Source of the DNA: Clostridia bacterium
GTDB taxonomy: Bacteria > Bacillota > Clostridia > UMGS1883
Direction: 5' to 3'
Length of the DNA stretch: 64,000 nucleotides
Assembly: GCA_051866635.1 (NCBI GenBank)
Contig: JBJDXJ010000063.1
Location: 16,820 to 80,819 of the forward strand
Shown here: piece by piece, positions 1 through 64,000 of the stretch
Numbering within the stretch: position 1 is the first letter of the stretch
Layout: each line of letters opens with the position of its first letter
Notes under the pieces: model-generated
Told to the model about the DNA's origin: nothing
The model's database searches: none
What the model saw: only the letters and a program-made list of their open reading frames with translations
Position numbers and translations under genes: made by a program

Positions 1-74
1 CTTGAATAACTTTTTGTTTTTCAAGTGTCTGCTCTAAAGGGATTATATCAATCATTTCGCTATAGCTATTTATT

Positions 75-923
75 TCATTTAAGTATATCTTTTATTAATT
101 CCTTATCAATTTCAAATTCCGGGCATCCCTGTGCACCTGCCGCCACTTCATACTTATCATAACAGATTACAATATTGCCCTTGTCATTTATTAAGAATTT
201 CACATCCTCTGTTATTCCTTGGTAGCCGTCGGTATATTCGTCCTTTTCCACCCAGAACAAACCTTCTTCTTCGTTATTTCGGCGTATCATTTCATCCTTG
301 ACTATTGTGCTGATGGGTGTTATATAGTCGGCGTTTTCTTTAAAAAGCCCTTTTAGTGTTACTATTTCCCCTGTTTTCTTATTTACTGTATAGAATTTAT
401 GCGTTGTTGAGGAAGAACCCACCACGTTGAAATAGTAAATGTCTATTGCATAATAATCATCGGTGTCTGTCCTGACAATATAGTCGCTTTCAAATCCCAT
501 ATGCACATCTTCACCATATTCTTCCATAAGTGCATTTGCTTCTTTTTCAAATTCTTCAATCAGCTTCTGTGCATTTTCTCCAAGCTCACTGTTTATCTCC
601 TCCATCAGCTTTTCATCCTTTAGCCCTTCTATTTGTGGCGTTACAATAGTTGCCTCACTGCCGCCTATTTTATTTTCGTAACGATTAAGTGTAACAACCC
701 TCACAATGCTCCCTAAAAGCGGAACTTCGTTCATAGCATATGCAAAGGAAGGTGAAATGTTTGCACTTACAGTTACCATAACAAGCATCACAGCCACGGT
801 ACCGCCTAAAACTTTTCCTACGTTTGATATTTTATTTCTCATAATTTTCCCCCTCACTTTTTTTCTGAGTCTGTCACTTGCCACATGTTCTTCATTGCCT
901 CTTAAAAAGTCGTACATAATCAC
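75..923 (-). CDS. RsiV-like anti-sigma factor (DUF3298/DUF4163-type extracellular domain)
   Basis: Single TM, 'SPSFAYAMNEVPLLGSIVRVVT' and C-terminal 'YEVAAGAQGCPEFEI' motifs; overlaps the stop of the ECF sigma gene. Confidence 0.8.
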   Translation of the reverse strand: MIMYDFLRGNEEHVASDRLRKKVRGKIMRNKISNVGKVLGGTVAVMLVMVTVSANISPSFAYAMNEVPLLGSIVRVVTLNRYENKIGGSEATIVTPQIEGLKDEKLMEEINSELGENAQKLIEEFEKEANALMEEYGEDVHMGFESDYIVRTDTDDYYAIDIYYFNVVGSSSTTHKFYTVNKKTGEIVTLKGLFKENADYITPISTIVKDEMIRRNNEEEGLFWVEKDEYTDGYQGITEDVKFLINDKGNIVICYDKYEVAAGAQGCPEFEIDKELIKDILK

Positions 924-1387
924 ACAATCTCCCCTCTGAGCTTTTTTATTGCGGAATAAAATCTGGTTTTTGCAGTATTTTCATTAATATTAAGGACCTT
1001 GCCTATCTCCTCGAAAGTTAAATCGTCACAGCATTTTAAAACCACAACGGCTTTTGAATTTTCATCCAAAAGGTTTATCATACTTTCAAAGTTAATATGT
1101 GAATAGTCATCCTCTGTGAAATTAAATTCCATTTTATCAGGCTCTAAACTTATGTATCTCCCATTTTTCTTCAAAGCTGTAAGGGCAGTATTTGCAACAA
1201 TAGAGTATACATAGCATTTTATGTTTTTCTCATCTTTTATTCTATTCGCTGATTTCAACGCTTTAACAACACTGTCGCTTACCACATCTTCTGCATCTTC
1301 ACGGTTACGCATATATGTATAGGCAAACCTGTATATATTATCTAAATTTTCTTCAAGAAATTTTTCCAGCTGTTTTCGCTTCCGCAT
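920..1387 (-). CDS. ECF RNA polymerase sigma factor (SigV-like)
   Basis: Region 2 'YRFAYTYMRNREDAEDVV' and region 4 'LTFEEIGKVLNINENTAKTR'; paired with RsiV-like gene. Confidence 0.85.
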   Translation of the reverse strand: MRKRKQLEKFLEENLDNIYRFAYTYMRNREDAEDVVSDSVVKALKSANRIKDEKNIKCYVYSIVANTALTALKKNGRYISLEPDKMEFNFTEDDYSHINFESMINLLDENSKAVVVLKCCDDLTFEEIGKVLNINENTAKTRFYSAIKKLRGEIV

Positions 1388-1425
1388 TTTATCAACTCCT
1401 CTTCTATTTTTAATCCTTTCACATA

Positions 1426-1455
1426 TTAGACTTTTTTACAGGCAAAATAGTTTTA
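1426..1455 (-). promoter_or_regulatory. Putative autoregulatory ECF promoter (AAAAC...GTCTAA)
   Basis: Minus strand 'aaaactattttgcctgtaaaaaagtctaa' just upstream of the sigma gene fits the ECF AAC/GTC pattern. Confidence 0.35.
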
Positions 1456-1473
1456 ATTTTTTTTAAAAAATTA

Positions 1474-1512
1474 AGGTTGCAGCAATAATTTAAATAAATT
1501 TGCCGCAACCTA
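1474..1512 (-). terminator. Hairpin downstream of uppP
   Basis: aggttgcagcaa / ttgccgcaacct imperfect inverted repeat with A/T tract. Confidence 0.5.
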
Positions 1513-1515
1513 ATT

Positions 1516-2364
1516 TTAAAGGACGAAATATAATAATACAATAACGCCAAGTACAATTCTGTACCAACCAAAAACTTTAAAGTCGTGCTTTTTAATATAA
1601 CCTATAAGGAATTTAATTGCAAGTATCGAAACCACAAAGGCAACTACCATACCTACAATCAAAACTGCCAATTCTGTAGAAGTAAAAGCAAAGCCAAATT
1701 TTAAAAGCTTCAACGCACTGGCACCGAACATTACGGGAATTGCTAAGAAGAACGTGAATTCAGCAGCAAGCTCCCTGCTTGTTCCAATCAAAATACCTCC
1801 GATAATTGTTGAACCTGACCTACTTGTACCGGGTATTAAGGAAAGCACCTGGAAAATTCCGATTAATAATGCATCTTTAAAGCTAAGGTCTTTTAGACTT
1901 GTTACACGAGGTGTACGTTTTTTGTTGTAGTTTTCAATGAGGATAAATACAACACCGTAAAAAATAAGTGCTATTGCTACAACAAAACCGTTATGTAAAT
2001 GTTCATCCATCCAGTCATCCAATGGAAGTCCCACTATCATAGCCGGCAGACATGCCACAACAATCTTAAGCCAAAGGATAATTTTGTCCATGTAGCAGTA
2101 ATTGTCTAAAAATTTACCTGTTTTTTCCACAGCGTTTTTCTTTGTGTGGAAAGGCCACAGCTTGCTCCAGTACAGCACTACAACAGCCAGTATGGCACCA
2201 AGCTGAATTACAACATTGAACATTTCCATAAATGCTTCGCTCTGATTTAGCTTTACAAATTCGTCAACTAAAATCAAATGACCTGTACTGCTTATGGGCA
2301 GCCACTCAGTAATACCTTCAATAACCCCCAAAAGTAAAACCTTAAGCCATTCTACAAGGTTCAT
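1516..2364 (-). CDS. uppP: Undecaprenyl-diphosphate phosphatase
   Basis: '[13 protein letters not shown]' and '[10 protein letters not shown]' BacA motifs; start reassigned to ATG 2364 after an AAGGA RBS. Confidence 0.95.
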
Positions 2365-2475
2365 ATCATTTCCTTCTTTCCGATTATTAATACTGTTATA
2401 CCTTATACATAATACCATAAATTTAAAAAAATGCAAGCCGTCCATACAAAAATAGTGTATCATATTTCAATTTAA

Positions 2476-2520
2476 AAGCCACGGCAAAATAGTTTCCGAT
2501 ACTATTTTGCCGCGGCTTTG
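2476..2520 (-). terminator. Rho-independent terminator
   Basis: aaagccacggcaaaatagt / actattttgccgcggcttt stem immediately after the GH43 stop. Confidence 0.75.
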
Positions 2521-2524
2521 ACAT

Positions 2525-3463
2525 TTACAAAAACAATTCGTTTTTATAATCAAACACAGGTTTATCATTTTCATCGTATGTAACCTTCATAATCATTGCA
2601 TGACGGTTAATGTCGTCAAGGGGGTCGCCTTCAATCTTTTCAAAATCCCTGGCGTGGTACACGCAAATGTCACTGCCATCTTCATCCTTGACAAAGCTGT
2701 TGTGACCGGGTCCGAACACCTCAAATGAAGCGTCTGTCTTTAAAACAGGATAACGCTCCTTTTTCCATGCGGCAGGGTCTAAGATTTCAGCATTTTCGTC
2801 AATTGAAAGCATACCCATACAGTAGCATGCACCTGTTGCTGAAGCAGAATATGTAACATATATTTTGCCATTGTGCTTTAATACTGCCGGCCCTTCTTCT
2901 ACCCATTCGTCAACCCTTTCCCAATCGTATGTGGGAGTAGAAAGGATAACCAGCTTTGTTTTAAGCTTTGTGGGTGTTTCCATTTCGGCAATACAAAGAT
3001 TACTCATACCTTTCCATATGCGGACTTTTTCTGCCCATATCATATACCATTTACCATGGTTTTCAAATACAGTGTTATCAAGAGAGAATGATTTGAAGCT
3101 GAAACCGTCCCCTTTTGCCGCTTTCATCTGACCTAATTCTTCCCATTTATCTTTCATGGGATTACCTTCACACTTTAACACATAAGGGCGTATTTTCCAT
3201 ATGTTATCGGCTTTGCTTGCCGCAACATATATATAGAAGGCTCCGTCTATATAGTGAAGCTCCGGTGCCCAGATATAACCTGACATTTCGCCCTCATCGT
3301 GCTTTTTCCAGATTATTTTTTCTTCAGCTTGGGACAAGCCTGACAGGGTATCACTTTCACGAAGGGCAATGTAATCATACCTTGGTGCTGTTGCTATAAA
3401 GTAATACTTACCATTAATTTTTGTTGCAAAAGGGTCTGCATTGTGTTTTATCCACGCTTTCAT
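2525..3463 (-). CDS. Glycoside hydrolase family 43 (arabinofuranosidase/xylosidase-like)
   Basis: 'ADPF', 'WAPELH', 'EGPAV', 'GPGHNSF', 'YHAR' motifs. Confidence 0.9.
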   Translation of the reverse strand: MKAWIKHNADPFATKINGKYYFIATAPRYDYIALRESDTLSGLSQAEEKIIWKKHDEGEMSGYIWAPELHYIDGAFYIYVAASKADNIWKIRPYVLKCEGNPMKDKWEELGQMKAAKGDGFSFKSFSLDNTVFENHGKWYMIWAEKVRIWKGMSNLCIAEMETPTKLKTKLVILSTPTYDWERVDEWVEEGPAVLKHNGKIYVTYSASATGACYCMGMLSIDENAEILDPAAWKKERYPVLKTDASFEVFGPGHNSFVKDEDGSDICVYHARDFEKIEGDPLDDINRHAMIMKVTYDENDKPVFDYKNELFL

Positions 3464-3487
3464 ATGTAATTCCTCCACTTATAATTT

Positions 3488-5491
3488 TTATCTTGCCAAA
3501 TATCTATACACCATAACAGCTACTTCACCGCGGGTAATATAATCTTTGGGTCTTGCCCTATCTCCGGAAAGTACCCCCATTGCCTTCAAGATTTCCCCAC
3601 TGCCTATTTTTTCAAAATCTGCCCCGTCGGTGTATGTTGATTTATAAATATCATATCCTGCCACTTCCTTGTAGCCTATAATATTTATAAGTGTATTAAA
3701 TGCTTCTTCACGTGTTACATTTCTGTCAGGCTCTGCCAAATCAATATAGCCTTCCTTAACACAGTATTCACTGATTTTGTCCTTTGCCCAATAGATGGGG
3801 ATAACGCCACTGTCTTTGCAGGCTAAGAAAAGTTTTACCATATCGGACTGTGTTATATATTCATCAGGCTTAAAAGTATTTTCAGGCAAGTATATATCAT
3901 GCTCAAAAAGAGCCTTTATTTCTTTTTCCGCCCAATGGTCTTCGATATCGGTATACGGAACCTTTTCTTCACTTGCCTTATATCGCATTTCACCTGTCAA
4001 AGCGTCAATTACAACGCTATTTTTAATAGTTACGCCACCAACGTAGCCGTCAGCAGTATTTACATATGTATTATATAATGGTGCAATGTCAAAAATAATC
4101 TTTTTTGCATCTTCTTCACTTATTACATTCTTAGGGTCGGGGAATGTGGAAACATCCTTATCCCATGAGATATAATAGCTTGTAACCATATCTTCATTTA
4201 AATCGTATGTGACAGATATACTGTTTGAATCGTAGGGAATGGAATTTACCAGTCTTTCGCAATTCATAACAGCACGATTACCGCTTTCTTCAAATGTAAT
4301 TAAGGTGTCCTCTGTTTTATTGTCTGAAAGGGAAGCTGCAAAAGCCTTCAATGCCTCCTCGGGTATGGTATTTTTAGTCTCTTCCTCTTTTACTTCCATG
4401 GTGTATTTTGTTTTGTAAGAATAGATACCTGTAACAACTCCCGTTTCACCTTCATATGTTACACTTACAGTCCTGTCTTCATTTGACAAGTCAAAGCTTA
4501 CATAATATTCTTCATCCATTTTGTAGGAATATATATCATCTACTACCATGCTGTCGTCAAGCTTTAAAAGTTCAAATTTTCTAAGAAGATTTGCCACATC
4601 TTGGGCTTTTACGAGACTTGCCATTTTATCAATCTCGCCTTTTTCCTTATCTGTAAGCACGGCAGAATTTTTGTTTGCTCCCATTGATATAGAATACTCT
4701 TCCACAGCTGAATCTTCCTCGCTTGTTGCATACCTTGAGGCAAATTTTTCTTCAATCTTCTCGCCGTTTTCTCTTGAAACATAGCCCTTTTCCAAAGTGT
4801 AGTAAAGCTTAACTTCTTTACCGTCATCTTTATATTCAGGTGAATAATGGAGCTTTATGGGGAAATTTTTCAAATAGTCCTCTTGGTCCAATTCTTTTAA
4901 ATTGCCATTTGAAAATACAACCTCCTGGTCTAAGAAAGCCGCCGCAGATTGAACAAAGATTTTTTCCTTTGTTGCTCTTACCCGTACAATTACATAGTTT
5001 GAGTTAACTTTTTCATTTTTATAGTAACGCTGATATGTAAAACTAAAGGTCTTATACCTTCCCGAATATGAGCTTTTTGCCAAATCTTCCTCATACTTTA
5101 AAACATCATCACCCAAAATGTATTCAGGGTATGCTTTTTCAATAAAGCTGTCGGATAAAATTTTTGCATCATCAATCGTATAACCGATAAGTGTTCTTTC
5201 CCCGTTATACATACCACTTTCGTAATAATTGTATTCAACAATTCTGCCCTTACTGTCGGAGGAAATATAAACTTCCTTATCATAGCTTTCATCGTTCCAG
5301 TTAAAATCATACCTTAATATACCGTCGTACTTATTTTGTGAATATGAAAATTCTTCTAATTCTTCGGGAATATCAATTTTCATCTTCACCTTAGTTAAAA
5401 CTTCTTCGGCACTTGAATTTTCGCTTGCCAATACAGGAACACAAGTTACTACAATACATAACGCCAACAATAATGATAACAATTTTTTCAT
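3488..5491 (-). CDS. Secreted SLH-domain protein with YcdB/YcdC (PepSY-like) repeats
   Basis: Signal peptide, 'IDALTGE', C-terminal 'YTDIEDHWA...ITRGEVAVMVYR' SLH motifs. Confidence 0.75.
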   Translation of the reverse strand: MKKLLSLLLALCIVVTCVPVLASENSSAEEVLTKVKMKIDIPEELEEFSYSQNKYDGILRYDFNWNDESYDKEVYISSDSKGRIVEYNYYESGMYNGERTLIGYTIDDAKILSDSFIEKAYPEYILGDDVLKYEEDLAKSSYSGRYKTFSFTYQRYYKNEKVNSNYVIVRVRATKEKIFVQSAAAFLDQEVVFSNGNLKELDQEDYLKNFPIKLHYSPEYKDDGKEVKLYYTLEKGYVSRENGEKIEEKFASRYATSEEDSAVEEYSISMGANKNSAVLTDKEKGEIDKMASLVKAQDVANLLRKFELLKLDDSMVVDDIYSYKMDEEYYVSFDLSNEDRTVSVTYEGETGVVTGIYSYKTKYTMEVKEEETKNTIPEEALKAFAASLSDNKTEDTLITFEESGNRAVMNCERLVNSIPYDSNSISVTYDLNEDMVTSYYISWDKDVSTFPDPKNVISEEDAKKIIFDIAPLYNTYVNTADGYVGGVTIKNSVVIDALTGEMRYKASEEKVPYTDIEDHWAEKEIKALFEHDIYLPENTFKPDEYITQSDMVKLFLACKDSGVIPIYWAKDKISEYCVKEGYIDLAEPDRNVTREEAFNTLINIIGYKEVAGYDIYKSTYTDGADFEKIGSGEILKAMGVLSGDRARPKDYITRGEVAVMVYRYLAR

Positions 5492-5502
5492 AAATATCAC
5501 TC

Positions 5503-6150
5503 CTATAAATTTTCAGAAATTCCATTAAAATCTTTTATATAAAAATCTGCTACACTTTCCATTTCCTTTTTAAATGCATCCCAGCGTTTATCCCATACGC
5601 AAACGACCTTTGCACCTGTGCTTTTAGCTGTTTTTACCGCCTCGGGCACATCTTCAAAAATAACACATTCCTTTATATTAACCCCAAGCCTTTCCGCCGC
5701 TAAGTTATACACATGTGGGTCACGCTTACTTATACCCGTTTCATCAGTTGATATAAATACGTCAAATAAGTCATATACACCAGTGTTTTTCATTGCCGCT
5801 TCGTAAAGGGTTTTACTTGAACTTGTTGCCAGTGCAATTTTCACACCTTGCCCTTTCAGCTTTTCCATGTACTCTTTTGCACCGCTTCTTAATTTAATGT
5901 TATTTGCATATTCAAAAAGTGCTCTTTCGTCCCATTCACGCATTAAATCTTCTACTGTATCTTTAAGATTAAACCGCTTTATGGAATACTTTGCACATTC
6001 TTCACCTGTCATAGAGCTTATTATGTGTGCATAATCATCGGGAACACCGATGCCCCTTGCCTGAAGAAAGTCCACATCAATTTTATCCCACACGGAAATG
6101 GAATCAAGTATTGTTCCGTCCATATCAAATATGGCACCTTTAAATCTCAT
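5503..6150 (-). CDS. HAD family phosphatase
   Basis: 'IFDMDGTILDS' motif I and 'FED' motif IV. Confidence 0.9.
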   Translation of the reverse strand: MRFKGAIFDMDGTILDSISVWDKIDVDFLQARGIGVPDDYAHIISSMTGEECAKYSIKRFNLKDTVEDLMREWDERALFEYANNIKLRSGAKEYMEKLKGQGVKIALATSSSKTLYEAAMKNTGVYDLFDVFISTDETGISKRDPHVYNLAAERLGVNIKECVIFEDVPEAVKTAKSTGAKVVCVWDKRWDAFKKEMESVADFYIKDFNGISENL

Positions 6151-7577
6151 TCTGTTATCATCTCCAATGCTTTCACAATGAAATCAACTGTTTCACCAAG
6201 GCTTGACACTTCCCATCTTTCCTTTGGTGAATGTACATCATAAAGCTGAGGCCCTGCACTGACCATCTGCATATTAGGTTTAACCGATGCGAAGAATGCA
6301 CATTCCAATCCCGCATGTACACCGCCTACCTTCAATTCATTACCCGTTACTTCGTAATAGGCCTTTTTCATAATTCTTATTAAATCATTTTCTCCCTTTT
6401 CTTCCCATATGGGATTTTCGGAGGGAATGGACAATTTGTATCCGTATACCCTTGCCAAAGCCTTTGCCACCCTTTTTCTTTCTTGGGAATGGAATTTTGA
6501 GCTGCTTCGTGCAAGCACTTCAATATGAAGATTATCATTTGTTTTTAAAACACCGATGTTCTGACTTGTCTCCACAAAATCCGGGGTGTATTTACTCATG
6601 TAAAATACGCCTGAATGTAAGCTTACAAGGAAGTTAATAAGTTTTTCTTTATCTTCATCACTTATTTTATCAGCGGAACATACATTTTCAAATGCAAATT
6701 TAACATTTACTTCGTTAGGGTATTCTTCTTTGATTGCATTTTCAAATTTCTCTGCAATCAATTTCACCTTATCTTTTTCATTTGTTACAATCACGCATTC
6801 CGCTTCGGCACAGATTGCGTTCTTAACCCGTCCCCCTTCAAATAAGCTAAGGTCAAATTCTACACCATTTTCACCAAGCTCATCCAAAAATTCAGCCATA
6901 AGTTTTATTGCATTGCCACGGGGCAAATTAATATCACAACCGCTATGACCGCCTAAAAGATGCATTATTTTAACACTTAAAGCGTCCTTTTCTTCTTCGT
7001 ATTTAACTCTTTTCAAATCAGAGTTAAAAATAATTTCCACAGTGTTGGAGCAAGATGAAGAAATGCTGTCCTTTTCTTCCCAGTCAAGATTTAACAGGTA
7101 CTTTCCGTCAAGGTACTTAATATCTAAGTTTTCCGCACCCTTCATGCTTGTTTCTTCCTCAACTGTAAATATTCCTCGGATTTTGGGGTGCTTTAAGGTG
7201 TTGTCCGATAAAATATAAAGCATCATTGCAACGCCTGCACCGTCATCAGCACCAAGGCTTGTGCCTTTAGCCTTTAAAAAGTCACCGTCACGGTAAATTT
7301 CCACGCTGTCTGTTATGGGGTCATATTCCTTGTCACTTTCTGCAACACATACCATATCCATATGACTTTGAAGTATTACACAAGGTGCGTTTTCATATCC
7401 CCGCCTTGCCTCTTTTTCCATAATAACATTGCCGTAGGAATCCATTTCGCACTTTAAATTATGTTCCTTTGCCCAATTTACAAGGTATTCACCAATAGCT
7501 TTTTCATTGCCCGAGCCGTGCGGGATAACCGAAAACCTTAAAAACTCGTCTATTACTTTTTTTGCCTTTGAATCCAT
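6147..7577 (-). CDS. pepD: Aminoacyl-histidine dipeptidase (M20C)
   Basis: 'QSHMDMVC', 'LGADDG', 'EEE', 'HAGLEC', 'VHSPKE'; start reassigned to ATG 7577. Confidence 0.9.
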   Translation of the reverse strand: MDSKAKKVIDEFLRFSVIPHGSGNEKAIGEYLVNWAKEHNLKCEMDSYGNVIMEKEARRGYENAPCVILQSHMDMVCVAESDKEYDPITDSVEIYRDGDFLKAKGTSLGADDGAGVAMMLYILSDNTLKHPKIRGIFTVEEETSMKGAENLDIKYLDGKYLLNLDWEEKDSISSSCSNTVEIIFNSDLKRVKYEEEKDALSVKIMHLLGGHSGCDINLPRGNAIKLMAEFLDELGENGVEFDLSLFEGGRVKNAICAEAECVIVTNEKDKVKLIAEKFENAIKEEYPNEVNVKFAFENVCSADKISDEDKEKLINFLVSLHSGVFYMSKYTPDFVETSQNIGVLKTNDNLHIEVLARSSSKFHSQERKRVAKALARVYGYKLSIPSENPIWEEKGENDLIRIMKKAYYEVTGNELKVGGVHAGLECAFFASVKPNMQMVSAGPQLYDVHSPKERWEVSSLGETVDFIVKALEMITE

Positions 7578-7633
7578 ATTTACACACCTCTGTATATAAT
7601 ACTTTTTACACTCCCAAAAAGTTGCAACCATTT

Positions 7634-7804
7634 TAAAAAGGGTCTGCAAAAAAAGTCAGCACTTATAACAAAAAGACCATTTCGGGACTGTCCCAACAAA
7701 ACCTCGCAAGGTTTCTTTGGCAAATTGTCTCCCAATTTGCCATAAGGGGGACTGTCCCAAATGTTCTTAACTTATTTATTAGACTTTTTTGCAGCCCCTT
7801 TTAA
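7634..7804. repeat. Structured MITE/REP-like element, copy 1
   Basis: Terminal IR gggtctgcaaaaaaagtc / gacttttttgcagccc; 106-bp core (7665-7770) shared with 11668-11773 and 31687-31792. Confidence 0.9.
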
Positions 7805-8833
7805 TTAGTAGGGTAAATTAAAGCTTTCAGATATTCCGTTATCTATTCCTACATCAGCCATATCAATTTTCCAATAAGCACCCAAATTCCACACTGTTCC
7901 CTTTGTTACAAGGTTAAGTGATGTTAAATTGTACTTTGAAAAATACAGTTTATTATATTCCTCGCTCATATCCCAGATAAATGTTTTATCGTTATTTGAG
8001 AAATTATCCGTCATGTCATTTTTGTTATATATACCAACAGTAACAGTGGCTAACGGGTTATCACCGCTCAAATGGCAAACCATTGCTTCTGTATTGCCCT
8101 GTCTTTCTCCATTTGTTTCACCCTTAGGGGTTGTTCTTACATACAAATCATCATCAAAGTTGCAATAACGTGAAAAATCCTTATTTACAGAAGCCATTGC
8201 CGTATATGACAGTGCCATCTTAACATCACGCACAAATTCTACCTTAGTATCAAGGTTTACGGTATCACCAACCATTGTGTAAACCCTTTCAACATTGGCA
8301 TAGGGCAAGTGTTCCTCATTTGCAAGAAGTATTGTGGTATTTTCCACAATTACAAGTCTGTTGACATACTTTGACTGACCAACCTCAAGAGAAAAAACTT
8401 CACCTGTTACGGCATCCATCATACTGAGTGAAACAAGTCTTTCACTGCCGTGATTGCCGCCTGTAAATTCCAGGTTTTGAGTAACCGGGTTAAACACCCT
8501 GAAAACATACTCCCAGTCTGTTCCGCCGCCGATAACAACATTTTCAGTATATCTGTTGCCTATCTTCATGTCACCTAAGTTCCAAGTTCCCCATTCGGTG
8601 CGACAAAACTGTACAACAATATGTTTTCCCTTATTATCGGTATAATACATTTCATACATATTCTGTTTCGGTCTTAATACAGTCATATCACAGTGTGCTA
8701 TATTTGTATTATAGTATCTGTGAGTTTCCAGCACCAACTCCGCAATGCCGTCGCTTACAACCTTCGACGCATAAACATTCACAGATGAAAATGCCATAAT
8801 AAGTATCAATATAATTGCCGTTATTTTTTTCAC
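7805..8833 (-). CDS. Secreted hypothetical protein
   Basis: 342-aa ORF, GTG start with GGAGG RBS, signal peptide ending VYA; no family recognised. Confidence 0.75.
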   Translation of the reverse strand: MKKITAIILILIMAFSSVNVYASKVVSDGIAELVLETHRYYNTNIAHCDMTVLRPKQNMYEMYYTDNKGKHIVVQFCRTEWGTWNLGDMKIGNRYTENVVIGGGTDWEYVFRVFNPVTQNLEFTGGNHGSERLVSLSMMDAVTGEVFSLEVGQSKYVNRLVIVENTTILLANEEHLPYANVERVYTMVGDTVNLDTKVEFVRDVKMALSYTAMASVNKDFSRYCNFDDDLYVRTTPKGETNGERQGNTEAMVCHLSGDNPLATVTVGIYNKNDMTDNFSNNDKTFIWDMSEEYNKLYFSKYNLTSLNLVTKGTVWNLGAYWKIDMADVGIDNGISESFNLPY

Positions 8834-8851
8834 AACACATTCCTCCGAATA

Positions 8852-9652
8852 TTATTCAGCATCCAAATGGCTTCTTTTTACAATATCTTTTATATTGCTC
8901 ATATCCATTTTGCCGCCGTGTACCTTTTTTAAATACATAAGATATTCAATATTCCCTTCAGGTCCCCTGACAGGGGAAAAATCAACCCCGACCACAGAAA
9001 ATCCCATTTCCTCTGCAAAAAGAATAACATTCTTTATAACAGACTCATGAATATTTTTATCCTTTACAACACCCTTTTTACCAACGTTGCCCCGTCCTGC
9101 TTCAAACTGGGGCTTAATAAGTGCCATAAGCTCCCCGCCATCATTCAAAAGATTATATGCAACAGGTAAAACAAGCTTCAGCGAAATAAACGCCACATCT
9201 ATAGATATAAAGTCAATATCTTCACCAATGTCTTTCTTGGTTACACTCCGTATGTTTGTTTTTTCCATATTGACAACACGTTCATCTTCCCTGAGCTTTT
9301 CCGCCAACTGACCGCTTCCCACATCCACCGCAAAAACCTTTTTTGCTCCGTTTTGAAGCATGCAATCAGTAAAACCGCCTGTGGATGCACCTATGTCCAT
9401 GCACACCTTATCTTTAAGTAATATGTTAAAAGCCTTTATTGCTTTTTCAATTTTTAAGCCTCCACGGCTTACGTATTTTAACGTATCACCCACAATGCGG
9501 ATTTCATCGCCTTCGCTTAAGGTATAGCTTGCCTTGTCCCTTGGCTCATTATTTACAAAAACCTTGCCTTCTTTTATAAGGTTTTTTGCCGCCTCACGGC
9601 TTTGACAAAGCCCCAGTTCCACAAGGTGCACATCAAGTCTCTTCTTTGTCAT
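8852..9652 (-). CDS. tlyA: TlyA family rRNA 2'-O-methyltransferase
   Basis: S4 domain, 'YVSRGGLK', 'DIGASTGGFTD', 'KPQFE', 'GNIEY'; adjacent to dxs. Confidence 0.95.
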   Translation of the reverse strand: MTKKRLDVHLVELGLCQSREAAKNLIKEGKVFVNNEPRDKASYTLSEGDEIRIVGDTLKYVSRGGLKIEKAIKAFNILLKDKVCMDIGASTGGFTDCMLQNGAKKVFAVDVGSGQLAEKLREDERVVNMEKTNIRSVTKKDIGEDIDFISIDVAFISLKLVLPVAYNLLNDGGELMALIKPQFEAGRGNVGKKGVVKDKNIHESVIKNVILFAEEMGFSVVGVDFSPVRGPEGNIEYLMYLKKVHGGKMDMSNIKDIVKRSHLDAE

Positions 9653-11513
9653 GTATCATTTCCTTTTCTATTCTTTCAGCTATGCTTCTGCCGTCAAGGG
9701 CATATTTTTTGAGAATATCATCATAAGATCCGTGTTCAACAAAGCTGTCAAGACCTATGGCAACATACTTTGCCGCTACACCCATTTCGGATAATTTTGC
9801 AATAATATTCTCGCCCATTCCACCACGGAGTACGCCTTGCTCCACAGTAACAAGAAATCCTGTTTTCATAACGCTTTCTTTTACTGTATCAACATCCATC
9901 GGAACTATTGTACGCGGGTTAATCACATCGGCTTCTATGCCCTTATCTGAAAGGTACTGTGCAGCTTTCATGGCATGAGGAAGGCTTACACCTTCACTTA
10001 AAATTGTCACACCGTTGCCATGGCGTACATATTGGCACTCTGCAGGTTTAAACTCACCTGAATTATATTTATATTCACAGTTTCCTCTGGGATAGCGTAC
10101 AACTACAGGTCCGTCACACTCATTCACTGCATACCTTAACATTTTCCTCAGTTCGTCAAATGAACAGGGTGACAGAATTGTTATATTTGGCACAGAGGAG
10201 AAAAACGCAATGTCATGTATTCCCTGGTGCGTTTTACCGTCACAAGGTACAAGCCCTGCACGGTCTATTGCAAAAACCACATGCATATTTCCCACCGCAA
10301 CATCATGTATGATAGAATCATAAGCACGCTGGGCAAAGGAGGAATACAAGCTTACAACCGGTATAACCCCGGCACCTGCAAGTCCGCCTGCAAAAGTAAC
10401 AGCATGGGCTTCCGCTATACCTACATCGTAAAACTTATGAGGAAATTCTTTTTCAAAGCCTGCCAATCCGCTTCCCAAAGTCATTGCAGGCGTAATAATT
10501 GCAACATTGTCCTTTTCCCTTGCAATGGCACACATTTCCTCACCGAAAACAGACGAATAAGTTTCCCCGGAGCTTTCTGTAACGCCAACCATTTTATTGA
10601 AAGGTGACACACCGTGATACTTTGAAGGTTCCTTTTCCGCAAAGCTGTAGCCTTTACCCTTCTTTGTTATAACATGAACCATAACAGGCTCATTCAATTT
10701 CAAAGCACGCCTGAAGGTTTCTTCCATTTTACGTATATCATGACCGTCTATGGGTCCCAGATATGTTACACCCAATTCTTCAAAAAGCACACCGGGAGTT
10801 ACAAGATACTTCACATGTTCCTTAGTCCGTCTTATAACATTTGCTATACTTTGTCCGTACTTAGGAAGCCTTTCCAAAGCCGAATCAACATCCTTTTTTG
10901 ACTGAACATATTTCATATTTGTTCTTGCCTTTGTAAGATACTCGTTTAATGCACCTACATTTTCTGAAATTGACATTTCGTTATCGTTTAATACAATAAG
11001 CATACTTCTTCCTGTATGACCTATATTATTCAATCCCTCTATTGCCAGACCGCCCGACAATGCACCGTCACCTATAACTGCGGCAACATTATACTTTTCA
11101 CCTAACAAATCCCTTGCACATGCGGCACCTAACGCCAAGGAAAGAGATGTTGACGTATGACCTGAAACATAAGGGTCGTACCGGCTCTCTCTCGGGTCAC
11201 AAAAACCGCACTCACCGTCCAAACTACGAAGAGTTTTGAAATTTTCCCGTCTTCCGGATAATATTTTATGAGTATAACTCTGGTGTCCCACATCCCATAT
11301 AAGCTTGTCTGTAGGCAATCTTAAAACCCTATGTAAAGCAATTGTCAATTCAACCGCACCTAAATTAGAGGCAAGATGGCCCCCTTGCTTTGCTGTAATA
11401 TCTATAATAATTTCTCTGATTTCTTGTGCCAATAAATTCAGCTGTGCTGTATTTAGTTTCATAAGACTTTCACGGTCATTAATTTTATCAATTAATCTGT
11501 CCACAAAATGCAA
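9633..11513 (-). CDS. dxs: 1-deoxy-D-xylulose-5-phosphate synthase
   Basis: 'GGHLASNLG', 'WDVGHQ', 'GDGA', 'DVGIAE', 'DRAG' motifs. Confidence 0.95.
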   Translation of the reverse strand: MHFVDRLIDKINDRESLMKLNTAQLNLLAQEIREIIIDITAKQGGHLASNLGAVELTIALHRVLRLPTDKLIWDVGHQSYTHKILSGRRENFKTLRSLDGECGFCDPRESRYDPYVSGHTSTSLSLALGAACARDLLGEKYNVAAVIGDGALSGGLAIEGLNNIGHTGRSMLIVLNDNEMSISENVGALNEYLTKARTNMKYVQSKKDVDSALERLPKYGQSIANVIRRTKEHVKYLVTPGVLFEELGVTYLGPIDGHDIRKMEETFRRALKLNEPVMVHVITKKGKGYSFAEKEPSKYHGVSPFNKMVGVTESSGETYSSVFGEEMCAIAREKDNVAIITPAMTLGSGLAGFEKEFPHKFYDVGIAEAHAVTFAGGLAGAGVIPVVSLYSSFAQRAYDSIIHDVAVGNMHVVFAIDRAGLVPCDGKTHQGIHDIAFFSSVPNITILSPCSFDELRKMLRYAVNECDGPVVVRYPRGNCEYKYNSGEFKPAECQYVRHGNGVTILSEGVSLPHAMKAAQYLSDKGIEADVINPRTIVPMDVDTVKESVMKTGFLVTVEQGVLRGGMGENIIAKLSEMGVAAKYVAIGLDSFVEHGSYDDILKKYALDGRSIAERIEKEMIHDKEET

Positions 11514-11643
11514 CCTCCTTTTTCAGGATATGACAAAAATATCTATTAAACATTATAGCACAATCATTTTGTATTGTAAAGTTTTGATGTTTGGAATAGT
11601 TGCACAATTTTTGCTAATTATGAAGTTTACTTAAAAGAAAAAA

Positions 11644-11804
11644 TAAGGGGCTGTGAAAAGCAATTAGATAACAAAAAGACCATTTCGGGACTGTCCCAAC
11701 AAAACCTCGCAAGGTTTCTTTGGCAAATTGTCTCCCAATTTGCCATAAGGGGGACTGAACCGAATGGTCTTAACTTATTTATTAGACTTTTTTACAGCCT
11801 CTTA
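11644..11804. repeat. Structured MITE/REP-like element, copy 2
   Basis: taaggggctgtgaaaag ... cttttttacagcctctta ends; first 90 bp of core identical to the other copies. Confidence 0.9.
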
Positions 11805-11859
11805 AAATCACAAGTATTTTAATGAAAAGTTAAGAGGTGATAGTGAATAGTGAATAAGT

Positions 11860-11897
11860 AAAAATCGACAAGCCTTTTGCAAGCCTTGTCGATTTTT
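11860..11897 (-). terminator. tRNA terminator
   Basis: aaaatcgacaag / cttgtcgatttt stem directly after the tRNA 3' end. Confidence 0.75.
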
Positions 11898-11979
11898 GGT
11901 GCGAGAGGCGGGACTTGAACCCGCATGGTCTCCCACACGCACCTTAAACGTGCGCGTCTGCCGATTCCGCCACTCTCGC
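11897..11979 (-). tRNA. tRNA-Leu, anticodon AAG
   Basis: Reverse complement GCGAGAGTGGCGGAATCGGCAGACGCGCACGTTTAAGGTGCGTGTGGGAGACCATGCGGGTTCAAGTCCCGCCTCTCGCACCA; acceptor stem, anticodon stem CACGT/GCGTG with loop TTAAGGT, long variable arm, GTTCAA T-loop, encoded CCA. Confidence 0.92.
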
Positions 11980-12009
11980 ATATCTATTCGTTTTTCAACG
12001 ACAGGATTT

Positions 12010-12038
12010 ATTATAACAGCACTGAAGCGATTTGTCAA
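12010..12038 (-). promoter_or_regulatory. SigA promoter of tRNA-Leu
   Basis: TTGACA-17 bp-TATAAT with extended TG. Confidence 0.85.
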
Positions 12039-12081
12039 CACAAAATCAAGAAATTTTTGAATTTTTTTGCAAAAATCACTT

Positions 12082-12546
12082 TTACATAATTTTAAGTACC
12101 GCATCAGGTACAAACATGGATACATCCTTGCCGAAACTTTTCAGTTCTTTAACCATAGAAGAAGACACAGCTACATTATCTGCCCTGAAATATACGTATT
12201 CTAAATTGGGGTTAATAAGCTTATTAATTTCCGCTATGTTTTCCTCGTAGTTGTAATCCATATTGTTCCTGAGGCCCCTAATCATGTATTTTATATTGTT
12301 ATCAGATGCATATTCCGCAACAAGACCCTCATGGATAACCACGATACAATTTGTAATTGAGTTTTCTTTCAATGCATTTTCTATGGCGGTTTTCATTTTT
12401 TCGCTTTCGTAATCACGCTTTTTATTTGCATTAATTCCGATTAATATATGTACTGTGTTAAAAAGTTTCGATGCTTTCCTCACCACATCAAGATGACCCT
12501 TTGTAAATGGGTCAAAGCTACCGGGATAAATTGCACTGTTGTTCAT
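12082..12546 (-). CDS. coaD: Pantetheine-phosphate adenylyltransferase
   Basis: 'YPGSFDPFTKGH', 'IRGLR', 'SSSMVKE'. Confidence 0.92.
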   Translation of the reverse strand: MNNSAIYPGSFDPFTKGHLDVVRKASKLFNTVHILIGINANKKRDYESEKMKTAIENALKENSITNCIVVIHEGLVAEYASDNNIKYMIRGLRNNMDYNYEENIAEINKLINPNLEYVYFRADNVAVSSSMVKELKSFGKDVSMFVPDAVLKIM

Positions 12547-12623
12547 TTTCTCTCACTCACATTTCCGTGTATTTTAAATTATTGTTACTCCATTAATTCT
12601 ACTATTTTAAAAGAATTCTGTCA

Positions 12624-12680
12624 ACCAAAATAAAAAAGAAAGGATTTTGAAAAGCCAAAATCCTTTCTTTTATTTTGGTT
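12624..12680 (-). terminator. groEL terminator
   Basis: Long stem aaagaaaggatttt / aaaatcctttcttt with flanking A/T tracts. Confidence 0.8.
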
Positions 12681-12690
12681 GTGTATTTAA

Positions 12691-14343
<1,653 letters not shown>

Positions 14344-14370
14344 TCATTCCTTTCAAACTTTAATCAATCT

Positions 14371-14658
14371 TTAATCAATTTTAGCCAAAATGTCTGATTG
14401 ACGAACAATCTTATATTCAACGCCGTCAAGCTTAACTTCAGTACCGGCATACTGCGAAAGAATAACCTTATCGCCTACTTCTACTTCCATTTTTACTTCT
14501 TTGCCGTCAATTACACCGCCGGGACCTACAGCCAATACGTTTGCATAAACGGGCTTTTCCTTAGCTGTACCCGTAAGAACGATACCGCTTTTTGTCTGGC
14601 TTTCTTCAACTTCTGCCATTTTTACAACTACTCTGTCTCCTAAAGGTTTAATTGTCAT
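14371..14658 (-). CDS. groES: Co-chaperonin GroES
   Basis: 'IKPLGDRVVV', 'AVGPG', 'YAGTEVK'. Confidence 0.99.
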   Translation of the reverse strand: MTIKPLGDRVVVKMAEVEESQTKSGIVLTGTAKEKPVYANVLAVGPGGVIDGKEVKMEVEVGDKVILSQYAGTEVKLDGVEYKIVRQSDILAKID

Positions 14659-14682
14659 TATAATTACCTCCCAATTATTTTG

Positions 14683-14709
14683 TTAGCACTCACTAAAGGT
14701 GACTGCTAA
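14683..14709. promoter_or_regulatory. CIRCE element (HrcA operator)
   Basis: TTAGCACTC-N9-GACTGCTAA, one mismatch to consensus, between a TTGCAA-17-TATTAT promoter and groES. Confidence 0.92.
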
Positions 14710-14832
14710 TACTTTATTAGAATAATAGCACACAGATTTAATTATTGCAAGTGTTAATTGTTTTATTTTTGTTTTATTGGAAATAAATTCATCATTTGTT
14801 CATATATATTATATACCGGGAGAGTGATAATA

Positions 14833-15432
14833 ATGATAAGAAATCGAGTAGACCTTAAATCCCTTAATTCATTCGGGATATGCAAAGCATACGTTGATGA
14901 AAATTCCGTAAGTATTAAAGTATATGGTGTGTCAGGCTGTTTAAAGGTATGGCTTACAGGTGATAAAACAGTGGAGCTTGGCAATGTTGTGGACGGAAGC
15001 CTAAAAAAAGAAATTGACACCTCGCCCTTTGAAGGAATTTTGATAACTCAAAGCGGAAGACAAATGTTCTACGGAAAATTTCGGGAAGACGATAAAACTG
15101 AAGTACAACAGCAACCCTCATCATCACCGAAGGCTGAAATTTTTAATTTCAAAGACGGCTACAACTGGCGTGAAATCACCACAAAGGAATTTCCCTCTGA
15201 AAATCTTTCCGTAAGATACATATTAAGCCATAAATGCTTTTACAGTGCCTTTTTGCTTCACGGCAGATATTTTTACGGCACAAAGGAAAACCGCTGTGCA
15301 GTTGCCATTGAATGTAATATAAAAAGTGAACCTCATCCCTTTTTACACCTTTCTGCCTATTCAACATACAAGGACGGCTACATGATAGTATGTGTAAATA
15401 CAGAAAATAAAACCTTTTGCAGTTATGAATAA
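14833..15432 (+). CDS. Hypothetical protein
   Basis: ATG 14833 after GGGAGAG RBS; no confident family. Confidence 0.65.
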   Translation: MIRNRVDLKSLNSFGICKAYVDENSVSIKVYGVSGCLKVWLTGDKTVELGNVVDGSLKKEIDTSPFEGILITQSGRQMFYGKFREDDKTEVQQQPSSSPKAEIFNFKDGYNWREITTKEFPSENLSVRYILSHKCFYSAFLLHGRYFYGTKENRCAVAIECNIKSEPHPFLHLSAYSTYKDGYMIVCVNTENKTFCSYE

Positions 15433-15475
15433 TATAAACTAACAGGGAAAGAATAGAAACAGAAAGGATGATTTT

Positions 15476-15661
15476 ATGATTAATGTATCCGTAAAAGAGT
15501 TTCACGCCATAGAAACTCAACTTGAAGCAGAAAAAATACTGATAAATAAATATCGGGATTTTGCCAAATCCGCTACAGAAAACAATCTTCGTGACAAATG
15601 CTTAAACATTGCATCGGTCCACGAAAAGCACTATAATACATTATTGGGATACCTTAAATAA
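15476..15661 (+). CDS. Small spore-coat-associated (ferritin-like helix) protein
   Basis: AAGGA RBS; 'QLEAEKILINKY...HEKHYNTLLGYL' resembles clostridial coat-associated small proteins. Confidence 0.55.
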   Translation: MINVSVKEFHAIETQLEAEKILINKYRDFAKSATENNLRDKCLNIASVHEKHYNTLLGYLK

Positions 15662-15672
15662 AAGGAGCAGTT

Positions 15673-15915
15673 ATGGATAAAAATCAATCAATCAAAGAAT
15701 TTCAGAACAATCAGAAGCACATAGGTTCAAACTACTATTCCTTTGCCAATGAATGTGAAAACCCTAATTTAAGAATTGACTTTCTCGCTTTCGCACGTGA
15801 AGAAAGTGACATTATCACTTGGCTTAATTATGAGCTTGACGAGGGCGAAGTTCCGCCTAAAAATTATGCCCCCGAATTACAGGTAAAAGAGGCTTATACG
15901 AAATATTCACAGTGA
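15673..15915 (+). CDS. Coat F-like small protein
   Basis: AGGAG RBS; 'YYSFANECENPNLR' motif; paired with preceding ORF. Confidence 0.55.
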   Translation: MDKNQSIKEFQNNQKHIGSNYYSFANECENPNLRIDFLAFAREESDIITWLNYELDEGEVPPKNYAPELQVKEAYTKYSQ

Positions 15916-15959
15916 AAACAGCTTGGACGGCATTACCATATGCCATCCAAGCTGTTTTT
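15915..15959. terminator. Bidirectional terminator
   Basis: aaaacagcttgga...tccaagctgtttt stem between convergent genes. Confidence 0.85.
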
Positions 15960-15979
15960 ATGTTTTCATGTTTGTATGA

Positions 15980-17179
15980 TTATTCCCCAAGGCTGAATTT
16001 GAATATAGCCGATTCGTCCTCCCAGTTTTCGTTGGATACCCAGTAAACTGTTTTATCTGTTAAATTATAAACAACAGAATGTACAGTACAAGTATTTTTA
16101 TCGTCATTATTCCAGCCTCGCCTGCCAACTGTGGAAAGAAGGGTCATTGCCTCTTTTTCATCCTTTACAACGCCATCTGTTTCGTTAAGGACTTCATAGA
16201 GCCTTTCGTAACGGTCAAGACCTTTCATGTCATCTTCATTTGTGTAATAGTGGGGTTCTAACACAAAATTTGTAATCCACTGATAATCAGCTTCTTTTTC
16301 CCTTTCGCCTATATATCCGTCATTGTCGTTATAATGCACCTTAAGCTCACGCTTTTCTCCGTCGTTATCTGTCTCGTCAGTGCCTGCTACCCATTCAAGT
16401 ATGGCACTTTTCCCTGTTGCATCTGCCACCATATAGTGATAAGAAGTATTAGCACTGTCATGAAGGTCATATTCACGAACAAGACTTACAGCTTCTTCAA
16501 CGCTGTCTGCATAGTCAAGTATTAATCTTAACATAGTTGTTGATGTTATATCGGGCTTATCCGTGTTCTGATTTGTGGCAACAGTTTCCTTACCCTGATA
16601 TGTCATATAAATACCGCAACTTACGCCTGCATCGTTAATGCCGTCAATGGGTGCGTAAGGTGCTGCAAGGCATGTAATTTTATCCATAAGTCCGCCTAAA
16701 TCACTATTTACATCAATGCCTAAAAACTGTAAATCCACCGTGGAGATTGTGGCGTGTCTGTCACCTTGAGCTTTAGTAAATACAAGACAAGTATTTGTCT
16801 TTGAAAAGTCGTAATTTCTGCCGAAAAGTCTCTTTCCGTCAGTTGTCTGTACAGTAAAGGAGGAACAGCCGATTTCGGGGCTTTCCATGCCCATATCAAT
16901 AAGACCTTTTGTAATCTTACCTGTTACAAAGTTTATAAGCTCACCGTCGCTTTTCGCACCGCCCTCTGCCAAAAATTCATCAAAGTAAAATCCGCCCTTA
17001 ACGTCCATTGTATAAACCGCACCGTCCATATGCTCGTCGTTACGGTCACGCACTTTTTTTATGCTCATAAGTGTTGAAATTTCTTTTCCCCAAACAGCAT
17101 AAACTGCTATGCCAAGAATAAGCACAATTGCAATTATTACTATTACTGTGCCGAGTAAAATTTTTTGCCATTTCTGCAT
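15980..17179 (-). CDS. Membrane-anchored linear amide C-N hydrolase (Ntn hydrolase, choloylglycine hydrolase-like)
   Basis: N-terminal TM; 'GCSSF' nucleophile Cys, 'GRNYDF', 'DGINDAG', 'TNF', 'RY'. Confidence 0.85.
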   Translation of the reverse strand: MQKWQKILLGTVIVIIAIVLILGIAVYAVWGKEISTLMSIKKVRDRNDEHMDGAVYTMDVKGGFYFDEFLAEGGAKSDGELINFVTGKITKGLIDMGMESPEIGCSSFTVQTTDGKRLFGRNYDFSKTNTCLVFTKAQGDRHATISTVDLQFLGIDVNSDLGGLMDKITCLAAPYAPIDGINDAGVSCGIYMTYQGKETVATNQNTDKPDITSTTMLRLILDYADSVEEAVSLVREYDLHDSANTSYHYMVADATGKSAILEWVAGTDETDNDGEKRELKVHYNDNDGYIGEREKEADYQWITNFVLEPHYYTNEDDMKGLDRYERLYEVLNETDGVVKDEKEAMTLLSTVGRRGWNNDDKNTCTVHSVVYNLTDKTVYWVSNENWEDESAIFKFSLGE

Positions 17180-17194
17180 AGAATAAAACCTTTC

Positions 17195-18571
17195 TTATCT
17201 TAAAAACATATGAATTAAAAATTCGTTTACTTTTTTAAAGGGCTGATACCTCATAGGTAAATCAATCCATGTTTTTTTGTCAACAATGCTCTTTTCGTGG
17301 CTGAATGTATCAAAACCGTACTTTCCGTGGTATGAACCCATACCGCTCTCACCCATGCCGCCAAATCCCATACGGCTTGTTGCAAGGTGTATAACAACGT
17401 CGTTCACACATCCGCCTCCGAAGGGGCATCGGTTTGTAACTTTTTTAATAACCTTTTTATCCTCAGAGAATATATACAATGCCAAAGGTGAAGGATGATT
17501 ATTTACGGTTTCTATCACATCATCTGTATCACTATAGGTCAATATGGGAAGTATGGGTCCGAAAATTTCTTCACCCATAACACTGTCGTCCCAAGTTACA
17601 TTATCCATAACCGTAGGTTCAATTTTAAGCTTTTCCCTATCACTTTTACCGCCTTTTACAACCTTATCAAAGTCGATAAGACTGCAAATTCTGTCAAAAT
17701 GCTTATTATTTATTATCTTTCCGTAATCGGGGTTTTCAAGGGCATTTCCAAATTGCTTATCAATTTCCTTCTTTAAATTTTCCAAAAGATTGTCTTTCAC
17801 ATCCTTATGGCAAAGGATATAGTCAGGTGCAACACAGGTCTGCCCCAAGTTTAAATATTTCCCCCACACAATACGCTTTGCACTAAGCTTTATATTGGCA
17901 CTTTTATCCACAATACAAGGGCTTTTGCCACCTAATTCCAGCGTTACGGGCGTAAGATTTTTTGATGCCTTTTCCATAACAAGTCTGCCTACAGTTTTGC
18001 CACCTGTGAAAAATATGTAGTCAAATTTTTGTTCCAAAAGGCTTTTATTTTCTTCTCTGCCTCCATCTACAAATGCAACGTATTTTTCATCAAAGGTTCC
18101 CTTTATAATTTCGCCTAAAACTTTTGTTGTATAAGGTGAATATGCACTTGGTTTAACAACAGCCGTGTTGCCGGCGGCAAGTGCATCAACAAGCGGTTCA
18201 ACAGTTAAAAGGAAAGGGTAATTCCATGGACTCATAATAAGGCATACACCGTAGGGTGACTTTTTAACATAACTTCTTGCGTGAAACTGTGCAAGAGGTG
18301 TCAGTTTTGTTTTGTCCTTAGCAAATTTTTTTATATGGCTTAACATAAAGCTGATTTCGCTAAGCACAAGCCCTGTTTCGCACATGTAACCCTCAAAGGC
18401 ACTTTTTCCCAAGTCCTTTTTTATGGCTTCGTTAATTTTATCGGTATTGTCTTCAATAGCCTTTTTAAGTTTTTTAAGTGCTTCTATACGGAATTTAACA
18501 TCCAGCGTTTCGCCCGTTTTAAAATAGGAACGCTGTTTTTCAACGATATTTTTAATTTCTTCCTGGGTCAT
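17195..18571 (-). CDS. Aldehyde dehydrogenase (ALDH3/YwdH-like)
   Basis: 'PWNYP', 'FTGG', 'ELGGKSP', 'GQTCVAPDY', 'EEIFGP'. Confidence 0.93.
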   Translation of the reverse strand: MTQEEIKNIVEKQRSYFKTGETLDVKFRIEALKKLKKAIEDNTDKINEAIKKDLGKSAFEGYMCETGLVLSEISFMLSHIKKFAKDKTKLTPLAQFHARSYVKKSPYGVCLIMSPWNYPFLLTVEPLVDALAAGNTAVVKPSAYSPYTTKVLGEIIKGTFDEKYVAFVDGGREENKSLLEQKFDYIFFTGGKTVGRLVMEKASKNLTPVTLELGGKSPCIVDKSANIKLSAKRIVWGKYLNLGQTCVAPDYILCHKDVKDNLLENLKKEIDKQFGNALENPDYGKIINNKHFDRICSLIDFDKVVKGGKSDREKLKIEPTVMDNVTWDDSVMGEEIFGPILPILTYSDTDDVIETVNNHPSPLALYIFSEDKKVIKKVTNRCPFGGGCVNDVVIHLATSRMGFGGMGESGMGSYHGKYGFDTFSHEKSIVDKKTWIDLPMRYQPFKKVNEFLIHMFLR

Positions 18572-18573
18572 TA

Positions 18574-19776
18574 TTACACCGCCTTAACATCAAAATAGAA
18601 CTTTTCCAAATCCTTTGCATCCATCAGCTTAGGCACAGGGTACAAGGGGTTTGCTTCCTTTGCCGCAAGGTGGGCAAGACGAGGTATATCCTCTTCTTTA
18701 ATCCCTTCTATTTTATCGGGAATATTCATGGTTTTGTTCATTTCTTCAATTTTCTTAATGAAAGCCTCTGCACCGTCTTTATCGGATGCATTTTTATCAA
18801 CAATTTTTATAGCTCTTGCAAGCTCTCCAAGCTTTTTATATACACTTTCGCCGTATCCCTTTAATACATAAGGAAGCAGTACCGCATTTGCCAAGCCGTG
18901 AGGTACACCGTACTCACCACCCAAAGTGTGTGCAACTGCATGGCAGTAACCAACATATGAAGTTGAAAAGGCTCTTCCTGCCAAAAAGGAGGCATAGAGC
19001 ATATTTACCCTTGCACTTTTATTTTCAGGATTGTTATACGCTTCAAACAGATTTTCGCATATAAGCTGAAGTGCAAAAATTGCATCACGTCTTGTTGATT
19101 TCGTTGTTGAATTTCCTATATACGCCTCAACCGCATGAGTTAAAGCATCCATACCTGTTGTTGCCACAATATGGGGCGGCAGAGTAGCCGTAGTTTCAGG
19201 GTCATGAACTGCCACACGTGGAATAAGCGGAAAGTCATTAATGGGAACTTTATGATGTGTTTTTTCATCTGTTATAACACTTGCAAGTGTTACTTCACTG
19301 CCTGTACCTGCTGTTGTAGGCACCGCAATAAGAAATGGTATACTTTTTCTTATTTTCAATATACCGCCCATTTTTTGAACAGGCTGCTTCTTTTTTGCAA
19401 TGCGGGCACCTACAGCCTTTGCACAGTCAATACTTGAACCTCCGCCTAAACCAATCAATGCCTGACAACCGCTTTTAATATAAAGTGCCCTTGCATCTTC
19501 CACATTTTCAATTGTGGGATTGGGAACAGTCTTATCAAAAATAACATAGCTTATCTGGTTGGCTTTAAGTGCATTTTCAAGCTTTTTAAAAGCATCAATA
19601 CGCCTTACGGTCTTATCGGTGACAATAAGCACATTATTAAAATCCTTTTCACGGAGTATAATAGGTATTTTTTCAATTGTTTCCGTAATGCGGGGGCTTC
19701 TGTAAGGCATAAATGGAATTGCAATTTTAAAAATGTTCTGAAAAGCTCTGTAATATATCTTTTGTAATACGTTCAT
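18574..19776 (-). CDS. Iron-containing alcohol dehydrogenase
   Basis: 'GGGSSID', 'PTTAGTGSE', 'DALTHAVEA', 'HGLANA'. Confidence 0.93.
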   Translation of the reverse strand: MNVLQKIYYRAFQNIFKIAIPFMPYRSPRITETIEKIPIILREKDFNNVLIVTDKTVRRIDAFKKLENALKANQISYVIFDKTVPNPTIENVEDARALYIKSGCQALIGLGGGSSIDCAKAVGARIAKKKQPVQKMGGILKIRKSIPFLIAVPTTAGTGSEVTLASVITDEKTHHKVPINDFPLIPRVAVHDPETTATLPPHIVATTGMDALTHAVEAYIGNSTTKSTRRDAIFALQLICENLFEAYNNPENKSARVNMLYASFLAGRAFSTSYVGYCHAVAHTLGGEYGVPHGLANAVLLPYVLKGYGESVYKKLGELARAIKIVDKNASDKDGAEAFIKKIEEMNKTMNIPDKIEGIKEEDIPRLAHLAAKEANPLYPVPKLMDAKDLEKFYFDVKAV

Positions 19777-19790
19777 ATTCTTTTCCTTTC

Positions 19791-20219
19791 TCAGCACATT
19801 TGTGCCAAATTACTTACTATCTTTTCAAAAGCAGTGTAAAAAATGGCTCTTTCCTGATTTGAAAGCCCTTCCCCTGCTTTTTGTACAACACGGTTTATCT
19901 TGTCATTTATGTCACTTACTACCTTTTTGCCGGCATCTGTCACAAAATAACGTGCCTTATACTTTTTTCCGTCCTCCTGACTGACGTAGCCTTTTTCCTT
20001 CAAAACAGCAAGAGACTTTGAAACACCTGCCTTGTCCTCCATGCATTTATCACAAAGTTCCACTGCCGTAAGTCCGTCTGAATTTTTCCCCAAAAATAAA
20101 AGGCACGCCACATTGGACCCTTTTAACCCGTATTCTATCATTTCCTGGGCTTTAATTTTCAAAATATACTTGTATGCCAATGTAACCTGACTTGTAAATT
20201 CTTCAAACCTATGTATCAT
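19791..20219 (-). CDS. MarR family transcriptional regulator
   Basis: 'LTAVELCDKCMEDKAGVSKSLAVLKEKGYV' winged HTH; ATG 20219 after GGAGG. Confidence 0.85.
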   Translation of the reverse strand: MIHRFEEFTSQVTLAYKYILKIKAQEMIEYGLKGSNVACLLFLGKNSDGLTAVELCDKCMEDKAGVSKSLAVLKEKGYVSQEDGKKYKARYFVTDAGKKVVSDINDKINRVVQKAGEGLSNQERAIFYTAFEKIVSNLAQMC

Positions 20220-20235
20220 ACAAAACCTCCTGTCG

Positions 20236-20291
20236 AATTTTGTTGACATCTCAACAAAATTTATTATACCATATTTTTCTCGATGTGTCAA
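20236..20291 (-). promoter_or_regulatory. SigA promoter plus palindromic operator
   Basis: TTGACA(20291-20286)-17-TATAAT(20268-20263), followed by perfect 11-bp IR aattttgttga-N4-tcaacaaaatt (20236-20261). Confidence 0.85.
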
Positions 20292-20400
20292 TAAAAAAGG
20301 TGTAGGCTCATTTGAGAACATTATACTGTGCAAAATCAGGCATGTCCCGGATACAAAATATTTTTTCGTTAAATCTCTTTTTCAATTTATTTATGCTTAT

Positions 20401-20691
20401 TATAATCAAGACGACAAAAAACAGCTTGGAAAGCGAAAAAGCTCTCCAAGCTATCAGTTAGTTTGATTTATTTAGGATGATTTACAATAGATTATCAGGT
20501 TTTTTAAGACAATATCTTCAGCCCCTTGTGCTTGCTTTTAGTCAAGGATTATTCGACAGTACGACGTTCCCAAATGGCTTCCCGTCCCCAAATGAATCCC
20601 TCTGTGTTTTAATTATTCAGTTCTTAAAGTAGAGACTTAAGTGAATTGTTCCAATAAGGGATTAACCAAAACCATAGTCGTCTTGTTTATA
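20401..20691. repeat. 291-bp segment flanked by 15-bp inverted repeats, with internal terminator-like hairpin
   Basis: tataatcaagacgac (20401-20415) vs gtcgtcttgtttata (20677-20691), 14/15 match; hairpin agcttgga...tccaagct at 20423-20452 with a T-tract on the minus strand. Confidence 0.7.
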
Positions 20692-20862
20692 CCGGCCACA
20701 AACGCATCTAAAACGAGCTGTATCACATTTTGTGACTTTTAATGCTAAATTACCTTCCAAAGATTAATGTTTGTCACAAAAGGTAAAATTTACTCAATTG
20801 CAAAACTTTAGTTTTCATACCAAATTTGTCATCAGTTAAGAAAAAGTAGCTGGCAAATCATA

Positions 20863-20903
20863 AAATATGCGGTATAGGGCAAAAAACTCCATACCGCATA
20901 TTT
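20863..20903 (-). terminator. Terminator of SLH gene cluster
   Basis: aaatatgcggtat / ataccgcatattt stem right after the stop at 20906. Confidence 0.75.
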
Positions 20904-20905
20904 GC

Positions 20906-23900
20906 TTATTCAAATTTGCTTTTACTTTCATAAATACGATTAATCAACAAAATTGCTTGCTCACAAGTCGTATTTCCTAACGGTAAAATTTCGTTTGCAC
21001 CCACGCCTTTCATTATATCGTTATCATAAGCAAATTGAACGGATGGCATTGCCCAACTAGAAATCTTATCATTATCGCTGAAACTATGATATTGATAATC
21101 ATTAATATCTACATTTGGATACATAGCATCAACAGCTCTTACAAGCATTGCACAAATTTCCTGCCTTGTAACAAGATTGTATGGAGCAAATTTCGTCTTA
21201 GAAACACCATTCACAATTCCAAGATTATACGCTTTTAAAATCTCCGGATTGTTGGTATCGTTGAATCTGTTATCTTCTTTTGAAACGGTTTTACCTGTAG
21301 TCCTTTCATACAATTTAACTACTAATTCACAGAACTGTTCTCTTGTGATATTTCTTTGGTAATTTACTTTTACACTATCCGTTACAAGTCCTGAATTTAT
21401 GGCTCTTGCTACTTCTGCCTCAGCCCATGTACTCGGAGTAGAGGTCGGGAAATTGGGGAAGTATTTCACAAGTTTTGTCTGTAAGTCAATAGCAGAAACA
21501 TATAGTTTACCTCCATATTCGTACACAACCTTATCTAATTCCAATATTCCCGTATCACCCAAAACAGTTTTGTATGAAACTACCTTATTGTTATCTTGAA
21601 ATGCCAAAATATATGATGCACTTCTGATATTTGCAGATTTCTTTTCAGGATAATCAAAATACTCATATCCGTTTGAAACTGCAACATCCTTTAAAACATA
21701 GTAGTCTTTTCCGCTTGGCTTAAATGAAACAGATGACGAAGAAATTGATACCTTTACTGTAACAGAATCGGTATATCCACCATCTTCTGTAACAACAGTA
21801 ACCTTCGTTGTGCCTTCTTTGATTCCAAGAATATCACAGCTTAGACCAACTACCGATACAGTTGCTACGCTACTGTCATCAACATACCATTTAACATTTT
21901 TGTTCGTTGCATCTGACGGGTTGAGTTTTGCAGTAACTACCGATGAACCACCAGGAGAAAGGCTTATGCTTGAATCCGAAAGACTTACTGATTTTACAGC
22001 GGTTTTACTTGTTTTTCTCGGGTCATTCGGGTCTGTCGGATCACTGCCTCCTTTGTATTCTTCAAGGTTTGTTAATCCATCCTTATCATCATCGCTGTTT
22101 GCAATATCTTTTTCCTCACCTGATTCAGGCCACAAAGAATATTTGTCACAATACCAGTCAGGAATACCATCACCATCGCGGTCGGCTTCGCTGGTGGTAA
22201 TTCTTATGACTTCACTGAGTTCAGATTTTGCACCATTTTCTGCAATTGCAACTACCGCAGCATAACCTGTTGCGTTTCTTTCGCCCAAATCGATGGAATA
22301 TGAATCACTTCCGGCATAGCGTTTTTCCATAACAACATCTTTATCATTTATTGAACTGAATTTTTTGTCGCTGTAATAGATGTTATAATATACAGTATCA
22401 GCATTCAGGTCATCAAATGTAAGCTCTACTATACTGTCTCTGTCTTTTGGATTGGTATAATCAAGATTTGTTACAGCCTGCAGTTCTTCATCAGATGCAA
22501 GTTTAGCCATAAGAACATATGTACCATCGCCATCGTAATCACAATAGGCTCTAATATTCATACTTTCTTCTTTTTCTAAAGTCGTATCCAGTTTTGCCCA
22601 CACATCATCAACAATTTTAAACCAGGAAATTGTTGAATAATCAATATCTGAACCAATGCTTGCTGTTGATAATAACTCTCCTTGTGTATTTACTTCATTT
22701 GAAGACGAGATTACAAAAGGTAAATTTACACCGAAATACTCATCAAACAATAATTGTTTGTCATATGATGAAATTGTGTATGTAGTTTCTTTGTCTGGAA
22801 TAAAATATGCATGTAATTCATCATATGGCGACTTATATACAACACCATTTGTTGTTGCTGTAATTGAATTTTTAAACAATATATTCTCTGCTGATATTGA
22901 GTTCGTGGACGTTTCGGCGATAGTCGAACTCACAATATTTGAAGTGTTTCCACTTTCATACCAAATATAATCATCATCAGATAACGAAGCAAATCCATAA
23001 TCAGCTAGTCTATCAGCTTTGGAAATACTATACTTAGACTTATATGAAATATTAAATACATTTTTATACAAATAATCCTCTGTATCATTTGTATAGGCAA
23101 CACCTTTTTCTAAAAAATCAGCAAAAACTCTTTCGGCAGATTTTTTATGATTAAAAGAATGCGCTGTATTTATTTCTCTGTTGTCGTAATCGTTATTTAA
23201 ATACAAATAATCTCTGTCGCTAGAAATCTCAATATCATTACTTCCGTTTAAAAGATTATTATCCATTAATCCGTAGTCAGAATTTGGAGCATCTCGATAT
23301 GTCAGAGTTTGTCCATTTGAATCAGAATATGTATTTCCCCACATCACTTCGTTACCTTCACCATCTAAGAAAGCACTTAAATAGTCATCAAATAGCCCTA
23401 TTATATAATGTCCTGCTTCATGCGTTGCAACTTTTGACCATTTTTCTGTATCTTCGTCAATATTGTATTCGTTACCGCTGTAATTAACATACGCAGAGAG
23501 TTGAATTCGTTCAAACTCACTATAGTTATTTTCTAAACGTTCTGCAACCTCTTTGCCGAGATTTTTAAATGAACTTAAACTAGCGTCTATCAGTAAATCG
23601 GTATAAAAACCGCCTGTATATGCATTTTGTGTAATATTTAACGGTTTGAACCAATATGTCTTTCCATCGGAATCTACATACGACCACTCTCGGGCAGAAC
23701 CCTTTCTGTCACCGACTATTTTAATATCTGACATATTAGCATAACTTGATGATGAAGTACTACTTGTGAAAAAGCTTTCTATTCTATCTGTTTTTCCCAA
23801 CAAAACTTTATTAACCATTAGGTGTCCATCAGTTGCCTGTGCAAGGTTTTTAGATAAATTACTTGCAAAATTTCTAACACTGTTATAATACGTGTTGCTT

Positions 23901-25069
23901 TCTTTTTCGTTATATTCATCTGATTCATGATAACATATCGCCAAATTCACCAACAATCTTGGTTCGGATAAATGCAATTCCAGCTCTTTATTTGTCTCAC
24001 CGATTATTCCATCAGCTAATTTTATCAGTTCAGCACAAAAATCTGCGGAATTAATATTCACGAATTGTCCCTTAGTTGTTTTAATTAAAGCCTCATAGCC
24101 GCTTAAATATCTGCTATTTCCGATTACAGATGTCATTATATTTTCTTCATATAATAAATCGGCAATTTCTTGCATGGAAGAGTATCCTCTTGTATTATTA
24201 ACCTTACAACCGGCATCAGTCAAAATAAAAGCAAACTTGTTTGCTGTAGACCGCCAATTCATGCCATCTTGGTAAAGCAATGAGTCAAGTGCATCAATCG
24301 GAGTTTCATCAAGATCACCACCACCTGCAACTGTAACATTACCTAATGTTTCGATTAATTCATCGGTTGTATTGTGCCATGGCGAATAATGAATATAGTG
24401 ACCTTTAGTCGAATTAACCCCATCAACATCTATATCTCTATATTCCACTACGCTCATACGAAGATCTAACCCTTGCTTTTCAAGATGTTTAGCAAACTCT
24501 GTGATGTTATTCTTTACATTATTTATACTTCCGCTCATAGAACTTGTTGTGTCAATTACAAATGCCAAATCTACATCTTTGCTATTTCCGACAGGAAGTT
24601 TTCTACCTAGCCAATTGCCATTGGAATCTATAGTCTCAGAATGCAATTCTAATTGCATTCTCGGTTCATTGTACAAGGAAAAAAGTGCATCTCTATTACC
24701 ACCATCTATACCATCGCCAATACCACTTCCACTTGCAACTACTTTTTGAGCTGAAAATGTAAGTTTTGACCGTTCTTCCTCGCTGTATCCCGACAAATCA
24801 AATTCGGCATATCCTTCGCTATCTGTGGTATCAGAGGTTACCCAACTAACATCATCACCTTTCAGACCTTGACCTTTATACATATTTACTGTTGCACCTT
24901 TTATCGGCACTCTGTATTTTTCATCATCCGAAGGTGCATCTTTTGGAGTAGCAGTAACCTTAATTTTAACAATGTCATCATCACTTTTTGCCGATGCCGT
25001 AAAAGTAAAAGCAGAAGTCAATGACAAAATCATACATATTGTTAAAAATAGACTTATAAACTTCTTCAT
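20906..25069 (-). CDS. Large secreted SLH protein: vWA + HExxH zinc metalloprotease (CLCA_N-like) + Ca-binding DxDxDG repeats + Ig-like (Big_2) + SLH
   Basis: Signal peptide; 'DLAFVIDTTSSM' MIDAS; 'THEAGHYIIGLFDDY'; 'DRDGDGIPDW...DDDKDGLTNLEEY'; 'PSDATNKNVKW...GTTKVTVVTEDGG'; 'ITREQFC', 'VTRQEIC' SLH motifs. Confidence 0.8.
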   Translation of the reverse strand: MKKFISLFLTICMILSLTSAFTFTASAKSDDDIVKIKVTATPKDAPSDDEKYRVPIKGATVNMYKGQGLKGDDVSWVTSDTTDSEGYAEFDLSGYSEEERSKLTFSAQKVVASGSGIGDGIDGGNRDALFSLYNEPRMQLELHSETIDSNGNWLGRKLPVGNSKDVDLAFVIDTTSSMSGSINNVKNNITEFAKHLEKQGLDLRMSVVEYRDIDVDGVNSTKGHYIHYSPWHNTTDELIETLGNVTVAGGGDLDETPIDALDSLLYQDGMNWRSTANKFAFILTDAGCKVNNTRGYSSMQEIADLLYEENIMTSVIGNSRYLSGYEALIKTTKGQFVNINSADFCAELIKLADGIIGETNKELELHLSEPRLLVNLAICYHESDEYNEKESNTYYNSVRNFASNLSKNLAQATDGHLMVNKVLLGKTDRIESFFTSSTSSSSYANMSDIKIVGDRKGSAREWSYVDSDGKTYWFKPLNITQNAYTGGFYTDLLIDASLSSFKNLGKEVAERLENNYSEFERIQLSAYVNYSGNEYNIDEDTEKWSKVATHEAGHYIIGLFDDYLSAFLDGEGNEVMWGNTYSDSNGQTLTYRDAPNSDYGLMDNNLLNGSNDIEISSDRDYLYLNNDYDNREINTAHSFNHKKSAERVFADFLEKGVAYTNDTEDYLYKNVFNISYKSKYSISKADRLADYGFASLSDDDYIWYESGNTSNIVSSTIAETSTNSISAENILFKNSITATTNGVVYKSPYDELHAYFIPDKETTYTISSYDKQLLFDEYFGVNLPFVISSSNEVNTQGELLSTASIGSDIDYSTISWFKIVDDVWAKLDTTLEKEESMNIRAYCDYDGDGTYVLMAKLASDEELQAVTNLDYTNPKDRDSIVELTFDDLNADTVYYNIYYSDKKFSSINDKDVVMEKRYAGSDSYSIDLGERNATGYAAVVAIAENGAKSELSEVIRITTSEADRDGDGIPDWYCDKYSLWPESGEEKDIANSDDDKDGLTNLEEYKGGSDPTDPNDPRKTSKTAVKSVSLSDSSISLSPGGSSVVTAKLNPSDATNKNVKWYVDDSSVATVSVVGLSCDILGIKEGTTKVTVVTEDGGYTDSVTVKVSISSSSVSFKPSGKDYYVLKDVAVSNGYEYFDYPEKKSANIRSASYILAFQDNNKVVSYKTVLGDTGILELDKVVYEYGGKLYVSAIDLQTKLVKYFPNFPTSTPSTWAEAEVARAINSGLVTDSVKVNYQRNITREQFCELVVKLYERTTGKTVSKEDNRFNDTNNPEILKAYNLGIVNGVSKTKFAPYNLVTRQEICAMLVRAVDAMYPNVDINDYQYHSFSDNDKISSWAMPSVQFAYDNDIMKGVGANEILPLGNTTCEQAILLINRIYESKSKFE

Positions 25070-25111
25070 ATATGTCCTCCTTTTCTTTTAGAATTTTCAT
25101 TATGCGAAAAC

Positions 25112-27166
25112 TTAATTTCCAAACAAATCCGATTGTGTAAATATTCTCTGTGCCAAAATAATAGCCTGTTCTCTTGTTGCACTTGCATAACCTGATGCTT
25201 CTTGTTGAGAAGTTGTGTTTTTAGGTGCAAAATGAGTATCGCTTACACCTTTAATAATACCATATTTAGACATGAAGTAAACAGATGGTTTTGCCCAAGT
25301 GGATATTTCATTATCATCAGCAAAAAGCTTAACGCCATCGGTCTGCATATAGTATTCATTATCCGTAGCCATTGTCCAATTCGGAAAACTGTATTTTTTT
25401 ATAACTCTGCAAAGCATTGTTGCAAGCTGCTCTCTATTTATAAAACTCAAAGGCTCATAAGTAGTGGTTGATGTACCCTGTGCCACTTCAATCTGATATG
25501 CTTTCTTAATTGCTTTTTCGTTATCATCGTATTGTATGTCAGTAAATGTACAAGAAGGTGATTCCTCAACGCTTCTTTTTGCCAAAACTTCATAAAGTTG
25601 AACTGCAATAGCAGCGAACTCACCTCTGTTAACCTTTTTAGTCAAGTCAAAACCAATCATCACTTCCGGAATAAGATCATTTTCAAAAGCTTCTTCAATT
25701 TCAGGAGCTGCCCATGTTGATGTGGTAGAACCAAATGATGTAACAACCGTCTGTTTATTATTTCCGCTATCATCAATTTTTGCAAATTTCCAACCGCTAT
25801 TTTCCTCTAAAACTGCAAGCACAGTCGCACCAGGAATTATTGCTTCGTATTCTATTGGAATTATCTCATTCCCATTTTTGTCAACAATTCCTTCGTATCC
25901 ATCTTTTGATACTACGAAATAATCTTTGTTAAACAATTCTATTGAATTATACTGCATGGGTAAAATAATTTTTCCGTTTGAATTAATTAATCCAACAGTG
26001 TAAACATCATCTTTGTACTTATTTAATTTGTATAAATCATCTGTTATCCAATCATTATTCAATAAGTCTTTTCCGCGTATTTCTCTCGGTTGCTCGATTG
26101 GCAAAACAACATTTCCAGTCATGTCAATCAAACCATAAAGCCCATCTTTTTGCACTGCAAATAAATTTTCAGAAAAAACTTCTATGCTATCATAAACTAA
26201 TGGAACAATAATTTCATTATTACTGTTCATTGCACCGTGTTTATCATTATCCTCAATAAAAATCAAATTTTTATCTGAAGAATTAATTTCTGAAATATAG
26301 TATTTACTTTCACTGATGCAATTTCCATTTAAGTCATATAAATAATCTTTTTTGTCAAATGTATAGCAATTAACTATATTGTTAGCAACAGAACCTACCC
26401 ACTTATACTCAAATGGAATAATGGTATTGTTATTTGTATCAATAAGCCCCCATTGTCCAGACTTTTCTGCAGAAAATATGTTATCTTTAATGAAATTAAT
26501 GCTTTCATATTCTGTTGGAATAATCACATTAGCATTATAATCGGCTATGCCGCACAATCCGTTTTGAGTTATACGAATATATTTATCAGTATTGTACAAG
26601 GAATCTATTTCTTCGTAGTTTTCTAAAATAATGTTTCCATTGTTATCAAGAATGCGATACATACCATTTTTTCTTGCAACAATATAATTATTACTTGTAC
26701 CTAACTTATCCATCCACTCATAACCTAAAGGAATAATCCAGTTTCCATTTAAGTCCATAAGACCTTCTGCATCATTTTTTATCACTCTAATTCTACTTCC
26801 GTTAAGAATAGCCATGTTGTCTCCCCAACTAGCATCATATTCTATCGGAATAATCACATTTCCAGAAGTATCAAGAACACCTGTAAAATCGCCATCTATT
26901 ACGCATACTAAATTCTCATTCATAGTCCAAAGCCTGTCATAAATGGCAGGAATCACAATTTTACCATATTGATTAACAAGTCCAGTTTTGTCACCATCCT
27001 CAAACGAAAAAAAGTCGCTGTTTGTACTCGAAGATGAAGATACTAATGTGTAATCATATTGAGATTCGTTTGTCCAATCAAAAGTTGCTGCACTTACATT
27101 AATAGATGTAGTTGTAAGTAAAGTTACGCATATAAAGATTAATACTGTATTTAGGGTTTTTTTCAT
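25112..27166 (-). CDS. WG-repeat protein with C-terminal SLH domains
   Basis: About ten 'GxxDxxGxxIIPxEY' repeats; signal peptide; SLH-type C-terminus. Confidence 0.85.
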   Translation of the reverse strand: MKKTLNTVLIFICVTLLTTTSINVSAATFDWTNESQYDYTLVSSSSSTNSDFFSFEDGDKTGLVNQYGKIVIPAIYDRLWTMNENLVCVIDGDFTGVLDTSGNVIIPIEYDASWGDNMAILNGSRIRVIKNDAEGLMDLNGNWIIPLGYEWMDKLGTSNNYIVARKNGMYRILDNNGNIILENYEEIDSLYNTDKYIRITQNGLCGIADYNANVIIPTEYESINFIKDNIFSAEKSGQWGLIDTNNNTIIPFEYKWVGSVANNIVNCYTFDKKDYLYDLNGNCISESKYYISEINSSDKNLIFIEDNDKHGAMNSNNEIIVPLVYDSIEVFSENLFAVQKDGLYGLIDMTGNVVLPIEQPREIRGKDLLNNDWITDDLYKLNKYKDDVYTVGLINSNGKIILPMQYNSIELFNKDYFVVSKDGYEGIVDKNGNEIIPIEYEAIIPGATVLAVLEENSGWKFAKIDDSGNNKQTVVTSFGSTTSTWAAPEIEEAFENDLIPEVMIGFDLTKKVNRGEFAAIAVQLYEVLAKRSVEESPSCTFTDIQYDDNEKAIKKAYQIEVAQGTSTTTYEPLSFINREQLATMLCRVIKKYSFPNWTMATDNEYYMQTDGVKLFADDNEISTWAKPSVYFMSKYGIIKGVSDTHFAPKNTTSQQEASGYASATREQAIILAQRIFTQSDLFGN

Positions 27167-27835
27167 ATAAAATTCCTCTCGCTCTATTGTTGTATACTCA
27201 ATTAGTTCCCAAACATATTGCCTTTTTCAAATATTCTTTTTGCAAGAATAATCGCCTGTTCTCTTGTTGCACTTGCATAACCCGATGCTTCTTGTTGAGA
27301 AGTTGTATTTTTAGGTGCAAAATGAGTATCGCTTACACCTTTAATGATACCATTCTTTGACATGAAGTATACAGACGGTTTTGCCCAATCAGAGATTTCA
27401 TTGTCGTCAGCAAATAATGTAGCATCATCAATATTCAAATCATATTGCGAATCTGTTGCCATTGTCCAATTAGGATAACTATATTTTTTGATAACTCTGC
27501 AAAGCATTGTTGCAAGCTGTTCTCTATTAATATTGCTAAGCGGTTCATATGTTGTTGAAGATGTGCCTTGAGCTACTTCTATTTGATATGCTTTCTTAAT
27601 TGCTTTTTCATTGTCATCATAATGAATATCAGCAAAAGTGCAGTTCTTTGATTCTTCAACACTTCTTTTTGCCAATGTTTCATACAACTGAACAGCAATT
27701 GCTGCAAATTCGCCTCTGTTGACTTTTTTTGTTAAGTCAAAATCGAGCATAACTTCGGGTATAAGATCGTTTTCAAAAGCCTCTTCAATTTCAGGGGCTG
27801 CCCATGTTGATACTTGAGCACCAAAAGATGTAGTT
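25112..27835. repeat. Duplicated ~630-bp SLH-encoding module (25112-25745 and 27202-27835)
   Basis: Colinear at a 2090-bp offset with long identical runs, e.g. ttttaggtgcaaaatgagtatcgcttacacctttaat. Confidence 0.9.
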
Positions 27836-28638
27836 ACAACTTCATTACTATTTTTATTGTCAGTTGCAAATACTATTTTAGAATTTAACACGCCATCATA
27901 AAATGGTACCGGATATAAGTGTACATAATATGTACCAGGTCCCATATGAGCAGTAATTGTGCATTTTGATGCTTCAACGCTGATACAGTCACTAAATGAT
28001 GATTTATTCCCTCCTGCAATTAAGTCTTCTTCTGTATATAGCTCAGATATAAAACATCCAATATTTGATGTACGCATAGTGTATGTGTATTTAAACTGTT
28101 CATCAGGAACTACTAACTTATACCATTTGTTATCATTCATTGAACTAAACTTTACTGTGTGTTCTTCGTTCAAGCCAATTTTAGTTGCATTCTCCCAGCC
28201 GGAAATGTTATTCGCAACTGTTCTTAATCTTATCTTTAATGTTTTATTTCTTAAGCTTGCATTTTCAGAATTATTATAATCGAATTTTATATAACTCGAA
28301 TCTATATTATCAATGTGAGGAACACTTATGTAGCCTGGTATAGAACTTACATTGTTTTGTGTCAGATGAACATAATTTCCTTTAGTGAATACATAATACT
28401 GCATAGCACCGCTATAATTGTCTGCTGAAACTTCAAATACGGTTGTTGTGTCTTTTTTTGAAACATCAATCTTAAAAAACAGATTTGAATCAAAATCGAA
28501 TTCTGTCCATACATTTTCTGTAAGTAAAACTGCATTATTGTATTCGTTATCATTAAAACTTGATCCATTTGCCGATACAATTAATGTCCCTAAAAGCATA
28601 ATCATCATAACTATTAATGCACTTGTAATTTTTTTCAT
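27202..28638 (-). CDS. Secreted beta-rich protein with C-terminal SLH domains
   Basis: Signal peptide; PPC-like 'NKWYKL...PGTYYVHL' segment; SLH module near-identical to the neighbouring gene. Confidence 0.75.
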   Translation of the reverse strand: MKKITSALIVMMIMLLGTLIVSANGSSFNDNEYNNAVLLTENVWTEFDFDSNLFFKIDVSKKDTTTVFEVSADNYSGAMQYYVFTKGNYVHLTQNNVSSIPGYISVPHIDNIDSSYIKFDYNNSENASLRNKTLKIRLRTVANNISGWENATKIGLNEEHTVKFSSMNDNKWYKLVVPDEQFKYTYTMRTSNIGCFISELYTEEDLIAGGNKSSFSDCISVEASKCTITAHMGPGTYYVHLYPVPFYDGVLNSKIVFATDNKNSNEVVTTSFGAQVSTWAAPEIEEAFENDLIPEVMLDFDLTKKVNRGEFAAIAVQLYETLAKRSVEESKNCTFADIHYDDNEKAIKKAYQIEVAQGTSSTTYEPLSNINREQLATMLCRVIKKYSYPNWTMATDSQYDLNIDDATLFADDNEISDWAKPSVYFMSKNGIIKGVSDTHFAPKNTTSQQEASGYASATREQAIILAKRIFEKGNMFGN

Positions 28639-28778
28639 TTTATTTTTCTTCCTTTCGTTTTAGATGTTTTTATTTGTCATATTATTGTGCCATTTGAGAC
28701 GTACATTTTGTGGTCCTATTTTATCTTTTAAACCGCCGCACCAGAAATTCCCCTTAAATTCCGCTAAAACTCTTTCCT

Positions 28779-30287
28779 TTAATATGTAAGTTTGACTATT
28801 TCTGTTTTGTCATCTGCGAAGAAATTCAAATAATGACCTCGCATCCTCTCAGGTGCTTCAATTTTAAGTTCAACGGTTTTTGTGGAAAAATGACCCACGC
28901 ACACATTCTTAGTTACTGTTGCAACTAAGTTTGACTGATAATCGTAAAGCTCCATAGTAACATCAACTTCTGTTTCACATTCGCCTGACTGAACTTCAAC
29001 TTTGCCGATTATTTCATCGCCTTCGTCTATGCCGTCCAAATCGGTATGGCTGACAATTTTTGCAAGGTAATTAAACTCCTCACCTTCTGTAACACCTTCC
29101 AGTGTGGGCTTGGTTTTAATAATTCTTCCGTTGTTGTCAAACTTGAATTCATCTATGCAAAGCTCACGGTGAACACCGTAATAATCGCTTTCATCCCCTT
29201 CAAAGTGTGCCGGGAAATTAAATCTGTGATACATAACATACCACTTATCAGTATTTGGAACATTTATAATTGTATGGTGACCTGTCCCGTAAATGCCCTT
29301 TGCCTCATCTTTTTCAATAAGGATTTCGTTACCGATAATAGGTCCTAACGGATTGTCGGAATAACCCCATCTTACATGGTAGTTTTTATTTCTTGTATCA
29401 TCCTCTGCCCATGTAAAATAATATACGCCCTTACGGTAGAAAATGTGGGCACCTTCACGGAAGTTGGGAGGTGTAATACACAAAGGTTCGCCCTTTAAAC
29501 TTATCATATCGCTTCCAAGCTCACAAACCCACATGCTTCCGTTACCCCAATAAAGGTAACTTCTGCCCGTTTCAGGGTCGGTAAACACTGCCGGGTCAAT
29601 AACCTGACCGGGGTAGTGCATTTCCTTTTCCTCTCCGTCCTCCAATGTAATTTTCATTGTATCATATACAATGGGGTGACCCAAGGGGTCAACATATTTT
29701 CCTGTAGGTGTATCACATACACTAACGCCCACAGCCTTTCCCACATTGCGTTCAAACTTGTCTGTATTTGCACTGTAATAGTAATAATATTTTCCGTTTT
29801 TCTTAATAATACAAGGTGCCCATGCGTTGCCATCAGACCATGAAACGTCCTTTTTAAGGTCTAAAATAACACCTTCGTCTGTCCAATTGACCAAATCGGG
29901 GGAAGAAAATGCCTTGAAATAGTATCCGCCCCAGCCGTCAAAGCCGTCACTTGTGGGGTACACATAATATTTTCCGTCAAAAACATCAGCCTCGGCATCG
30001 GCAAAATAGCCGTACTCACCTACGATGGAATTTCCCCATTCCAACATGGCAACTGTCCATTCTTCGCTTTCACCGTTTTTTGTAAAAAGGTACTTTACAG
30101 TATTATCCTTTTCCACATGGCCTTTCTTTTCCCAGTTCACGCCCTCTTCCGCATCGAAAAAGAGCTCCACATTGTCCAATGCTGTACCTGGCACAACAGG
30201 CACAACAATATAGTTCTGGCTTGAATCTATAATTGCGTTATACTTCTTTACCTTATCGCCGTAAACGGAATTAATTTTTATAGCCAT
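28779..30287 (-). CDS. Glycoside hydrolase family 43
   Basis: 'YVYPTSDG', 'WAPC', 'IDPAVF', 'REGAH', 'GTGHH', 'YHR'. Confidence 0.9.
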   Translation of the reverse strand: MAIKINSVYGDKVKKYNAIIDSSQNYIVVPVVPGTALDNVELFFDAEEGVNWEKKGHVEKDNTVKYLFTKNGESEEWTVAMLEWGNSIVGEYGYFADAEADVFDGKYYVYPTSDGFDGWGGYYFKAFSSPDLVNWTDEGVILDLKKDVSWSDGNAWAPCIIKKNGKYYYYYSANTDKFERNVGKAVGVSVCDTPTGKYVDPLGHPIVYDTMKITLEDGEEKEMHYPGQVIDPAVFTDPETGRSYLYWGNGSMWVCELGSDMISLKGEPLCITPPNFREGAHIFYRKGVYYFTWAEDDTRNKNYHVRWGYSDNPLGPIIGNEILIEKDEAKGIYGTGHHTIINVPNTDKWYVMYHRFNFPAHFEGDESDYYGVHRELCIDEFKFDNNGRIIKTKPTLEGVTEGEEFNYLAKIVSHTDLDGIDEGDEIIGKVEVQSGECETEVDVTMELYDYQSNLVATVTKNVCVGHFSTKTVELKIEAPERMRGHYLNFFADDKTEIVKLTY

Positions 30288-30297
30288 AGCTTACTCC

Positions 30298-30735
30298 TTA
30301 TTTACACAAATCGGCAACCACCTGATTTATAACACTGCCGTCAGCCTTGCCCTTAAGGGTACCCATAACATTTTTCATAATCATACCCTTGTTCTTTGTG
30401 GCAACAACCTCACTAAAATCCTTAAGAAGGATTTCTTTTACCTCCTCTGCACTAAGAAGCTTAGGTGCATACTTGGCTATAACATCATATGTTGCCTGAT
30501 ACTGTTCTTTTAAGTCGCTTCTTGATTCGGGGCATGTGTCAATCTGTTCCTTTATTGTTTTAAGTTCCTTCAAAATAACCTTATCGCAAAGTTCAGGTGT
30601 AATATTGTCCCTTACGCCTTCATCTATCGCAACCTTTTTAATTGCGGCAATAAGGCTTGAAATTGCGTCTTTCGTTGTCTTATCGTGGGCTTTCATTGCC
30701 AAAATCATATCCTGCTGAAGTGCTTTAAATTCCAT
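30298..30735 (-). CDS. GatB/YqeY domain protein
   Basis: 'AMKAHDK', 'YAPKLLSAEEV', 'KGKADG'. Confidence 0.85.
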   Translation of the reverse strand: MEFKALQQDMILAMKAHDKTTKDAISSLIAAIKKVAIDEGVRDNITPELCDKVILKELKTIKEQIDTCPESRSDLKEQYQATYDVIAKYAPKLLSAEEVKEILLKDFSEVVATKNKGMIMKNVMGTLKGKADGSVINQVVADLCK

Positions 30736-30842
30736 TTTTATACTCCCTTTCAAAATATTATTATTGGTATTATATCACTTTCCCATTCTACAGTCAACGA
30801 ATTTTGCATATGTATAAATCGTAAAAAAAATCCCCTAAAGTA

Positions 30843-30871
30843 TTGACATATACATACAGATGGGTTATAAT
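30843..30871 (+). promoter_or_regulatory. SigA promoter of mntP leader
   Basis: TTGACA-17-TATAAT. Confidence 0.85.
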
Positions 30872-30877
30872 TTCCCT

Positions 30878-30965
30878 CTGTGAGGGAGTAGCAAGCGTAC
30901 TTTTACGTAGCAAGTCAACATACTGGGCTGACGCTCTGGCTTGTTTTAAATTGCGAGACTCATGT
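30878..30965 (+). ncRNA. yybP-ykoY Mn2+ riboswitch
   Basis: GAGGGAGTAGC...GTCAACATAC...GCGAGACTC conserved segments upstream of mntP; competing hairpin gactcatg...catggagtc with T-run overlaps the 3' P1 strand. Confidence 0.85.
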
Positions 30966-31009
30966 GTAACTGTGAAGCTATGCATGGAGTCTGTCCTTTT
31001 GTAAGTCAC

Positions 31010-31042
31010 CAAGCATGGTTTTCACCGTGCTTGTTTTTTTTC
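31010..31042 (+). terminator. Leader terminator-like hairpin before mntP
   Basis: caagcatggt / accgtgcttg followed by a T-run. Confidence 0.65.
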
Positions 31043-31066
31043 ATTTAGATACTGGAGGAAATAGAG

Positions 31067-31648
31067 ATGAATTTTGGATTTGCATTAATTATCAACAGCG
31101 TACTTTTAGGCATAGGACTTGCAATGGATGCCTTTTCGGTATCTCTCGCAAACGGACTTAACGAACCTATGATGCGTAAGCGTAAAATGTGTGCCATTGC
31201 GGGCACCTTCGGTTTTTTTCAGGCGTTGATGCCTATGATAGGTTGGTTCTGTATCCATACCATAGTCCAATATTTTCAGACCTTTGAAAAGTTTATTCCA
31301 TGGATTGCACTTATACTTTTAGGTTATATAGGCACAAGTATGCTTTATGAGGGCATAAAGGGCGATGAAGCGTGCGAAAAGCCAAGAGTAGGCATCTTAG
31401 CCCTTCTTGTACAGGGCATCGCAACAAGCATTGACGCTCTTTCCGTAGGCTTTACAATTGCCGATTATGATTTGTTTTCTGCACTTTTTGCATCACTTAT
31501 TATTGCCCTTGTCACCTTCATAATATGTATGGTAGGTCTCTTAATAGGAAGAAAAATGGGTACCTGTCTTGCAAATAAGGCAAGCATTTTAGGCGGTGTA
31601 ATTCTAATCTTTATAGGTATTGAAATATTCATATCGAATATATTCTGA
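31067..31648 (+). CDS. mntP: Manganese efflux pump MntP
   Basis: 'GLAMDAFSVS', 'FQALMP', 'ATSIDALSVG'; riboswitch context. Confidence 0.93.
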   Translation: MNFGFALIINSVLLGIGLAMDAFSVSLANGLNEPMMRKRKMCAIAGTFGFFQALMPMIGWFCIHTIVQYFQTFEKFIPWIALILLGYIGTSMLYEGIKGDEACEKPRVGILALLVQGIATSIDALSVGFTIADYDLFSALFASLIIALVTFIICMVGLLIGRKMGTCLANKASILGGVILIFIGIEIFISNIF

Positions 31649-31659
31649 TAACGAGAAAA

Positions 31660-31828
31660 ATGGGCTGTAAAAAAGTCAACACTGAGATAACAAAAAGACC
31701 ATTTCGGGACTGTCCCAACAAAACCTCGCAAGGTTTCTTTGGCAAATTGTCTCCCAATTTGCCATAAGGGGGACTGTCCCAAATGGTCTTAATTTATTTC
31801 TTTAGAGACTTTTTTTACAGCCTCTTTT
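31660..31828. repeat. Structured MITE/REP-like element, copy 3
   Basis: gggctgtaaaaaagtc ... gactttttttacagcc ends; core 31687-31792. Confidence 0.9.
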
Positions 31829-31867
31829 TGTGTAAAGTATTTACGAGACAGATGATATATTAGAAAT

Positions 31868-31905
31868 TAAAAAGGTTACGGTTTTGATTTTCCGTAACCT
31901 TTTTA
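31868..31905 (-). terminator. Terminator of the zinc-ribbon/TIR cluster
   Basis: aaaaaggttacgg / ccgtaaccttttt. Confidence 0.8.
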
Positions 31906-31907
31906 AA

Positions 31908-32081
31908 TTACTGTGCAGGTTTTACTGCATTTGCTCCACATGAAGGGCAAAGATTATCTGCTCTATACACCTTATCAGGATATTTCTTTGCTCTTAAACA
32001 ATGAATGCACCATGTAGAACCACACTTACTACAGCGGAACATATTTGCTCCCGAAGTTTTACATAAAGGACAATATGCCAT
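31908..32081 (-). CDS. 57-aa protein with four CxxC motifs (two-zinc finger)
   Basis: CPLC, CSKC, CIHC, CPSC; GAGGTGA RBS; followed by a terminator. Confidence 0.75.
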   Translation of the reverse strand: MAYCPLCKTSGANMFRCSKCGSTWCIHCLRAKKYPDKVYRADNLCPSCGANAVKPAQ

Positions 32082-32205
32082 AAAAATCACCTCTTGCATT
32101 TTATTATTATAACGCTGATAACAGTAATTATTTTAACATTGGCATTTTTTCTGCAACAATATCACTAAAATATTTCGCTACAACATCTTTCTGTTATTAT
32201 TTTTA

Positions 32206-33579
32206 TTATCTCGTTTCTACAATTTCTAACGAAAATTCACACAGTGCAGCATTGAGCTGCGTTTCTAATTATTCTGCTTCGGCTTGTGTAAAATCACCAT
32301 TTATCGTGCATGAATCAGTATTTATTTCTTGCGTAATATGCGGAGCAAAAATGACGTTATCATCTATCGTAATCTGAATATAATTATTGGGGATTGATAT
32401 TTGCGAAACTTCGTATGTGGCTTGTTTGAATTTGTCTTGTCCTTGTTTTGTGAAATTCAATTTGATGTAATAACTATCGCTTTCATCTTGTCCTGCACTT
32501 ACCGCACTTATATCATTTCCTGTTAGCAGAATATTATTTTTATAATCCGTAAATTTAAGAGCCTTATCGGAAAAATTCAACATTTCCGCCATCTGTGTAA
32601 TATTGTCCTGCATGGGTAATGTAACTTCAATTTTATCATCACCTTTTATTTCTGTCTTCGCATTGACAAATCCTAAGTTTTTCAGATAATCCATATGTTT
32701 TTCTTTCGCTGTTTGTATATCATTTTGGGGATTGTCGGAATGCAACTTATAAACAATAGTAGTTCATGGTTTAGTTTTCGTATTTTGTAACAATTCCTTT
32801 TTGACATCTTCCAAACTATTATAAGTTCCAACCTCTTTTAAATCACTATCAACGACAGCCCAAACCGTTTTTGATACATAAGGCGGTCCATATATTGCCG
32901 CTATTCTTGATAATGTATTTTGGTCTAAACTTGACCTTACAATATCATAGTGACTCTCTGCCCATAACGAACTCCAATTATAAACCATTTCAGAAGATTG
33001 CGTTGTATAATATATAGGTACTGCATTGTTTTCTTCAAAAAGAACAGTAACATCATTATTGGATTCTATGTTGGGAAAAATTTTCATAGTTGAATTGCTT
33101 ATAATATTTTTGGCTTTTTCAGTTGATATAATTCCGTTTGTTCCTGTTATTTCACGCAAATATTCTTCTGCATATTCTTTGTTTTCAAGGGCATTTACAC
33201 CATATTGTTCTATGTATTTTTTAAATATAGCAATACTTTTAATGTTTGTATCTTTGTCACTATTCCATATTTCCTGCTGGACAACATTAAGGGGTGTATA
33301 TCCAAATATCGGAACGACAAGTTTTTTTGTTTCTGAATTTACAATAACAAAACCATAACAATCATCGATGTTTACTAAAACTAATTTATTGTTATCGCTT
33401 CTATCTAAGCCTTGTGTATCATTTTTCAAATCAAGAATTGTCTCAATTTTACTTGATTCAAACTCATAACCATTCTCGTTGAGTATTTCTCTCAATCTTC
33501 TGTCAGACAGGTTATTTCCGCAAGCAGATAAACAAATAACTGTTAAAATTGCCGTCAGATACATTACAATTTTTTTCAT
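32206..33579 (-). pseudogene. Lipoprotein fused to SecD/SecDF P1-like domain, interrupted by two in-frame stops
   Basis: Lipobox 'LSACG'; ORFs 32764-33579 and 32269-32745 share one frame across TGA 32764; reading continues across TAA 32269 as LETQLNAALCEFSLEIVETR; 'LLTGNDI...LNFTKQGQDKF...ITIDDNVIFAPHI...INGDFTQAEAE' is SecD P1-head-like. Confidence 0.75.
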
Positions 33580-33655
33580 TTCATTTTCCCTCCAATTTTC
33601 ATACTTTGAAAAATATATCTGTGTGTATAACCGATTATTATCTTTATAAATCAAA

Positions 33656-35440
33656 TTACTTCTTAGGCTTATACCTGTTAATTAAATCGGAAATATAACT
33701 TAGTGACTGCATATTCAAGGATAAATCTATAGATTTACAAACTTTTTTTACGTCCAATTCAGTTAATGCCATATTCGTAAGGTTCAATGTTGTATCTTTC
33801 GTAATAGCATTTAGAATTAGTTTGGTATTTTTATCCAATTCTCTATTTCCGCTTTCCTCTTCAGCCAATATCATTTTTGCTTTTTGCTTTGCTATAATTG
33901 TATTATACTCTGAATACAATAATATTACAGGCATAAGAAATTCTGCAACTATGGCAAGAAAAAATAATAACAAAACAAACTGCGGTGTCCCATTACGCCT
34001 ATTTGCTATAATATTCCAAGAAACAAACAAAACGGGAATACATATAGCTTCGGTAATTACAAATTTTTTTAGCATAGCTTTTTTTGCCATATCTTTCAAG
34101 GCAAAATAATCGTTTTCAAGTTTTGTAAATTTTTGATGTAATGCTAATTCGGACTGTTCTTTTTTAGCCTTTTCCTCTTGCTCTTTTGCCAATTTTTCTT
34201 CGGCAATTTTTTTATATTTAGCCTGTGCCGTTTCGCAATAGTTAATCAAAACCGGCTTAAAATTATCATCAGCAAATCGTAACGCATTTTGATAACTCAT
34301 TGATTTACTATAATCAACTGCTCTGTTTGCAAGGTTTTCCTCTTTGTTAACTTTAATTTCAATCATTAGTTTTCCAAGATATGCACGAGCATTTTCCGGC
34401 TCGTGGTTTAACACTTGCTCTAAAAGCTCATCGGCTTTTTGCCATTCCGCAGCTTCAATAAGTATAAATGCTCTTTTCAATAGAGGCTCGGATTGAAAAA
34501 CTTCCGTTTTATTGACAACATTAACATTTGGTTGTGCCGTTTCCTTTTGCAGTACCTTTTTTATTCCTCTTATCAAATCCTGAACAAATCCGATTTTGCT
34601 CATATCCTGACTTTGAAACATTGAAATCTCGTCCGGTAAATCATATGCGTCCATATCACGATAGCAAGGAATAATCATTTTTGACTTGTCACGTTTTGCC
34701 AAATCCAAAAATCTTGCCCATTCATTTTTAACCCAAATTGCATTAAAATATTCTTTGCTTGTACCGACAACGAGCATTACCTTTGCGGAATTTAGGGCAG
34801 AAAATATGTACGGCTCATATTCCGTTCCGAGTTTGTCCTCCAAGGTTATTCTGCTGAAAAATACCTTGTAACCCTCGTTAGTAAGCTGATAGTAAATATC
34901 TTGTGCAAGAGTTGAGTCGATTGTTCGTTTACCGCTGTTATCCGTTTCTTTATAGCATATGAAAATGTCATAGGGAGCTTCTTTAGAGGCTATCGACAAT
35001 ATATTTTTTTGTATTGCGGAAATTGCTTCGGCTTCCTGCTTATATAAGCTTTGAGCCTGATAATCGTCCGAATATTCAACAGCGGCTTTATAGTCCAGAT
35101 CAGACAATATAGATTCATTCTGCACTCTGTGGCAGGTAGGCACTCGTTTATGCGTTTTCGGGTCCTCAACATATTCGATACCATACCTTGAAAGAACACA
35201 TCCCCAGTATGCTTCTGCATTCCTATTATCCTCTGTTAAAATGCTTTCATAAGCCGAAAGAGCCTTATCAAACTCGTTTTGCAGTCTGAAATGGTTTGCT
35301 CTGTCAAACAAATTCAGTATTCGTTCATCATTAACATTCGGCAGCGTCATTGTACTTCCGCAACTGTCGCATACACCGACTTTCTGATTTTCGGTAATCT
35401 CAATATTACCTCCGCACATTTTACATTTTAATATTGCCAT
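33656..35440 (-). CDS. Zinc ribbon-TPR-TIR-TPR protein with two C-terminal TM helices
   Basis: CKMC/CDSC; TPR-like 'ANHFRLQNEFDKALSAYESIL...AEAYWG'; TIR 'YDIFICYKE...VFFS...WVKNEW...IIPCY'; two hydrophobic segments near the C-terminus. Confidence 0.85.
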   Translation of the reverse strand: MAILKCKMCGGNIEITENQKVGVCDSCGSTMTLPNVNDERILNLFDRANHFRLQNEFDKALSAYESILTEDNRNAEAYWGCVLSRYGIEYVEDPKTHKRVPTCHRVQNESILSDLDYKAAVEYSDDYQAQSLYKQEAEAISAIQKNILSIASKEAPYDIFICYKETDNSGKRTIDSTLAQDIYYQLTNEGYKVFFSRITLEDKLGTEYEPYIFSALNSAKVMLVVGTSKEYFNAIWVKNEWARFLDLAKRDKSKMIIPCYRDMDAYDLPDEISMFQSQDMSKIGFVQDLIRGIKKVLQKETAQPNVNVVNKTEVFQSEPLLKRAFILIEAAEWQKADELLEQVLNHEPENARAYLGKLMIEIKVNKEENLANRAVDYSKSMSYQNALRFADDNFKPVLINYCETAQAKYKKIAEEKLAKEQEEKAKKEQSELALHQKFTKLENDYFALKDMAKKAMLKKFVITEAICIPVLFVSWNIIANRRNGTPQFVLLLFFLAIVAEFLMPVILLYSEYNTIIAKQKAKMILAEEESGNRELDKNTKLILNAITKDTTLNLTNMALTELDVKKVCKSIDLSLNMQSLSYISDLINRYKPKK

Positions 35441-35442
35441 CT

Positions 35443-36486
35443 TTACCACATCCGGTCCTCATACGATGTATTTTCAATTCCTTGTTCTCTTAATTTTTTC
35501 ACCATTTTATCAAGTTTTCCACGCCAGAATTTTTTAAACCAAATGGTATTACCAAACCATTTTACAATTGTTGGGCTTATTGCATAATATGTTCTGATAA
35601 ACGCTCTGCCATACCAAGTTTCAGCTAATATATAGTCACGATAACGGCGAAGCGTCCAAACCTCAGGACAGTCATAAGAGCCATATACACAGGTAGCAAC
35701 ATAACAGCCACCGCTACTGAACGTCAATCCTTGATATGACGGGTTGTATTTCTTTATTTTGTCCACATATGAAAGAATTTCCTTCTTTGATTCTTCACTG
35801 GTAAATTTGTAATTAATGCGTATATCAATTCCTTTTTCCCACGCTTTTGCACACATTGTACCGACTTCGGGGTGTTCAATATATCGTTTTTCAAGTTGAT
35901 CTCCCAACTCAAATAATAATAAATATAAAGCCTTGCAGTTTTCTACAAAATCAGACTCAACACCACGTGTATCTTTAAATCTTTGGTAGTGATTTTGAGC
36001 ATTGATGTATAATAATTGGGCAAAGTCTTCTGTTTTTGTGTATACCTGCACAAATGCGTTTGATTCCTCTTCGGATGTCGTATAATTGTCTATAAGATCA
36101 AAAACACTATTCAAGCAATTGGATAATTTATATGCCGCAGATGATATTTCTCCTATTTTACATTGAGCAACATGAAAGTAAGTTGTATAATATGCTGCTT
36201 CCCAGCTGTTTGGATCCTCAACCAAAATCATATCATAATATTTTTCAGCTTGTGCATCATCATTGTTATCTTTTGCACGTCTTGCTACAGTGTATAAATT
36301 ATTTAATCTTTCTAATTTATCTGCCGAAAAATTTGTATCAAATTTTTTTGCTTTTGATTTAACACTAACATTTCCGTGTGATACGGCATGCTCGTCTTTA
36401 AAAACCTCGCCACATTGCCGGCATATATATACATTGCCGTCTTTATCCAACTCGCCACCACAGGATTTGCATTCTAAATATGACAT
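35443..36486 (-). CDS. Zinc ribbon + TPR-like + CFI-box-CTERM protein
   Basis: CKSC/CRQC; 'GGCYVATCVYGSYDCPEVWTLRRYRD...YYAISP'. Confidence 0.85.
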   Translation of the reverse strand: MSYLECKSCGGELDKDGNVYICRQCGEVFKDEHAVSHGNVSVKSKAKKFDTNFSADKLERLNNLYTVARRAKDNNDDAQAEKYYDMILVEDPNSWEAAYYTTYFHVAQCKIGEISSAAYKLSNCLNSVFDLIDNYTTSEEESNAFVQVYTKTEDFAQLLYINAQNHYQRFKDTRGVESDFVENCKALYLLLFELGDQLEKRYIEHPEVGTMCAKAWEKGIDIRINYKFTSEESKKEILSYVDKIKKYNPSYQGLTFSSGGCYVATCVYGSYDCPEVWTLRRYRDYILAETWYGRAFIRTYYAISPTIVKWFGNTIWFKKFWRGKLDKMVKKLREQGIENTSYEDRMW

Positions 36487-36550
36487 TTCAAAAATACTCT
36501 CCTTCTATGTATGATTTTTACTTAGTTTACTATTCCATAGATTTCCTAAC

Positions 36551-36991
36551 TTAATTTGAATATGTTGTCTTTAATTCAACCTTTTTGGTTTCTTCACAAT
36601 TTGGGCAGTAAAAACCACCAGTAAAGCTACCGGGGGTGGTTACAGTAGTACTTGGTTCTGTATATCCGCAACTATCACATTTCTTTTTATAAACTACTTT
36701 GTTTTCATGATTATCTTCAATAATTATTGCATTAGAAATTGCAACTGTAGTACTGGATTGTTTATTTTCTTGTACTTGATTGTAATTTCCGTAATAATTA
36801 TTTGTAGATGTTGAATTTGTACTTTTTTTATCAGTAGACTCATTCGGTGTTTCTACATAATTATCAACTGATTCGCTATATTGCTGATTTGAATCATCTG
36901 TGTTTTGATATGTTGAATCGCCTTGTGGTGTGCAAGCTGTTACACAAATCATCGTAAAAATCACTAAAATGTAAGATATATGTTTTTGCAT
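36551..36991 (-). CDS. Lipoprotein with S/T/N-rich linker and C-terminal CxxC pair
   Basis: Lipobox 'VTAC'; CDSC...CPNC. Confidence 0.7.
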   Translation of the reverse strand: MQKHISYILVIFTMICVTACTPQGDSTYQNTDDSNQQYSESVDNYVETPNESTDKKSTNSTSTNNYYGNYNQVQENKQSSTTVAISNAIIIEDNHENKVVYKKKCDSCGYTEPSTTVTTPGSFTGGFYCPNCEETKKVELKTTYSN

Positions 36992-36995
36992 TTAA

Positions 36996-37424
36996 TTACC
37001 TCCAATAATTTTCCTTTTCTTTTATAAATTCTTTATGTTTTTGTTCCGCCTTGCTGTCAACTTCATTGATATATTCACTGCCTGCCGTTATAGCGATTAT
37101 TCTTATTATAAATACCGCTAAAACTGCAATATGTATTACAAGCGTCCATAATACATACAAAGAAATCAAGCAAGCAATTACCGAAAAAAACACACTGATT
37201 ATTGAATATATTACAGCTGTATAAACAAACGCATGACCTTGGGGGGTTTTTGTAGTTTCTCTCTTACCGAACACACAGAGGCTCAATGCTATACCTATTA
37301 TTGCAATCAAGGTAAATATATACGAAACAATAAATGTGTCCGTAATTGGAACAACTATAAACAATAGAGATACAACTACCGCCATAATAATGGCTGATAT
37401 AATAATTTTTGTGTTATTATTCAT
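36996..37424 (-). CDS. Four-TM membrane protein
   Basis: Four hydrophobic segments; translationally coupled to the SPFH gene. Confidence 0.75.
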   Translation of the reverse strand: MNNNTKIIISAIIMAVVVSLLFIVVPITDTFIVSYIFTLIAIIGIALSLCVFGKRETTKTPQGHAFVYTAVIYSIISVFFSVIACLISLYVLWTLVIHIAVLAVFIIRIIAITAGSEYINEVDSKAEQKHKEFIKEKENYWR

Positions 37425-38670
37425 TTGTACCACCTTCTATTCTATACCCACATTCTAAGCAGAATTTAGCACCATTAGGTACTTCCTTTCCGCAGTTGGA
37501 ACAAATAAGTTGTAATTTACCGCCACACTCCATACAGAATTTACCTTTTGGTGTTTTGCTTCCGCATTGAGGACATATCATTTCATTGTCTGAAAGCTGT
37601 TCAATCTTCGTTCCGCACTCGAGACAGAATTTTGCATTTTCGGGTAAGGTATTACCGCACTTCGGACATATTGAAGTTGATTTTGATGTATTCATATTTA
37701 CTGCATTTCCTATGCTGTCATTTACAACTCCGCCGACAGCACTGCCAACGCTTGTCATGACTCCAAGCCCTATACCCAAGCCAGCCATATTTCCTCCGCC
37801 TTCATTTTTAGCAAAGCCTTCGGCAACATCAAAACCTCGTTCCTGTTGATATGTATAGCCTTCAATCTGACGTTTTGCAGCCATGCCTTCCGCTTCTAAA
37901 ATCATTTTCTGCTTTTCGGTTTCTTGCTTAATAATATCAACATTTTGTTGCAATTTTGCTTCTGCAATATCTGCGTACTGTCTGAAATGCAAACTCTTAA
38001 ATCGCTTATATGTACTGTCATCTTCGGGTTTTACAATGGTCGTTACAAAGAAATGCACCAACGAAACACCGTATTCCTCAAAATCAGGAATAAGTAATTT
38101 ATGTAAGCTTTCCGAAATTTCATTAAGTTTTTCATCAATTTGAAAAATGTTTATTCCGTTATTCCGGATATATGTTGACAAATACGTTTTGAACCTTATC
38201 ATAAGAAAAGCTCTAAACTTTTGTGTCAAGCCTGCTTGTGTAAGTACATTTTCCGTGCCGACTATTTTTACCAAGAGTTTTTTTGCATCGGAAACTCTCA
38301 AACTCATTTCGCCGCTTGCACCTATTTGAAGCGGAAAATTGTATGTGGGTTCCATATATTCAATTTTACTGTCCGTCCCCCACCGAATGTTCATTTGCTC
38401 GGTTTTATTTATAAAGTATACCTCGCAATGAAATGGTGTTTTATCATTAAAAGGCTTATTAAAAAACTTTCTGATAAGCGGAATATTTTGAGTTTCTAAT
38501 GTATGTCTGCCTGCTTCAAAACTATCAAGAAGTTGTCCGTTCATGTAGAAAACCGCTTCTTGCGATTCGTGAACGATAAGTTGTGTTGTTGTATTAAAGT
38601 CTTCACAAGGGTGTTTCCATACAAAGGTTGAGTTATCACCCTCATACTTAATTACATCTGCTATTTGCAC
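37417..38670 (-). CDS. SPFH/band-7-like protein (YdjI/virion-core-like) with triple double-zinc-ribbon tail
   Basis: 'QLIVHESQEAVF...G..L.TQNIP...TPFHCEVYFIN...RWGT'; coiled coil; Gly-rich 'GLGIGLG'; three C..C...KFC.ECG units. Confidence 0.88.
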   Translation of the reverse strand: MQIADVIKYEGDNSTFVWKHPCEDFNTTTQLIVHESQEAVFYMNGQLLDSFEAGRHTLETQNIPLIRKFFNKPFNDKTPFHCEVYFINKTEQMNIRWGTDSKIEYMEPTYNFPLQIGASGEMSLRVSDAKKLLVKIVGTENVLTQAGLTQKFRAFLMIRFKTYLSTYIRNNGINIFQIDEKLNEISESLHKLLIPDFEEYGVSLVHFFVTTIVKPEDDSTYKRFKSLHFRQYADIAEAKLQQNVDIIKQETEKQKMILEAEGMAAKRQIEGYTYQQERGFDVAEGFAKNEGGGNMAGLGIGLGVMTSVGSAVGGVVNDSIGNAVNMNTSKSTSICPKCGNTLPENAKFCLECGTKIEQLSDNEMICPQCGSKTPKGKFCMECGGKLQLICSNCGKEVPNGAKFCLECGYRIEGGTNE

Positions 38671-38807
38671 GCTATACTCATATCCTTTCCAGATCGTTTA
38701 CTAAAAGTGTACTGTAAGAGAGCTCTTTATATTTGCAGTCTTGATATATTTTGCAATTGCTTTTGCTATTTTATTGAGTTAACATTTGGCTCATACGCAT
38801 CTTCTTT

Positions 38808-38851
38808 AAATAGCTCATTTCACCTAAACAAATAGCTCATTTCACCTAAAC
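38808..38851. repeat. Perfect 22-bp tandem duplication
   Basis: aaatagctcatttcacctaaac x2, spanning the stop codon at 38820. Confidence 0.95.
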
Positions 38852-39866
38852 CGCTTTGCAATTTTATTCCCAATATACCTTCATCTTCATACATGTAAAA
38901 ATAACTACCATTGTAGTAGAGTGAATAAGCATAAATACCATCTATTTCATCTATGTACTCCCATGTTCCGCCCCGAACAATTCTACCAAAATCATCAATC
39001 TCATCTAATAAATCTTTAACTTCCAAACTGTCCCGAAATGTACCATTATAAGCATTATAAGACGGCATGCTGACAGACATATGTCCATCACCTTCAAATG
39101 TGTATTGAACACCGGTAGCTTTTTTCCATGTGCCGATAATTGCCACTTTGCTTTCAATACTTTTTGCGAGTTTTTTCGCTTCACTTTTTGTTTTTTCATC
39201 AGCATTAACATTCTTCTCTATGTCTTTAAGACATTCGTCCGCAAAAATATATCCACCATCTTCTATAAATTTTTTTGCCGAATTAAGATTTTTTATTGCC
39301 ATCTCTCGTTGAGCTTCTACAAAATCATCAACGTACTTACCATTCGGGTAGTAGTCCATGTACACATCATAAAATCTATTAATTTCATATTCATCATCAT
39401 TACAATTCAACAATTCCGTATAGAGGTCTTCTTCTACATCTTCTTTTAATGCATTAATCTTTTTTATATATCGTTTTTTATTGGAATAGGTTTCACTAAA
39501 TTCTTCAATATCTTCCAATGTATTACGGTAATCGTCATGTTCTTTTTTTACCGGATATTGATATTCATTGACAATTTCCTTATACAATTTAGCTTCAGGA
39601 TTAGGAATTAAAATCATGAGAATTACAAAGGCTACCGAAATAACAGCTATAATAGGCAGGATTTTTTTCTTAAGCGGTTTGACATTTCTGGAATAATCTA
39701 ATTCATAGGAACTTTCCTCTTGTTCTGTTACTTCTGCATTTACAGTTATGGTTTCTTCCTTTTTTATGTTCTTCTCTTGCATTTTGTCATCCGATTCATC
39801 AGCCTGACATTTTTCACAAAAGCCATTCTCCATAAATTTTCCGCACTTAGGACAAATACTTGACAT
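38820..39866 (-). CDS. Zinc-ribbon single-pass membrane protein with extracellular helical and beta domains
   Basis: CPKC/CEKC, acidic linker, TM, 'YPNGKY', 'IIGTWKK'. Confidence 0.75.
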   Translation of the reverse strand: MSSICPKCGKFMENGFCEKCQADESDDKMQEKNIKKEETITVNAEVTEQEESSYELDYSRNVKPLKKKILPIIAVISVAFVILMILIPNPEAKLYKEIVNEYQYPVKKEHDDYRNTLEDIEEFSETYSNKKRYIKKINALKEDVEEDLYTELLNCNDDEYEINRFYDVYMDYYPNGKYVDDFVEAQREMAIKNLNSAKKFIEDGGYIFADECLKDIEKNVNADEKTKSEAKKLAKSIESKVAIIGTWKKATGVQYTFEGDGHMSVSMPSYNAYNGTFRDSLEVKDLLDEIDDFGRIVRGGTWEYIDEIDGIYAYSLYYNGSYFYMYEDEGILGIKLQSGLGEMSYLFR

Positions 39867-40150
39867 ATTAACATCTCCCTCTGATTATTTATTCTTTATT
39901 TATTTTTGCATCCGTCCGTTTTCATAAGAATTGTGCTTACAAGGACACATGCGAAGCACCAAAGAAATACCGGCACATATCACCAAAACAGCAGTAATAC
40001 TATCACACAAATTTGTCTTGGCAGTTTATTACATATTATCACACAACCTAACAAATTGCAACTATTTTTTGATATAATTTTTAACTATATTTTTGAATGT
40101 TTATTTAATTGGCAAAATGGGATAGAATTATAGCAATAGGGGGTTATGCT

Positions 40151-40324
40151 ATGGATTTTATTATAAAAAAGACTACAAGTTCCAACCGCACGGTCAGAAT
40201 GCCTGACGAATTAATCGAAACTATCAGCACCATTGCCAACGAAAAGGGCATTTCCTTCAATCAGCTTGTTATTCAGTGCTGTGAATATGCGTTGGACCAC
40301 CTTAAGGACGAGAAAACAGAATAA
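40151..40324 (+). CDS. Ribbon-helix-helix DNA-binding protein (Arc/HicB-C-like)
   Basis: 'RTVRMPDELIE...EKGISFNQLVIQCCEYAL'. Confidence 0.75.
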   Translation: MDFIIKKTTSSNRTVRMPDELIETISTIANEKGISFNQLVIQCCEYALDHLKDEKTE

Positions 40325-40350
40325 AACGTCTTTTTTGTTTTATTATAGTC

Positions 40351-40403
40351 AAAAGCACAGAAAAAGTCCCGGACAAATTGTCCAAGACTTTTCTGTGCTT
40401 TTT
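40351..40403. terminator. Bidirectional terminator
   Basis: aaagcacagaaaaagtc / gacttttctgtgcttt between convergent genes. Confidence 0.75.
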
Positions 40404-40406
40404 ATT

Positions 40407-41879
40407 TTAATATACAGGTACTAATCTATTCTCCTCCAATGCATAGCCTGTTATATCGCCCAAATCATACCATTCAACGTTAAACTTTTTTGTATATGCA
40501 GTCATATAGAAGGAATACTCTTTTGAAAACATATCTCCTTCGCAGAGATAAAAGCCTGTTTCCTCATCGTATTTTATACACCATGCAATACAATAATTAA
40601 AATTATTGTAAAACTGATGCTCGATAACCCCGATGCATCCTTCGTTAAGCCCTATCAACAGCTCGGGCACATCGTCATAGTCCATATCACAACAGATTAT
40701 ATCGGCGTTTTTTCTGTCTGGCGGATTAAAAAGGCTGTAATCGTACTGCCCATTGTAGGCAAATTCACCTGTGAAATCGTGTCCGTAGTCATCATTAAGA
40801 TAAACCTTAAGTTTGCCGTCTGAAAGGGTTATGTCGGCATTGACCAAAGTATTGTTTTCTCCCAGCTTTATTTTGCCTTTTTTATTTCCGTCCTCTAAAA
40901 ACAGCAGATGGTCCCAGGGCTTGTACATTGAAAAAATCGCCACATGATTATATGTAGGGTATTTGCTGTACTCCTCCATTTTGCTGTCAGATGCAAATCC
41001 GGTAAAATATGTATCTTCATCTAATGTGATTTCCGCTTCTGTATCTTTTTCATCTATTTCGGCAGTTATGCTATTGGAAGGTTTCTCCATATAGAGGGCA
41101 TTATCCGTTGGGTTTGTGGGCTGTTTTTTGTCAAAGGCGGCGTTACTTTTTCCATTTATCAGACAAATGCAGGCAACAAGTGCCAAAAGGGCAGATGCGG
41201 CACATATTGCAGGAGGTATTATACGGCAAAATATTATTGCACGATGTAAGGCTTTAACGTTTTTATACCGCTGGGACGGGTCAAGCCGCTTGCATTTTTC
41301 CGATATTTTGTGCAAACAACCCTTTATACCTAAGTAATCCAATACAGCCTGTATTGTTGCACCAAAGGCATATATATCTGTTTTAAAATCTGTGGGCATC
41401 ATGCCGTACTGTTCAATAGGGGCATAACCGAAGGTGCCCATTTTTTCGGTATCTTGCCGTATTTCAGACCTGTAAATGCGGGCAATATCGTAATCAATCA
41501 ACCATATGTGATTTGACGCATCAACAAGTATATTGTCGGGCTTAATATCTCTGTGGATAATATTTTGACTGTGTAGGACTGCTAATGCATCTGTCAATTG
41601 TAGCATAATGGAGCGTATTTCTTTTTTTGTGAACTTACGACCTTCCTCCATAAGTGTTGATAAGGACTTGCCTTCAATATATTCCTCAACAACAACTGTT
41701 TTATCGCCAAATTCCACAGAGAAAATCTTTGGTATGTTGGGGCTTGAAATTTTTTGAAGGTTTTTGTAAATTTCACGCTTGTCCCCTTCTATTTCCCTTT
41801 TGAGATATTTTTTGCCGTTATCTGTACAGAGAACAATTTTCTGCCTGTCATTTTGTTTTAAAATCTCACATTCTTTCAA
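40407..41879 (-). CDS. Membrane-anchored Hanks-type Ser/Thr protein kinase
   Basis: 'HRDIKPDN', 'DYDIAR', 'GTFGYAPIEQ', 'DIYAFG'; TM then extracellular domain. Confidence 0.92.
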   Translation of the reverse strand: MKECEILKQNDRQKIVLCTDNGKKYLKREIEGDKREIYKNLQKISSPNIPKIFSVEFGDKTVVVEEYIEGKSLSTLMEEGRKFTKKEIRSIMLQLTDALAVLHSQNIIHRDIKPDNILVDASNHIWLIDYDIARIYRSEIRQDTEKMGTFGYAPIEQYGMMPTDFKTDIYAFGATIQAVLDYLGIKGCLHKISEKCKRLDPSQRYKNVKALHRAIIFCRIIPPAICAASALLALVACICLINGKSNAAFDKKQPTNPTDNALYMEKPSNSITAEIDEKDTEAEITLDEDTYFTGFASDSKMEEYSKYPTYNHVAIFSMYKPWDHLLFLEDGNKKGKIKLGENNTLVNADITLSDGKLKVYLNDDYGHDFTGEFAYNGQYDYSLFNPPDRKNADIICCDMDYDDVPELLIGLNEGCIGVIEHQFYNNFNYCIAWCIKYDEETGFYLCEGDMFSKEYSFYMTAYTKKFNVEWYDLGDITGYALEENRLVPVY

Positions 41880-41950
41880 TCAAATCCCTCCTTGCAAAAT
41901 GTTACAATTTGTATTATCATAATTATATTAAATTTAAGGAGTGTTTGTCA

Positions 41951-42373
41951 ATGGCTTCAATTACGGAAGAACTGTTAACCGAATTAAAAAACGCCTCTGA
42001 TTTACAAAGCTTTTTTAAAAAGCACGAAAATGACTTTATCGAAAAGAGCCTTGATGTTTATTTAAACGAGTTTTTAGCCGCAAAAGGGATAAGCATTTCG
42101 GACATTATAAAATCATCCGGTGCAGGGGAATATGCTTACAAAATATTTAAAGGGGAAAGAAAGCCCTCGAGAGATATTCTCATATCAATAGCATTCGGTA
42201 TGGGGCTTTCTTTGCAGGAAACACAACTTATGCTACGCATTGCAAAATTTGCTGTTTTAGACCCCAGGGATAAACGTGACGGAGTTATAATATATGCATT
42301 AACCCACAATATGACAGTATTTGAGGCTGACGATGTTTTAGACGAAAACAATTTCACCACAATTAACAGTTAA
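41951..42373 (+). CDS. XRE-family HTH protein
   Basis: 'YAYKIFKGERKPSRDILISIAFGMGLSLQETQLML'; divergent from the kinase. Confidence 0.75.
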   Translation: MASITEELLTELKNASDLQSFFKKHENDFIEKSLDVYLNEFLAAKGISISDIIKSSGAGEYAYKIFKGERKPSRDILISIAFGMGLSLQETQLMLRIAKFAVLDPRDKRDGVIIYALTHNMTVFEADDVLDENNFTTINS

Positions 42374-42443
42374 CTTAAGAAGGGGTTGGATTTAATAAAA
42401 CTTTCCTTATCTAAGTGCATTTCTTAATGCTCAACTTTTTTTA

Positions 42444-42482
42444 TAATAATGGGGTCAGGCTTGTCACCTGACCCCATTATTA
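42444..42482. repeat. Perfect 16-bp palindromic hairpin (REP-like or bidirectional terminator)
   Basis: taataatggggtcagg-N7-cctgaccccattatta. Confidence 0.8.
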
Positions 42483-42513
42483 CAGAACGGTTTTTCTTCG
42501 TATAAATACACTT

Positions 42514-43854
42514 TTAATTTTTCAAACTCTGCAAAGGTGCCGGAATTCTGCCGCCACGGGCAATAAATTCACTGCAGGACTTATTGTTAACACTCATAAC
42601 GGGACCTGAACCTAAAAGTCCTCCGAATTCAACCACATCCCCAACCTTCTTACCCTTGGCAGGGATAACTCTTACGGCTGTTGTTTTACTGTTAACCATA
42701 CCGATTGCGGCTTCATCTGCAATAATACCGGAAATTGTTTCTGCCGTTGTGTCCCCCGGCACTGCAATCATATCAAGACCTACAGAACACACACAAGTCA
42801 TTGCTTCAAGTTTTTCAAGAGTTAAGCACCCTGACTTTACAGCGGAAATCATACCTGCATCTTCGCTTACGGGAATAAATGCACCCGACAAACCGCCAAC
42901 GTAACTGGATGCCATAACACCGCCCTTTTTAACGGCATCGTTAAGCAGAGCAAGTGCGGCAGTAGTGCCGTGTGTACCGCACTGTTCCAAGCCCATTTCC
43001 TCAAGAATGTATGCAACAGAGTCACCTACCGCAGGGGTGGGAGCCAATGAAAGGTCCACAATACCGAAGGGGACATTCAATCTCTTTGATGCTTCTACAG
43101 CCACCATCTGACCCATTCTTGTTATTTTGAAGGCCGTTTTTTTCACAGTGTCAGCCACAACGCCGAAGGGCTGACCCTTTACCTTTTCCAAAGCACATTT
43201 TACAACGCCGGGACCTGATACGCCCACATTGATTACACATTCCCCTTCACCTGTGCCGTGGAAAGCACCTGCCATAAAGGGATTATCTTCAACTGCATTT
43301 GCAAACACAACAAGCTTTGCACAAGCCATATCATCCAATTCTGAGGCTTTTTTTATAACCTGACCCATCTGTCTTACAGCATCCATATTGATGCCTGCTT
43401 TTGTGCTTGCCACATTAACAGATGAACACATTTTACTTGTTTCTGCCAAGGCTTCGGGAATAGAGTCCACAAACAAGCGGTCAGAATCAGTATAGCCCTT
43501 TGCCACCAGTGCGGAGTAGCCGCCTATAAAGTTTACGCCTGTAGTTTCTGCCGCACGGTCAAGTGCCTTTGCAAACTCCACATAATGACCACAGCTTGAT
43601 GCCACATGTGATATGGGAGTTACGGAAATACGCTTATTAATAATGGGAATACCGAATTCCTTTTCAATATCCACACCTGTTTTTACAAGATTTTCTGCGT
43701 ATTTTGTTATTTTATCATACACTTTCACCGTTGCTTTTTTGTAGTCCTCACAGGCACAATCCAAAAGTGATATACCCATGGTGATGGTGCGGACATCAAG
43801 ATGCTCGGCATTTATCATGTTCAGTGTTTCATAAATTTCAAGATTATTTATCAT
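42514..43854 (-). CDS. UPF0210/DUF711 (PFL family) protein
   Basis: '[13 protein letters not shown]', 'NKRISVTP', 'VCSVGLDM', 'RIPAP'. Confidence 0.92.
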
Positions 43855-43865
43855 AGGGGTACCTC

Positions 43866-44135
43866 TTATATTCTGTGCATAGATTCAAAGGTCTGCTTTC
43901 TCTGAATGGTAATCTGTACGCCGATTTCCTCACCGAGAGAAGTAAGCTCCTGACGTAATAAGTCAAAGTCTACATTACATTCCTTTGTGTCCACCATGGC
44001 TGTCATAACGAAAATATCTTCCATAATTGTCTGGGATATATCGATAATATTTACATCTCTTTCGTATAAAACGGTACTTACCTTAGAAATAATACCTTTT
44101 TTGTCCTTGCCTATTACTGCAACAACTGCTTTCAT
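43866..44135 (-). CDS. ACT domain protein (UPF0237)
   Basis: 'GKDKKGII', 'NIIDISQT', 'FESMHRI'; usual partner of DUF711. Confidence 0.9.
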
Positions 44136-44149
44136 AACTTCAATCCTTT

Positions 44150-44884
44150 CTAACGCTGCTTCATAGCTTCATAAATCATTAATGCACCTGCTACGGAAGC
44201 ATTAAGACTGTTAACATTTCCCTTCATTGGTATGCTCACCAAAAAGTCACATTTTGAGGCGGTAAGTCTGCTTATTCCCTTATCCTCGCCGCCTATAACA
44301 AGTGCAACTGCACCTTTGAAGTCCGCTTCGTAAATGCTTCTGTCACCTTTGGCATCAGCACCTGTAACCCACACGCCCTGTTCCTTTAAATAATCAATGG
44401 TCTGAGCTATATTAGAAACCCTTGCCACGGGGGTAAAACTTGCCGCACCTGCGGAGGCCTTAACGGCAGAAGCGGTTAAGGTTACACCGTCGTGCTTTGA
44501 AATAATCAAGCCGTGAACACCGGCACAGTTGGCTGTACGTATAATTGAGCCTAAGTTGTGGGGGTCCTCCAAGTGATCCAGAATTACGATAAATGGAGCT
44601 TCACCCTTTTCTTTGGCAATGTTTAAAATATCGTCAACCGTTTTGTATTCATAAGGCGGTATTCGTGCAATAACGCCCTGATGCACACCTGTTTCACTCA
44701 TGGAATCAAGTTTTTTATTATCCACTTCAACTACCTGTATTCCCTTATCCCTTGCCATTGCGATAATCTGCGTAAGGCTTCCTTTGTTTTCGCCACGCTT
44801 AACGTATATCTTATCTATCTGCCGTCCGCTTCTTATAGCCGCAGACACGGCATTTCTTCCTTCAATTACATCTTCATACATCAA
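44150..44884 (-). CDS. rlmB: 23S rRNA Gm2251 methyltransferase
   Basis: 'HQGV', 'DPHNLGSIIRTA', 'SLNASVA' SPOUT motifs. Confidence 0.93.
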   Translation of the reverse strand: MMYEDVIEGRNAVSAAIRSGRQIDKIYVKRGENKGSLTQIIAMARDKGIQVVEVDNKKLDSMSETGVHQGVIARIPPYEYKTVDDILNIAKEKGEAPFIVILDHLEDPHNLGSIIRTANCAGVHGLIISKHDGVTLTASAVKASAGAASFTPVARVSNIAQTIDYLKEQGVWVTGADAKGDRSIYEADFKGAVALVIGGEDKGISRLTASKCDFLVSIPMKGNVNSLNASVAGALMIYEAMKQR

Positions 44885-47346
44885 CTAACCCTGCCTTTCG
44901 TCTTAATGTATTCACAAAATCCGTTTATTACACAAGATAGAATGGCTAACAGTATTGCCATAAGTATATTGTCATTTGTGAACACACCGAAAAGTCCTAA
45001 GAATGATACAAAGTATACTAAAACTGCAACTATGCCCAGGATAATAACACCTATCAAACCGCTTTTTCCCTTTTCTAAATTTCCGTTCCATGCACATCTT
45101 CTTATTGCTTCAAAAATTGCATAGTAAACAAAGAACATCATGGCAGTTCCCACGCTTCCTGCACTTAGGGCAATAAGGCACAAAAGTGCACCGATAAAGC
45201 CAAAAAGCATACATTCATATGCGGTATTTTTCTGACTATGTGGTTTAATACAACCGCCTGCAAAAAGTGACACCACCAAACAGGGAACAAATGCCACAAA
45301 CAGGTTTAATAAAAGTGTTGCGATTGTGGGTATATTGAAATAAATCCCCGTAAAGAGCATATACAACATAACGAGAACTTCACAAAGCCCAACGCCCACT
45401 GCAATAAAAGATGAACAAGTCATATTGGACCTTATTGTTCTTACGAAGGAAATAACATTGCCAACGGAAGTAATATCCTTATTTTCGGTAACTACATCCC
45501 CATCTTCACCGAAAGTAACAGATGAATAAATAGAAACACCGCCATCGGACATTTCGTCACCGGCAACCGCAACAGTTTTTGAGTTTGCCCCAAGAACACG
45601 GACCAGTTTTTCTCTGTCTTCCTTGGAAGCTGAGGAAAATACACTGTATTTATCGCACGCTGACAAAAGTTCTCTGTCAGTAGCATCGCTAAGCTCTCTG
45701 AAGCTTATACATTCATCTTCGCTTTTTATAATGCCCGCCTGTCTTGCCAGTGTTGCGGCAGTTATGGTAAGGTCACCCGTCACCATAATAGGCTTTACAT
45801 GGACCTTTTTTAATTTTGACACAGTTTCCCTTGCCTTTGATACAACCATTTCCCTGTATCCCATAAGACCTACGAAAATCAAATCCTTAATCTCACTTTC
45901 AATATCATCAGGCAATTGGGTAAGGTCCTTATATGCAACAGCACGCACCTTAAGACCTTTTTCAGCCATTGAAGATGATGCATGTTCAATACGGTGCAAT
46001 ACTTCACCGTTCATATCCATTGTATTTTCACCGTCTGTCAATTTAGTGCAAAGGGTGGGAACTACCTCAATAGACCCTTTTACAATAAGTCTGTAGCCAT
46101 CGTCCCACTTGACAATAACAGCCATAAGTTTTCTTGCCTCGTCAAAGGGCACATAATGGATTTTAGGATTGTCCTCAATAAGCTTTTTAACATCGCGACC
46201 TTTATTTATAAGATAATCGGCAGTTGCCGTATCTATACTGTTGCCTTTTACAACGCCTGATGAAAATTCACAGTCACTGCATATAACAGCCATATCCAAT
46301 GCTTCAATATTTGGTATAAGGGTTTCCTCAAGGTCCATCTTTTCGTCTGTGAGCATACCGCCCTTGTCAAAAAGGAAATACTCAACTTCGCCCAAGGAGG
46401 AAAGGATATTTTCATCGGTAACTTTTACATTTTCTTTGCGTAGCTTATTTGAGGCATACTTCATTGCAAGATGCCTTACAAAAGAAACTGCCGCAGGGAT
46501 TAGACACAAGGATATTGTACAAGCAGTTATCATAGCCCGTTTAACGTCTTTAGTTTTCAAAGATACAAAAATTATAACTGCTATGGCACAAAGCATAGAT
46601 ACCAACAAAAGAAGCTTTTCACTGTAGTCATTTTTTGCAAACTTGTTATGCATATCAAGCTTATGTGCTTCCTTTGATGCAGTTTTTGCAAGCAAAGTGT
46701 CCTTTCCTGTTGCAATTACTGTTGCTCTGGCACTGCCTCGTGCAATGCTTGTGCCGCAATAAAGTATGTTATCACATTCAAAGCCTTCGGCTTCGTAATC
46801 CATTTTTTCGCTTTTCTTTTCTACAGGCACACTTCTGTTCCGAAGAAAAGATTCGTCAGCCTTTAAGTTTTCGCACCAAAGAACACGAAGGTCACAGGGC
46901 ACAAAGTCCCCTTCTTCAAGTACAACCACATCGCCACGGACCAAAAGAGTGGGGTCACTTTCCATAAGATTTCCGTCACGGATAATCTTTACATTTTCAC
47001 GCCTTTTTCTGTCAAAAACCTCTGCAATTTTTCTTTCCCTATTATCACGCAAAAAGCCGCTTACCATATTAGATAGGGCAACGGCAAAAAACAGAATCCA
47101 CGCACCCATGCCACTTTTAAAGTCGCACAGTAAAGTGATAATTCCCATAGCAATAAATGCTAACGTATATAAATTTTTAAATTGCATCAAAACGACTGTT
47201 AATGCTCTCTTGCTATAGGTTTTCTCAGGATTGTTTCTGCCTAAATCCAACAACCTGTCATGTGCAGTGAAGGAGGTTAATCCTTCACTGACACTTGTAG
47301 CAAGTTCAATTTCAATTTCACGTTCAGTCATAACGGAGTAATTCAT
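44881..47346 (-). CDS. P2-type cation-transporting ATPase-like protein with degenerate catalytic motifs
   Basis: 'LVRGDVVVLEEGDFVPCDLR', 'VIATG', 'PFDEARKLM', 'VKGS', 'MVTGD' retained; DKTGT reads DKGGM. Confidence 0.8.
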   Translation of the reverse strand: MNYSVMTEREIEIELATSVSEGLTSFTAHDRLLDLGRNNPEKTYSKRALTVVLMQFKNLYTLAFIAMGIITLLCDFKSGMGAWILFFAVALSNMVSGFLRDNRERKIAEVFDRKRRENVKIIRDGNLMESDPTLLVRGDVVVLEEGDFVPCDLRVLWCENLKADESFLRNRSVPVEKKSEKMDYEAEGFECDNILYCGTSIARGSARATVIATGKDTLLAKTASKEAHKLDMHNKFAKNDYSEKLLLLVSMLCAIAVIIFVSLKTKDVKRAMITACTISLCLIPAAVSFVRHLAMKYASNKLRKENVKVTDENILSSLGEVEYFLFDKGGMLTDEKMDLEETLIPNIEALDMAVICSDCEFSSGVVKGNSIDTATADYLINKGRDVKKLIEDNPKIHYVPFDEARKLMAVIVKWDDGYRLIVKGSIEVVPTLCTKLTDGENTMDMNGEVLHRIEHASSSMAEKGLKVRAVAYKDLTQLPDDIESEIKDLIFVGLMGYREMVVSKARETVSKLKKVHVKPIMVTGDLTITAATLARQAGIIKSEDECISFRELSDATDRELLSACDKYSVFSSASKEDREKLVRVLGANSKTVAVAGDEMSDGGVSIYSSVTFGEDGDVVTENKDITSVGNVISFVRTIRSNMTCSSFIAVGVGLCEVLVMLYMLFTGIYFNIPTIATLLLNLFVAFVPCLVVSLFAGGCIKPHSQKNTAYECMLFGFIGALLCLIALSAGSVGTAMMFFVYYAIFEAIRRCAWNGNLEKGKSGLIGVIILGIVAVLVYFVSFLGLFGVFTNDNILMAILLAILSCVINGFCEYIKTKGRVS

Positions 47347-47371
47347 TTCTTATCCTCCTTATCGACTTAAA

Positions 47372-48583
47372 TTATTCACCAAGGTGAAACTTTTCGTGAA
47401 TAGCTCTTACAGCCTTTTCTGCATATTCCTGTTCAATAAGAACACTGATTTTGATTTCACTTGTAGAAATCATCTGTATGTTGATGTCCGCATTGTAAAG
47501 TGCCTCAAACATTGTAGCGGCAACACCGGGGTTAGAAACCATACCTGCACCTACAATAGATACCTTGGAAACATTGTCATAGTGAACAATGCTTTCAGCA
47601 CCGATAATCCCGTTATTTTCCTCCAATACCTTCAATGCACCGTCAAGAGCATCTGCATCTACGGTAAAGCTGATATCCTTGCTTCCGTCACGGCCGATAG
47701 ACTGAAGAATAATATCAACGCTTATCTTATTCTTTGCAAGAAGGCTGAACACCTGGAATGCCTTACCGGGAGTATCCTTCAATCCGCAAAGTGAAATTCT
47801 AGCAACATTATTATCACGTGCAACACCACGTACCAACATCTTTTCCATATTTGTTTCCTCCTTAACTATTGTGCCGGGCTCTTTTACAAGGCTCGAAAGT
47901 ACTTCAAGATTTACATTAAACTTCTTAGCAAGCTCAACTGAACGGTTATGCAGAACATTTGCACCCAAAGAAGCAAGCTCAAGCATTTCATCATAGCTTA
48001 TTGTATCAAGCTTTTTCGCATCCTTTACGATTCTGGGGTCACAGGTAAATACGCCTGTAACATCGGTATAAATCTGACAAAGGTCAGCACCCAATGCCGC
48101 CGCAATTGCAACAGCACTTGTGTCAGAGCCGCCTCTGCCCAATGTTGTGATATCGTCATATTTGTTTATGCCCTGGAAACCTGCCACAATAACAATATTT
48201 CTCTGGTCAAGTTCACGGCGAATTCTTTCACCTGTAACTCGTCTTACTCTTGCCTTTGAGTAACTGCTGTCAGTAATCATGCCTGCCTGCCAGCCTGTAA
48301 GGGAAATAGCAGGTCTGCCAAGTTTCTGTATTGCCATGGCAAGAAGGCTCATTGAAATCTGTTCACCGGCAGAAAGGAGGGAGTCCATCTCTCTCTTTGA
48401 TGCACGATCATTAATTTCTTTAGCCTTTTCAATCAAATCATCTGTTGTATCACCCTGAGCACTTACTACAACAACAACGTCATTGCCGTTGTCATAAGTC
48501 TCAACTACACGTGAAGCAACATTGAAAATTCTCTCAGCGTTTGCAACGGAAGTTCCGCCGAACTTCTGAACTATAAGACTCAT
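47372..48583 (-). CDS. lysC: Aspartate kinase
   Basis: 'VQKFGGTSV', 'TLGRGGSDTSA', two ACT domains. Confidence 0.93.
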   Translation of the reverse strand: MSLIVQKFGGTSVANAERIFNVASRVVETYDNGNDVVVVVSAQGDTTDDLIEKAKEINDRASKREMDSLLSAGEQISMSLLAMAIQKLGRPAISLTGWQAGMITDSSYSKARVRRVTGERIRRELDQRNIVIVAGFQGINKYDDITTLGRGGSDTSAVAIAAALGADLCQIYTDVTGVFTCDPRIVKDAKKLDTISYDEMLELASLGANVLHNRSVELAKKFNVNLEVLSSLVKEPGTIVKEETNMEKMLVRGVARDNNVARISLCGLKDTPGKAFQVFSLLAKNKISVDIILQSIGRDGSKDISFTVDADALDGALKVLEENNGIIGAESIVHYDNVSKVSIVGAGMVSNPGVAATMFEALYNADINIQMISTSEIKISVLIEQEYAEKAVRAIHEKFHLGE

Positions 48584-48598
48584 AATTTTCTCATTCCT

Positions 48599-49798
48599 TT
48601 ACTTATATACTCTGATTTTTGATAATACATTGCCTATTTTATCTGCCTTTGCATCAAATTCCGCCTCAGAAATGTTTTCTGTTACAAAAGCACCCTTAAT
48701 GCCTTCAATAAACTGTACTTCGCCGAAAACAGCCTTTATATCATCCTCACTTGACGTTGTTCGTACAAGGAATTTATTTTCTTCCTGCATCATATCGAAG
48801 AAAGCATCCTTATCCTCATTTGTCCAGGAGAAGTTTTTGTCAAAGCTGAATTTATTTCTGACAACATCCATCAAATCACCTACTACCGCACTTGCAGTTG
48901 CTTCTTTACCTGCACCTCTGCCGTACATCATAACGTCATCGACCATGTCGCCCGTAACAAGGATTGCGTTAAATACATCTCCTGCAGAATATAAGGGACA
49001 GCTTTTGGGAATAACCATAGGACAAACCCTTACTTTCACCTTTTTATCTTCAATATTACTGTAACCTATAAGCTTTACGGCTGAGTCTAAAGCCTCTGCA
49101 CATTTAACATCTTCTTCGGTTATATTTGTAATACCTTCACAGGGAATTTTTTCATCATCAATTTCACAGCCTGTTACAAGGGATGTGAGAATTGAGATTT
49201 TACGCATTGTGTCAAAGCCACAAACATCTGCCGTGGGGTCTTTTTCGGCATAGCCAAGCTTTTGTGCATCGGCAAGTGCCTTGTCAAAGGACTGATTTTC
49301 GCTAAACATCTTTGTTAAGATATAATTTGTAGTACCGTTTATAATACCGTATATCTTCTTTATATTATTTGCTCCAAGGCAATTTACCAAGGGTCGTATA
49401 ATTGGAATACCGCCACCCACAGATGCTTCAAACATATATGAAACATTGTGCTTTTTAGCAAGACGGAAAAGCTCTGTACCCTTTTTTGAAACAAGCTCTT
49501 TATTACTTGTTACAACGCTTTTACCTGCCATAAGCATTTTCTTTGTAAATTCATACGCAAATGTTGCACCGCCCATAGTTTCAGCAACTAATTTTACTTC
49601 GGGGTCATTTGCAATAATGTCAGCATCCTTTACAAAAAGGTGCTTTTGGGGGTGATTGTCAAAGTCGCGTATATCTAAAATGTAGGCAACTTCTAACTTT
49701 TCACCAATCTTTTTTGTAATAGTCTCGGCATTTTTAGTAACGATATCATAAACACCGCTACCCACAACGCCGTAGCCCATTATTGCCATTTTTGTCAT
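48599..49798 (-). CDS. hom: Homoserine dehydrogenase
   Basis: 'GYGVVGSG', 'FEASVGGGIP', 'NGTTNYIL', 'GYAEKDPTAD'. Confidence 0.95.
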   Translation of the reverse strand: MTKMAIMGYGVVGSGVYDIVTKNAETITKKIGEKLEVAYILDIRDFDNHPQKHLFVKDADIIANDPEVKLVAETMGGATFAYEFTKKMLMAGKSVVTSNKELVSKKGTELFRLAKKHNVSYMFEASVGGGIPIIRPLVNCLGANNIKKIYGIINGTTNYILTKMFSENQSFDKALADAQKLGYAEKDPTADVCGFDTMRKISILTSLVTGCEIDDEKIPCEGITNITEEDVKCAEALDSAVKLIGYSNIEDKKVKVRVCPMVIPKSCPLYSAGDVFNAILVTGDMVDDVMMYGRGAGKEATASAVVGDLMDVVRNKFSFDKNFSWTNEDKDAFFDMMQEENKFLVRTTSSEDDIKAVFGEVQFIEGIKGAFVTENISEAEFDAKADKIGNVLSKIRVYK

Positions 49799-49840
49799 TG
49801 GTTATCCTCCTCAAACAAGGCTTATGCCATAAAATGCATT

Positions 49841-50278
49841 TTACTGTTTTGCCAGAATTTTCACACTTCTGACGCCTGCAATTTTGTTAATCTCGGTTAT
49901 AAGCCTGTCAACGCTTGTTTTCATCAAATCGGTTTTCAAGGTAAAGTGAACATTTGCAACACCATCTGTAGGTACACTTTGATTAATTGTAAGAACAGAA
50001 CAGTTTGCCGCGGATATGACTTTCAGCATTTCCGATAAAATACCCTTTAAATCAACAACAACTGCCATTATTGTAAGAACACCCTGCATCTGATTAAAGT
50101 CAAATACATGGTCCTTATACTTATAATATGCACTTCTGCTGATGCCTGTTTTTTCCACCGCTTCGTTAACGGTTTTAACCTCCTCTGACTCTAAAAGCCT
50201 TTTGGAAGTCAACACCTTTAAAAATACTTCGGGCAAAACTTTGGTATCTACCAGAATAAATTCCCTTCCTTGGTCCAA
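49841..50278 (-). CDS. ThrR/PheB-like HTH-ACT regulator (UPF0735)
   Basis: 'VLPEVFLKV...GISRSAYYKYKD' plus ACT domain; TTG start after GGAGG; upstream of hom. Confidence 0.85.
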   Translation of the reverse strand: MDQGREFILVDTKVLPEVFLKVLTSKRLLESEEVKTVNEAVEKTGISRSAYYKYKDHVFDFNQMQGVLTIMAVVVDLKGILSEMLKVISAANCSVLTINQSVPTDGVANVHFTLKTDLMKTSVDRLITEINKIAGVRSVKILAKQ

Positions 50279-50399
50279 AACTGTCCACCTCCCAAACACA
50301 TTTGTTTTTACTATATTAACCTATATTTATTGATTTGTCAACAACAAATATACATAAAGCAAAATATTTTTTCACTTTATATGCTTTTTTCGATATAGC

Positions 50400-50435
50400 G
50401 AAAAAAGCGTCCACAGCACAAGCCATGAACGCTTC
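50400..50435 (-). terminator. Terminator of small lipoprotein gene
   Basis: Minus strand gaagcgttcatggc...gctgtggacgctttttt. Confidence 0.6.
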
Positions 50436-50446
50436 TGTTTTCAATT

Positions 50447-50578
50447 TTATTCAGCGATTGTTGCTTCTGTAACGTCAGTAGGAATTTCTTCAATTTCAAC
50501 TGCTTCATTTGAATTACAAGCTACGAGTGCTGCTACAGCAAGGATGATAGCTACACCAAGTGTTAAAAATATCTTCAT
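50447..50578 (-). CDS. 43-aa lipoprotein (absent from ORF track)
   Basis: MKIFLTLGVAIILAVAALVACNSNEAVEIEEIPTDVTEATIAE; GAAGGGAG RBS, lipobox LVAC, upstream TTGACA, own terminator. Confidence 0.75.
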   Translation of the reverse strand: MKIFLTLGVAIILAVAALVACNSNEAVEIEEIPTDVTEATIAE

Positions 50579-50763
50579 AGTTACAACTCCCTTCAAAGTA
50601 AAAATCAACCTTATGCATTATAATAAATTCTTATAAGACTTGTCAATACTTTTAAAACAGATTTTTAAACTTTATGTAAATTATACTTAAAAACCAAAAA
50701 ACTCTTTACTATCTTTGTTAAATATGTTATAATAGGGTCACGAATGTTAAGGAGGATATGATA

Positions 50764-51057
50764 ATGGCAAAAACGGTAAAGGCAAAAGATTGCCTCACAT
50801 ATAAGGATAAGCCTCTTATGCGCTCAGGGAACAAAATTTATTACGGCAACCCATCGGACCGCTACATTATTTTGTTCACCATTGAGTCTGTAAAGCAAGT
50901 GGAAGATTTGTCTGTTGCTGATAAGGTAACTATTGAACTTATGACAAATTCCGGTAAGGAAAAGGAAAAGGTTTATAAAAAAGCTGTCAGAAGCGGTCTT
51001 TTCGAAGCATTGGACATTGCTGAATTCTGGCTTAGTGACGCATTGGCAAATGGTTAA
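50764..51057 (+). CDS. Conserved hypothetical protein
   Basis: AAGGAGG RBS, upstream TGTTATAAT, downstream hairpin. Confidence 0.75.
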   Translation: MAKTVKAKDCLTYKDKPLMRSGNKIYYGNPSDRYIILFTIESVKQVEDLSVADKVTIELMTNSGKEKEKVYKKAVRSGLFEALDIAEFWLSDALANG

Positions 51058-51084
51058 AAAAGTCGGGATAAAATCCCGACTTTT
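51056..51084 (+). terminator. Terminator
   Basis: aaaagtcgggat / atcccgactttt. Confidence 0.75.
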
Positions 51085-51103
51085 CTCTTATGCAGGTGAT
51101 TTT

Positions 51104-52468
51104 ATGAAAAAAAAGTTTTTTGTACTGTTTTCGACTGTATTTATATCCTTACTTTTTTTGGGAATGTGGGTTTCTGCAGAAGGTTATATTTTCACATCAA
51201 AGGAAATTTTCCATGTACCCTATTCCTCGTCAATTAAAGTTGTAAATGCTGATCACGGTGTTTATACAGCAGACAGTTTGGAGGAAATTGAATATCTTAT
51301 TAATGCCGGCATTATAGATACATATGAAGAAGAAGGCTACTGTACCCTTTTCGACTATGAATTGTCGGACCCTTATTATGATAATCAGAAGGCTTACCTT
51401 TCCCGGATTTTTACCCAGTTTGCATGGAACAGAAATGTTTTCGGAAAAGATGTAAAAATTGCAATTATTGATTCGGGGCTTTATGAGGCAGCATCTGACT
51501 TTAATACAAAAAATATCATCCGTGCATATGACTACACATCTACTTCTGAAAACTCAGGTGTTTATTACTGTATGGACGAAAACGGTCACGGCAGTATGGT
51601 TGCAGGCATTATCGCCGCAGGACACAACACCCGTGGCATTGCGGGGATTGCACCAAATTCTTCACTTTATATTTTCAAGTGCTTTGACAAAGACAGACGC
51701 ACAAAAAACAGCTATCTTATTGACGCTGTTTACAGGGCAGTTGACGAATATGATGTTGATATAATAAATATGAGCTTTGGCGGAACAAATTCCACAGTTT
51801 TTAAAGAAGCAATAGACTATGCTGAAAGTAAAGGCGTTTTACTTGTAGCCGCCGCAGGAAATGACGGGAACCTTAGTTCAAATGTATACTACCCTGCATC
51901 ATATGACAACGTGATTTCTGTGGGCAGTTTAGGTGAAGACGGTCACAGGGCAAGCCATTCACAGCGTAATGACTATGTAAATGTATTAGCCCCGGGTGAA
52001 AAAATTTATTCCGTAACAATCGGCGGATATGAATCGGGGAACGGTACAAGCTTTGCAACACCTATTGTATCGGCTTCTGCGGCGTTGGCGTTAAGTTTAA
52101 ACCCCAATTTGACAAATAAAGATTTGCAAAGTATGATTTATCAGACTGCAGATGAAATGGAGGACAGATATTCAGGTTTCGGTTCACTTAATATACAGGC
52201 ACTTTTAACGTATGTGAAAGCCACAGACTCGGAGGATTTAATCTATTCATCAAACGGAAGTACGGTATATTTTTCTTATATCCCTCCACAAGGCTACAGA
52301 GGATATTTCACAACATATAACGATAAAATGTTGTCAAGTGTATTTACAGTTGATGAAGGCGTATTTATCAAGGGCGATACAAAATATTTAAATTCATTCA
52401 AACTTTTAGTCTGGGACAAAAATACACTGTCCCCCTATAAAAACACAATAACCAAAACAGAATATTAA
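51104..52468 (+). CDS. Secreted S8 subtilase
   Basis: Triad 'IIDSG', 'NGHG', 'GTSFATP'; 'AAAGND'; signal peptide. Confidence 0.92.
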   Translation: MKKKFFVLFSTVFISLLFLGMWVSAEGYIFTSKEIFHVPYSSSIKVVNADHGVYTADSLEEIEYLINAGIIDTYEEEGYCTLFDYELSDPYYDNQKAYLSRIFTQFAWNRNVFGKDVKIAIIDSGLYEAASDFNTKNIIRAYDYTSTSENSGVYYCMDENGHGSMVAGIIAAGHNTRGIAGIAPNSSLYIFKCFDKDRRTKNSYLIDAVYRAVDEYDVDIINMSFGGTNSTVFKEAIDYAESKGVLLVAAAGNDGNLSSNVYYPASYDNVISVGSLGEDGHRASHSQRNDYVNVLAPGEKIYSVTIGGYESGNGTSFATPIVSASAALALSLNPNLTNKDLQSMIYQTADEMEDRYSGFGSLNIQALLTYVKATDSEDLIYSSNGSTVYFSYIPPQGYRGYFTTYNDKMLSSVFTVDEGVFIKGDTKYLNSFKLLVWDKNTLSPYKNTITKTEY

Positions 52469-52478
52469 AGGAGAAGTT

Positions 52479-52745
52479 ATGGAACGCAGTTTAATTTTTT
52501 TCATTATTATAGTAGCCCTTTGCTACTTTGAAACACTTCTTTCAAACCGTGACAACAAATACTTAGGTTGGATTTTGCCCATTCTTACATTTGTTTTCAC
52601 AGTTGTCATGGGAATAATGTGGGCAGATTCATTTTCAATTGCAAAATTTATTACAACACTTATTTTCACAAACATCCCCACCTACATATTAATTATTCTT
52701 TACCGTGTGGGAAGGGGTCGTCACTACAAAAATTCAATAAAGTAA
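52479..52745 (+). CDS. Small membrane protein
   Basis: Three TM segments, 'GWILP', 'NIPT'; AGGAG RBS. Confidence 0.7.
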   Translation: MERSLIFFIIIVALCYFETLLSNRDNKYLGWILPILTFVFTVVMGIMWADSFSIAKFITTLIFTNIPTYILIILYRVGRGRHYKNSIK

Positions 52746-52748
52746 TCT

Positions 52749-52789
52749 AAAAAACTAAAGGTTGGGCATCGCCCAACCTTTAGTTTTTT
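52749..52789. terminator. Bidirectional terminator
   Basis: aaaaaactaaaggttgggc / gcccaacctttagtttttt. Confidence 0.9.
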
Positions 52790-52798
52790 GATCAATGG

Positions 52799-55700
52799 TT
52801 ATTCACAAGTAACTTCACCCAAGCCTGTAACAAATGCCTTGACCTTGGCACTGTCCCCCACATTGTCAAATACTATTGTTTTGTAAAGTCCCTTTGCAAT
52901 GCGTGTGGCTTCTGTTGTAACAGTGCCTTCTTCTTCCATTATGAGAACAAGGTCCACATATTCTTTATCTGTGTTAAGCACAGTTATTTCCGCCTTGCCA
53001 TCCTTCTTTTCAAAGTTAATTACAATAGGACCTTGGGGGATAAATACCGCATCTGCCAGAACTGCATCACAAAAATCATTACTTTGTCCGTTAGCATTTA
53101 CAGTGATTGTCATTTCCTTTGCATCGGAAACATCAATTGCCACGCTCTCACTTCCGCTACGCATGCTCACATCAGCCTTTTTATACACAACTTCGCCATC
53201 AAGAGAAATTGTCACAGTAGAAGACGCCTGGAACATATTTCTGTCAAATCTTCCGCCCATGCTTCTGAAGTCAAAATCGTTCTTTCCTATTACTGCATTG
53301 AAAACGTGGTTTGTCATGTCGGACACATCATACGTAACACTACCGTTTTTAAGCGTTATGCCCTTTTCGTATTTAACAGCGGGTGCCCAGTAATCATTAC
53401 CACGCATGTTAATCAAATTACCGTTAAAATCGCTGTCCTTTGCAATTTGGGCAGTTTTATCTTTCCACTCCATGTCGGAAAGGTACTTATTGTCAGGTGC
53501 AAAGTAAATCCTGTAATCACCTATAATGGCTTTTTTATCGTCCTGATTGACCACGCCTGTATCGGATGTAACTTTAACCGAGGTGTTTGTTCTGTAAACA
53601 TAACGGTAAAATCCCGGAGTAAATGCCTTATACCTTTCGTTATCAATATCAACAGTGTGCACACCCGAAAAATCTACATCATAATCTTCATTAGTAGCAA
53701 TATAAAAGCTATAGCCGTATTCGTTATCGGTAAGCTTATATTCGTAATTGTCACTAACGCCTGCAATATAACCACCTATTCTGAAATATGCCTTATCTTC
53801 CTTCTTTATATCTTCATCATGGTCGGCATCATATATGGCATAGGGGGAATAATTATGTACCTGCACCTGCAATGGTGTGTCACAGGCAGATGTAAAGAGA
53901 ATGTTTTTATCACCCTTCGTTAAAACTAAGGTATATGCAATACGGTTTCCGTTTTCCTGAGGGATTGCATAATTATCTGTTAATTCATCTACCGAGGCTA
54001 GGTAAACATTTAATTCTGCCACATTTCTTCTGTCGGGGTAAACACTGTGTTTACTTCCCAGCCATTTTACATTATCATAGTCACCTACGCCACGGAAACC
54101 AACAAATGTGGGCTTTTCAGCATTGTCGCTGAATACAGACTGCATTGAAACTGACAAGTTGCCGCCTTCTGTCATGTAGTAGGCTATATTAAGCCATCCT
54201 TCCGTAACGGTGCTTGAAAGTTCGATGTAAAGCACATCGTTTTCAACCTTCATGCTCTTATGTATCCAGTCCTCCATGCTGTACTGTCCGTTTTCCATTT
54301 CCGAAATAGTTTCTTCACGAAGAACGGTGGGATACATGGCTTCCTCTAATCTTTCACCTTTTTCATCGGAAATACTTAAAATTTTCCCCTCAAAGTCAAC
54401 TTCAGCCTTAACATTTTTAGAAGTCCATGTAACACTGCTTTCACCAACTACAGGTGTAACTTTATTTTGCTCTGTAACCTTTTTAGGTTCAGCCTTTGGA
54501 AGAAGGGCATCACCCATCAGACAGCATTTCATCTCATATGCTTCAGGGTGCGGTTCACGTGTTGACGTAAATAATCCTGTTAAGCACTTGTAGTAGCTGT
54601 TGGGTTCATCGCCAAAGTCACCGCCGTATGCCAAAAACTCATAGGACTTATCTTCATTAACAGTGACATTATCAAAAGAAACAGAAGAAATACAGCTGTC
54701 CTCCCCACTCTTTTCAATAAATTCATCAATGGTAAGGATTTTATCGTAAATCTTCACATATTCAATGGCAACAGCACCGTTGCCTTCCCCTACCGTATAA
54801 CCGCCCTTTAACTGAACATTACATTCCATGTTTGCCTTAAAGCTTCTGGAGGTAAAAAGCTGCATTTCACCGTCTGCGTACACTGCCGCAACCATGCCTT
54901 CGCCGCCGTCTGCATCAATGCTTTTACCGCCTGCCGTAAGGCGTATTCTGTAGTCTATTGTTTCAAGCCTTATACTCTTATCATCAGTTTCAAAAATTAC
55001 TCTGTCACGGTTTGCGTTTGAAATATATGAAAGGACAGTGAATTCATCCATGGGCTTTACTTCTCTTTTATATGTACCCTTGCCTAACATATCAACGCCT
55101 TTATAGTTAGTTATTTCTCCGTCAATCTGCACATTTTCACCTGTAACATCATCTTTCACTGTGAACACATATGCGTTTTTTGTGTAGTAAAGCTCTTTAT
55201 CGGCAAATTCGTCAACAAAACCGCCTACGTTGCCCTCTCCTAATGTTTTCACCCAATCCTTCATACCACCTGTGTTTCCGAACACTTTAAAATCAGGTGC
55301 AAAGTTAACTTCCTGTGCCACAGGGCGTTTGTCCAGGGATTTCACTTCTTCAATAAGCTGTTCACTGTTGCCGTCGCCGCTTCCCACTGACCACATAATA
55401 ACGGATTTATAAGAATGATTTTCAATCATTTGTTTTATTCGCTTTTTTGCAGTTTCCATATCACGGTCTGCATAGGAAAGATTTACGTTTGCCTCATCAA
55501 TTACATAAAGCCCTAATTTCTCTGCTTTTTGATAAAAGTATAGGGGTGCACAGCTTGTCCATACGGCATTGAAACCGTATTCCATTATAAGCTGTAAATC
55601 CTTATCTATCTGTTCATTTGTTATTACATTACCCGTCATAGGATGTGTGGGCGTGTACTTAACACCTTTTAAAACAACCTCTTTACCGTCAATAATAAGG

Positions 55701-56299
55701 CAGTTTTCCTTTATCGTAACATCAACATTTGCTCTTCTTTGTGAAATTGAGTTTGTTACGGTAACACTGCCCATAATGCCTGAAAGAGCAAAATCGTCTG
55801 TCTTGTTTATACCACTCTTATTCCTTTTAACAACACAGACAATTGTGTTTTTTTTAAAGTTTGACGGCATACTGAATAGCACCGCACCCATGGCACCGTT
55901 CTTGCTCTCCCCGGCTTTTTTGCCGTCAACGTAAACTGTCAATTCGTCAGCTACGTTCTCAAATTTCAGCATAAAGCTTTCGCCCACAACGTGCGGAAGT
56001 TCTATCTTATAAACCCCTGCACTTCTGACACCGTCGTCCTCTGCCATACCCCATTGGCCTGCAGTTTCATAATAATAGCCCGGGGTTCCGTAGCCCTGAA
56101 GTTCCATTGCACCGGGCACCTGTATTTTATCCTCAAAAACAATCTTTGTTACGTCCTCAGGCACGTCATTAGCATCTGCGTAGTACTTAAAGTCCCACTG
56201 CCCGTCAAGCACAAGGTCATAAGGCTGTTGTGCATGCACTATGGGCATAACGCAAAGGATCATCACCAATGCCACAACCAAACTCAAAGCTTTTTTCAT
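52799..56299 (-). CDS. Secreted GH2 beta-galactosidase-like protein with LamG-like insert and NPCBM-like module; active site degenerate
   Basis: 'LDGQWDF', 'LGLYVIDEAN', 'AYGGDFGDEPN', 'YPDR', 'PQENGNR'; WSxGNE replaced by WSVGSG. Confidence 0.8.
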   Translation of the reverse strand: MKKALSLVVALVMILCVMPIVHAQQPYDLVLDGQWDFKYYADANDVPEDVTKIVFEDKIQVPGAMELQGYGTPGYYYETAGQWGMAEDDGVRSAGVYKIELPHVVGESFMLKFENVADELTVYVDGKKAGESKNGAMGAVLFSMPSNFKKNTIVCVVKRNKSGINKTDDFALSGIMGSVTVTNSISQRRANVDVTIKENCLIIDGKEVVLKGVKYTPTHPMTGNVITNEQIDKDLQLIMEYGFNAVWTSCAPLYFYQKAEKLGLYVIDEANVNLSYADRDMETAKKRIKQMIENHSYKSVIMWSVGSGDGNSEQLIEEVKSLDKRPVAQEVNFAPDFKVFGNTGGMKDWVKTLGEGNVGGFVDEFADKELYYTKNAYVFTVKDDVTGENVQIDGEITNYKGVDMLGKGTYKREVKPMDEFTVLSYISNANRDRVIFETDDKSIRLETIDYRIRLTAGGKSIDADGGEGMVAAVYADGEMQLFTSRSFKANMECNVQLKGGYTVGEGNGAVAIEYVKIYDKILTIDEFIEKSGEDSCISSVSFDNVTVNEDKSYEFLAYGGDFGDEPNSYYKCLTGLFTSTREPHPEAYEMKCCLMGDALLPKAEPKKVTEQNKVTPVVGESSVTWTSKNVKAEVDFEGKILSISDEKGERLEEAMYPTVLREETISEMENGQYSMEDWIHKSMKVENDVLYIELSSTVTEGWLNIAYYMTEGGNLSVSMQSVFSDNAEKPTFVGFRGVGDYDNVKWLGSKHSVYPDRRNVAELNVYLASVDELTDNYAIPQENGNRIAYTLVLTKGDKNILFTSACDTPLQVQVHNYSPYAIYDADHDEDIKKEDKAYFRIGGYIAGVSDNYEYKLTDNEYGYSFYIATNEDYDVDFSGVHTVDIDNERYKAFTPGFYRYVYRTNTSVKVTSDTGVVNQDDKKAIIGDYRIYFAPDNKYLSDMEWKDKTAQIAKDSDFNGNLINMRGNDYWAPAVKYEKGITLKNGSVTYDVSDMTNHVFNAVIGKNDFDFRSMGGRFDRNMFQASSTVTISLDGEVVYKKADVSMRSGSESVAIDVSDAKEMTITVNANGQSNDFCDAVLADAVFIPQGPIVINFEKKDGKAEITVLNTDKEYVDLVLIMEEEGTVTTEATRIAKGLYKTIVFDNVGDSAKVKAFVTGLGEVTCE

Positions 56300-56322
56300 T
56301 TTGTCTCTCCCTTTCAAGCTTA

Positions 56323-57723
56323 TTATTTATTCAGATAATACTTTATCAATTCTTTTGCAATAGGAGCACAGCTACTGCCTGTTTTACCTGTGTATTCCTG
56401 CATAACACAAATTGCAATAGAAGGGTCCTCAACAGGAGCATAGCAAACAAACCACGCATGCTCCTTGCCTTCCTTTTCGTTTTCCGCAGTGCCTGTCTTG
56501 CCTGCAACGGTTACAGAGTCTATCTTGCAGCTTTTGCCTGTACCTGTATTTACACATTCAATCATATAACTTTCAATTTCATCTGCAATCTGTTTTGACA
56601 CCGCTGTTTTCCACACAGCACTTTTATGCTCGTAAGATTTAGTGTTTCCGCTGTTATATGCCGCCTTTTCAACAATATAAGGCTCCATTATAATACCGTC
56701 ATTGGCAATAGCTGATGCAACAAGAGCCATATTAAGTGGCGTTACAAGAAGTTTTCCCTGACCTATACCGCAGGCTGCAATGTCCGTGTCACTCATTTTT
56801 TCGGGATAGCTGAATAATGATTTGGAAGTAGCAGTGTCAAAAGGTATTTTTTCACCTATGCCAAATCTTGATGCCATCTTTTTCAGATTATTCTCACCAA
56901 CCATTAAACCATACTTTGCAAACATTACGTTACTTGACTTTGCAAAGCCTGTTTTTGTGTCAATAAGACCGTATTTGTTAGAATCGTAGTTTTTAAATTC
57001 GTAACCGTCTATAACAAGGCTTCCTGTGTCCTCAACATCTTCTGCACAGCCTTTTTCCAGTGCCGCCGCCGCAGTAATTATCTTAAATGTTGAACCCGGT
57101 GCATACAAGCCTTGTGCGGCACGACCCAAAAAGGGAGCATTCTCATCCGTTGAAAGCTTACCAAAGTTTGCCTCTAAGCTTTCGGGGTTTGTATCAAAGG
57201 ACGGATTTGAATACATACACAGCACAGCACCTGTTTTGGGGTTCAATGCAACCACAGCACCGTTTTGTTTTTTCATAAGCTGTTCAGCCTTGGCTGTCAG
57301 GTCATTATTCAATGTAAGATACAAATCAGCACCCTTTTCCATTTGGGTTGAACCCGACAAGATATTTGAAAAGCTGTCAATGGCATTTGCCGTTACCATC
57401 TGTTCGTTGAAGGAGCTTTCCAAACCTGTTCTTCCGTACTGAACCATATTATAGCCTATAATATGGGCATACCTTTCACCATAGGGATAAACACGACTTT
57501 GCCCGTTCTCGTCTATCCTGCTGTAAGCAAGTATAACACCGTTATTGTCGTATATGCTTCCACGAAGGACGCTTTCCTCTCTCGCCCTTATACGCTTGTT
57601 GTATCCGCTTTCAATCACGCTTTCCGCTTCAAACAGTGTGAAATATGTCAGATACACCGCCAAGGAAAGAAACATAACACACATACAAACCATAAGCCAT
57701 ATAATTTTTTTATTATATTTCAT
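56323..57723 (-). CDS. Class B penicillin-binding protein (PbpA-like)
   Basis: 'PGSTFK' (SxxK), 'SSN', 'KTGTA'. Confidence 0.9.
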   Translation of the reverse strand: MKYNKKIIWLMVCMCVMFLSLAVYLTYFTLFEAESVIESGYNKRIRAREESVLRGSIYDNNGVILAYSRIDENGQSRVYPYGERYAHIIGYNMVQYGRTGLESSFNEQMVTANAIDSFSNILSGSTQMEKGADLYLTLNNDLTAKAEQLMKKQNGAVVALNPKTGAVLCMYSNPSFDTNPESLEANFGKLSTDENAPFLGRAAQGLYAPGSTFKIITAAAALEKGCAEDVEDTGSLVIDGYEFKNYDSNKYGLIDTKTGFAKSSNVMFAKYGLMVGENNLKKMASRFGIGEKIPFDTATSKSLFSYPEKMSDTDIAACGIGQGKLLVTPLNMALVASAIANDGIIMEPYIVEKAAYNSGNTKSYEHKSAVWKTAVSKQIADEIESYMIECVNTGTGKSCKIDSVTVAGKTGTAENEKEGKEHAWFVCYAPVEDPSIAICVMQEYTGKTGSSCAPIAKELIKYYLNK

Positions 57724-58978
57724 CTTCGATTTCCCTCCTTCTTGCGGAAATTCCCTGCAAAATTCCCAGTGACAGGAAGGTTACCACCATGGATGAACCT
57801 CCGTAGCTTATGAAGGGAAGTGTAATACCTGTTAGAGGAATAAGCTTTATTACACCGCCTATAATAACAAAGGTCTGTACACCAAGCATAACTCCTATTC
57901 CCATGGCAACAGCCTTATTAAATTCATTGCTTGTTGAAAGGGATATTTTAAAAGCTCTGTACACTAAAACGAAATAGAGCATAATAACTGCCATGCCGCC
58001 TAAAATGCCCATTTCTTCACAAATTGCGGAAAATATAAAATCGCTGTGTACTTCAGGTATATAATATGGGCTTCCCAGACCTATTCCCTGACCTGAGAAA
58101 CCGCCTTCACCTATTGCAAAAAGTGACTGTGTTATCTGGTAGCCTTTATTTGATGCATCACTGAAGGGATGGAGCCATGTTTCAATTCTTACCTTTATAT
58201 GGCTCATAAACGTTACACCTATAACACACATCAAAAGTGCCACCACAAAGTTTAAAGCAATAATTCTTTTTTCCCCGCCGTACACTGCCACAAACGCCAT
58301 ATATATTGCGAAGAATACCACCGCTGTACCCCAGTCACGCTGAAGCACAAGGAAAAACAAGAACAAATATGCAACAAGTGTAGCCGCATAATTCCTGCCA
58401 CGCTTAGTGTTATAAAGGGTTTTTAACGCCCACTGACCTTCCTTTGGTTCCTTATATTCGTTTGTGTAGACGCCTGCCAGAGTAAGAACGAACAGTATTT
58501 TTATCAGTTCACTTGGCTGGAAAGAAAGTCCGCCCAATCTCATCCAGCTTTTTGCACCGTGGCTTGAATAACCGAAAAGTGCAGTCATACAGAATAGCCC
58601 TATACCTGAAATAACATAAAGCTTGTTCAATTTATTCCAATGCTTTACCTTTTTGTATATGACGCTCACAATAAGAAACAGTGCAGTACCTACGGAAAAC
58701 CATATAACCTGTTTTTTACCGTGACCTGTTCCCAATCTTAAAAGCATAATAACACCGATAACCCCAAGCATTGAGGTTATCATAAAAATGTAGTTGTCAC
58801 CTAAGGGGAAAATTGCCAAAAGTCCGTATACAACCGCCATCGTCAGGCACATTCCGCCTAAAAGTATAAGCGTTTCAGGCTCTAAATACCCTTTGTTCAT
58901 GGTGACAAGTATACCGCCTAAAAGTGTGACAAGCAATATGTAAACCAAGGGTCTTACAGTAATTGTGTTGTTCCTCAT
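57713..58978 (-). CDS. SEDS family glycosyltransferase (FtsW/RodA)
   Basis: 'FQPSELIK', 'IPEVHSDFIF', 'PLTGITLPFISYGGSS'. Confidence 0.93.
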   Translation of the reverse strand: MRNNTITVRPLVYILLVTLLGGILVTMNKGYLEPETLILLGGMCLTMAVVYGLLAIFPLGDNYIFMITSMLGVIGVIMLLRLGTGHGKKQVIWFSVGTALFLIVSVIYKKVKHWNKLNKLYVISGIGLFCMTALFGYSSHGAKSWMRLGGLSFQPSELIKILFVLTLAGVYTNEYKEPKEGQWALKTLYNTKRGRNYAATLVAYLFLFFLVLQRDWGTAVVFFAIYMAFVAVYGGEKRIIALNFVVALLMCVIGVTFMSHIKVRIETWLHPFSDASNKGYQITQSLFAIGEGGFSGQGIGLGSPYYIPEVHSDFIFSAICEEMGILGGMAVIMLYFVLVYRAFKISLSTSNEFNKAVAMGIGVMLGVQTFVIIGGVIKLIPLTGITLPFISYGGSSMVVTFLSLGILQGISARRREIEDEI

Positions 58979-59002
58979 ATTTTCAGAACCTTTCCTAAAG
59001 TT

Positions 59003-59446
59003 TTAGTTCTCGGGTTTAACATATAAAAACATCAGCGAGCCAATGGATATCTTGTCCCCGTCAATAAGTTCAACCACTTCATCGCTCACAGCTTCACCGT
59101 TTAACAGTGTACCGTTTGCACTGTCTAAATCTTCGATAAAGAAGGTTCCTTCAGCCTGATAAATACGGCAATGCTTACTGCTCAGTGCCGTATCATCGAT
59201 ACAAATATTACAGCTTTTGCTTCTGCCTATAGTATTGTCCTTTTCAAGCTCATAAGTTTCTTCCACCGCAAAATTCAGCTTCTTTCTCAAATTCATCAGC
59301 TTAAGATAACCTGTATCGGGCAATATGTTTTTCTTCTTACCCATAGTACGGATGTCAAGGTATATCATTCTTATTATAGCGTATATAAACAGATACACTA
59401 TAATAACAAAAAGATAAGTAAGTAATTTCGGTAATATCTGACTCAT
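59003..59446 (-). CDS. Membrane-anchored FHA domain protein
   Basis: N-terminal TM; 'IGRS', 'SSKH', 'SANGT'. Confidence 0.9.
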   Translation of the reverse strand: MSQILPKLLTYLFVIIVYLFIYAIIRMIYLDIRTMGKKKNILPDTGYLKLMNLRKKLNFAVEETYELEKDNTIGRSKSCNICIDDTALSSKHCRIYQAEGTFFIEDLDSANGTLLNGEAVSDEVVELIDGDKISIGSLMFLYVKPEN

Positions 59447-59524
59447 AACAGCACCTTCACTCTTTTAAAATATACATACAAAACCACAATTTTATTATAT
59501 CACTCCTCCCATTATTATGCAATA

Positions 59525-59565
59525 AAAAAATAGGGGCTGTTCTTTCAAAACAACCTCTATTTTTT
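59525..59565 (-). terminator. Terminator of ABC exporter operon
   Basis: aaaaataggggctgtt / aacaacctctattttt. Confidence 0.65.
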
Positions 59566-59569
59566 CTAA

Positions 59570-61306
59570 TTATTCTTTATTCATTCCCGCATTATAAAGT
59601 TCTTTATAAAAACCGTTTTTCGCCATAAGCTCACTGTGACTTCCTTGTTCCACAATCTGTCCGTCACGCATAACAAGTATTACATCAGCTTCACGGATAG
59701 TGGAAAGGCGGTGTGCAACAATAAAACTTGTACGTCCTTCCATAAGGGACTGAAAGGCTTTTTGTATACGCATTTCAGTTCGTGTATCAATACTGCTTGT
59801 GGCTTCGTCCAGAATAAGCATAGGCGGATCCACCAGCATAATACGTGCAATACACAAAAGTTGTTTCTGACCTTGAGAAAGACTAACTCCGCTGTCGCCT
59901 ATTATTGTTTCATATCCATTGGGAAGGCGTTTGATAAAGCTGTGGGCATGTGCCTTTTTTGCCGCTTCCACTATTTCTTCATCTGTGGCGTCAGGTTTTA
60001 CAAAGGAAATATTTTCTTTCACAGTGCCGTTTTTTATCCAGCTTTCCTGCAATACCATACCGTAGCCTTCTCTTAAAACGCTTCTTGGCATGTCATTAAT
60101 ATTTATACCCTCAAGCTTAATTTCACCATTGTCTATGTCGTAAAAACGCATAAGAAGGTTTATAAGTGTTGTCTTACCTGAACCTGTAGGTCCTACAATT
60201 GCAACCCTTTGACCTTTTTTAACATTAAGGCTTAAGTTTTCGATAAGTTTTCTTTCCTTGTCATATGAAAAACTTACATTTTTCATTTCCACGTTGCCAC
60301 GGTTTGTCAAATCAAGTGTTTTTGTACCTGTTTCATCTTCTTTCGGGGCTTCAATTATTTCAAGAACACGCCCTGCACATACAATTGCGTTCTGAAGTTC
60401 CGTTACAACGCCTGAAATTTCATTGAAGGGTTTTGTGTATTGGTTGGCATAGCTTAAAAAGCTGCTTAAAGCACCAACAGAAATACCGCCCGACATAGCA
60501 GAAATTGCACCCGTAAGACCTACCAAGGTGTAAACTAAGCTGTTTACAAACCTTGTTGCCGGGTTTGTGATAGATGAGTAAAATACCGCCTTAAGTGTTG
60601 CTTTATTTAACCTGTCGTTTATTTCGTCAAACTTTTTTGTAACTTCATCTTCCTTTCCGAATGCGGAAACAATGCTTTTACCTGCAATCATTTCATCAAT
60701 ATAGCTTGTTGTTTCTGCCTGTGTTTCGCTTCTTGTTTTAAACATTGTATATGTCTTTTTGGCGATAAAGAATGCCACAACAAAGCTAAGAGGTGTAACA
60801 AGTATTACAACCAATGTTATCTTCCAGTTTATATAAAGCATAAACAAAAGTGTACCTAAAATTGTCATAACAGATGAAAATGACTGACTAAGTCCTAAAA
60901 GCAAGCCCTCCGAAAACTGGTCAACGTCACTTATAACACGGTTCACAATATCGCCTGTCTGTCTTGTGTCCGCATAAGAAATGGGCATAGACTGTATTTT
61001 TTCAAAGGCTTCGTCACGCATACGCCTTACAACTGTGTATGCAACACGGTTATTTATAACATTCATAATCCACTGTGCGATTGCGGTAACCATTGTTGCA
61101 GTTACAATCACAAGAATGATATTTATAACATTTTCCATATAAACATTGTTTTTACCCACAATGTTGTCCACTGCCTGACCTATGGCGATTGGTATAAGAA
61201 GGGTAAGTGCGACGGTTACAAATGCAAAAATAAGTGATAGAGCAATATAACGCCTGCTTCCCTTAAGATATTTAAGGAGTTTTCCGATAACATTTTTGTT
61301 ACTCAT
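59570..61306 (-). CDS. ABC exporter, fused permease/ATPase subunit
   Basis: 'GPTGSGKTT', 'LSQGQKQ', 'LILDEATSS'. Confidence 0.93.
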   Translation of the reverse strand: MSNKNVIGKLLKYLKGSRRYIALSLIFAFVTVALTLLIPIAIGQAVDNIVGKNNVYMENVINIILVIVTATMVTAIAQWIMNVINNRVAYTVVRRMRDEAFEKIQSMPISYADTRQTGDIVNRVISDVDQFSEGLLLGLSQSFSSVMTILGTLLFMLYINWKITLVVILVTPLSFVVAFFIAKKTYTMFKTRSETQAETTSYIDEMIAGKSIVSAFGKEDEVTKKFDEINDRLNKATLKAVFYSSITNPATRFVNSLVYTLVGLTGAISAMSGGISVGALSSFLSYANQYTKPFNEISGVVTELQNAIVCAGRVLEIIEAPKEDETGTKTLDLTNRGNVEMKNVSFSYDKERKLIENLSLNVKKGQRVAIVGPTGSGKTTLINLLMRFYDIDNGEIKLEGININDMPRSVLREGYGMVLQESWIKNGTVKENISFVKPDATDEEIVEAAKKAHAHSFIKRLPNGYETIIGDSGVSLSQGQKQLLCIARIMLVDPPMLILDEATSSIDTRTEMRIQKAFQSLMEGRTSFIVAHRLSTIREADVILVMRDGQIVEQGSHSELMAKNGFYKELYNAGMNKE

Positions 61307-63011
61307 TATCATTACCCCTTTCGTACTGTGAATAGTAAATCTCTTCGTAAACATCCGACTTACTTAAAAGCTCCTTGTGGTTACCCATGGCAACACTTCG
61401 GCCTTCGTCCATTACGATTATCACATCGCAATTCATAACCGAGGAGGCACGCTGTGAAACTATAAACACAGTGATATTCTCAATTTGTGCTATACTCTGC
61501 CTTAAATTAAAGTCAGTCTTATAGTCAAGTGCCGAGGCACTGTCGTCTAAGATAAGTATTTCAGAATTTTTCACCAAGGCTCTTGCAATTGTAAGTCTTT
61601 GTTTTTGTCCACCTGAGAGGTTGCCACCGTTTTTGGAAATAAAGGCATCAAGTCCGCCCTTATTATTTACAACATCCTCGCACTGGGCTATTTTAACAGC
61701 CTTCATAATTTCTTCATCTGTAGCATCGCTTTTGCCGAAGGTTATATTGCTTCTGATTGTACCTTTAAACAGCTGTGCCCTCTGGGGTACTACAGAAACT
61801 TTTTTTGTAAGTTCATCTTTACTGTAGCTTTTTACGTTTTTGCCGTCAACAAAAACTTCACCTTCCGTTGCATCGTAAAACCTTGGAATCATATTCACAA
61901 GACTGCTCTTTCCGCTTCCCGTTACACCGATGATACCAACGCTTTGCCCTTTTTCAATTACAAAGTTTATATTGTCAAGGGCATTTTCACCGCCGCTATT
62001 ATATTTAAGGCATACGTTTCTGAATTCAACCATGCCTTTGCCTGTTCCTTCCTCTGTGCCCTCTCTTTCCACATTTATGTCAAGGACATCCGAAATTCTG
62101 TTTCCGCAGGCAATTGCCTTTGTTATTGTAATGATAAGGTTTGCAAGTTTAACAAGCTCCACAAGTATCTGTGACATATAATTTACCAGTGCCACAATTT
62201 CACCCTGGGTTAAATGACCTCTGTTTACTTCAATTGCCCCTGTGTACAAAATGTACACAATTGATAAGTTTACCACGATATAGGTAAGGGGGTTCATAAG
62301 TGCAGATATTCTGCCTGCCTTAAGCTGAATTTGCATAAGGCTACTGTTTGTATCCTTAAACCTTTTTATTTCCTCTTTTTCCTTTACAAAAGCACGTATA
62401 ACCCTTATACCGGTTATATTTTCCCTTGCAATTGACAAAACGGAATCGAGTTTATTCTGAACCTTTTTATATATGGGTGCACCGCCTAAAATAATTGCAA
62501 ATACAATTATCGCCAAGAGGGGTATTGTCACCAAAAATATCATTGCGGACTTTACATCCACAAAAAATGCCATTATAGCCGCACCAAATACAATAAAGGG
62601 AGAACGCAAAAACAATCTTAAAACAAGGTTTACACCGTTTTGCAATTGGTTAATGTCAGAGGTTAATCTTGTTATTAAGGTTGCTTCACCTATATTGTCA
62701 CTGTCTTTAAATGTAAGCTTCTGAATGTGGGCAAAAAGATTGCTCCTTAATTTTCCCGAAAAGCCAACTGCCGCCACAGCACAAAAATACTGTGCGGTAA
62801 TGGAGCATACAAGACCTATAACACCTAAAGCAATCATCAGACCAATCATTTTGACAATCCACATCAAATCATGGCCGTTTACGCCCCTGTCTATAACAGA
62901 TGCCATAACAAGAGGTACAAACAGTTCAAAAATCGCTTCAAGCATTTTGAACAAAGGACCTAACACACATTCCTTCTTATAATCTTTTAAATACCGTAAT
63001 AGCTTTTTCAT
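61299..63011 (-). CDS. ABC exporter, fused permease/ATPase subunit (degenerate-site partner)
   Basis: 'GVTGSGKSS', 'LSGGQKQR', 'ILDDSASALD'. Confidence 0.93.
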   Translation of the reverse strand: MKKLLRYLKDYKKECVLGPLFKMLEAIFELFVPLVMASVIDRGVNGHDLMWIVKMIGLMIALGVIGLVCSITAQYFCAVAAVGFSGKLRSNLFAHIQKLTFKDSDNIGEATLITRLTSDINQLQNGVNLVLRLFLRSPFIVFGAAIMAFFVDVKSAMIFLVTIPLLAIIVFAIILGGAPIYKKVQNKLDSVLSIARENITGIRVIRAFVKEKEEIKRFKDTNSSLMQIQLKAGRISALMNPLTYIVVNLSIVYILYTGAIEVNRGHLTQGEIVALVNYMSQILVELVKLANLIITITKAIACGNRISDVLDINVEREGTEEGTGKGMVEFRNVCLKYNSGGENALDNINFVIEKGQSVGIIGVTGSGKSSLVNMIPRFYDATEGEVFVDGKNVKSYSKDELTKKVSVVPQRAQLFKGTIRSNITFGKSDATDEEIMKAVKIAQCEDVVNNKGGLDAFISKNGGNLSGGQKQRLTIARALVKNSEILILDDSASALDYKTDFNLRQSIAQIENITVFIVSQRASSVMNCDVIIVMDEGRSVAMGNHKELLSKSDVYEEIYYSQYERGNDNE

Positions 63012-63049
63012 TGGCTTCTTCCTTTCAGAATATTATAACAACCAGGATA

Positions 63050-63114
63050 ATTATATAATCAGACAAAGGTATAGTCAAGAAAGTATTGACATTTTTTTCT
63101 GACAGTGGTACAAT
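63050..63114. promoter_or_regulatory. Divergent SigA promoters (ABC operon and folT leader)
   Basis: Plus: TTGACA(63086)-17-TACAAT; minus: TTGACT-17-TATAAT. Confidence 0.75.
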
Positions 63115-63121
63115 CTTTCTT

Positions 63122-63221
63122 GGCAAAGTAGAAATCATAGCGTTAAGTGGGATAGGAACGGGAAGTTGTCTTATCCACGAAAAGCGTAAGCTTGCGATTA
63201 TGGTTTCGCATTCCGTTGCTA
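63122..63221 (+). ncRNA. THF riboswitch
   Basis: AGTAG...GCGTTAAGTG...GGGAAGTTG...ACGAAAAG...GCG...CGCATTCCG consensus segments upstream of a folate ECF S-component. Confidence 0.88.
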
Positions 63222-63279
63222 CAAAAATCATTATGTGCATCTTTTTTGTAGCATCATACTACGAAAGAGGTGTTTTTTA

Positions 63280-63804
63280 ATGTCGAAAAAATTCACAACA
63301 AAAGAAATTTGCACAGTTGCAGCCTTTGTGGCACTGACGGTAGTTTTGTCAATGGTTTCAAACATACGCATTGGCAACTACATCGAAATCTCCTTTAAGT
63401 TTATTCCCGTATTTATTATGGGTGCACTTTTTGGTCCGCTGTTTTCAGGTATCACTTCACTTTTAGGTGATATTGTTACGGTAATGCTCTTTACAGGTGG
63501 CGGTGCACCGCTCATTTCACTTTTTGTAACTGAGTTCCTTTCAGGCTTTATATATGGTATGCTCTTTTACAAAAAGCATGAATTTTCTGCATCATATGTT
63601 GTAAGAACGGTTATCTGTGTTCTGTTACAGTTTGTCTTAAGCTTTATTGTAAATTCTTATATTCTTTACTATGTAGGTTATTTTTCATCATATCAGGCTG
63701 CACTTACTATCCGTTTCTGGGCAAGTTTTTCAAAGATATTTATGCAGGCAGCTGTTATTATTTTTGCTCCCTATTATCTTAAGGTATTTGAAAAATTAAA
63801 ATAA
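63280..63804 (+). CDS. folT: Folate ECF transporter S component
   Basis: 'ISFKFIP...GALFGP...GD...SGFIYGMLFY'; THF riboswitch upstream. Confidence 0.85.
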   Translation: MSKKFTTKEICTVAAFVALTVVLSMVSNIRIGNYIEISFKFIPVFIMGALFGPLFSGITSLLGDIVTVMLFTGGGAPLISLFVTEFLSGFIYGMLFYKKHEFSASYVVRTVICVLLQFVLSFIVNSYILYYVGYFSSYQAALTIRFWASFSKIFMQAAVIIFAPYYLKVFEKLK

Positions 63805-63813
63805 GAAGTTTTT

Positions 63814-63859
63814 AAACGCCCACTGAAAAAGATAAAACTCTCTTTCAGAGGGCGTTTTT
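63814..63859. terminator. Bidirectional terminator
   Basis: aaacgccc.ctgaaa / tttcag.gggcgttt between convergent genes. Confidence 0.75.
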
Positions 63860-63864
63860 GATTA

Positions 63865-64000
63865 TTATTTCAGTTTTCTTATTGCATTTTTAAAATCTGC
63901 CGTTGTGGCGGATTTTTTTATTTCCTTTAAAATTTTAATTTCCTCGGGGAAATTCCACATAATATACATCCATATTTCTTTTAACTTATTAAGAGTGAAC
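63865..64000 (-). CDS. 3' end of a probable tRNA-dihydrouridine synthase family gene (truncated by window edge)
   Basis: Open frame FTLNKLKEIWMYIMWNFPEEIKILKEIKKSATTADFKNAIRKLK*, resembling clostridial Dus C-termini. Confidence 0.5.
   Translation of the reverse strand, partial: FTLNKLKEIWMYIMWNFPEEIKILKEIKKSATTADFKNAIRKLK

Follow-up and report, generated by a model that had tools for sequence, protein, structure and literature searches.

A three-gene SPFH/4-TM/TIR membrane cassette on an accessory island of a Clostridia bacterium as a candidate surface-sensing immune system

The only studied relative of the SPFH protein analyzed here is SamI (YdjI) of B. subtilis, which the available descriptions connect with membrane stress and differentiation, not with phage defence (PMC13713150; PMC8581546). 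SamGHI was formerly called YdjGHI and is part of the PspA-SamGHI membrane-stress complex, and membrane proteins, among them one with a cytosolic zinc finger, recruit SamI (PMC13713150). TIR domains are found as effectors of the NADase type in Thoeris ThsB, SARM1, AbTir, plant TIRs, TIR-STING, and SPARTA. Putative antigen sensors that are diversified by diversity-generating retroelements (DGRs) and combined with TIR or peptidase effectors have been described in multicellular bacteria; as outlined there, they are built with STAND NTPases or MoxR-vWA ternary modules and occur in cyanobacteria and proteobacteria (Doré et al. 2024, PMC10907252; Kaur et al. 2020, PMC7159879).

The window, i.e., the whole stretch of 64,000 nt from a Clostridia bacterium that was analyzed, contains a row of eight genes on an accessory island. 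The features are:

38820-39866, minus strand: g1, 348 aa, zinc-ribbon protein with an outer domain
37417-38670, minus strand: g2, 417 aa, SPFH protein
36996-37433, minus strand: g3, 145 aa, 4-TM protein
36551-36991, minus strand: g4, 146 aa, small predicted lipoprotein
35443-36486, minus strand: g5, 347 aa, CFI-box-CTERM protein
33656-35449, minus strand: g6, 597 aa, TIR protein
32206..33654, minus strand: g7, present as two ORFs (32764-33654 and 32269-32745)
31908-32099, minus strand: g8, 63 aa, cysteine-rich protein
31864-31909, minus strand: terminator-like hairpin after g8, 18-nt arms (94% complementary) and a 10-nt loop, followed by a T-run on the minus strand
40109..40324, plus strand: RHH gene, divergent to the gene row, a possible regulator
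31645..42513, no strand: accessory island of about 10.9 kb with the eight genes, the RHH gene, a Ser/Thr kinase gene, and an ORF of 154 aa

The initial annotation had described the eight genes as co-oriented, tightly packed, and closed by one terminator. All ORFs were indeed found on the minus strand, and the hairpin with its T-run is the single closing terminator. Tight packing applies to g2/g3/g4 and g5/g6/g7, but not to the junctions g1|g2, g4|g5, and g7|g8, where intergenic gaps of 149, 64, and 169 nt were found. According to the translations, CxxC pairs are present in six of the eight genes (g1, g2, g4, g5, g6, and g8), as had been noted. Profile matches bore out the domain calls for g2 (SPFH and zinc ribbons), g5 (CFI-box), g6 (TIR and TPR), and the second ORF of g7 (SecD P1 head). 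In summary, the earlier observations were partly confirmed.

The island differs from its surroundings in base composition, with a GC content of 0.29-0.38 within and 0.40-0.46 outside. The congener G004 is homologous to the window over 30843-31644 and, only 54 nt later, again from 42514 on; this genome has its own cassette at a different site. The gene pair that flanks the island is 11.8 kb apart in the window versus 1.0-2.1 kb in five congeners. The island is missing from this site in the congeners and was probably acquired horizontally.

The g2 protein matches Band_7_1 (PF13421, E 2.8e-38) and is the only PF13421 protein of the source genome. Its SPFH domain is followed by a Gly-rich low-complexity stretch and three C-terminal zinc ribbons (six CxxC pairs), which match Zn_Ribbon_1 and DZR, and it has no membrane anchor. 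PF13421 was found in all 52 aligned members of the family, and the tails are of the DZR type in 29 and SHOCT in 19 of them. Thus g2 is a cytosolic SPFH protein of the SamI/YdjI type, and the likeness to YdjGHI proposed earlier was apt for this gene: SamI, as described, shares PF13421, the SPFH domain, the low-complexity stretch, the C-terminal zinc fingers, and the lack of an anchor (PMC13713150). By the same description, g2 resembles SamI also in being encoded beside small membrane proteins, and g1, with a cytosolic zinc finger and a TM helix, resembles SamG in outline. In contrast to SamGHI, the cluster contains neither pspA, which was not found in the genome either, nor an equivalent of the TPM-domain protein SamH, and the conserved partners are an uncharacterized 4-TM family and a TIR protein. 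Neither partner was found mentioned in the abstract and introduction of the SamGHI paper (PMC13713150) or in passages of a survey of PSP systems (PMC11237479).

The 4-TM protein g3 has four TM helices, as judged by eye and from a model of its family, and is a short form that lacks the cytosolic helical domain of the family. It matched no Pfam family. The family model is all-helical (pLDDT 93.1), and no PDB neighbour was found for it at E<=0.001.

The conservation of the gene row was analyzed in 76 related loci, which come from the 80 top hits of a single scan and are biased to close relatives; the taxon labels of some of them (Holophagales, Planctomycetes) come from MAGs and may reflect binning errors. 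By tblastn, 52 of the 76 loci had an SPFH gene at most 10 kb away from the TIR gene and in the same orientation. Clustering of the ORFs yielded the SPFH gene in 50 loci and the 4-TM gene in 49; 45 loci have both, and in 44 of them the 4-TM gene directly follows the SPFH gene. Of the 32 loci in which each flank spans 3 kb or more, 25 contained the SPFH gene, and seven had a TIR gene without a nearby SPFH gene. Six of 41 related genomes were TIR-positive, and all six contained an SPFH protein of the strong class, whereas the TIR protein was found in none of the 33 relatives without one. The distribution is patchy, and no match at E<=1e-20 was found in 400 other genomes sampled across the phylum. 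The closest relative, locus L017 (SPFH 79% and TIR 75% identical), contains the three core genes only. Hence the conserved unit comprises only three of the eight genes, g2, g3, and g6, and their association exceeds chance, because the trio recurs in dozens of genomes.

These results bear differently on the parts of the earlier interpretation, which was partly supported. A functional link between SPFH and TIR proteins is borne out by the conserved neighbourhood (50-52 of 76 loci) and by the co-occurrence in all six TIR-positive genomes among the 41. The eight genes were not recovered as a co-conserved set: g1, g4, g7, and g8 had no match in the 76 loci, g1 has only 25 representative relatives, and g7 and g5 occur in 2 and 3, respectively, of 87 genomes in the order. 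The idea that external sensors are separate proteins did not hold either, as in relatives the sensor is fused to the TIR protein itself.

The TIR protein g6 consists of a zinc ribbon, TPR, TIR, TPR, a coiled coil, two TM helices, and a tail of 83 aa. The TIR_2 match (E 8.5e-12) is flanked on either side by TPR matches, and the two TM segments come from a crude hydropathy scan. A model of residues 1-420 (pLDDT 91.6) had the TIR domains of SARM1, AbTir, plant L7, TIR-STING, and SPARTA as nearest folds, with a TM-score to the target of about 0.7 for SARM1. All 88 family sequences compared share C9, C12, C27, C30, W239, and E243. E243 is aligned, albeit weakly (E 0.086), with the Glu of the 'CLMELAE' stretch of flax L6, a position which we take to be that of the catalytic residue. 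The modelled fold and the invariant candidate catalytic Glu suggest that g6 is an enzyme-type TIR of the SARM1/AbTir kind, probably with NADase activity. It shares with the TIR NADase effectors the fold, for which SARM1 and AbTir are the closest solved structures, and the Glu at the putative catalytic position, and some related cassettes contain standalone ThsB-like TIR and SIR2-like genes. It differs from them in being membrane-anchored, TPR-flanked, zinc-ribbon-headed, and tied to an SPFH protein; the cluster has no ThsA, cyclase, Argonaute, or NLR module, and g6 was not matched by the PADLOC models for ThsB and other TIR proteins.

The family of g6 is large, with at least 8000 clusters among the matches listed. 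Its cytosolic module is constant, with 50-60% identity between g6 and most of the 88 relatives, and its tails are swappable: TIR proteins that are about 80% identical over residues 1-420 can be unlike in length and tail domain. Among 102 C-terminal tails, 55 had DUF6273, 21 RCC1 only, 4 BspA-LRR, 2 FGE-sulfatase, and 17 no domain; each of the remaining three had another single family (RHS, FtsK_gamma, and a probably spurious Ribosomal_L12). Flg_new repeats were also found among the ectodomains and PASTA tails in some relatives. A crude method predicted exactly one TM helix in 67 of 90 long tails. The g6 protein is a short subtype without ectodomain. Two to five tandem TIR paralogues are present in 21 of the 76 loci. 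In four loci, adenine-specific VR/TR pairs were found at the 3′ ends of TIR genes, accompanied in L030 by bAvd and a reverse transcriptase, and thus a DGR rewrites the TIR tail there.

Defence-type effectors (SIR2, TIR, HEPN, REase, HNH, DUF2971) often occupy the slot that separates the 4-TM gene from the TIR gene. Pfam matches were obtained for 13 of 29 genes inside cassettes, namely DUF2971 (three), HEPN pEK499_p136, TIR_2, and DUF4365 (two each), and SIR2_2, HNH_2, Avd-like, and DUF6273 (one each). PADLOC models matched 13 of 28 accessory genes (PDC-S31, PDC-S66/ThsB, Aga_REase, PDC-S25, ThsA-STALD, HNH, and PDC-S14).

The relatives can be compared with further sensor systems. In architecture only, an outward-facing LRR (LRR_5 in 4 of 102 tails) or other binding domain, a single TM helix, and a cytosolic TIR are reminiscent of animal Toll-like receptors; homology of the whole proteins is not implied, the polarity is reversed with the TIR N-terminal and the sensor C-terminal, the TIR is of the enzymatic class and not an adaptor scaffold, and the window copy has no sensor. 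Kiwa is a membrane-embedded phage sensor, and it passes detection at the envelope on to cytosolic effectors, an idea shared with the reading proposed for the cassette. Zorya ZorAB relays an attack detected at the envelope to cytosolic effectors as well, according to its description (bioRxiv 10.1101/2023.12.18.572097), but the proteins of both systems are unrelated to the cassette, which has no MotAB-like stator and no PADLOC match to either of them. With the DGR-diversified sensors as described (PMC10907252; PMC7159879), the family shares the rewriting of a C-type-lectin-like domain joined to a TIR, seen in the four loci. Unlike them, it has no NTPase, its sensor is mostly a single-pass outward-facing tail, its partner is an SPFH protein, and its hosts are, by record titles, mostly anaerobic Bacillota; the window copy has neither a DGR nor a lectin domain.

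The five other genes of the row are specific to the lineage or rare. The g5 protein has a zinc-ribbon/TPR head, a helical body, and a CFI-box-CTERM domain (NF041770, 71.2 bits with a cut-off of 40, E 4.6e-20). Genes of this architecture are present in the cassettes of L022 and L044; elsewhere g5 is seldom seen (3 of the 87 genomes analyzed in the order). Its head aligns with the TIR-family profile over 85 columns (hhalign probability 96.1%, E 3.5e-9). By sequence comparison, g5 is an accessory protein in the variable slot with a head homologous to that of the TIR protein, which suggests a shared docking module. The g4 protein has a signal/lipobox-like N-terminus and a C-terminal CxxC...CxxC in its translation, and profile searches gave no significant family match. 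It is predicted to be a lineage-specific slot occupant, and its CxxC pairs would be extracellular if it is a lipoprotein. The g1 protein has an N-terminal zinc ribbon, one TM segment (residues 69-87, crude hydropathy scan), and an outer domain of about 260 aa; it matched no Pfam family, and its 25 representative relatives were the only ones at E<=0.001 among 1.84 billion proteins. In g8, eight Cys form four CxxC pairs, with only a weak, below-cut-off match to Zn_ribbon_3. Like g4, both g1 and g8 are lineage-specific. The g7 gene encodes a lipoprotein with an N-domain of unknown kind and a SecDF P1-head domain (SecDF_P1_head in the second ORF, E 4.8e-15). It had been taken for an intact fusion, but its two ORFs in one frame are separated by a TGA (32764-32766), and a TAA (32269-32271) removes the last 20 codons. 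The intact relative P0121 (459 aa, 91% identical to the read-through translation) has Gly and Ser at the two stop sites.

We hypothesize, with about an even chance of being right, that the window contains a copy of a three-gene membrane cassette, widespread but not yet described, on an acquired island with five lineage-specific extras, and that the cassette is a membrane-sited TIR conflict system, most likely against phages. Because the outward-facing sensor domains of relatives are swappable and in some cases hypermutated, the cassette makes a good candidate for a surface-sensing immune system of a new kind. As stated earlier, no named defence system fits: PADLOC, which has no model for the three core proteins, gave no hit for any of the nine ORFs, and a description of the cassette was not found in a literature search. 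The 4-TM protein would, by analogy with SamGHI, bring the SPFH protein to the cytosolic side of the membrane; proteins of the SPFH type build rings or cages there. The TIR proteins may dock on it via their highly conserved zinc-ribbon/TPR head, and docking would block their self-association until a disturbance of the surface or membrane allows assembly of the TIR domains. A ligand on the fused LRR, RCC1, or lectin-like domain could be the trigger in relatives, and for the short form in the window it is more likely a membrane change itself or an accessory protein. The assembled TIR domains would then cleave NAD+, as the fold and the candidate catalytic Glu suggest, and this would lead either to depletion or to a signal for an effector in the variable slot. 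The window copy may be reduced or decaying, because it has no ectodomain, its 4-TM protein lacks the cytosolic domain of the family, and the neighbouring g7 is a pseudogene.

Several observations speak against a role in conflict. They include the lack of PADLOC matches for the core proteins, the activity of SamI outside phage defence, the seven well-flanked loci without a nearby SPFH gene, and the possible decay of the window copy. In addition, the conservation of the cytosolic module is unusually high for an immune gene, and outward-facing sensors are unusual for known defence and would equally suit adhesion or the sensing of the environment. A SamGHI-like module for envelope stress or membrane homeostasis, in which the SPFH and 4-TM proteins sense the state of the membrane and the TIR protein acts in regulation or metabolism of the cell itself, through local NAD+ turnover or a second messenger, and not in conflict with phages, appears rather unlikely. 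It would account for that conservation, for the SamI-like build of g2 as described (PMC13713150), for the build of g1, which is that of the SamI-recruiting membrane protein, for the presence of PF13421 in the B. subtilis control genome, and for the PASTA tails. It fits poorly with the patchy distribution (6 of 41 relatives, 0 of 400 other genomes of the phylum at E<=1e-20), the insertion as an island, and the lack of a TPM-domain protein in the cluster; PspA (PF04012) was not found in the source genome, which is 96.6% complete, and both hypermutated or swapped tails and defence-type slot genes would be odd for housekeeping.

The same tails could belong to receptors for surface recognition or adhesion (host glycans, neighbouring cells, kin), with an ectodomain that binds and a TIR/SPFH part that signals contact or punishes non-kin, i.e., acting between bacteria and not against phages. 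DUF6273 and FGE-sulfatase have lectin-like folds and occur beside BspA-LRR, RCC1, and Flg_new repeats, DUF6273 is described as a C-type-lectin-like receptor-binding domain in DGR targets of gut phages (bioRxiv 10.1101/2024.10.15.618418; PMC11792537), and many related loci come from gut or rumen samples according to their record titles. Such receptors are unlikely, however, as the slot genes are of intracellular effector types directed at nucleic acids or NAD, and the ectodomain is missing entirely from the window copy and from a large subfamily of short forms. The full earlier model, that all eight genes form one dedicated complex in which g1, g4, and g7 are separate sensors that cluster the TIR protein through zinc-ribbon/TPR contacts on an SPFH scaffold, is very unlikely. 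Their co-orientation, the one terminator, the CxxC pairs in six of eight genes, the head common to g5 and the TIR protein, and the shared island agree with it, but g1, g4, g7, and g8 are absent from 76 of 76 related loci, including the closest relative, g7 contains two nonsense codons, the g1 family is very rare, and gaps of 149 and 169 nt precede g2 and g8.

The RHH protein matched HicB, CopG, and Arc weakly, below the cut-offs, and was similar to the RHH protein encoded before the L044 cassette (BLASTP E 8e-8), whose family is found upstream of cassettes in seven related loci. A tyrosine recombinase gene is located upstream of the SPFH gene in eight loci, a MobL relaxase is encoded nearby in one locus, and a RelB antitoxin also in one.

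The gene row of the window comprises nine minus-strand ORFs at 31908-39866, called with a simple script. They represent eight genes (g1 to g8), one of which (g7) reads as two ORFs. Translations and profile searches bore out the domain calls of the initial annotation for g2, g3, g4, g5, g6, and g8. The features are:

g2, minus strand: SPFH protein (Pfam PF13421, E 2.8e-38) with three C-terminal zinc ribbons
g3, minus strand: small 4-TM protein
g4, minus strand: small, lipoprotein-like protein with two CxxC pairs
g5, minus strand: zinc ribbon at the N-terminus and CFI-box-CTERM domain (NF041770, E 4.6e-20)
g6, minus strand: zinc ribbon, TPR, TIR_2 (E 8.5e-12), TPR, and two TM helices (crude hydropathy)
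g7, 32206-33654, minus strand: ancestrally a single gene, lipoprotein N-domain and SecDF P1-head
g8, minus strand: protein of 63 aa with eight Cys
31864-31909: terminator-like hairpin (18-bp stem and T-run) at the end of the gene row

The genes had been described as tightly packed, which is correct within g2-g3-g4 and g5-g6-g7 and incorrect elsewhere, where three gaps of 64–169 nt occur. Also, g7 had been regarded as an intact lipoprotein-SecD-P1 fusion, and it turned out to be interrupted twice, by the nonsense codons TGA (32764-32766) and TAA (32269-32271). In P0121, an intact relative (459 aa, 91% identity), Gly and Ser occupy the positions of the two stops, and the g7 relatives without breaks are 405–469 aa long. 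Recoding of TGA was rejected, since a TAA forms the second break and the remaining genes translate normally with table 11. In other members of the g7 family, the P1 head is replaced by SBP_bac_3 or PpiC. The end of g1 contains a perfect 22-nt tandem duplication (38808-38851) that spans its stop. With the duplication the protein ends '...EMSYLFR', at about the same end as its relatives, and without it the frame would be longer by 10 codons. None of the nine ORFs matched a PADLOC model, and no Rfam match reached the gathering score at window positions 30000-43000. Promoter-like sites in the cluster region were no more common than in shuffled sequences (52 vs 48.5), and therefore, no promoter is claimed.

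The conservation of the gene row was analyzed with a family-alignment scan of a collection with one genome per species, in which at least 619 stretches encode a TIR relative. The best 80 matches were kept and form 76 loci; most of these are MAG contigs, many of them cut off early, and some of the taxon labels may be binning errors. TM counts and ORF calls were made by simple scripts. Clustering of 1117 called ORFs yielded three recurrent families, i.e., TIR, SPFH (50 loci), and 4-TM (49 loci, g3 included), with both partners present in 45 loci, and any further family occurred in at most 8 loci. With the window proteins as tblastn queries, an SPFH gene on the same strand was detected in 52 of the 76 loci, and no match in any of them was obtained for g1, g4, g7, and g8. 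Where both flanks reached at least 3 kb, the SPFH gene was present in 25 of 32 loci, and where they reached at least 5 kb, in 19 of 23. The 4-TM gene adjoins the SPFH gene in 44 of 45 loci, and the usual order is SPFH, 4-TM, zero to one variable gene, and one to five TIR genes. The window contains a PF13421 gene, a 4-TM gene of the g3 family, and a ZnR-TPR-TIR-TPR gene on one strand in that order, with two genes in the variable slot. The closest relative among the 76 loci (L017) consists of the three core genes alone (79% identity for SPFH, 75% for TIR). Of the eight genes that had been proposed as one system, just g2, g3, and g6 form a conserved unit. For g1, 25 representative relatives were found in 1.84 billion proteins, and g7 and g5 occur in 2 and 3, respectively, of the 87 genomes of the order.

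The TIR protein is present in 6 of 41 related genomes. A strong-class PF13421 gene (E<=1e-36) was found in 8 of these relatives, including all 6 TIR-positive genomes, and the TIR gene is present in none of the remaining 33. Because the genomes are kin, this co-occurrence is a pattern and not a test. At E<=1e-20, 0 of 400 other genomes across the phylum carry the TIR protein. Residues 1-420 of g6, the cytosolic module, gave no tblastn match in phage or plasmid collections and yielded only 2 loci in 2.9 million viral contigs; with these results, a prophage-borne exclusion gene was dropped as a candidate.

All 52 aligned SPFH partners carry PF13421, and their tails contain DZR-type zinc ribbons (29/52) or SHOCT (19/52). 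The sole PF13421 gene of its genome is g2, which has no strong TM helix by hydropathy, merely a Gly-rich stretch at residues 298-316. In its usual form, the g3 family has 233 aa and an extra cytosolic helical domain, in which the motif 'RYSDP' is conserved, and a short form of 141–145 aa occurs in the window and at L017 and L022. Pfam gave no match for the 4-TM family, its model (pLDDT 93.1) has no PDB neighbour at E<=0.001, and the Atlas matches of the g3 family are only unnamed 'hypothetical protein' clusters.

The cytosolic module of g6 belongs to a large family; as a query, residues 1-420 retrieved at least 8000 protein clusters. The best 120 relatives are 63–83% identical over these residues, and they have total lengths of 407–910 aa and varying additional Pfam domains. 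In an alignment of 88 cytosolic modules, the four zinc-ribbon Cys, D161, F163, W239, E243, W244, and R246 are invariant. An AlphaFold model of the module (pLDDT 91.6) was used for a fold search, in which the TIR part was closest to SARM1 TIR, AbTir, plant L7, TIR-STING, and SPARTA, with Foldseek TM-scores to the target of 0.68–0.71 for SARM1 TIR and AbTir. These five belong to the NAD+-processing class of TIR domains. E243 aligns, in a weak alignment (E 0.086), with the Glu of 'CLMELAE' of flax L6, which we take to be the catalytic residue. Judged from sequence and model, the g6 TIR appears to be of the enzyme class, with E243 as the candidate catalytic Glu.

The C-terminal parts beyond the module, the tails, were variable. 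A Pfam search with 102 tails from the 76 loci gave the following distribution.

Domains in the tails of the TIR proteins (102 tails, 76 loci)
DUF6273: 55 (one of them also RCC1)
RCC1 repeats only: 21
BspA-type LRR: 4
FGE-sulfatase: 2
RHS: 1
FtsK-gamma: 1
Ribosomal_L12 (probably spurious): 1
No domain: 17

By crude hydropathy, 67 of the 90 long tails have exactly one TM helix, 20 lack such a helix, and 3 have two. From this mostly single helix, most members of the family are predicted to be type-II membrane proteins with an extracellular variable domain. The loci L032, L046, L077, and L079 contain TIR-receptor paralogues with ectodomains of BspA-type LRR and Listeria-Bacteroides repeats, and these match the build of a Toll-like receptor except that the polarity is reversed. 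The g6 protein itself ends with a TM hairpin followed by an 83-aa tail. A relative of 758 aa (P0052) aligns with g6 and has, beyond the end of it, a third TM helix followed by a PASTA domain.

In 4 of the 76 loci (L030, L039, L041, and L045), a diversity-generating retroelement (DGR) has its variable repeat at the 3′ end of a TIR gene. The five pairs of variable and template repeats (VR/TR) have 17–26 mismatches each, and 81–94% of these are at template adenines. At L030 (12424-14477), a complete set of a bAvd-like gene, a template repeat, and a reverse transcriptase lies downstream. At all four loci, the DGRs, partial or complete, are aimed at the DUF6273 end of TIR-receptor genes, and at L041 one template repeat serves two TIR paralogues. 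In two reports, DUF6273 is the C-type-lectin-like domain that DGRs target in the receptor-binding proteins of gut phages (PMC11792537; bioRxiv 10.1101/2024.10.15.618418). In the window, g6 has no DUF6273 in the Pfam search, and no long repeat pair is present at 30200-42600.

The slot between the 4-TM gene and the TIR gene is the second variable part of the cassette. Within the cassettes of 27 loci, 29 genes were found, 13 of which have a Pfam match at E<=1e-4: DUF2971 (three), HEPN pEK499_p136, standalone TIR_2, and DUF4365 (two each), and SIR2_2, HNH_2, Avd-like, and DUF6273 (one each). PADLOC models matched 13 of 28 accessory genes (PDC-S31, PDC-S66/ThsB, Aga_REase, PDC-S25, ThsA-STALD, HNH, and PDC-S14), and the three core proteins (SPFH, 4-TM, and TIR) from two further loci gave no PADLOC match. 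In the window, g4 and g5 occupy the slot. Over its first ~110 residues, g5 shows homology to the TIR-family head (hhalign probability 96.1%, E 3.5e-9), and the cassettes L022 and L044 contain ZnR-plus-CFI-box proteins of the same build. The occurrence of one head on different bodies suggests that it might be a common docking module. In 8 loci (e.g., L030 6095-6952), the gene immediately upstream of SPFH encodes a tyrosine recombinase of 279–285 aa, and a ribbon-helix-helix (RHH) gene lies ahead of the cassette in 7 loci. A second integrase gene, after the TIR gene, is found at L054 (9262-9981).

It is about an even call whether the cassette is a membrane-sited TIR immune module under the control of an SPFH/4-TM platform. 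A conflict system is favored over a housekeeping function because the TIR domain is apparently of the enzyme class with an invariant Glu and is located at the membrane, because the outward-facing domains are swappable and hypermutated, because tandem paralogues and effector-type genes in a fixed slot occur, and because the distribution is patchy (0/400 phylum genomes) and the cassette shows signs of mobility. The main rival is a role in envelope stress similar to that of SamGHI (YdjGHI) of B. subtilis, to which we assign a limited chance. In its favor are the descent of g2 and the high degree of conservation within the cytosolic module. Like SamI of the PspA-SamGHI module, which has the same build, g2 combines a PF13421 SPFH domain and a C-terminal zinc finger with the lack of a TM anchor. 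According to two reports (PMC13713150; PMC8581546), SamG and SamH recruit SamI to the membrane. In outline (cytosolic zinc finger and TM helix), g1 would fit a SamG-type protein, and a SamH-type TPM domain was absent from the Pfam matches of all cluster ORFs, even at E<=1. A pspA gene (PF04012) was not found in the 96.6%-complete genome, and the control search was positive in 9 of 14 genomes. This negative result for PspA sets the cassette apart from the PspA-SamGHI module.

The outward-facing domains might alternatively serve surface recognition between cells, which we regard as improbable. The initial annotation had proposed one membrane complex of all eight gene products, and the recurrence of just three of the genes leaves this proposal, as it was stated, unlikely. 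Named TIR systems also gave no match: the nine ORFs contain no PADLOC ThsA or ThsB of Thoeris, and Pfam and PADLOC revealed neither a nucleotide cyclase nor a short Argonaute partner in the cluster, as would be found in CBASS, Pycsar, or SPARTA. The core genes are unnamed in PADLOC 2.0 and NCBIfam. A search of the literature, at the level of article full text, yielded neither a link between SPFH/Band-7 and a Toll-type TIR nor a description of these TIR receptors. The nearest published ideas come from NTPase-based systems in which DGR-diversified sensors are linked to TIR effectors (PMC10907252, PMC7159879). Among TIR-based conflict systems, the architecture of sensor and regulator would be new.

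Tentatively, the window could be assigned, as a reduced member, to a large family of TLR-like bacterial surface immune receptors, a joint reading that is possible and falls short of probable. The receptors would be single-pass membrane proteins with an outward-facing sensor domain, i.e., an LRR, an RCC1 propeller, or a retroelement-hypermutable lectin-like domain, which would recognize phage particles or different attackers, either ahead of their entry or as they enter. An SPFH cage on a dedicated 4-TM protein would hold and release the cytosolic TIR NADase, and the fixed slot would supply exchangeable effectors (SIR2, HEPN, nuclease, or an extra TIR). If the TLR-like reading were true, an immune system that depends on SPFH would be described for the first time, as would a prokaryotic defence whose repertoire of extracellular sensors is diversified ahead of need.

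TIR enzymes are common to bacterial, plant, and animal immune systems, and to our knowledge, the known bacterial TIR enzymes sense infection inside the cell. The cassette ties a candidate enzymatic TIR to the membrane and to an SPFH scaffold, and most relatives add an exchangeable or retroelement-diversified binding domain that is predicted to face outward. This raises the question whether bacteria sense attack at the cell surface via TIR receptors. The functions of the bacterial SPFH family are still largely unclear, and the cassette offers a concrete candidate client for one of its members. For gut anaerobes, it also suggests a use that DGR hypermutation might have in the cell, and the numbers of protein clusters and stretches quoted above show that the family is abundant.

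The cassette of the window lies on an accessory island. The flanking genes (30298-30753 and 42514-43854) are 1.0–2.1 kb apart in five congeners, compared to 11.8 kb here. In one related genome (G004), DNA homology extends to window position 31644 and picks up again at 42514 after only 54 nt, which identifies 31645-42513 (10.9 kb) as an insertion. An SPFH-TIR cassette is also present in G004, at another site. The GC content is 0.29–0.38 within the island and 0.40–0.46 outside. No integrase was found on the island, and its ends (31.6 kb and 42.5 kb) have no direct repeats of at least 16 nt. In addition to the eight genes and a 154-aa ORF, the island contains:

40109-40324, plus strand: small RHH gene, divergent from the cluster
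40407-41879, minus strand: Ser/Thr protein kinase (one TM helix, C-terminal domain of ~250 aa)

The RHH gene resembles those that precede SPFH-TIR cassettes in 7 loci (E 8e-8). The kinase was rejected as a component of the system, as it has its own terminator (40361-40393) and a homologue in just 1 of the 76 loci; its PADLOC matches (mad6, PD-T4-6) are confined to the kinase domain.

Two further observations were made. At L095 (G026:C16), a 670-aa lipoprotein (1375-3387) has a g7-like N-domain that a Ser-rich linker connects to a large C-terminal domain, and the small lipoproteins beside it contain motifs similar to those in the C-terminal module of g1. Between mntP and the cluster terminator, at the left island edge, lies a 19-nt inverted repeat (31656-31674 and 31811-31829) with arms 136 nt apart.
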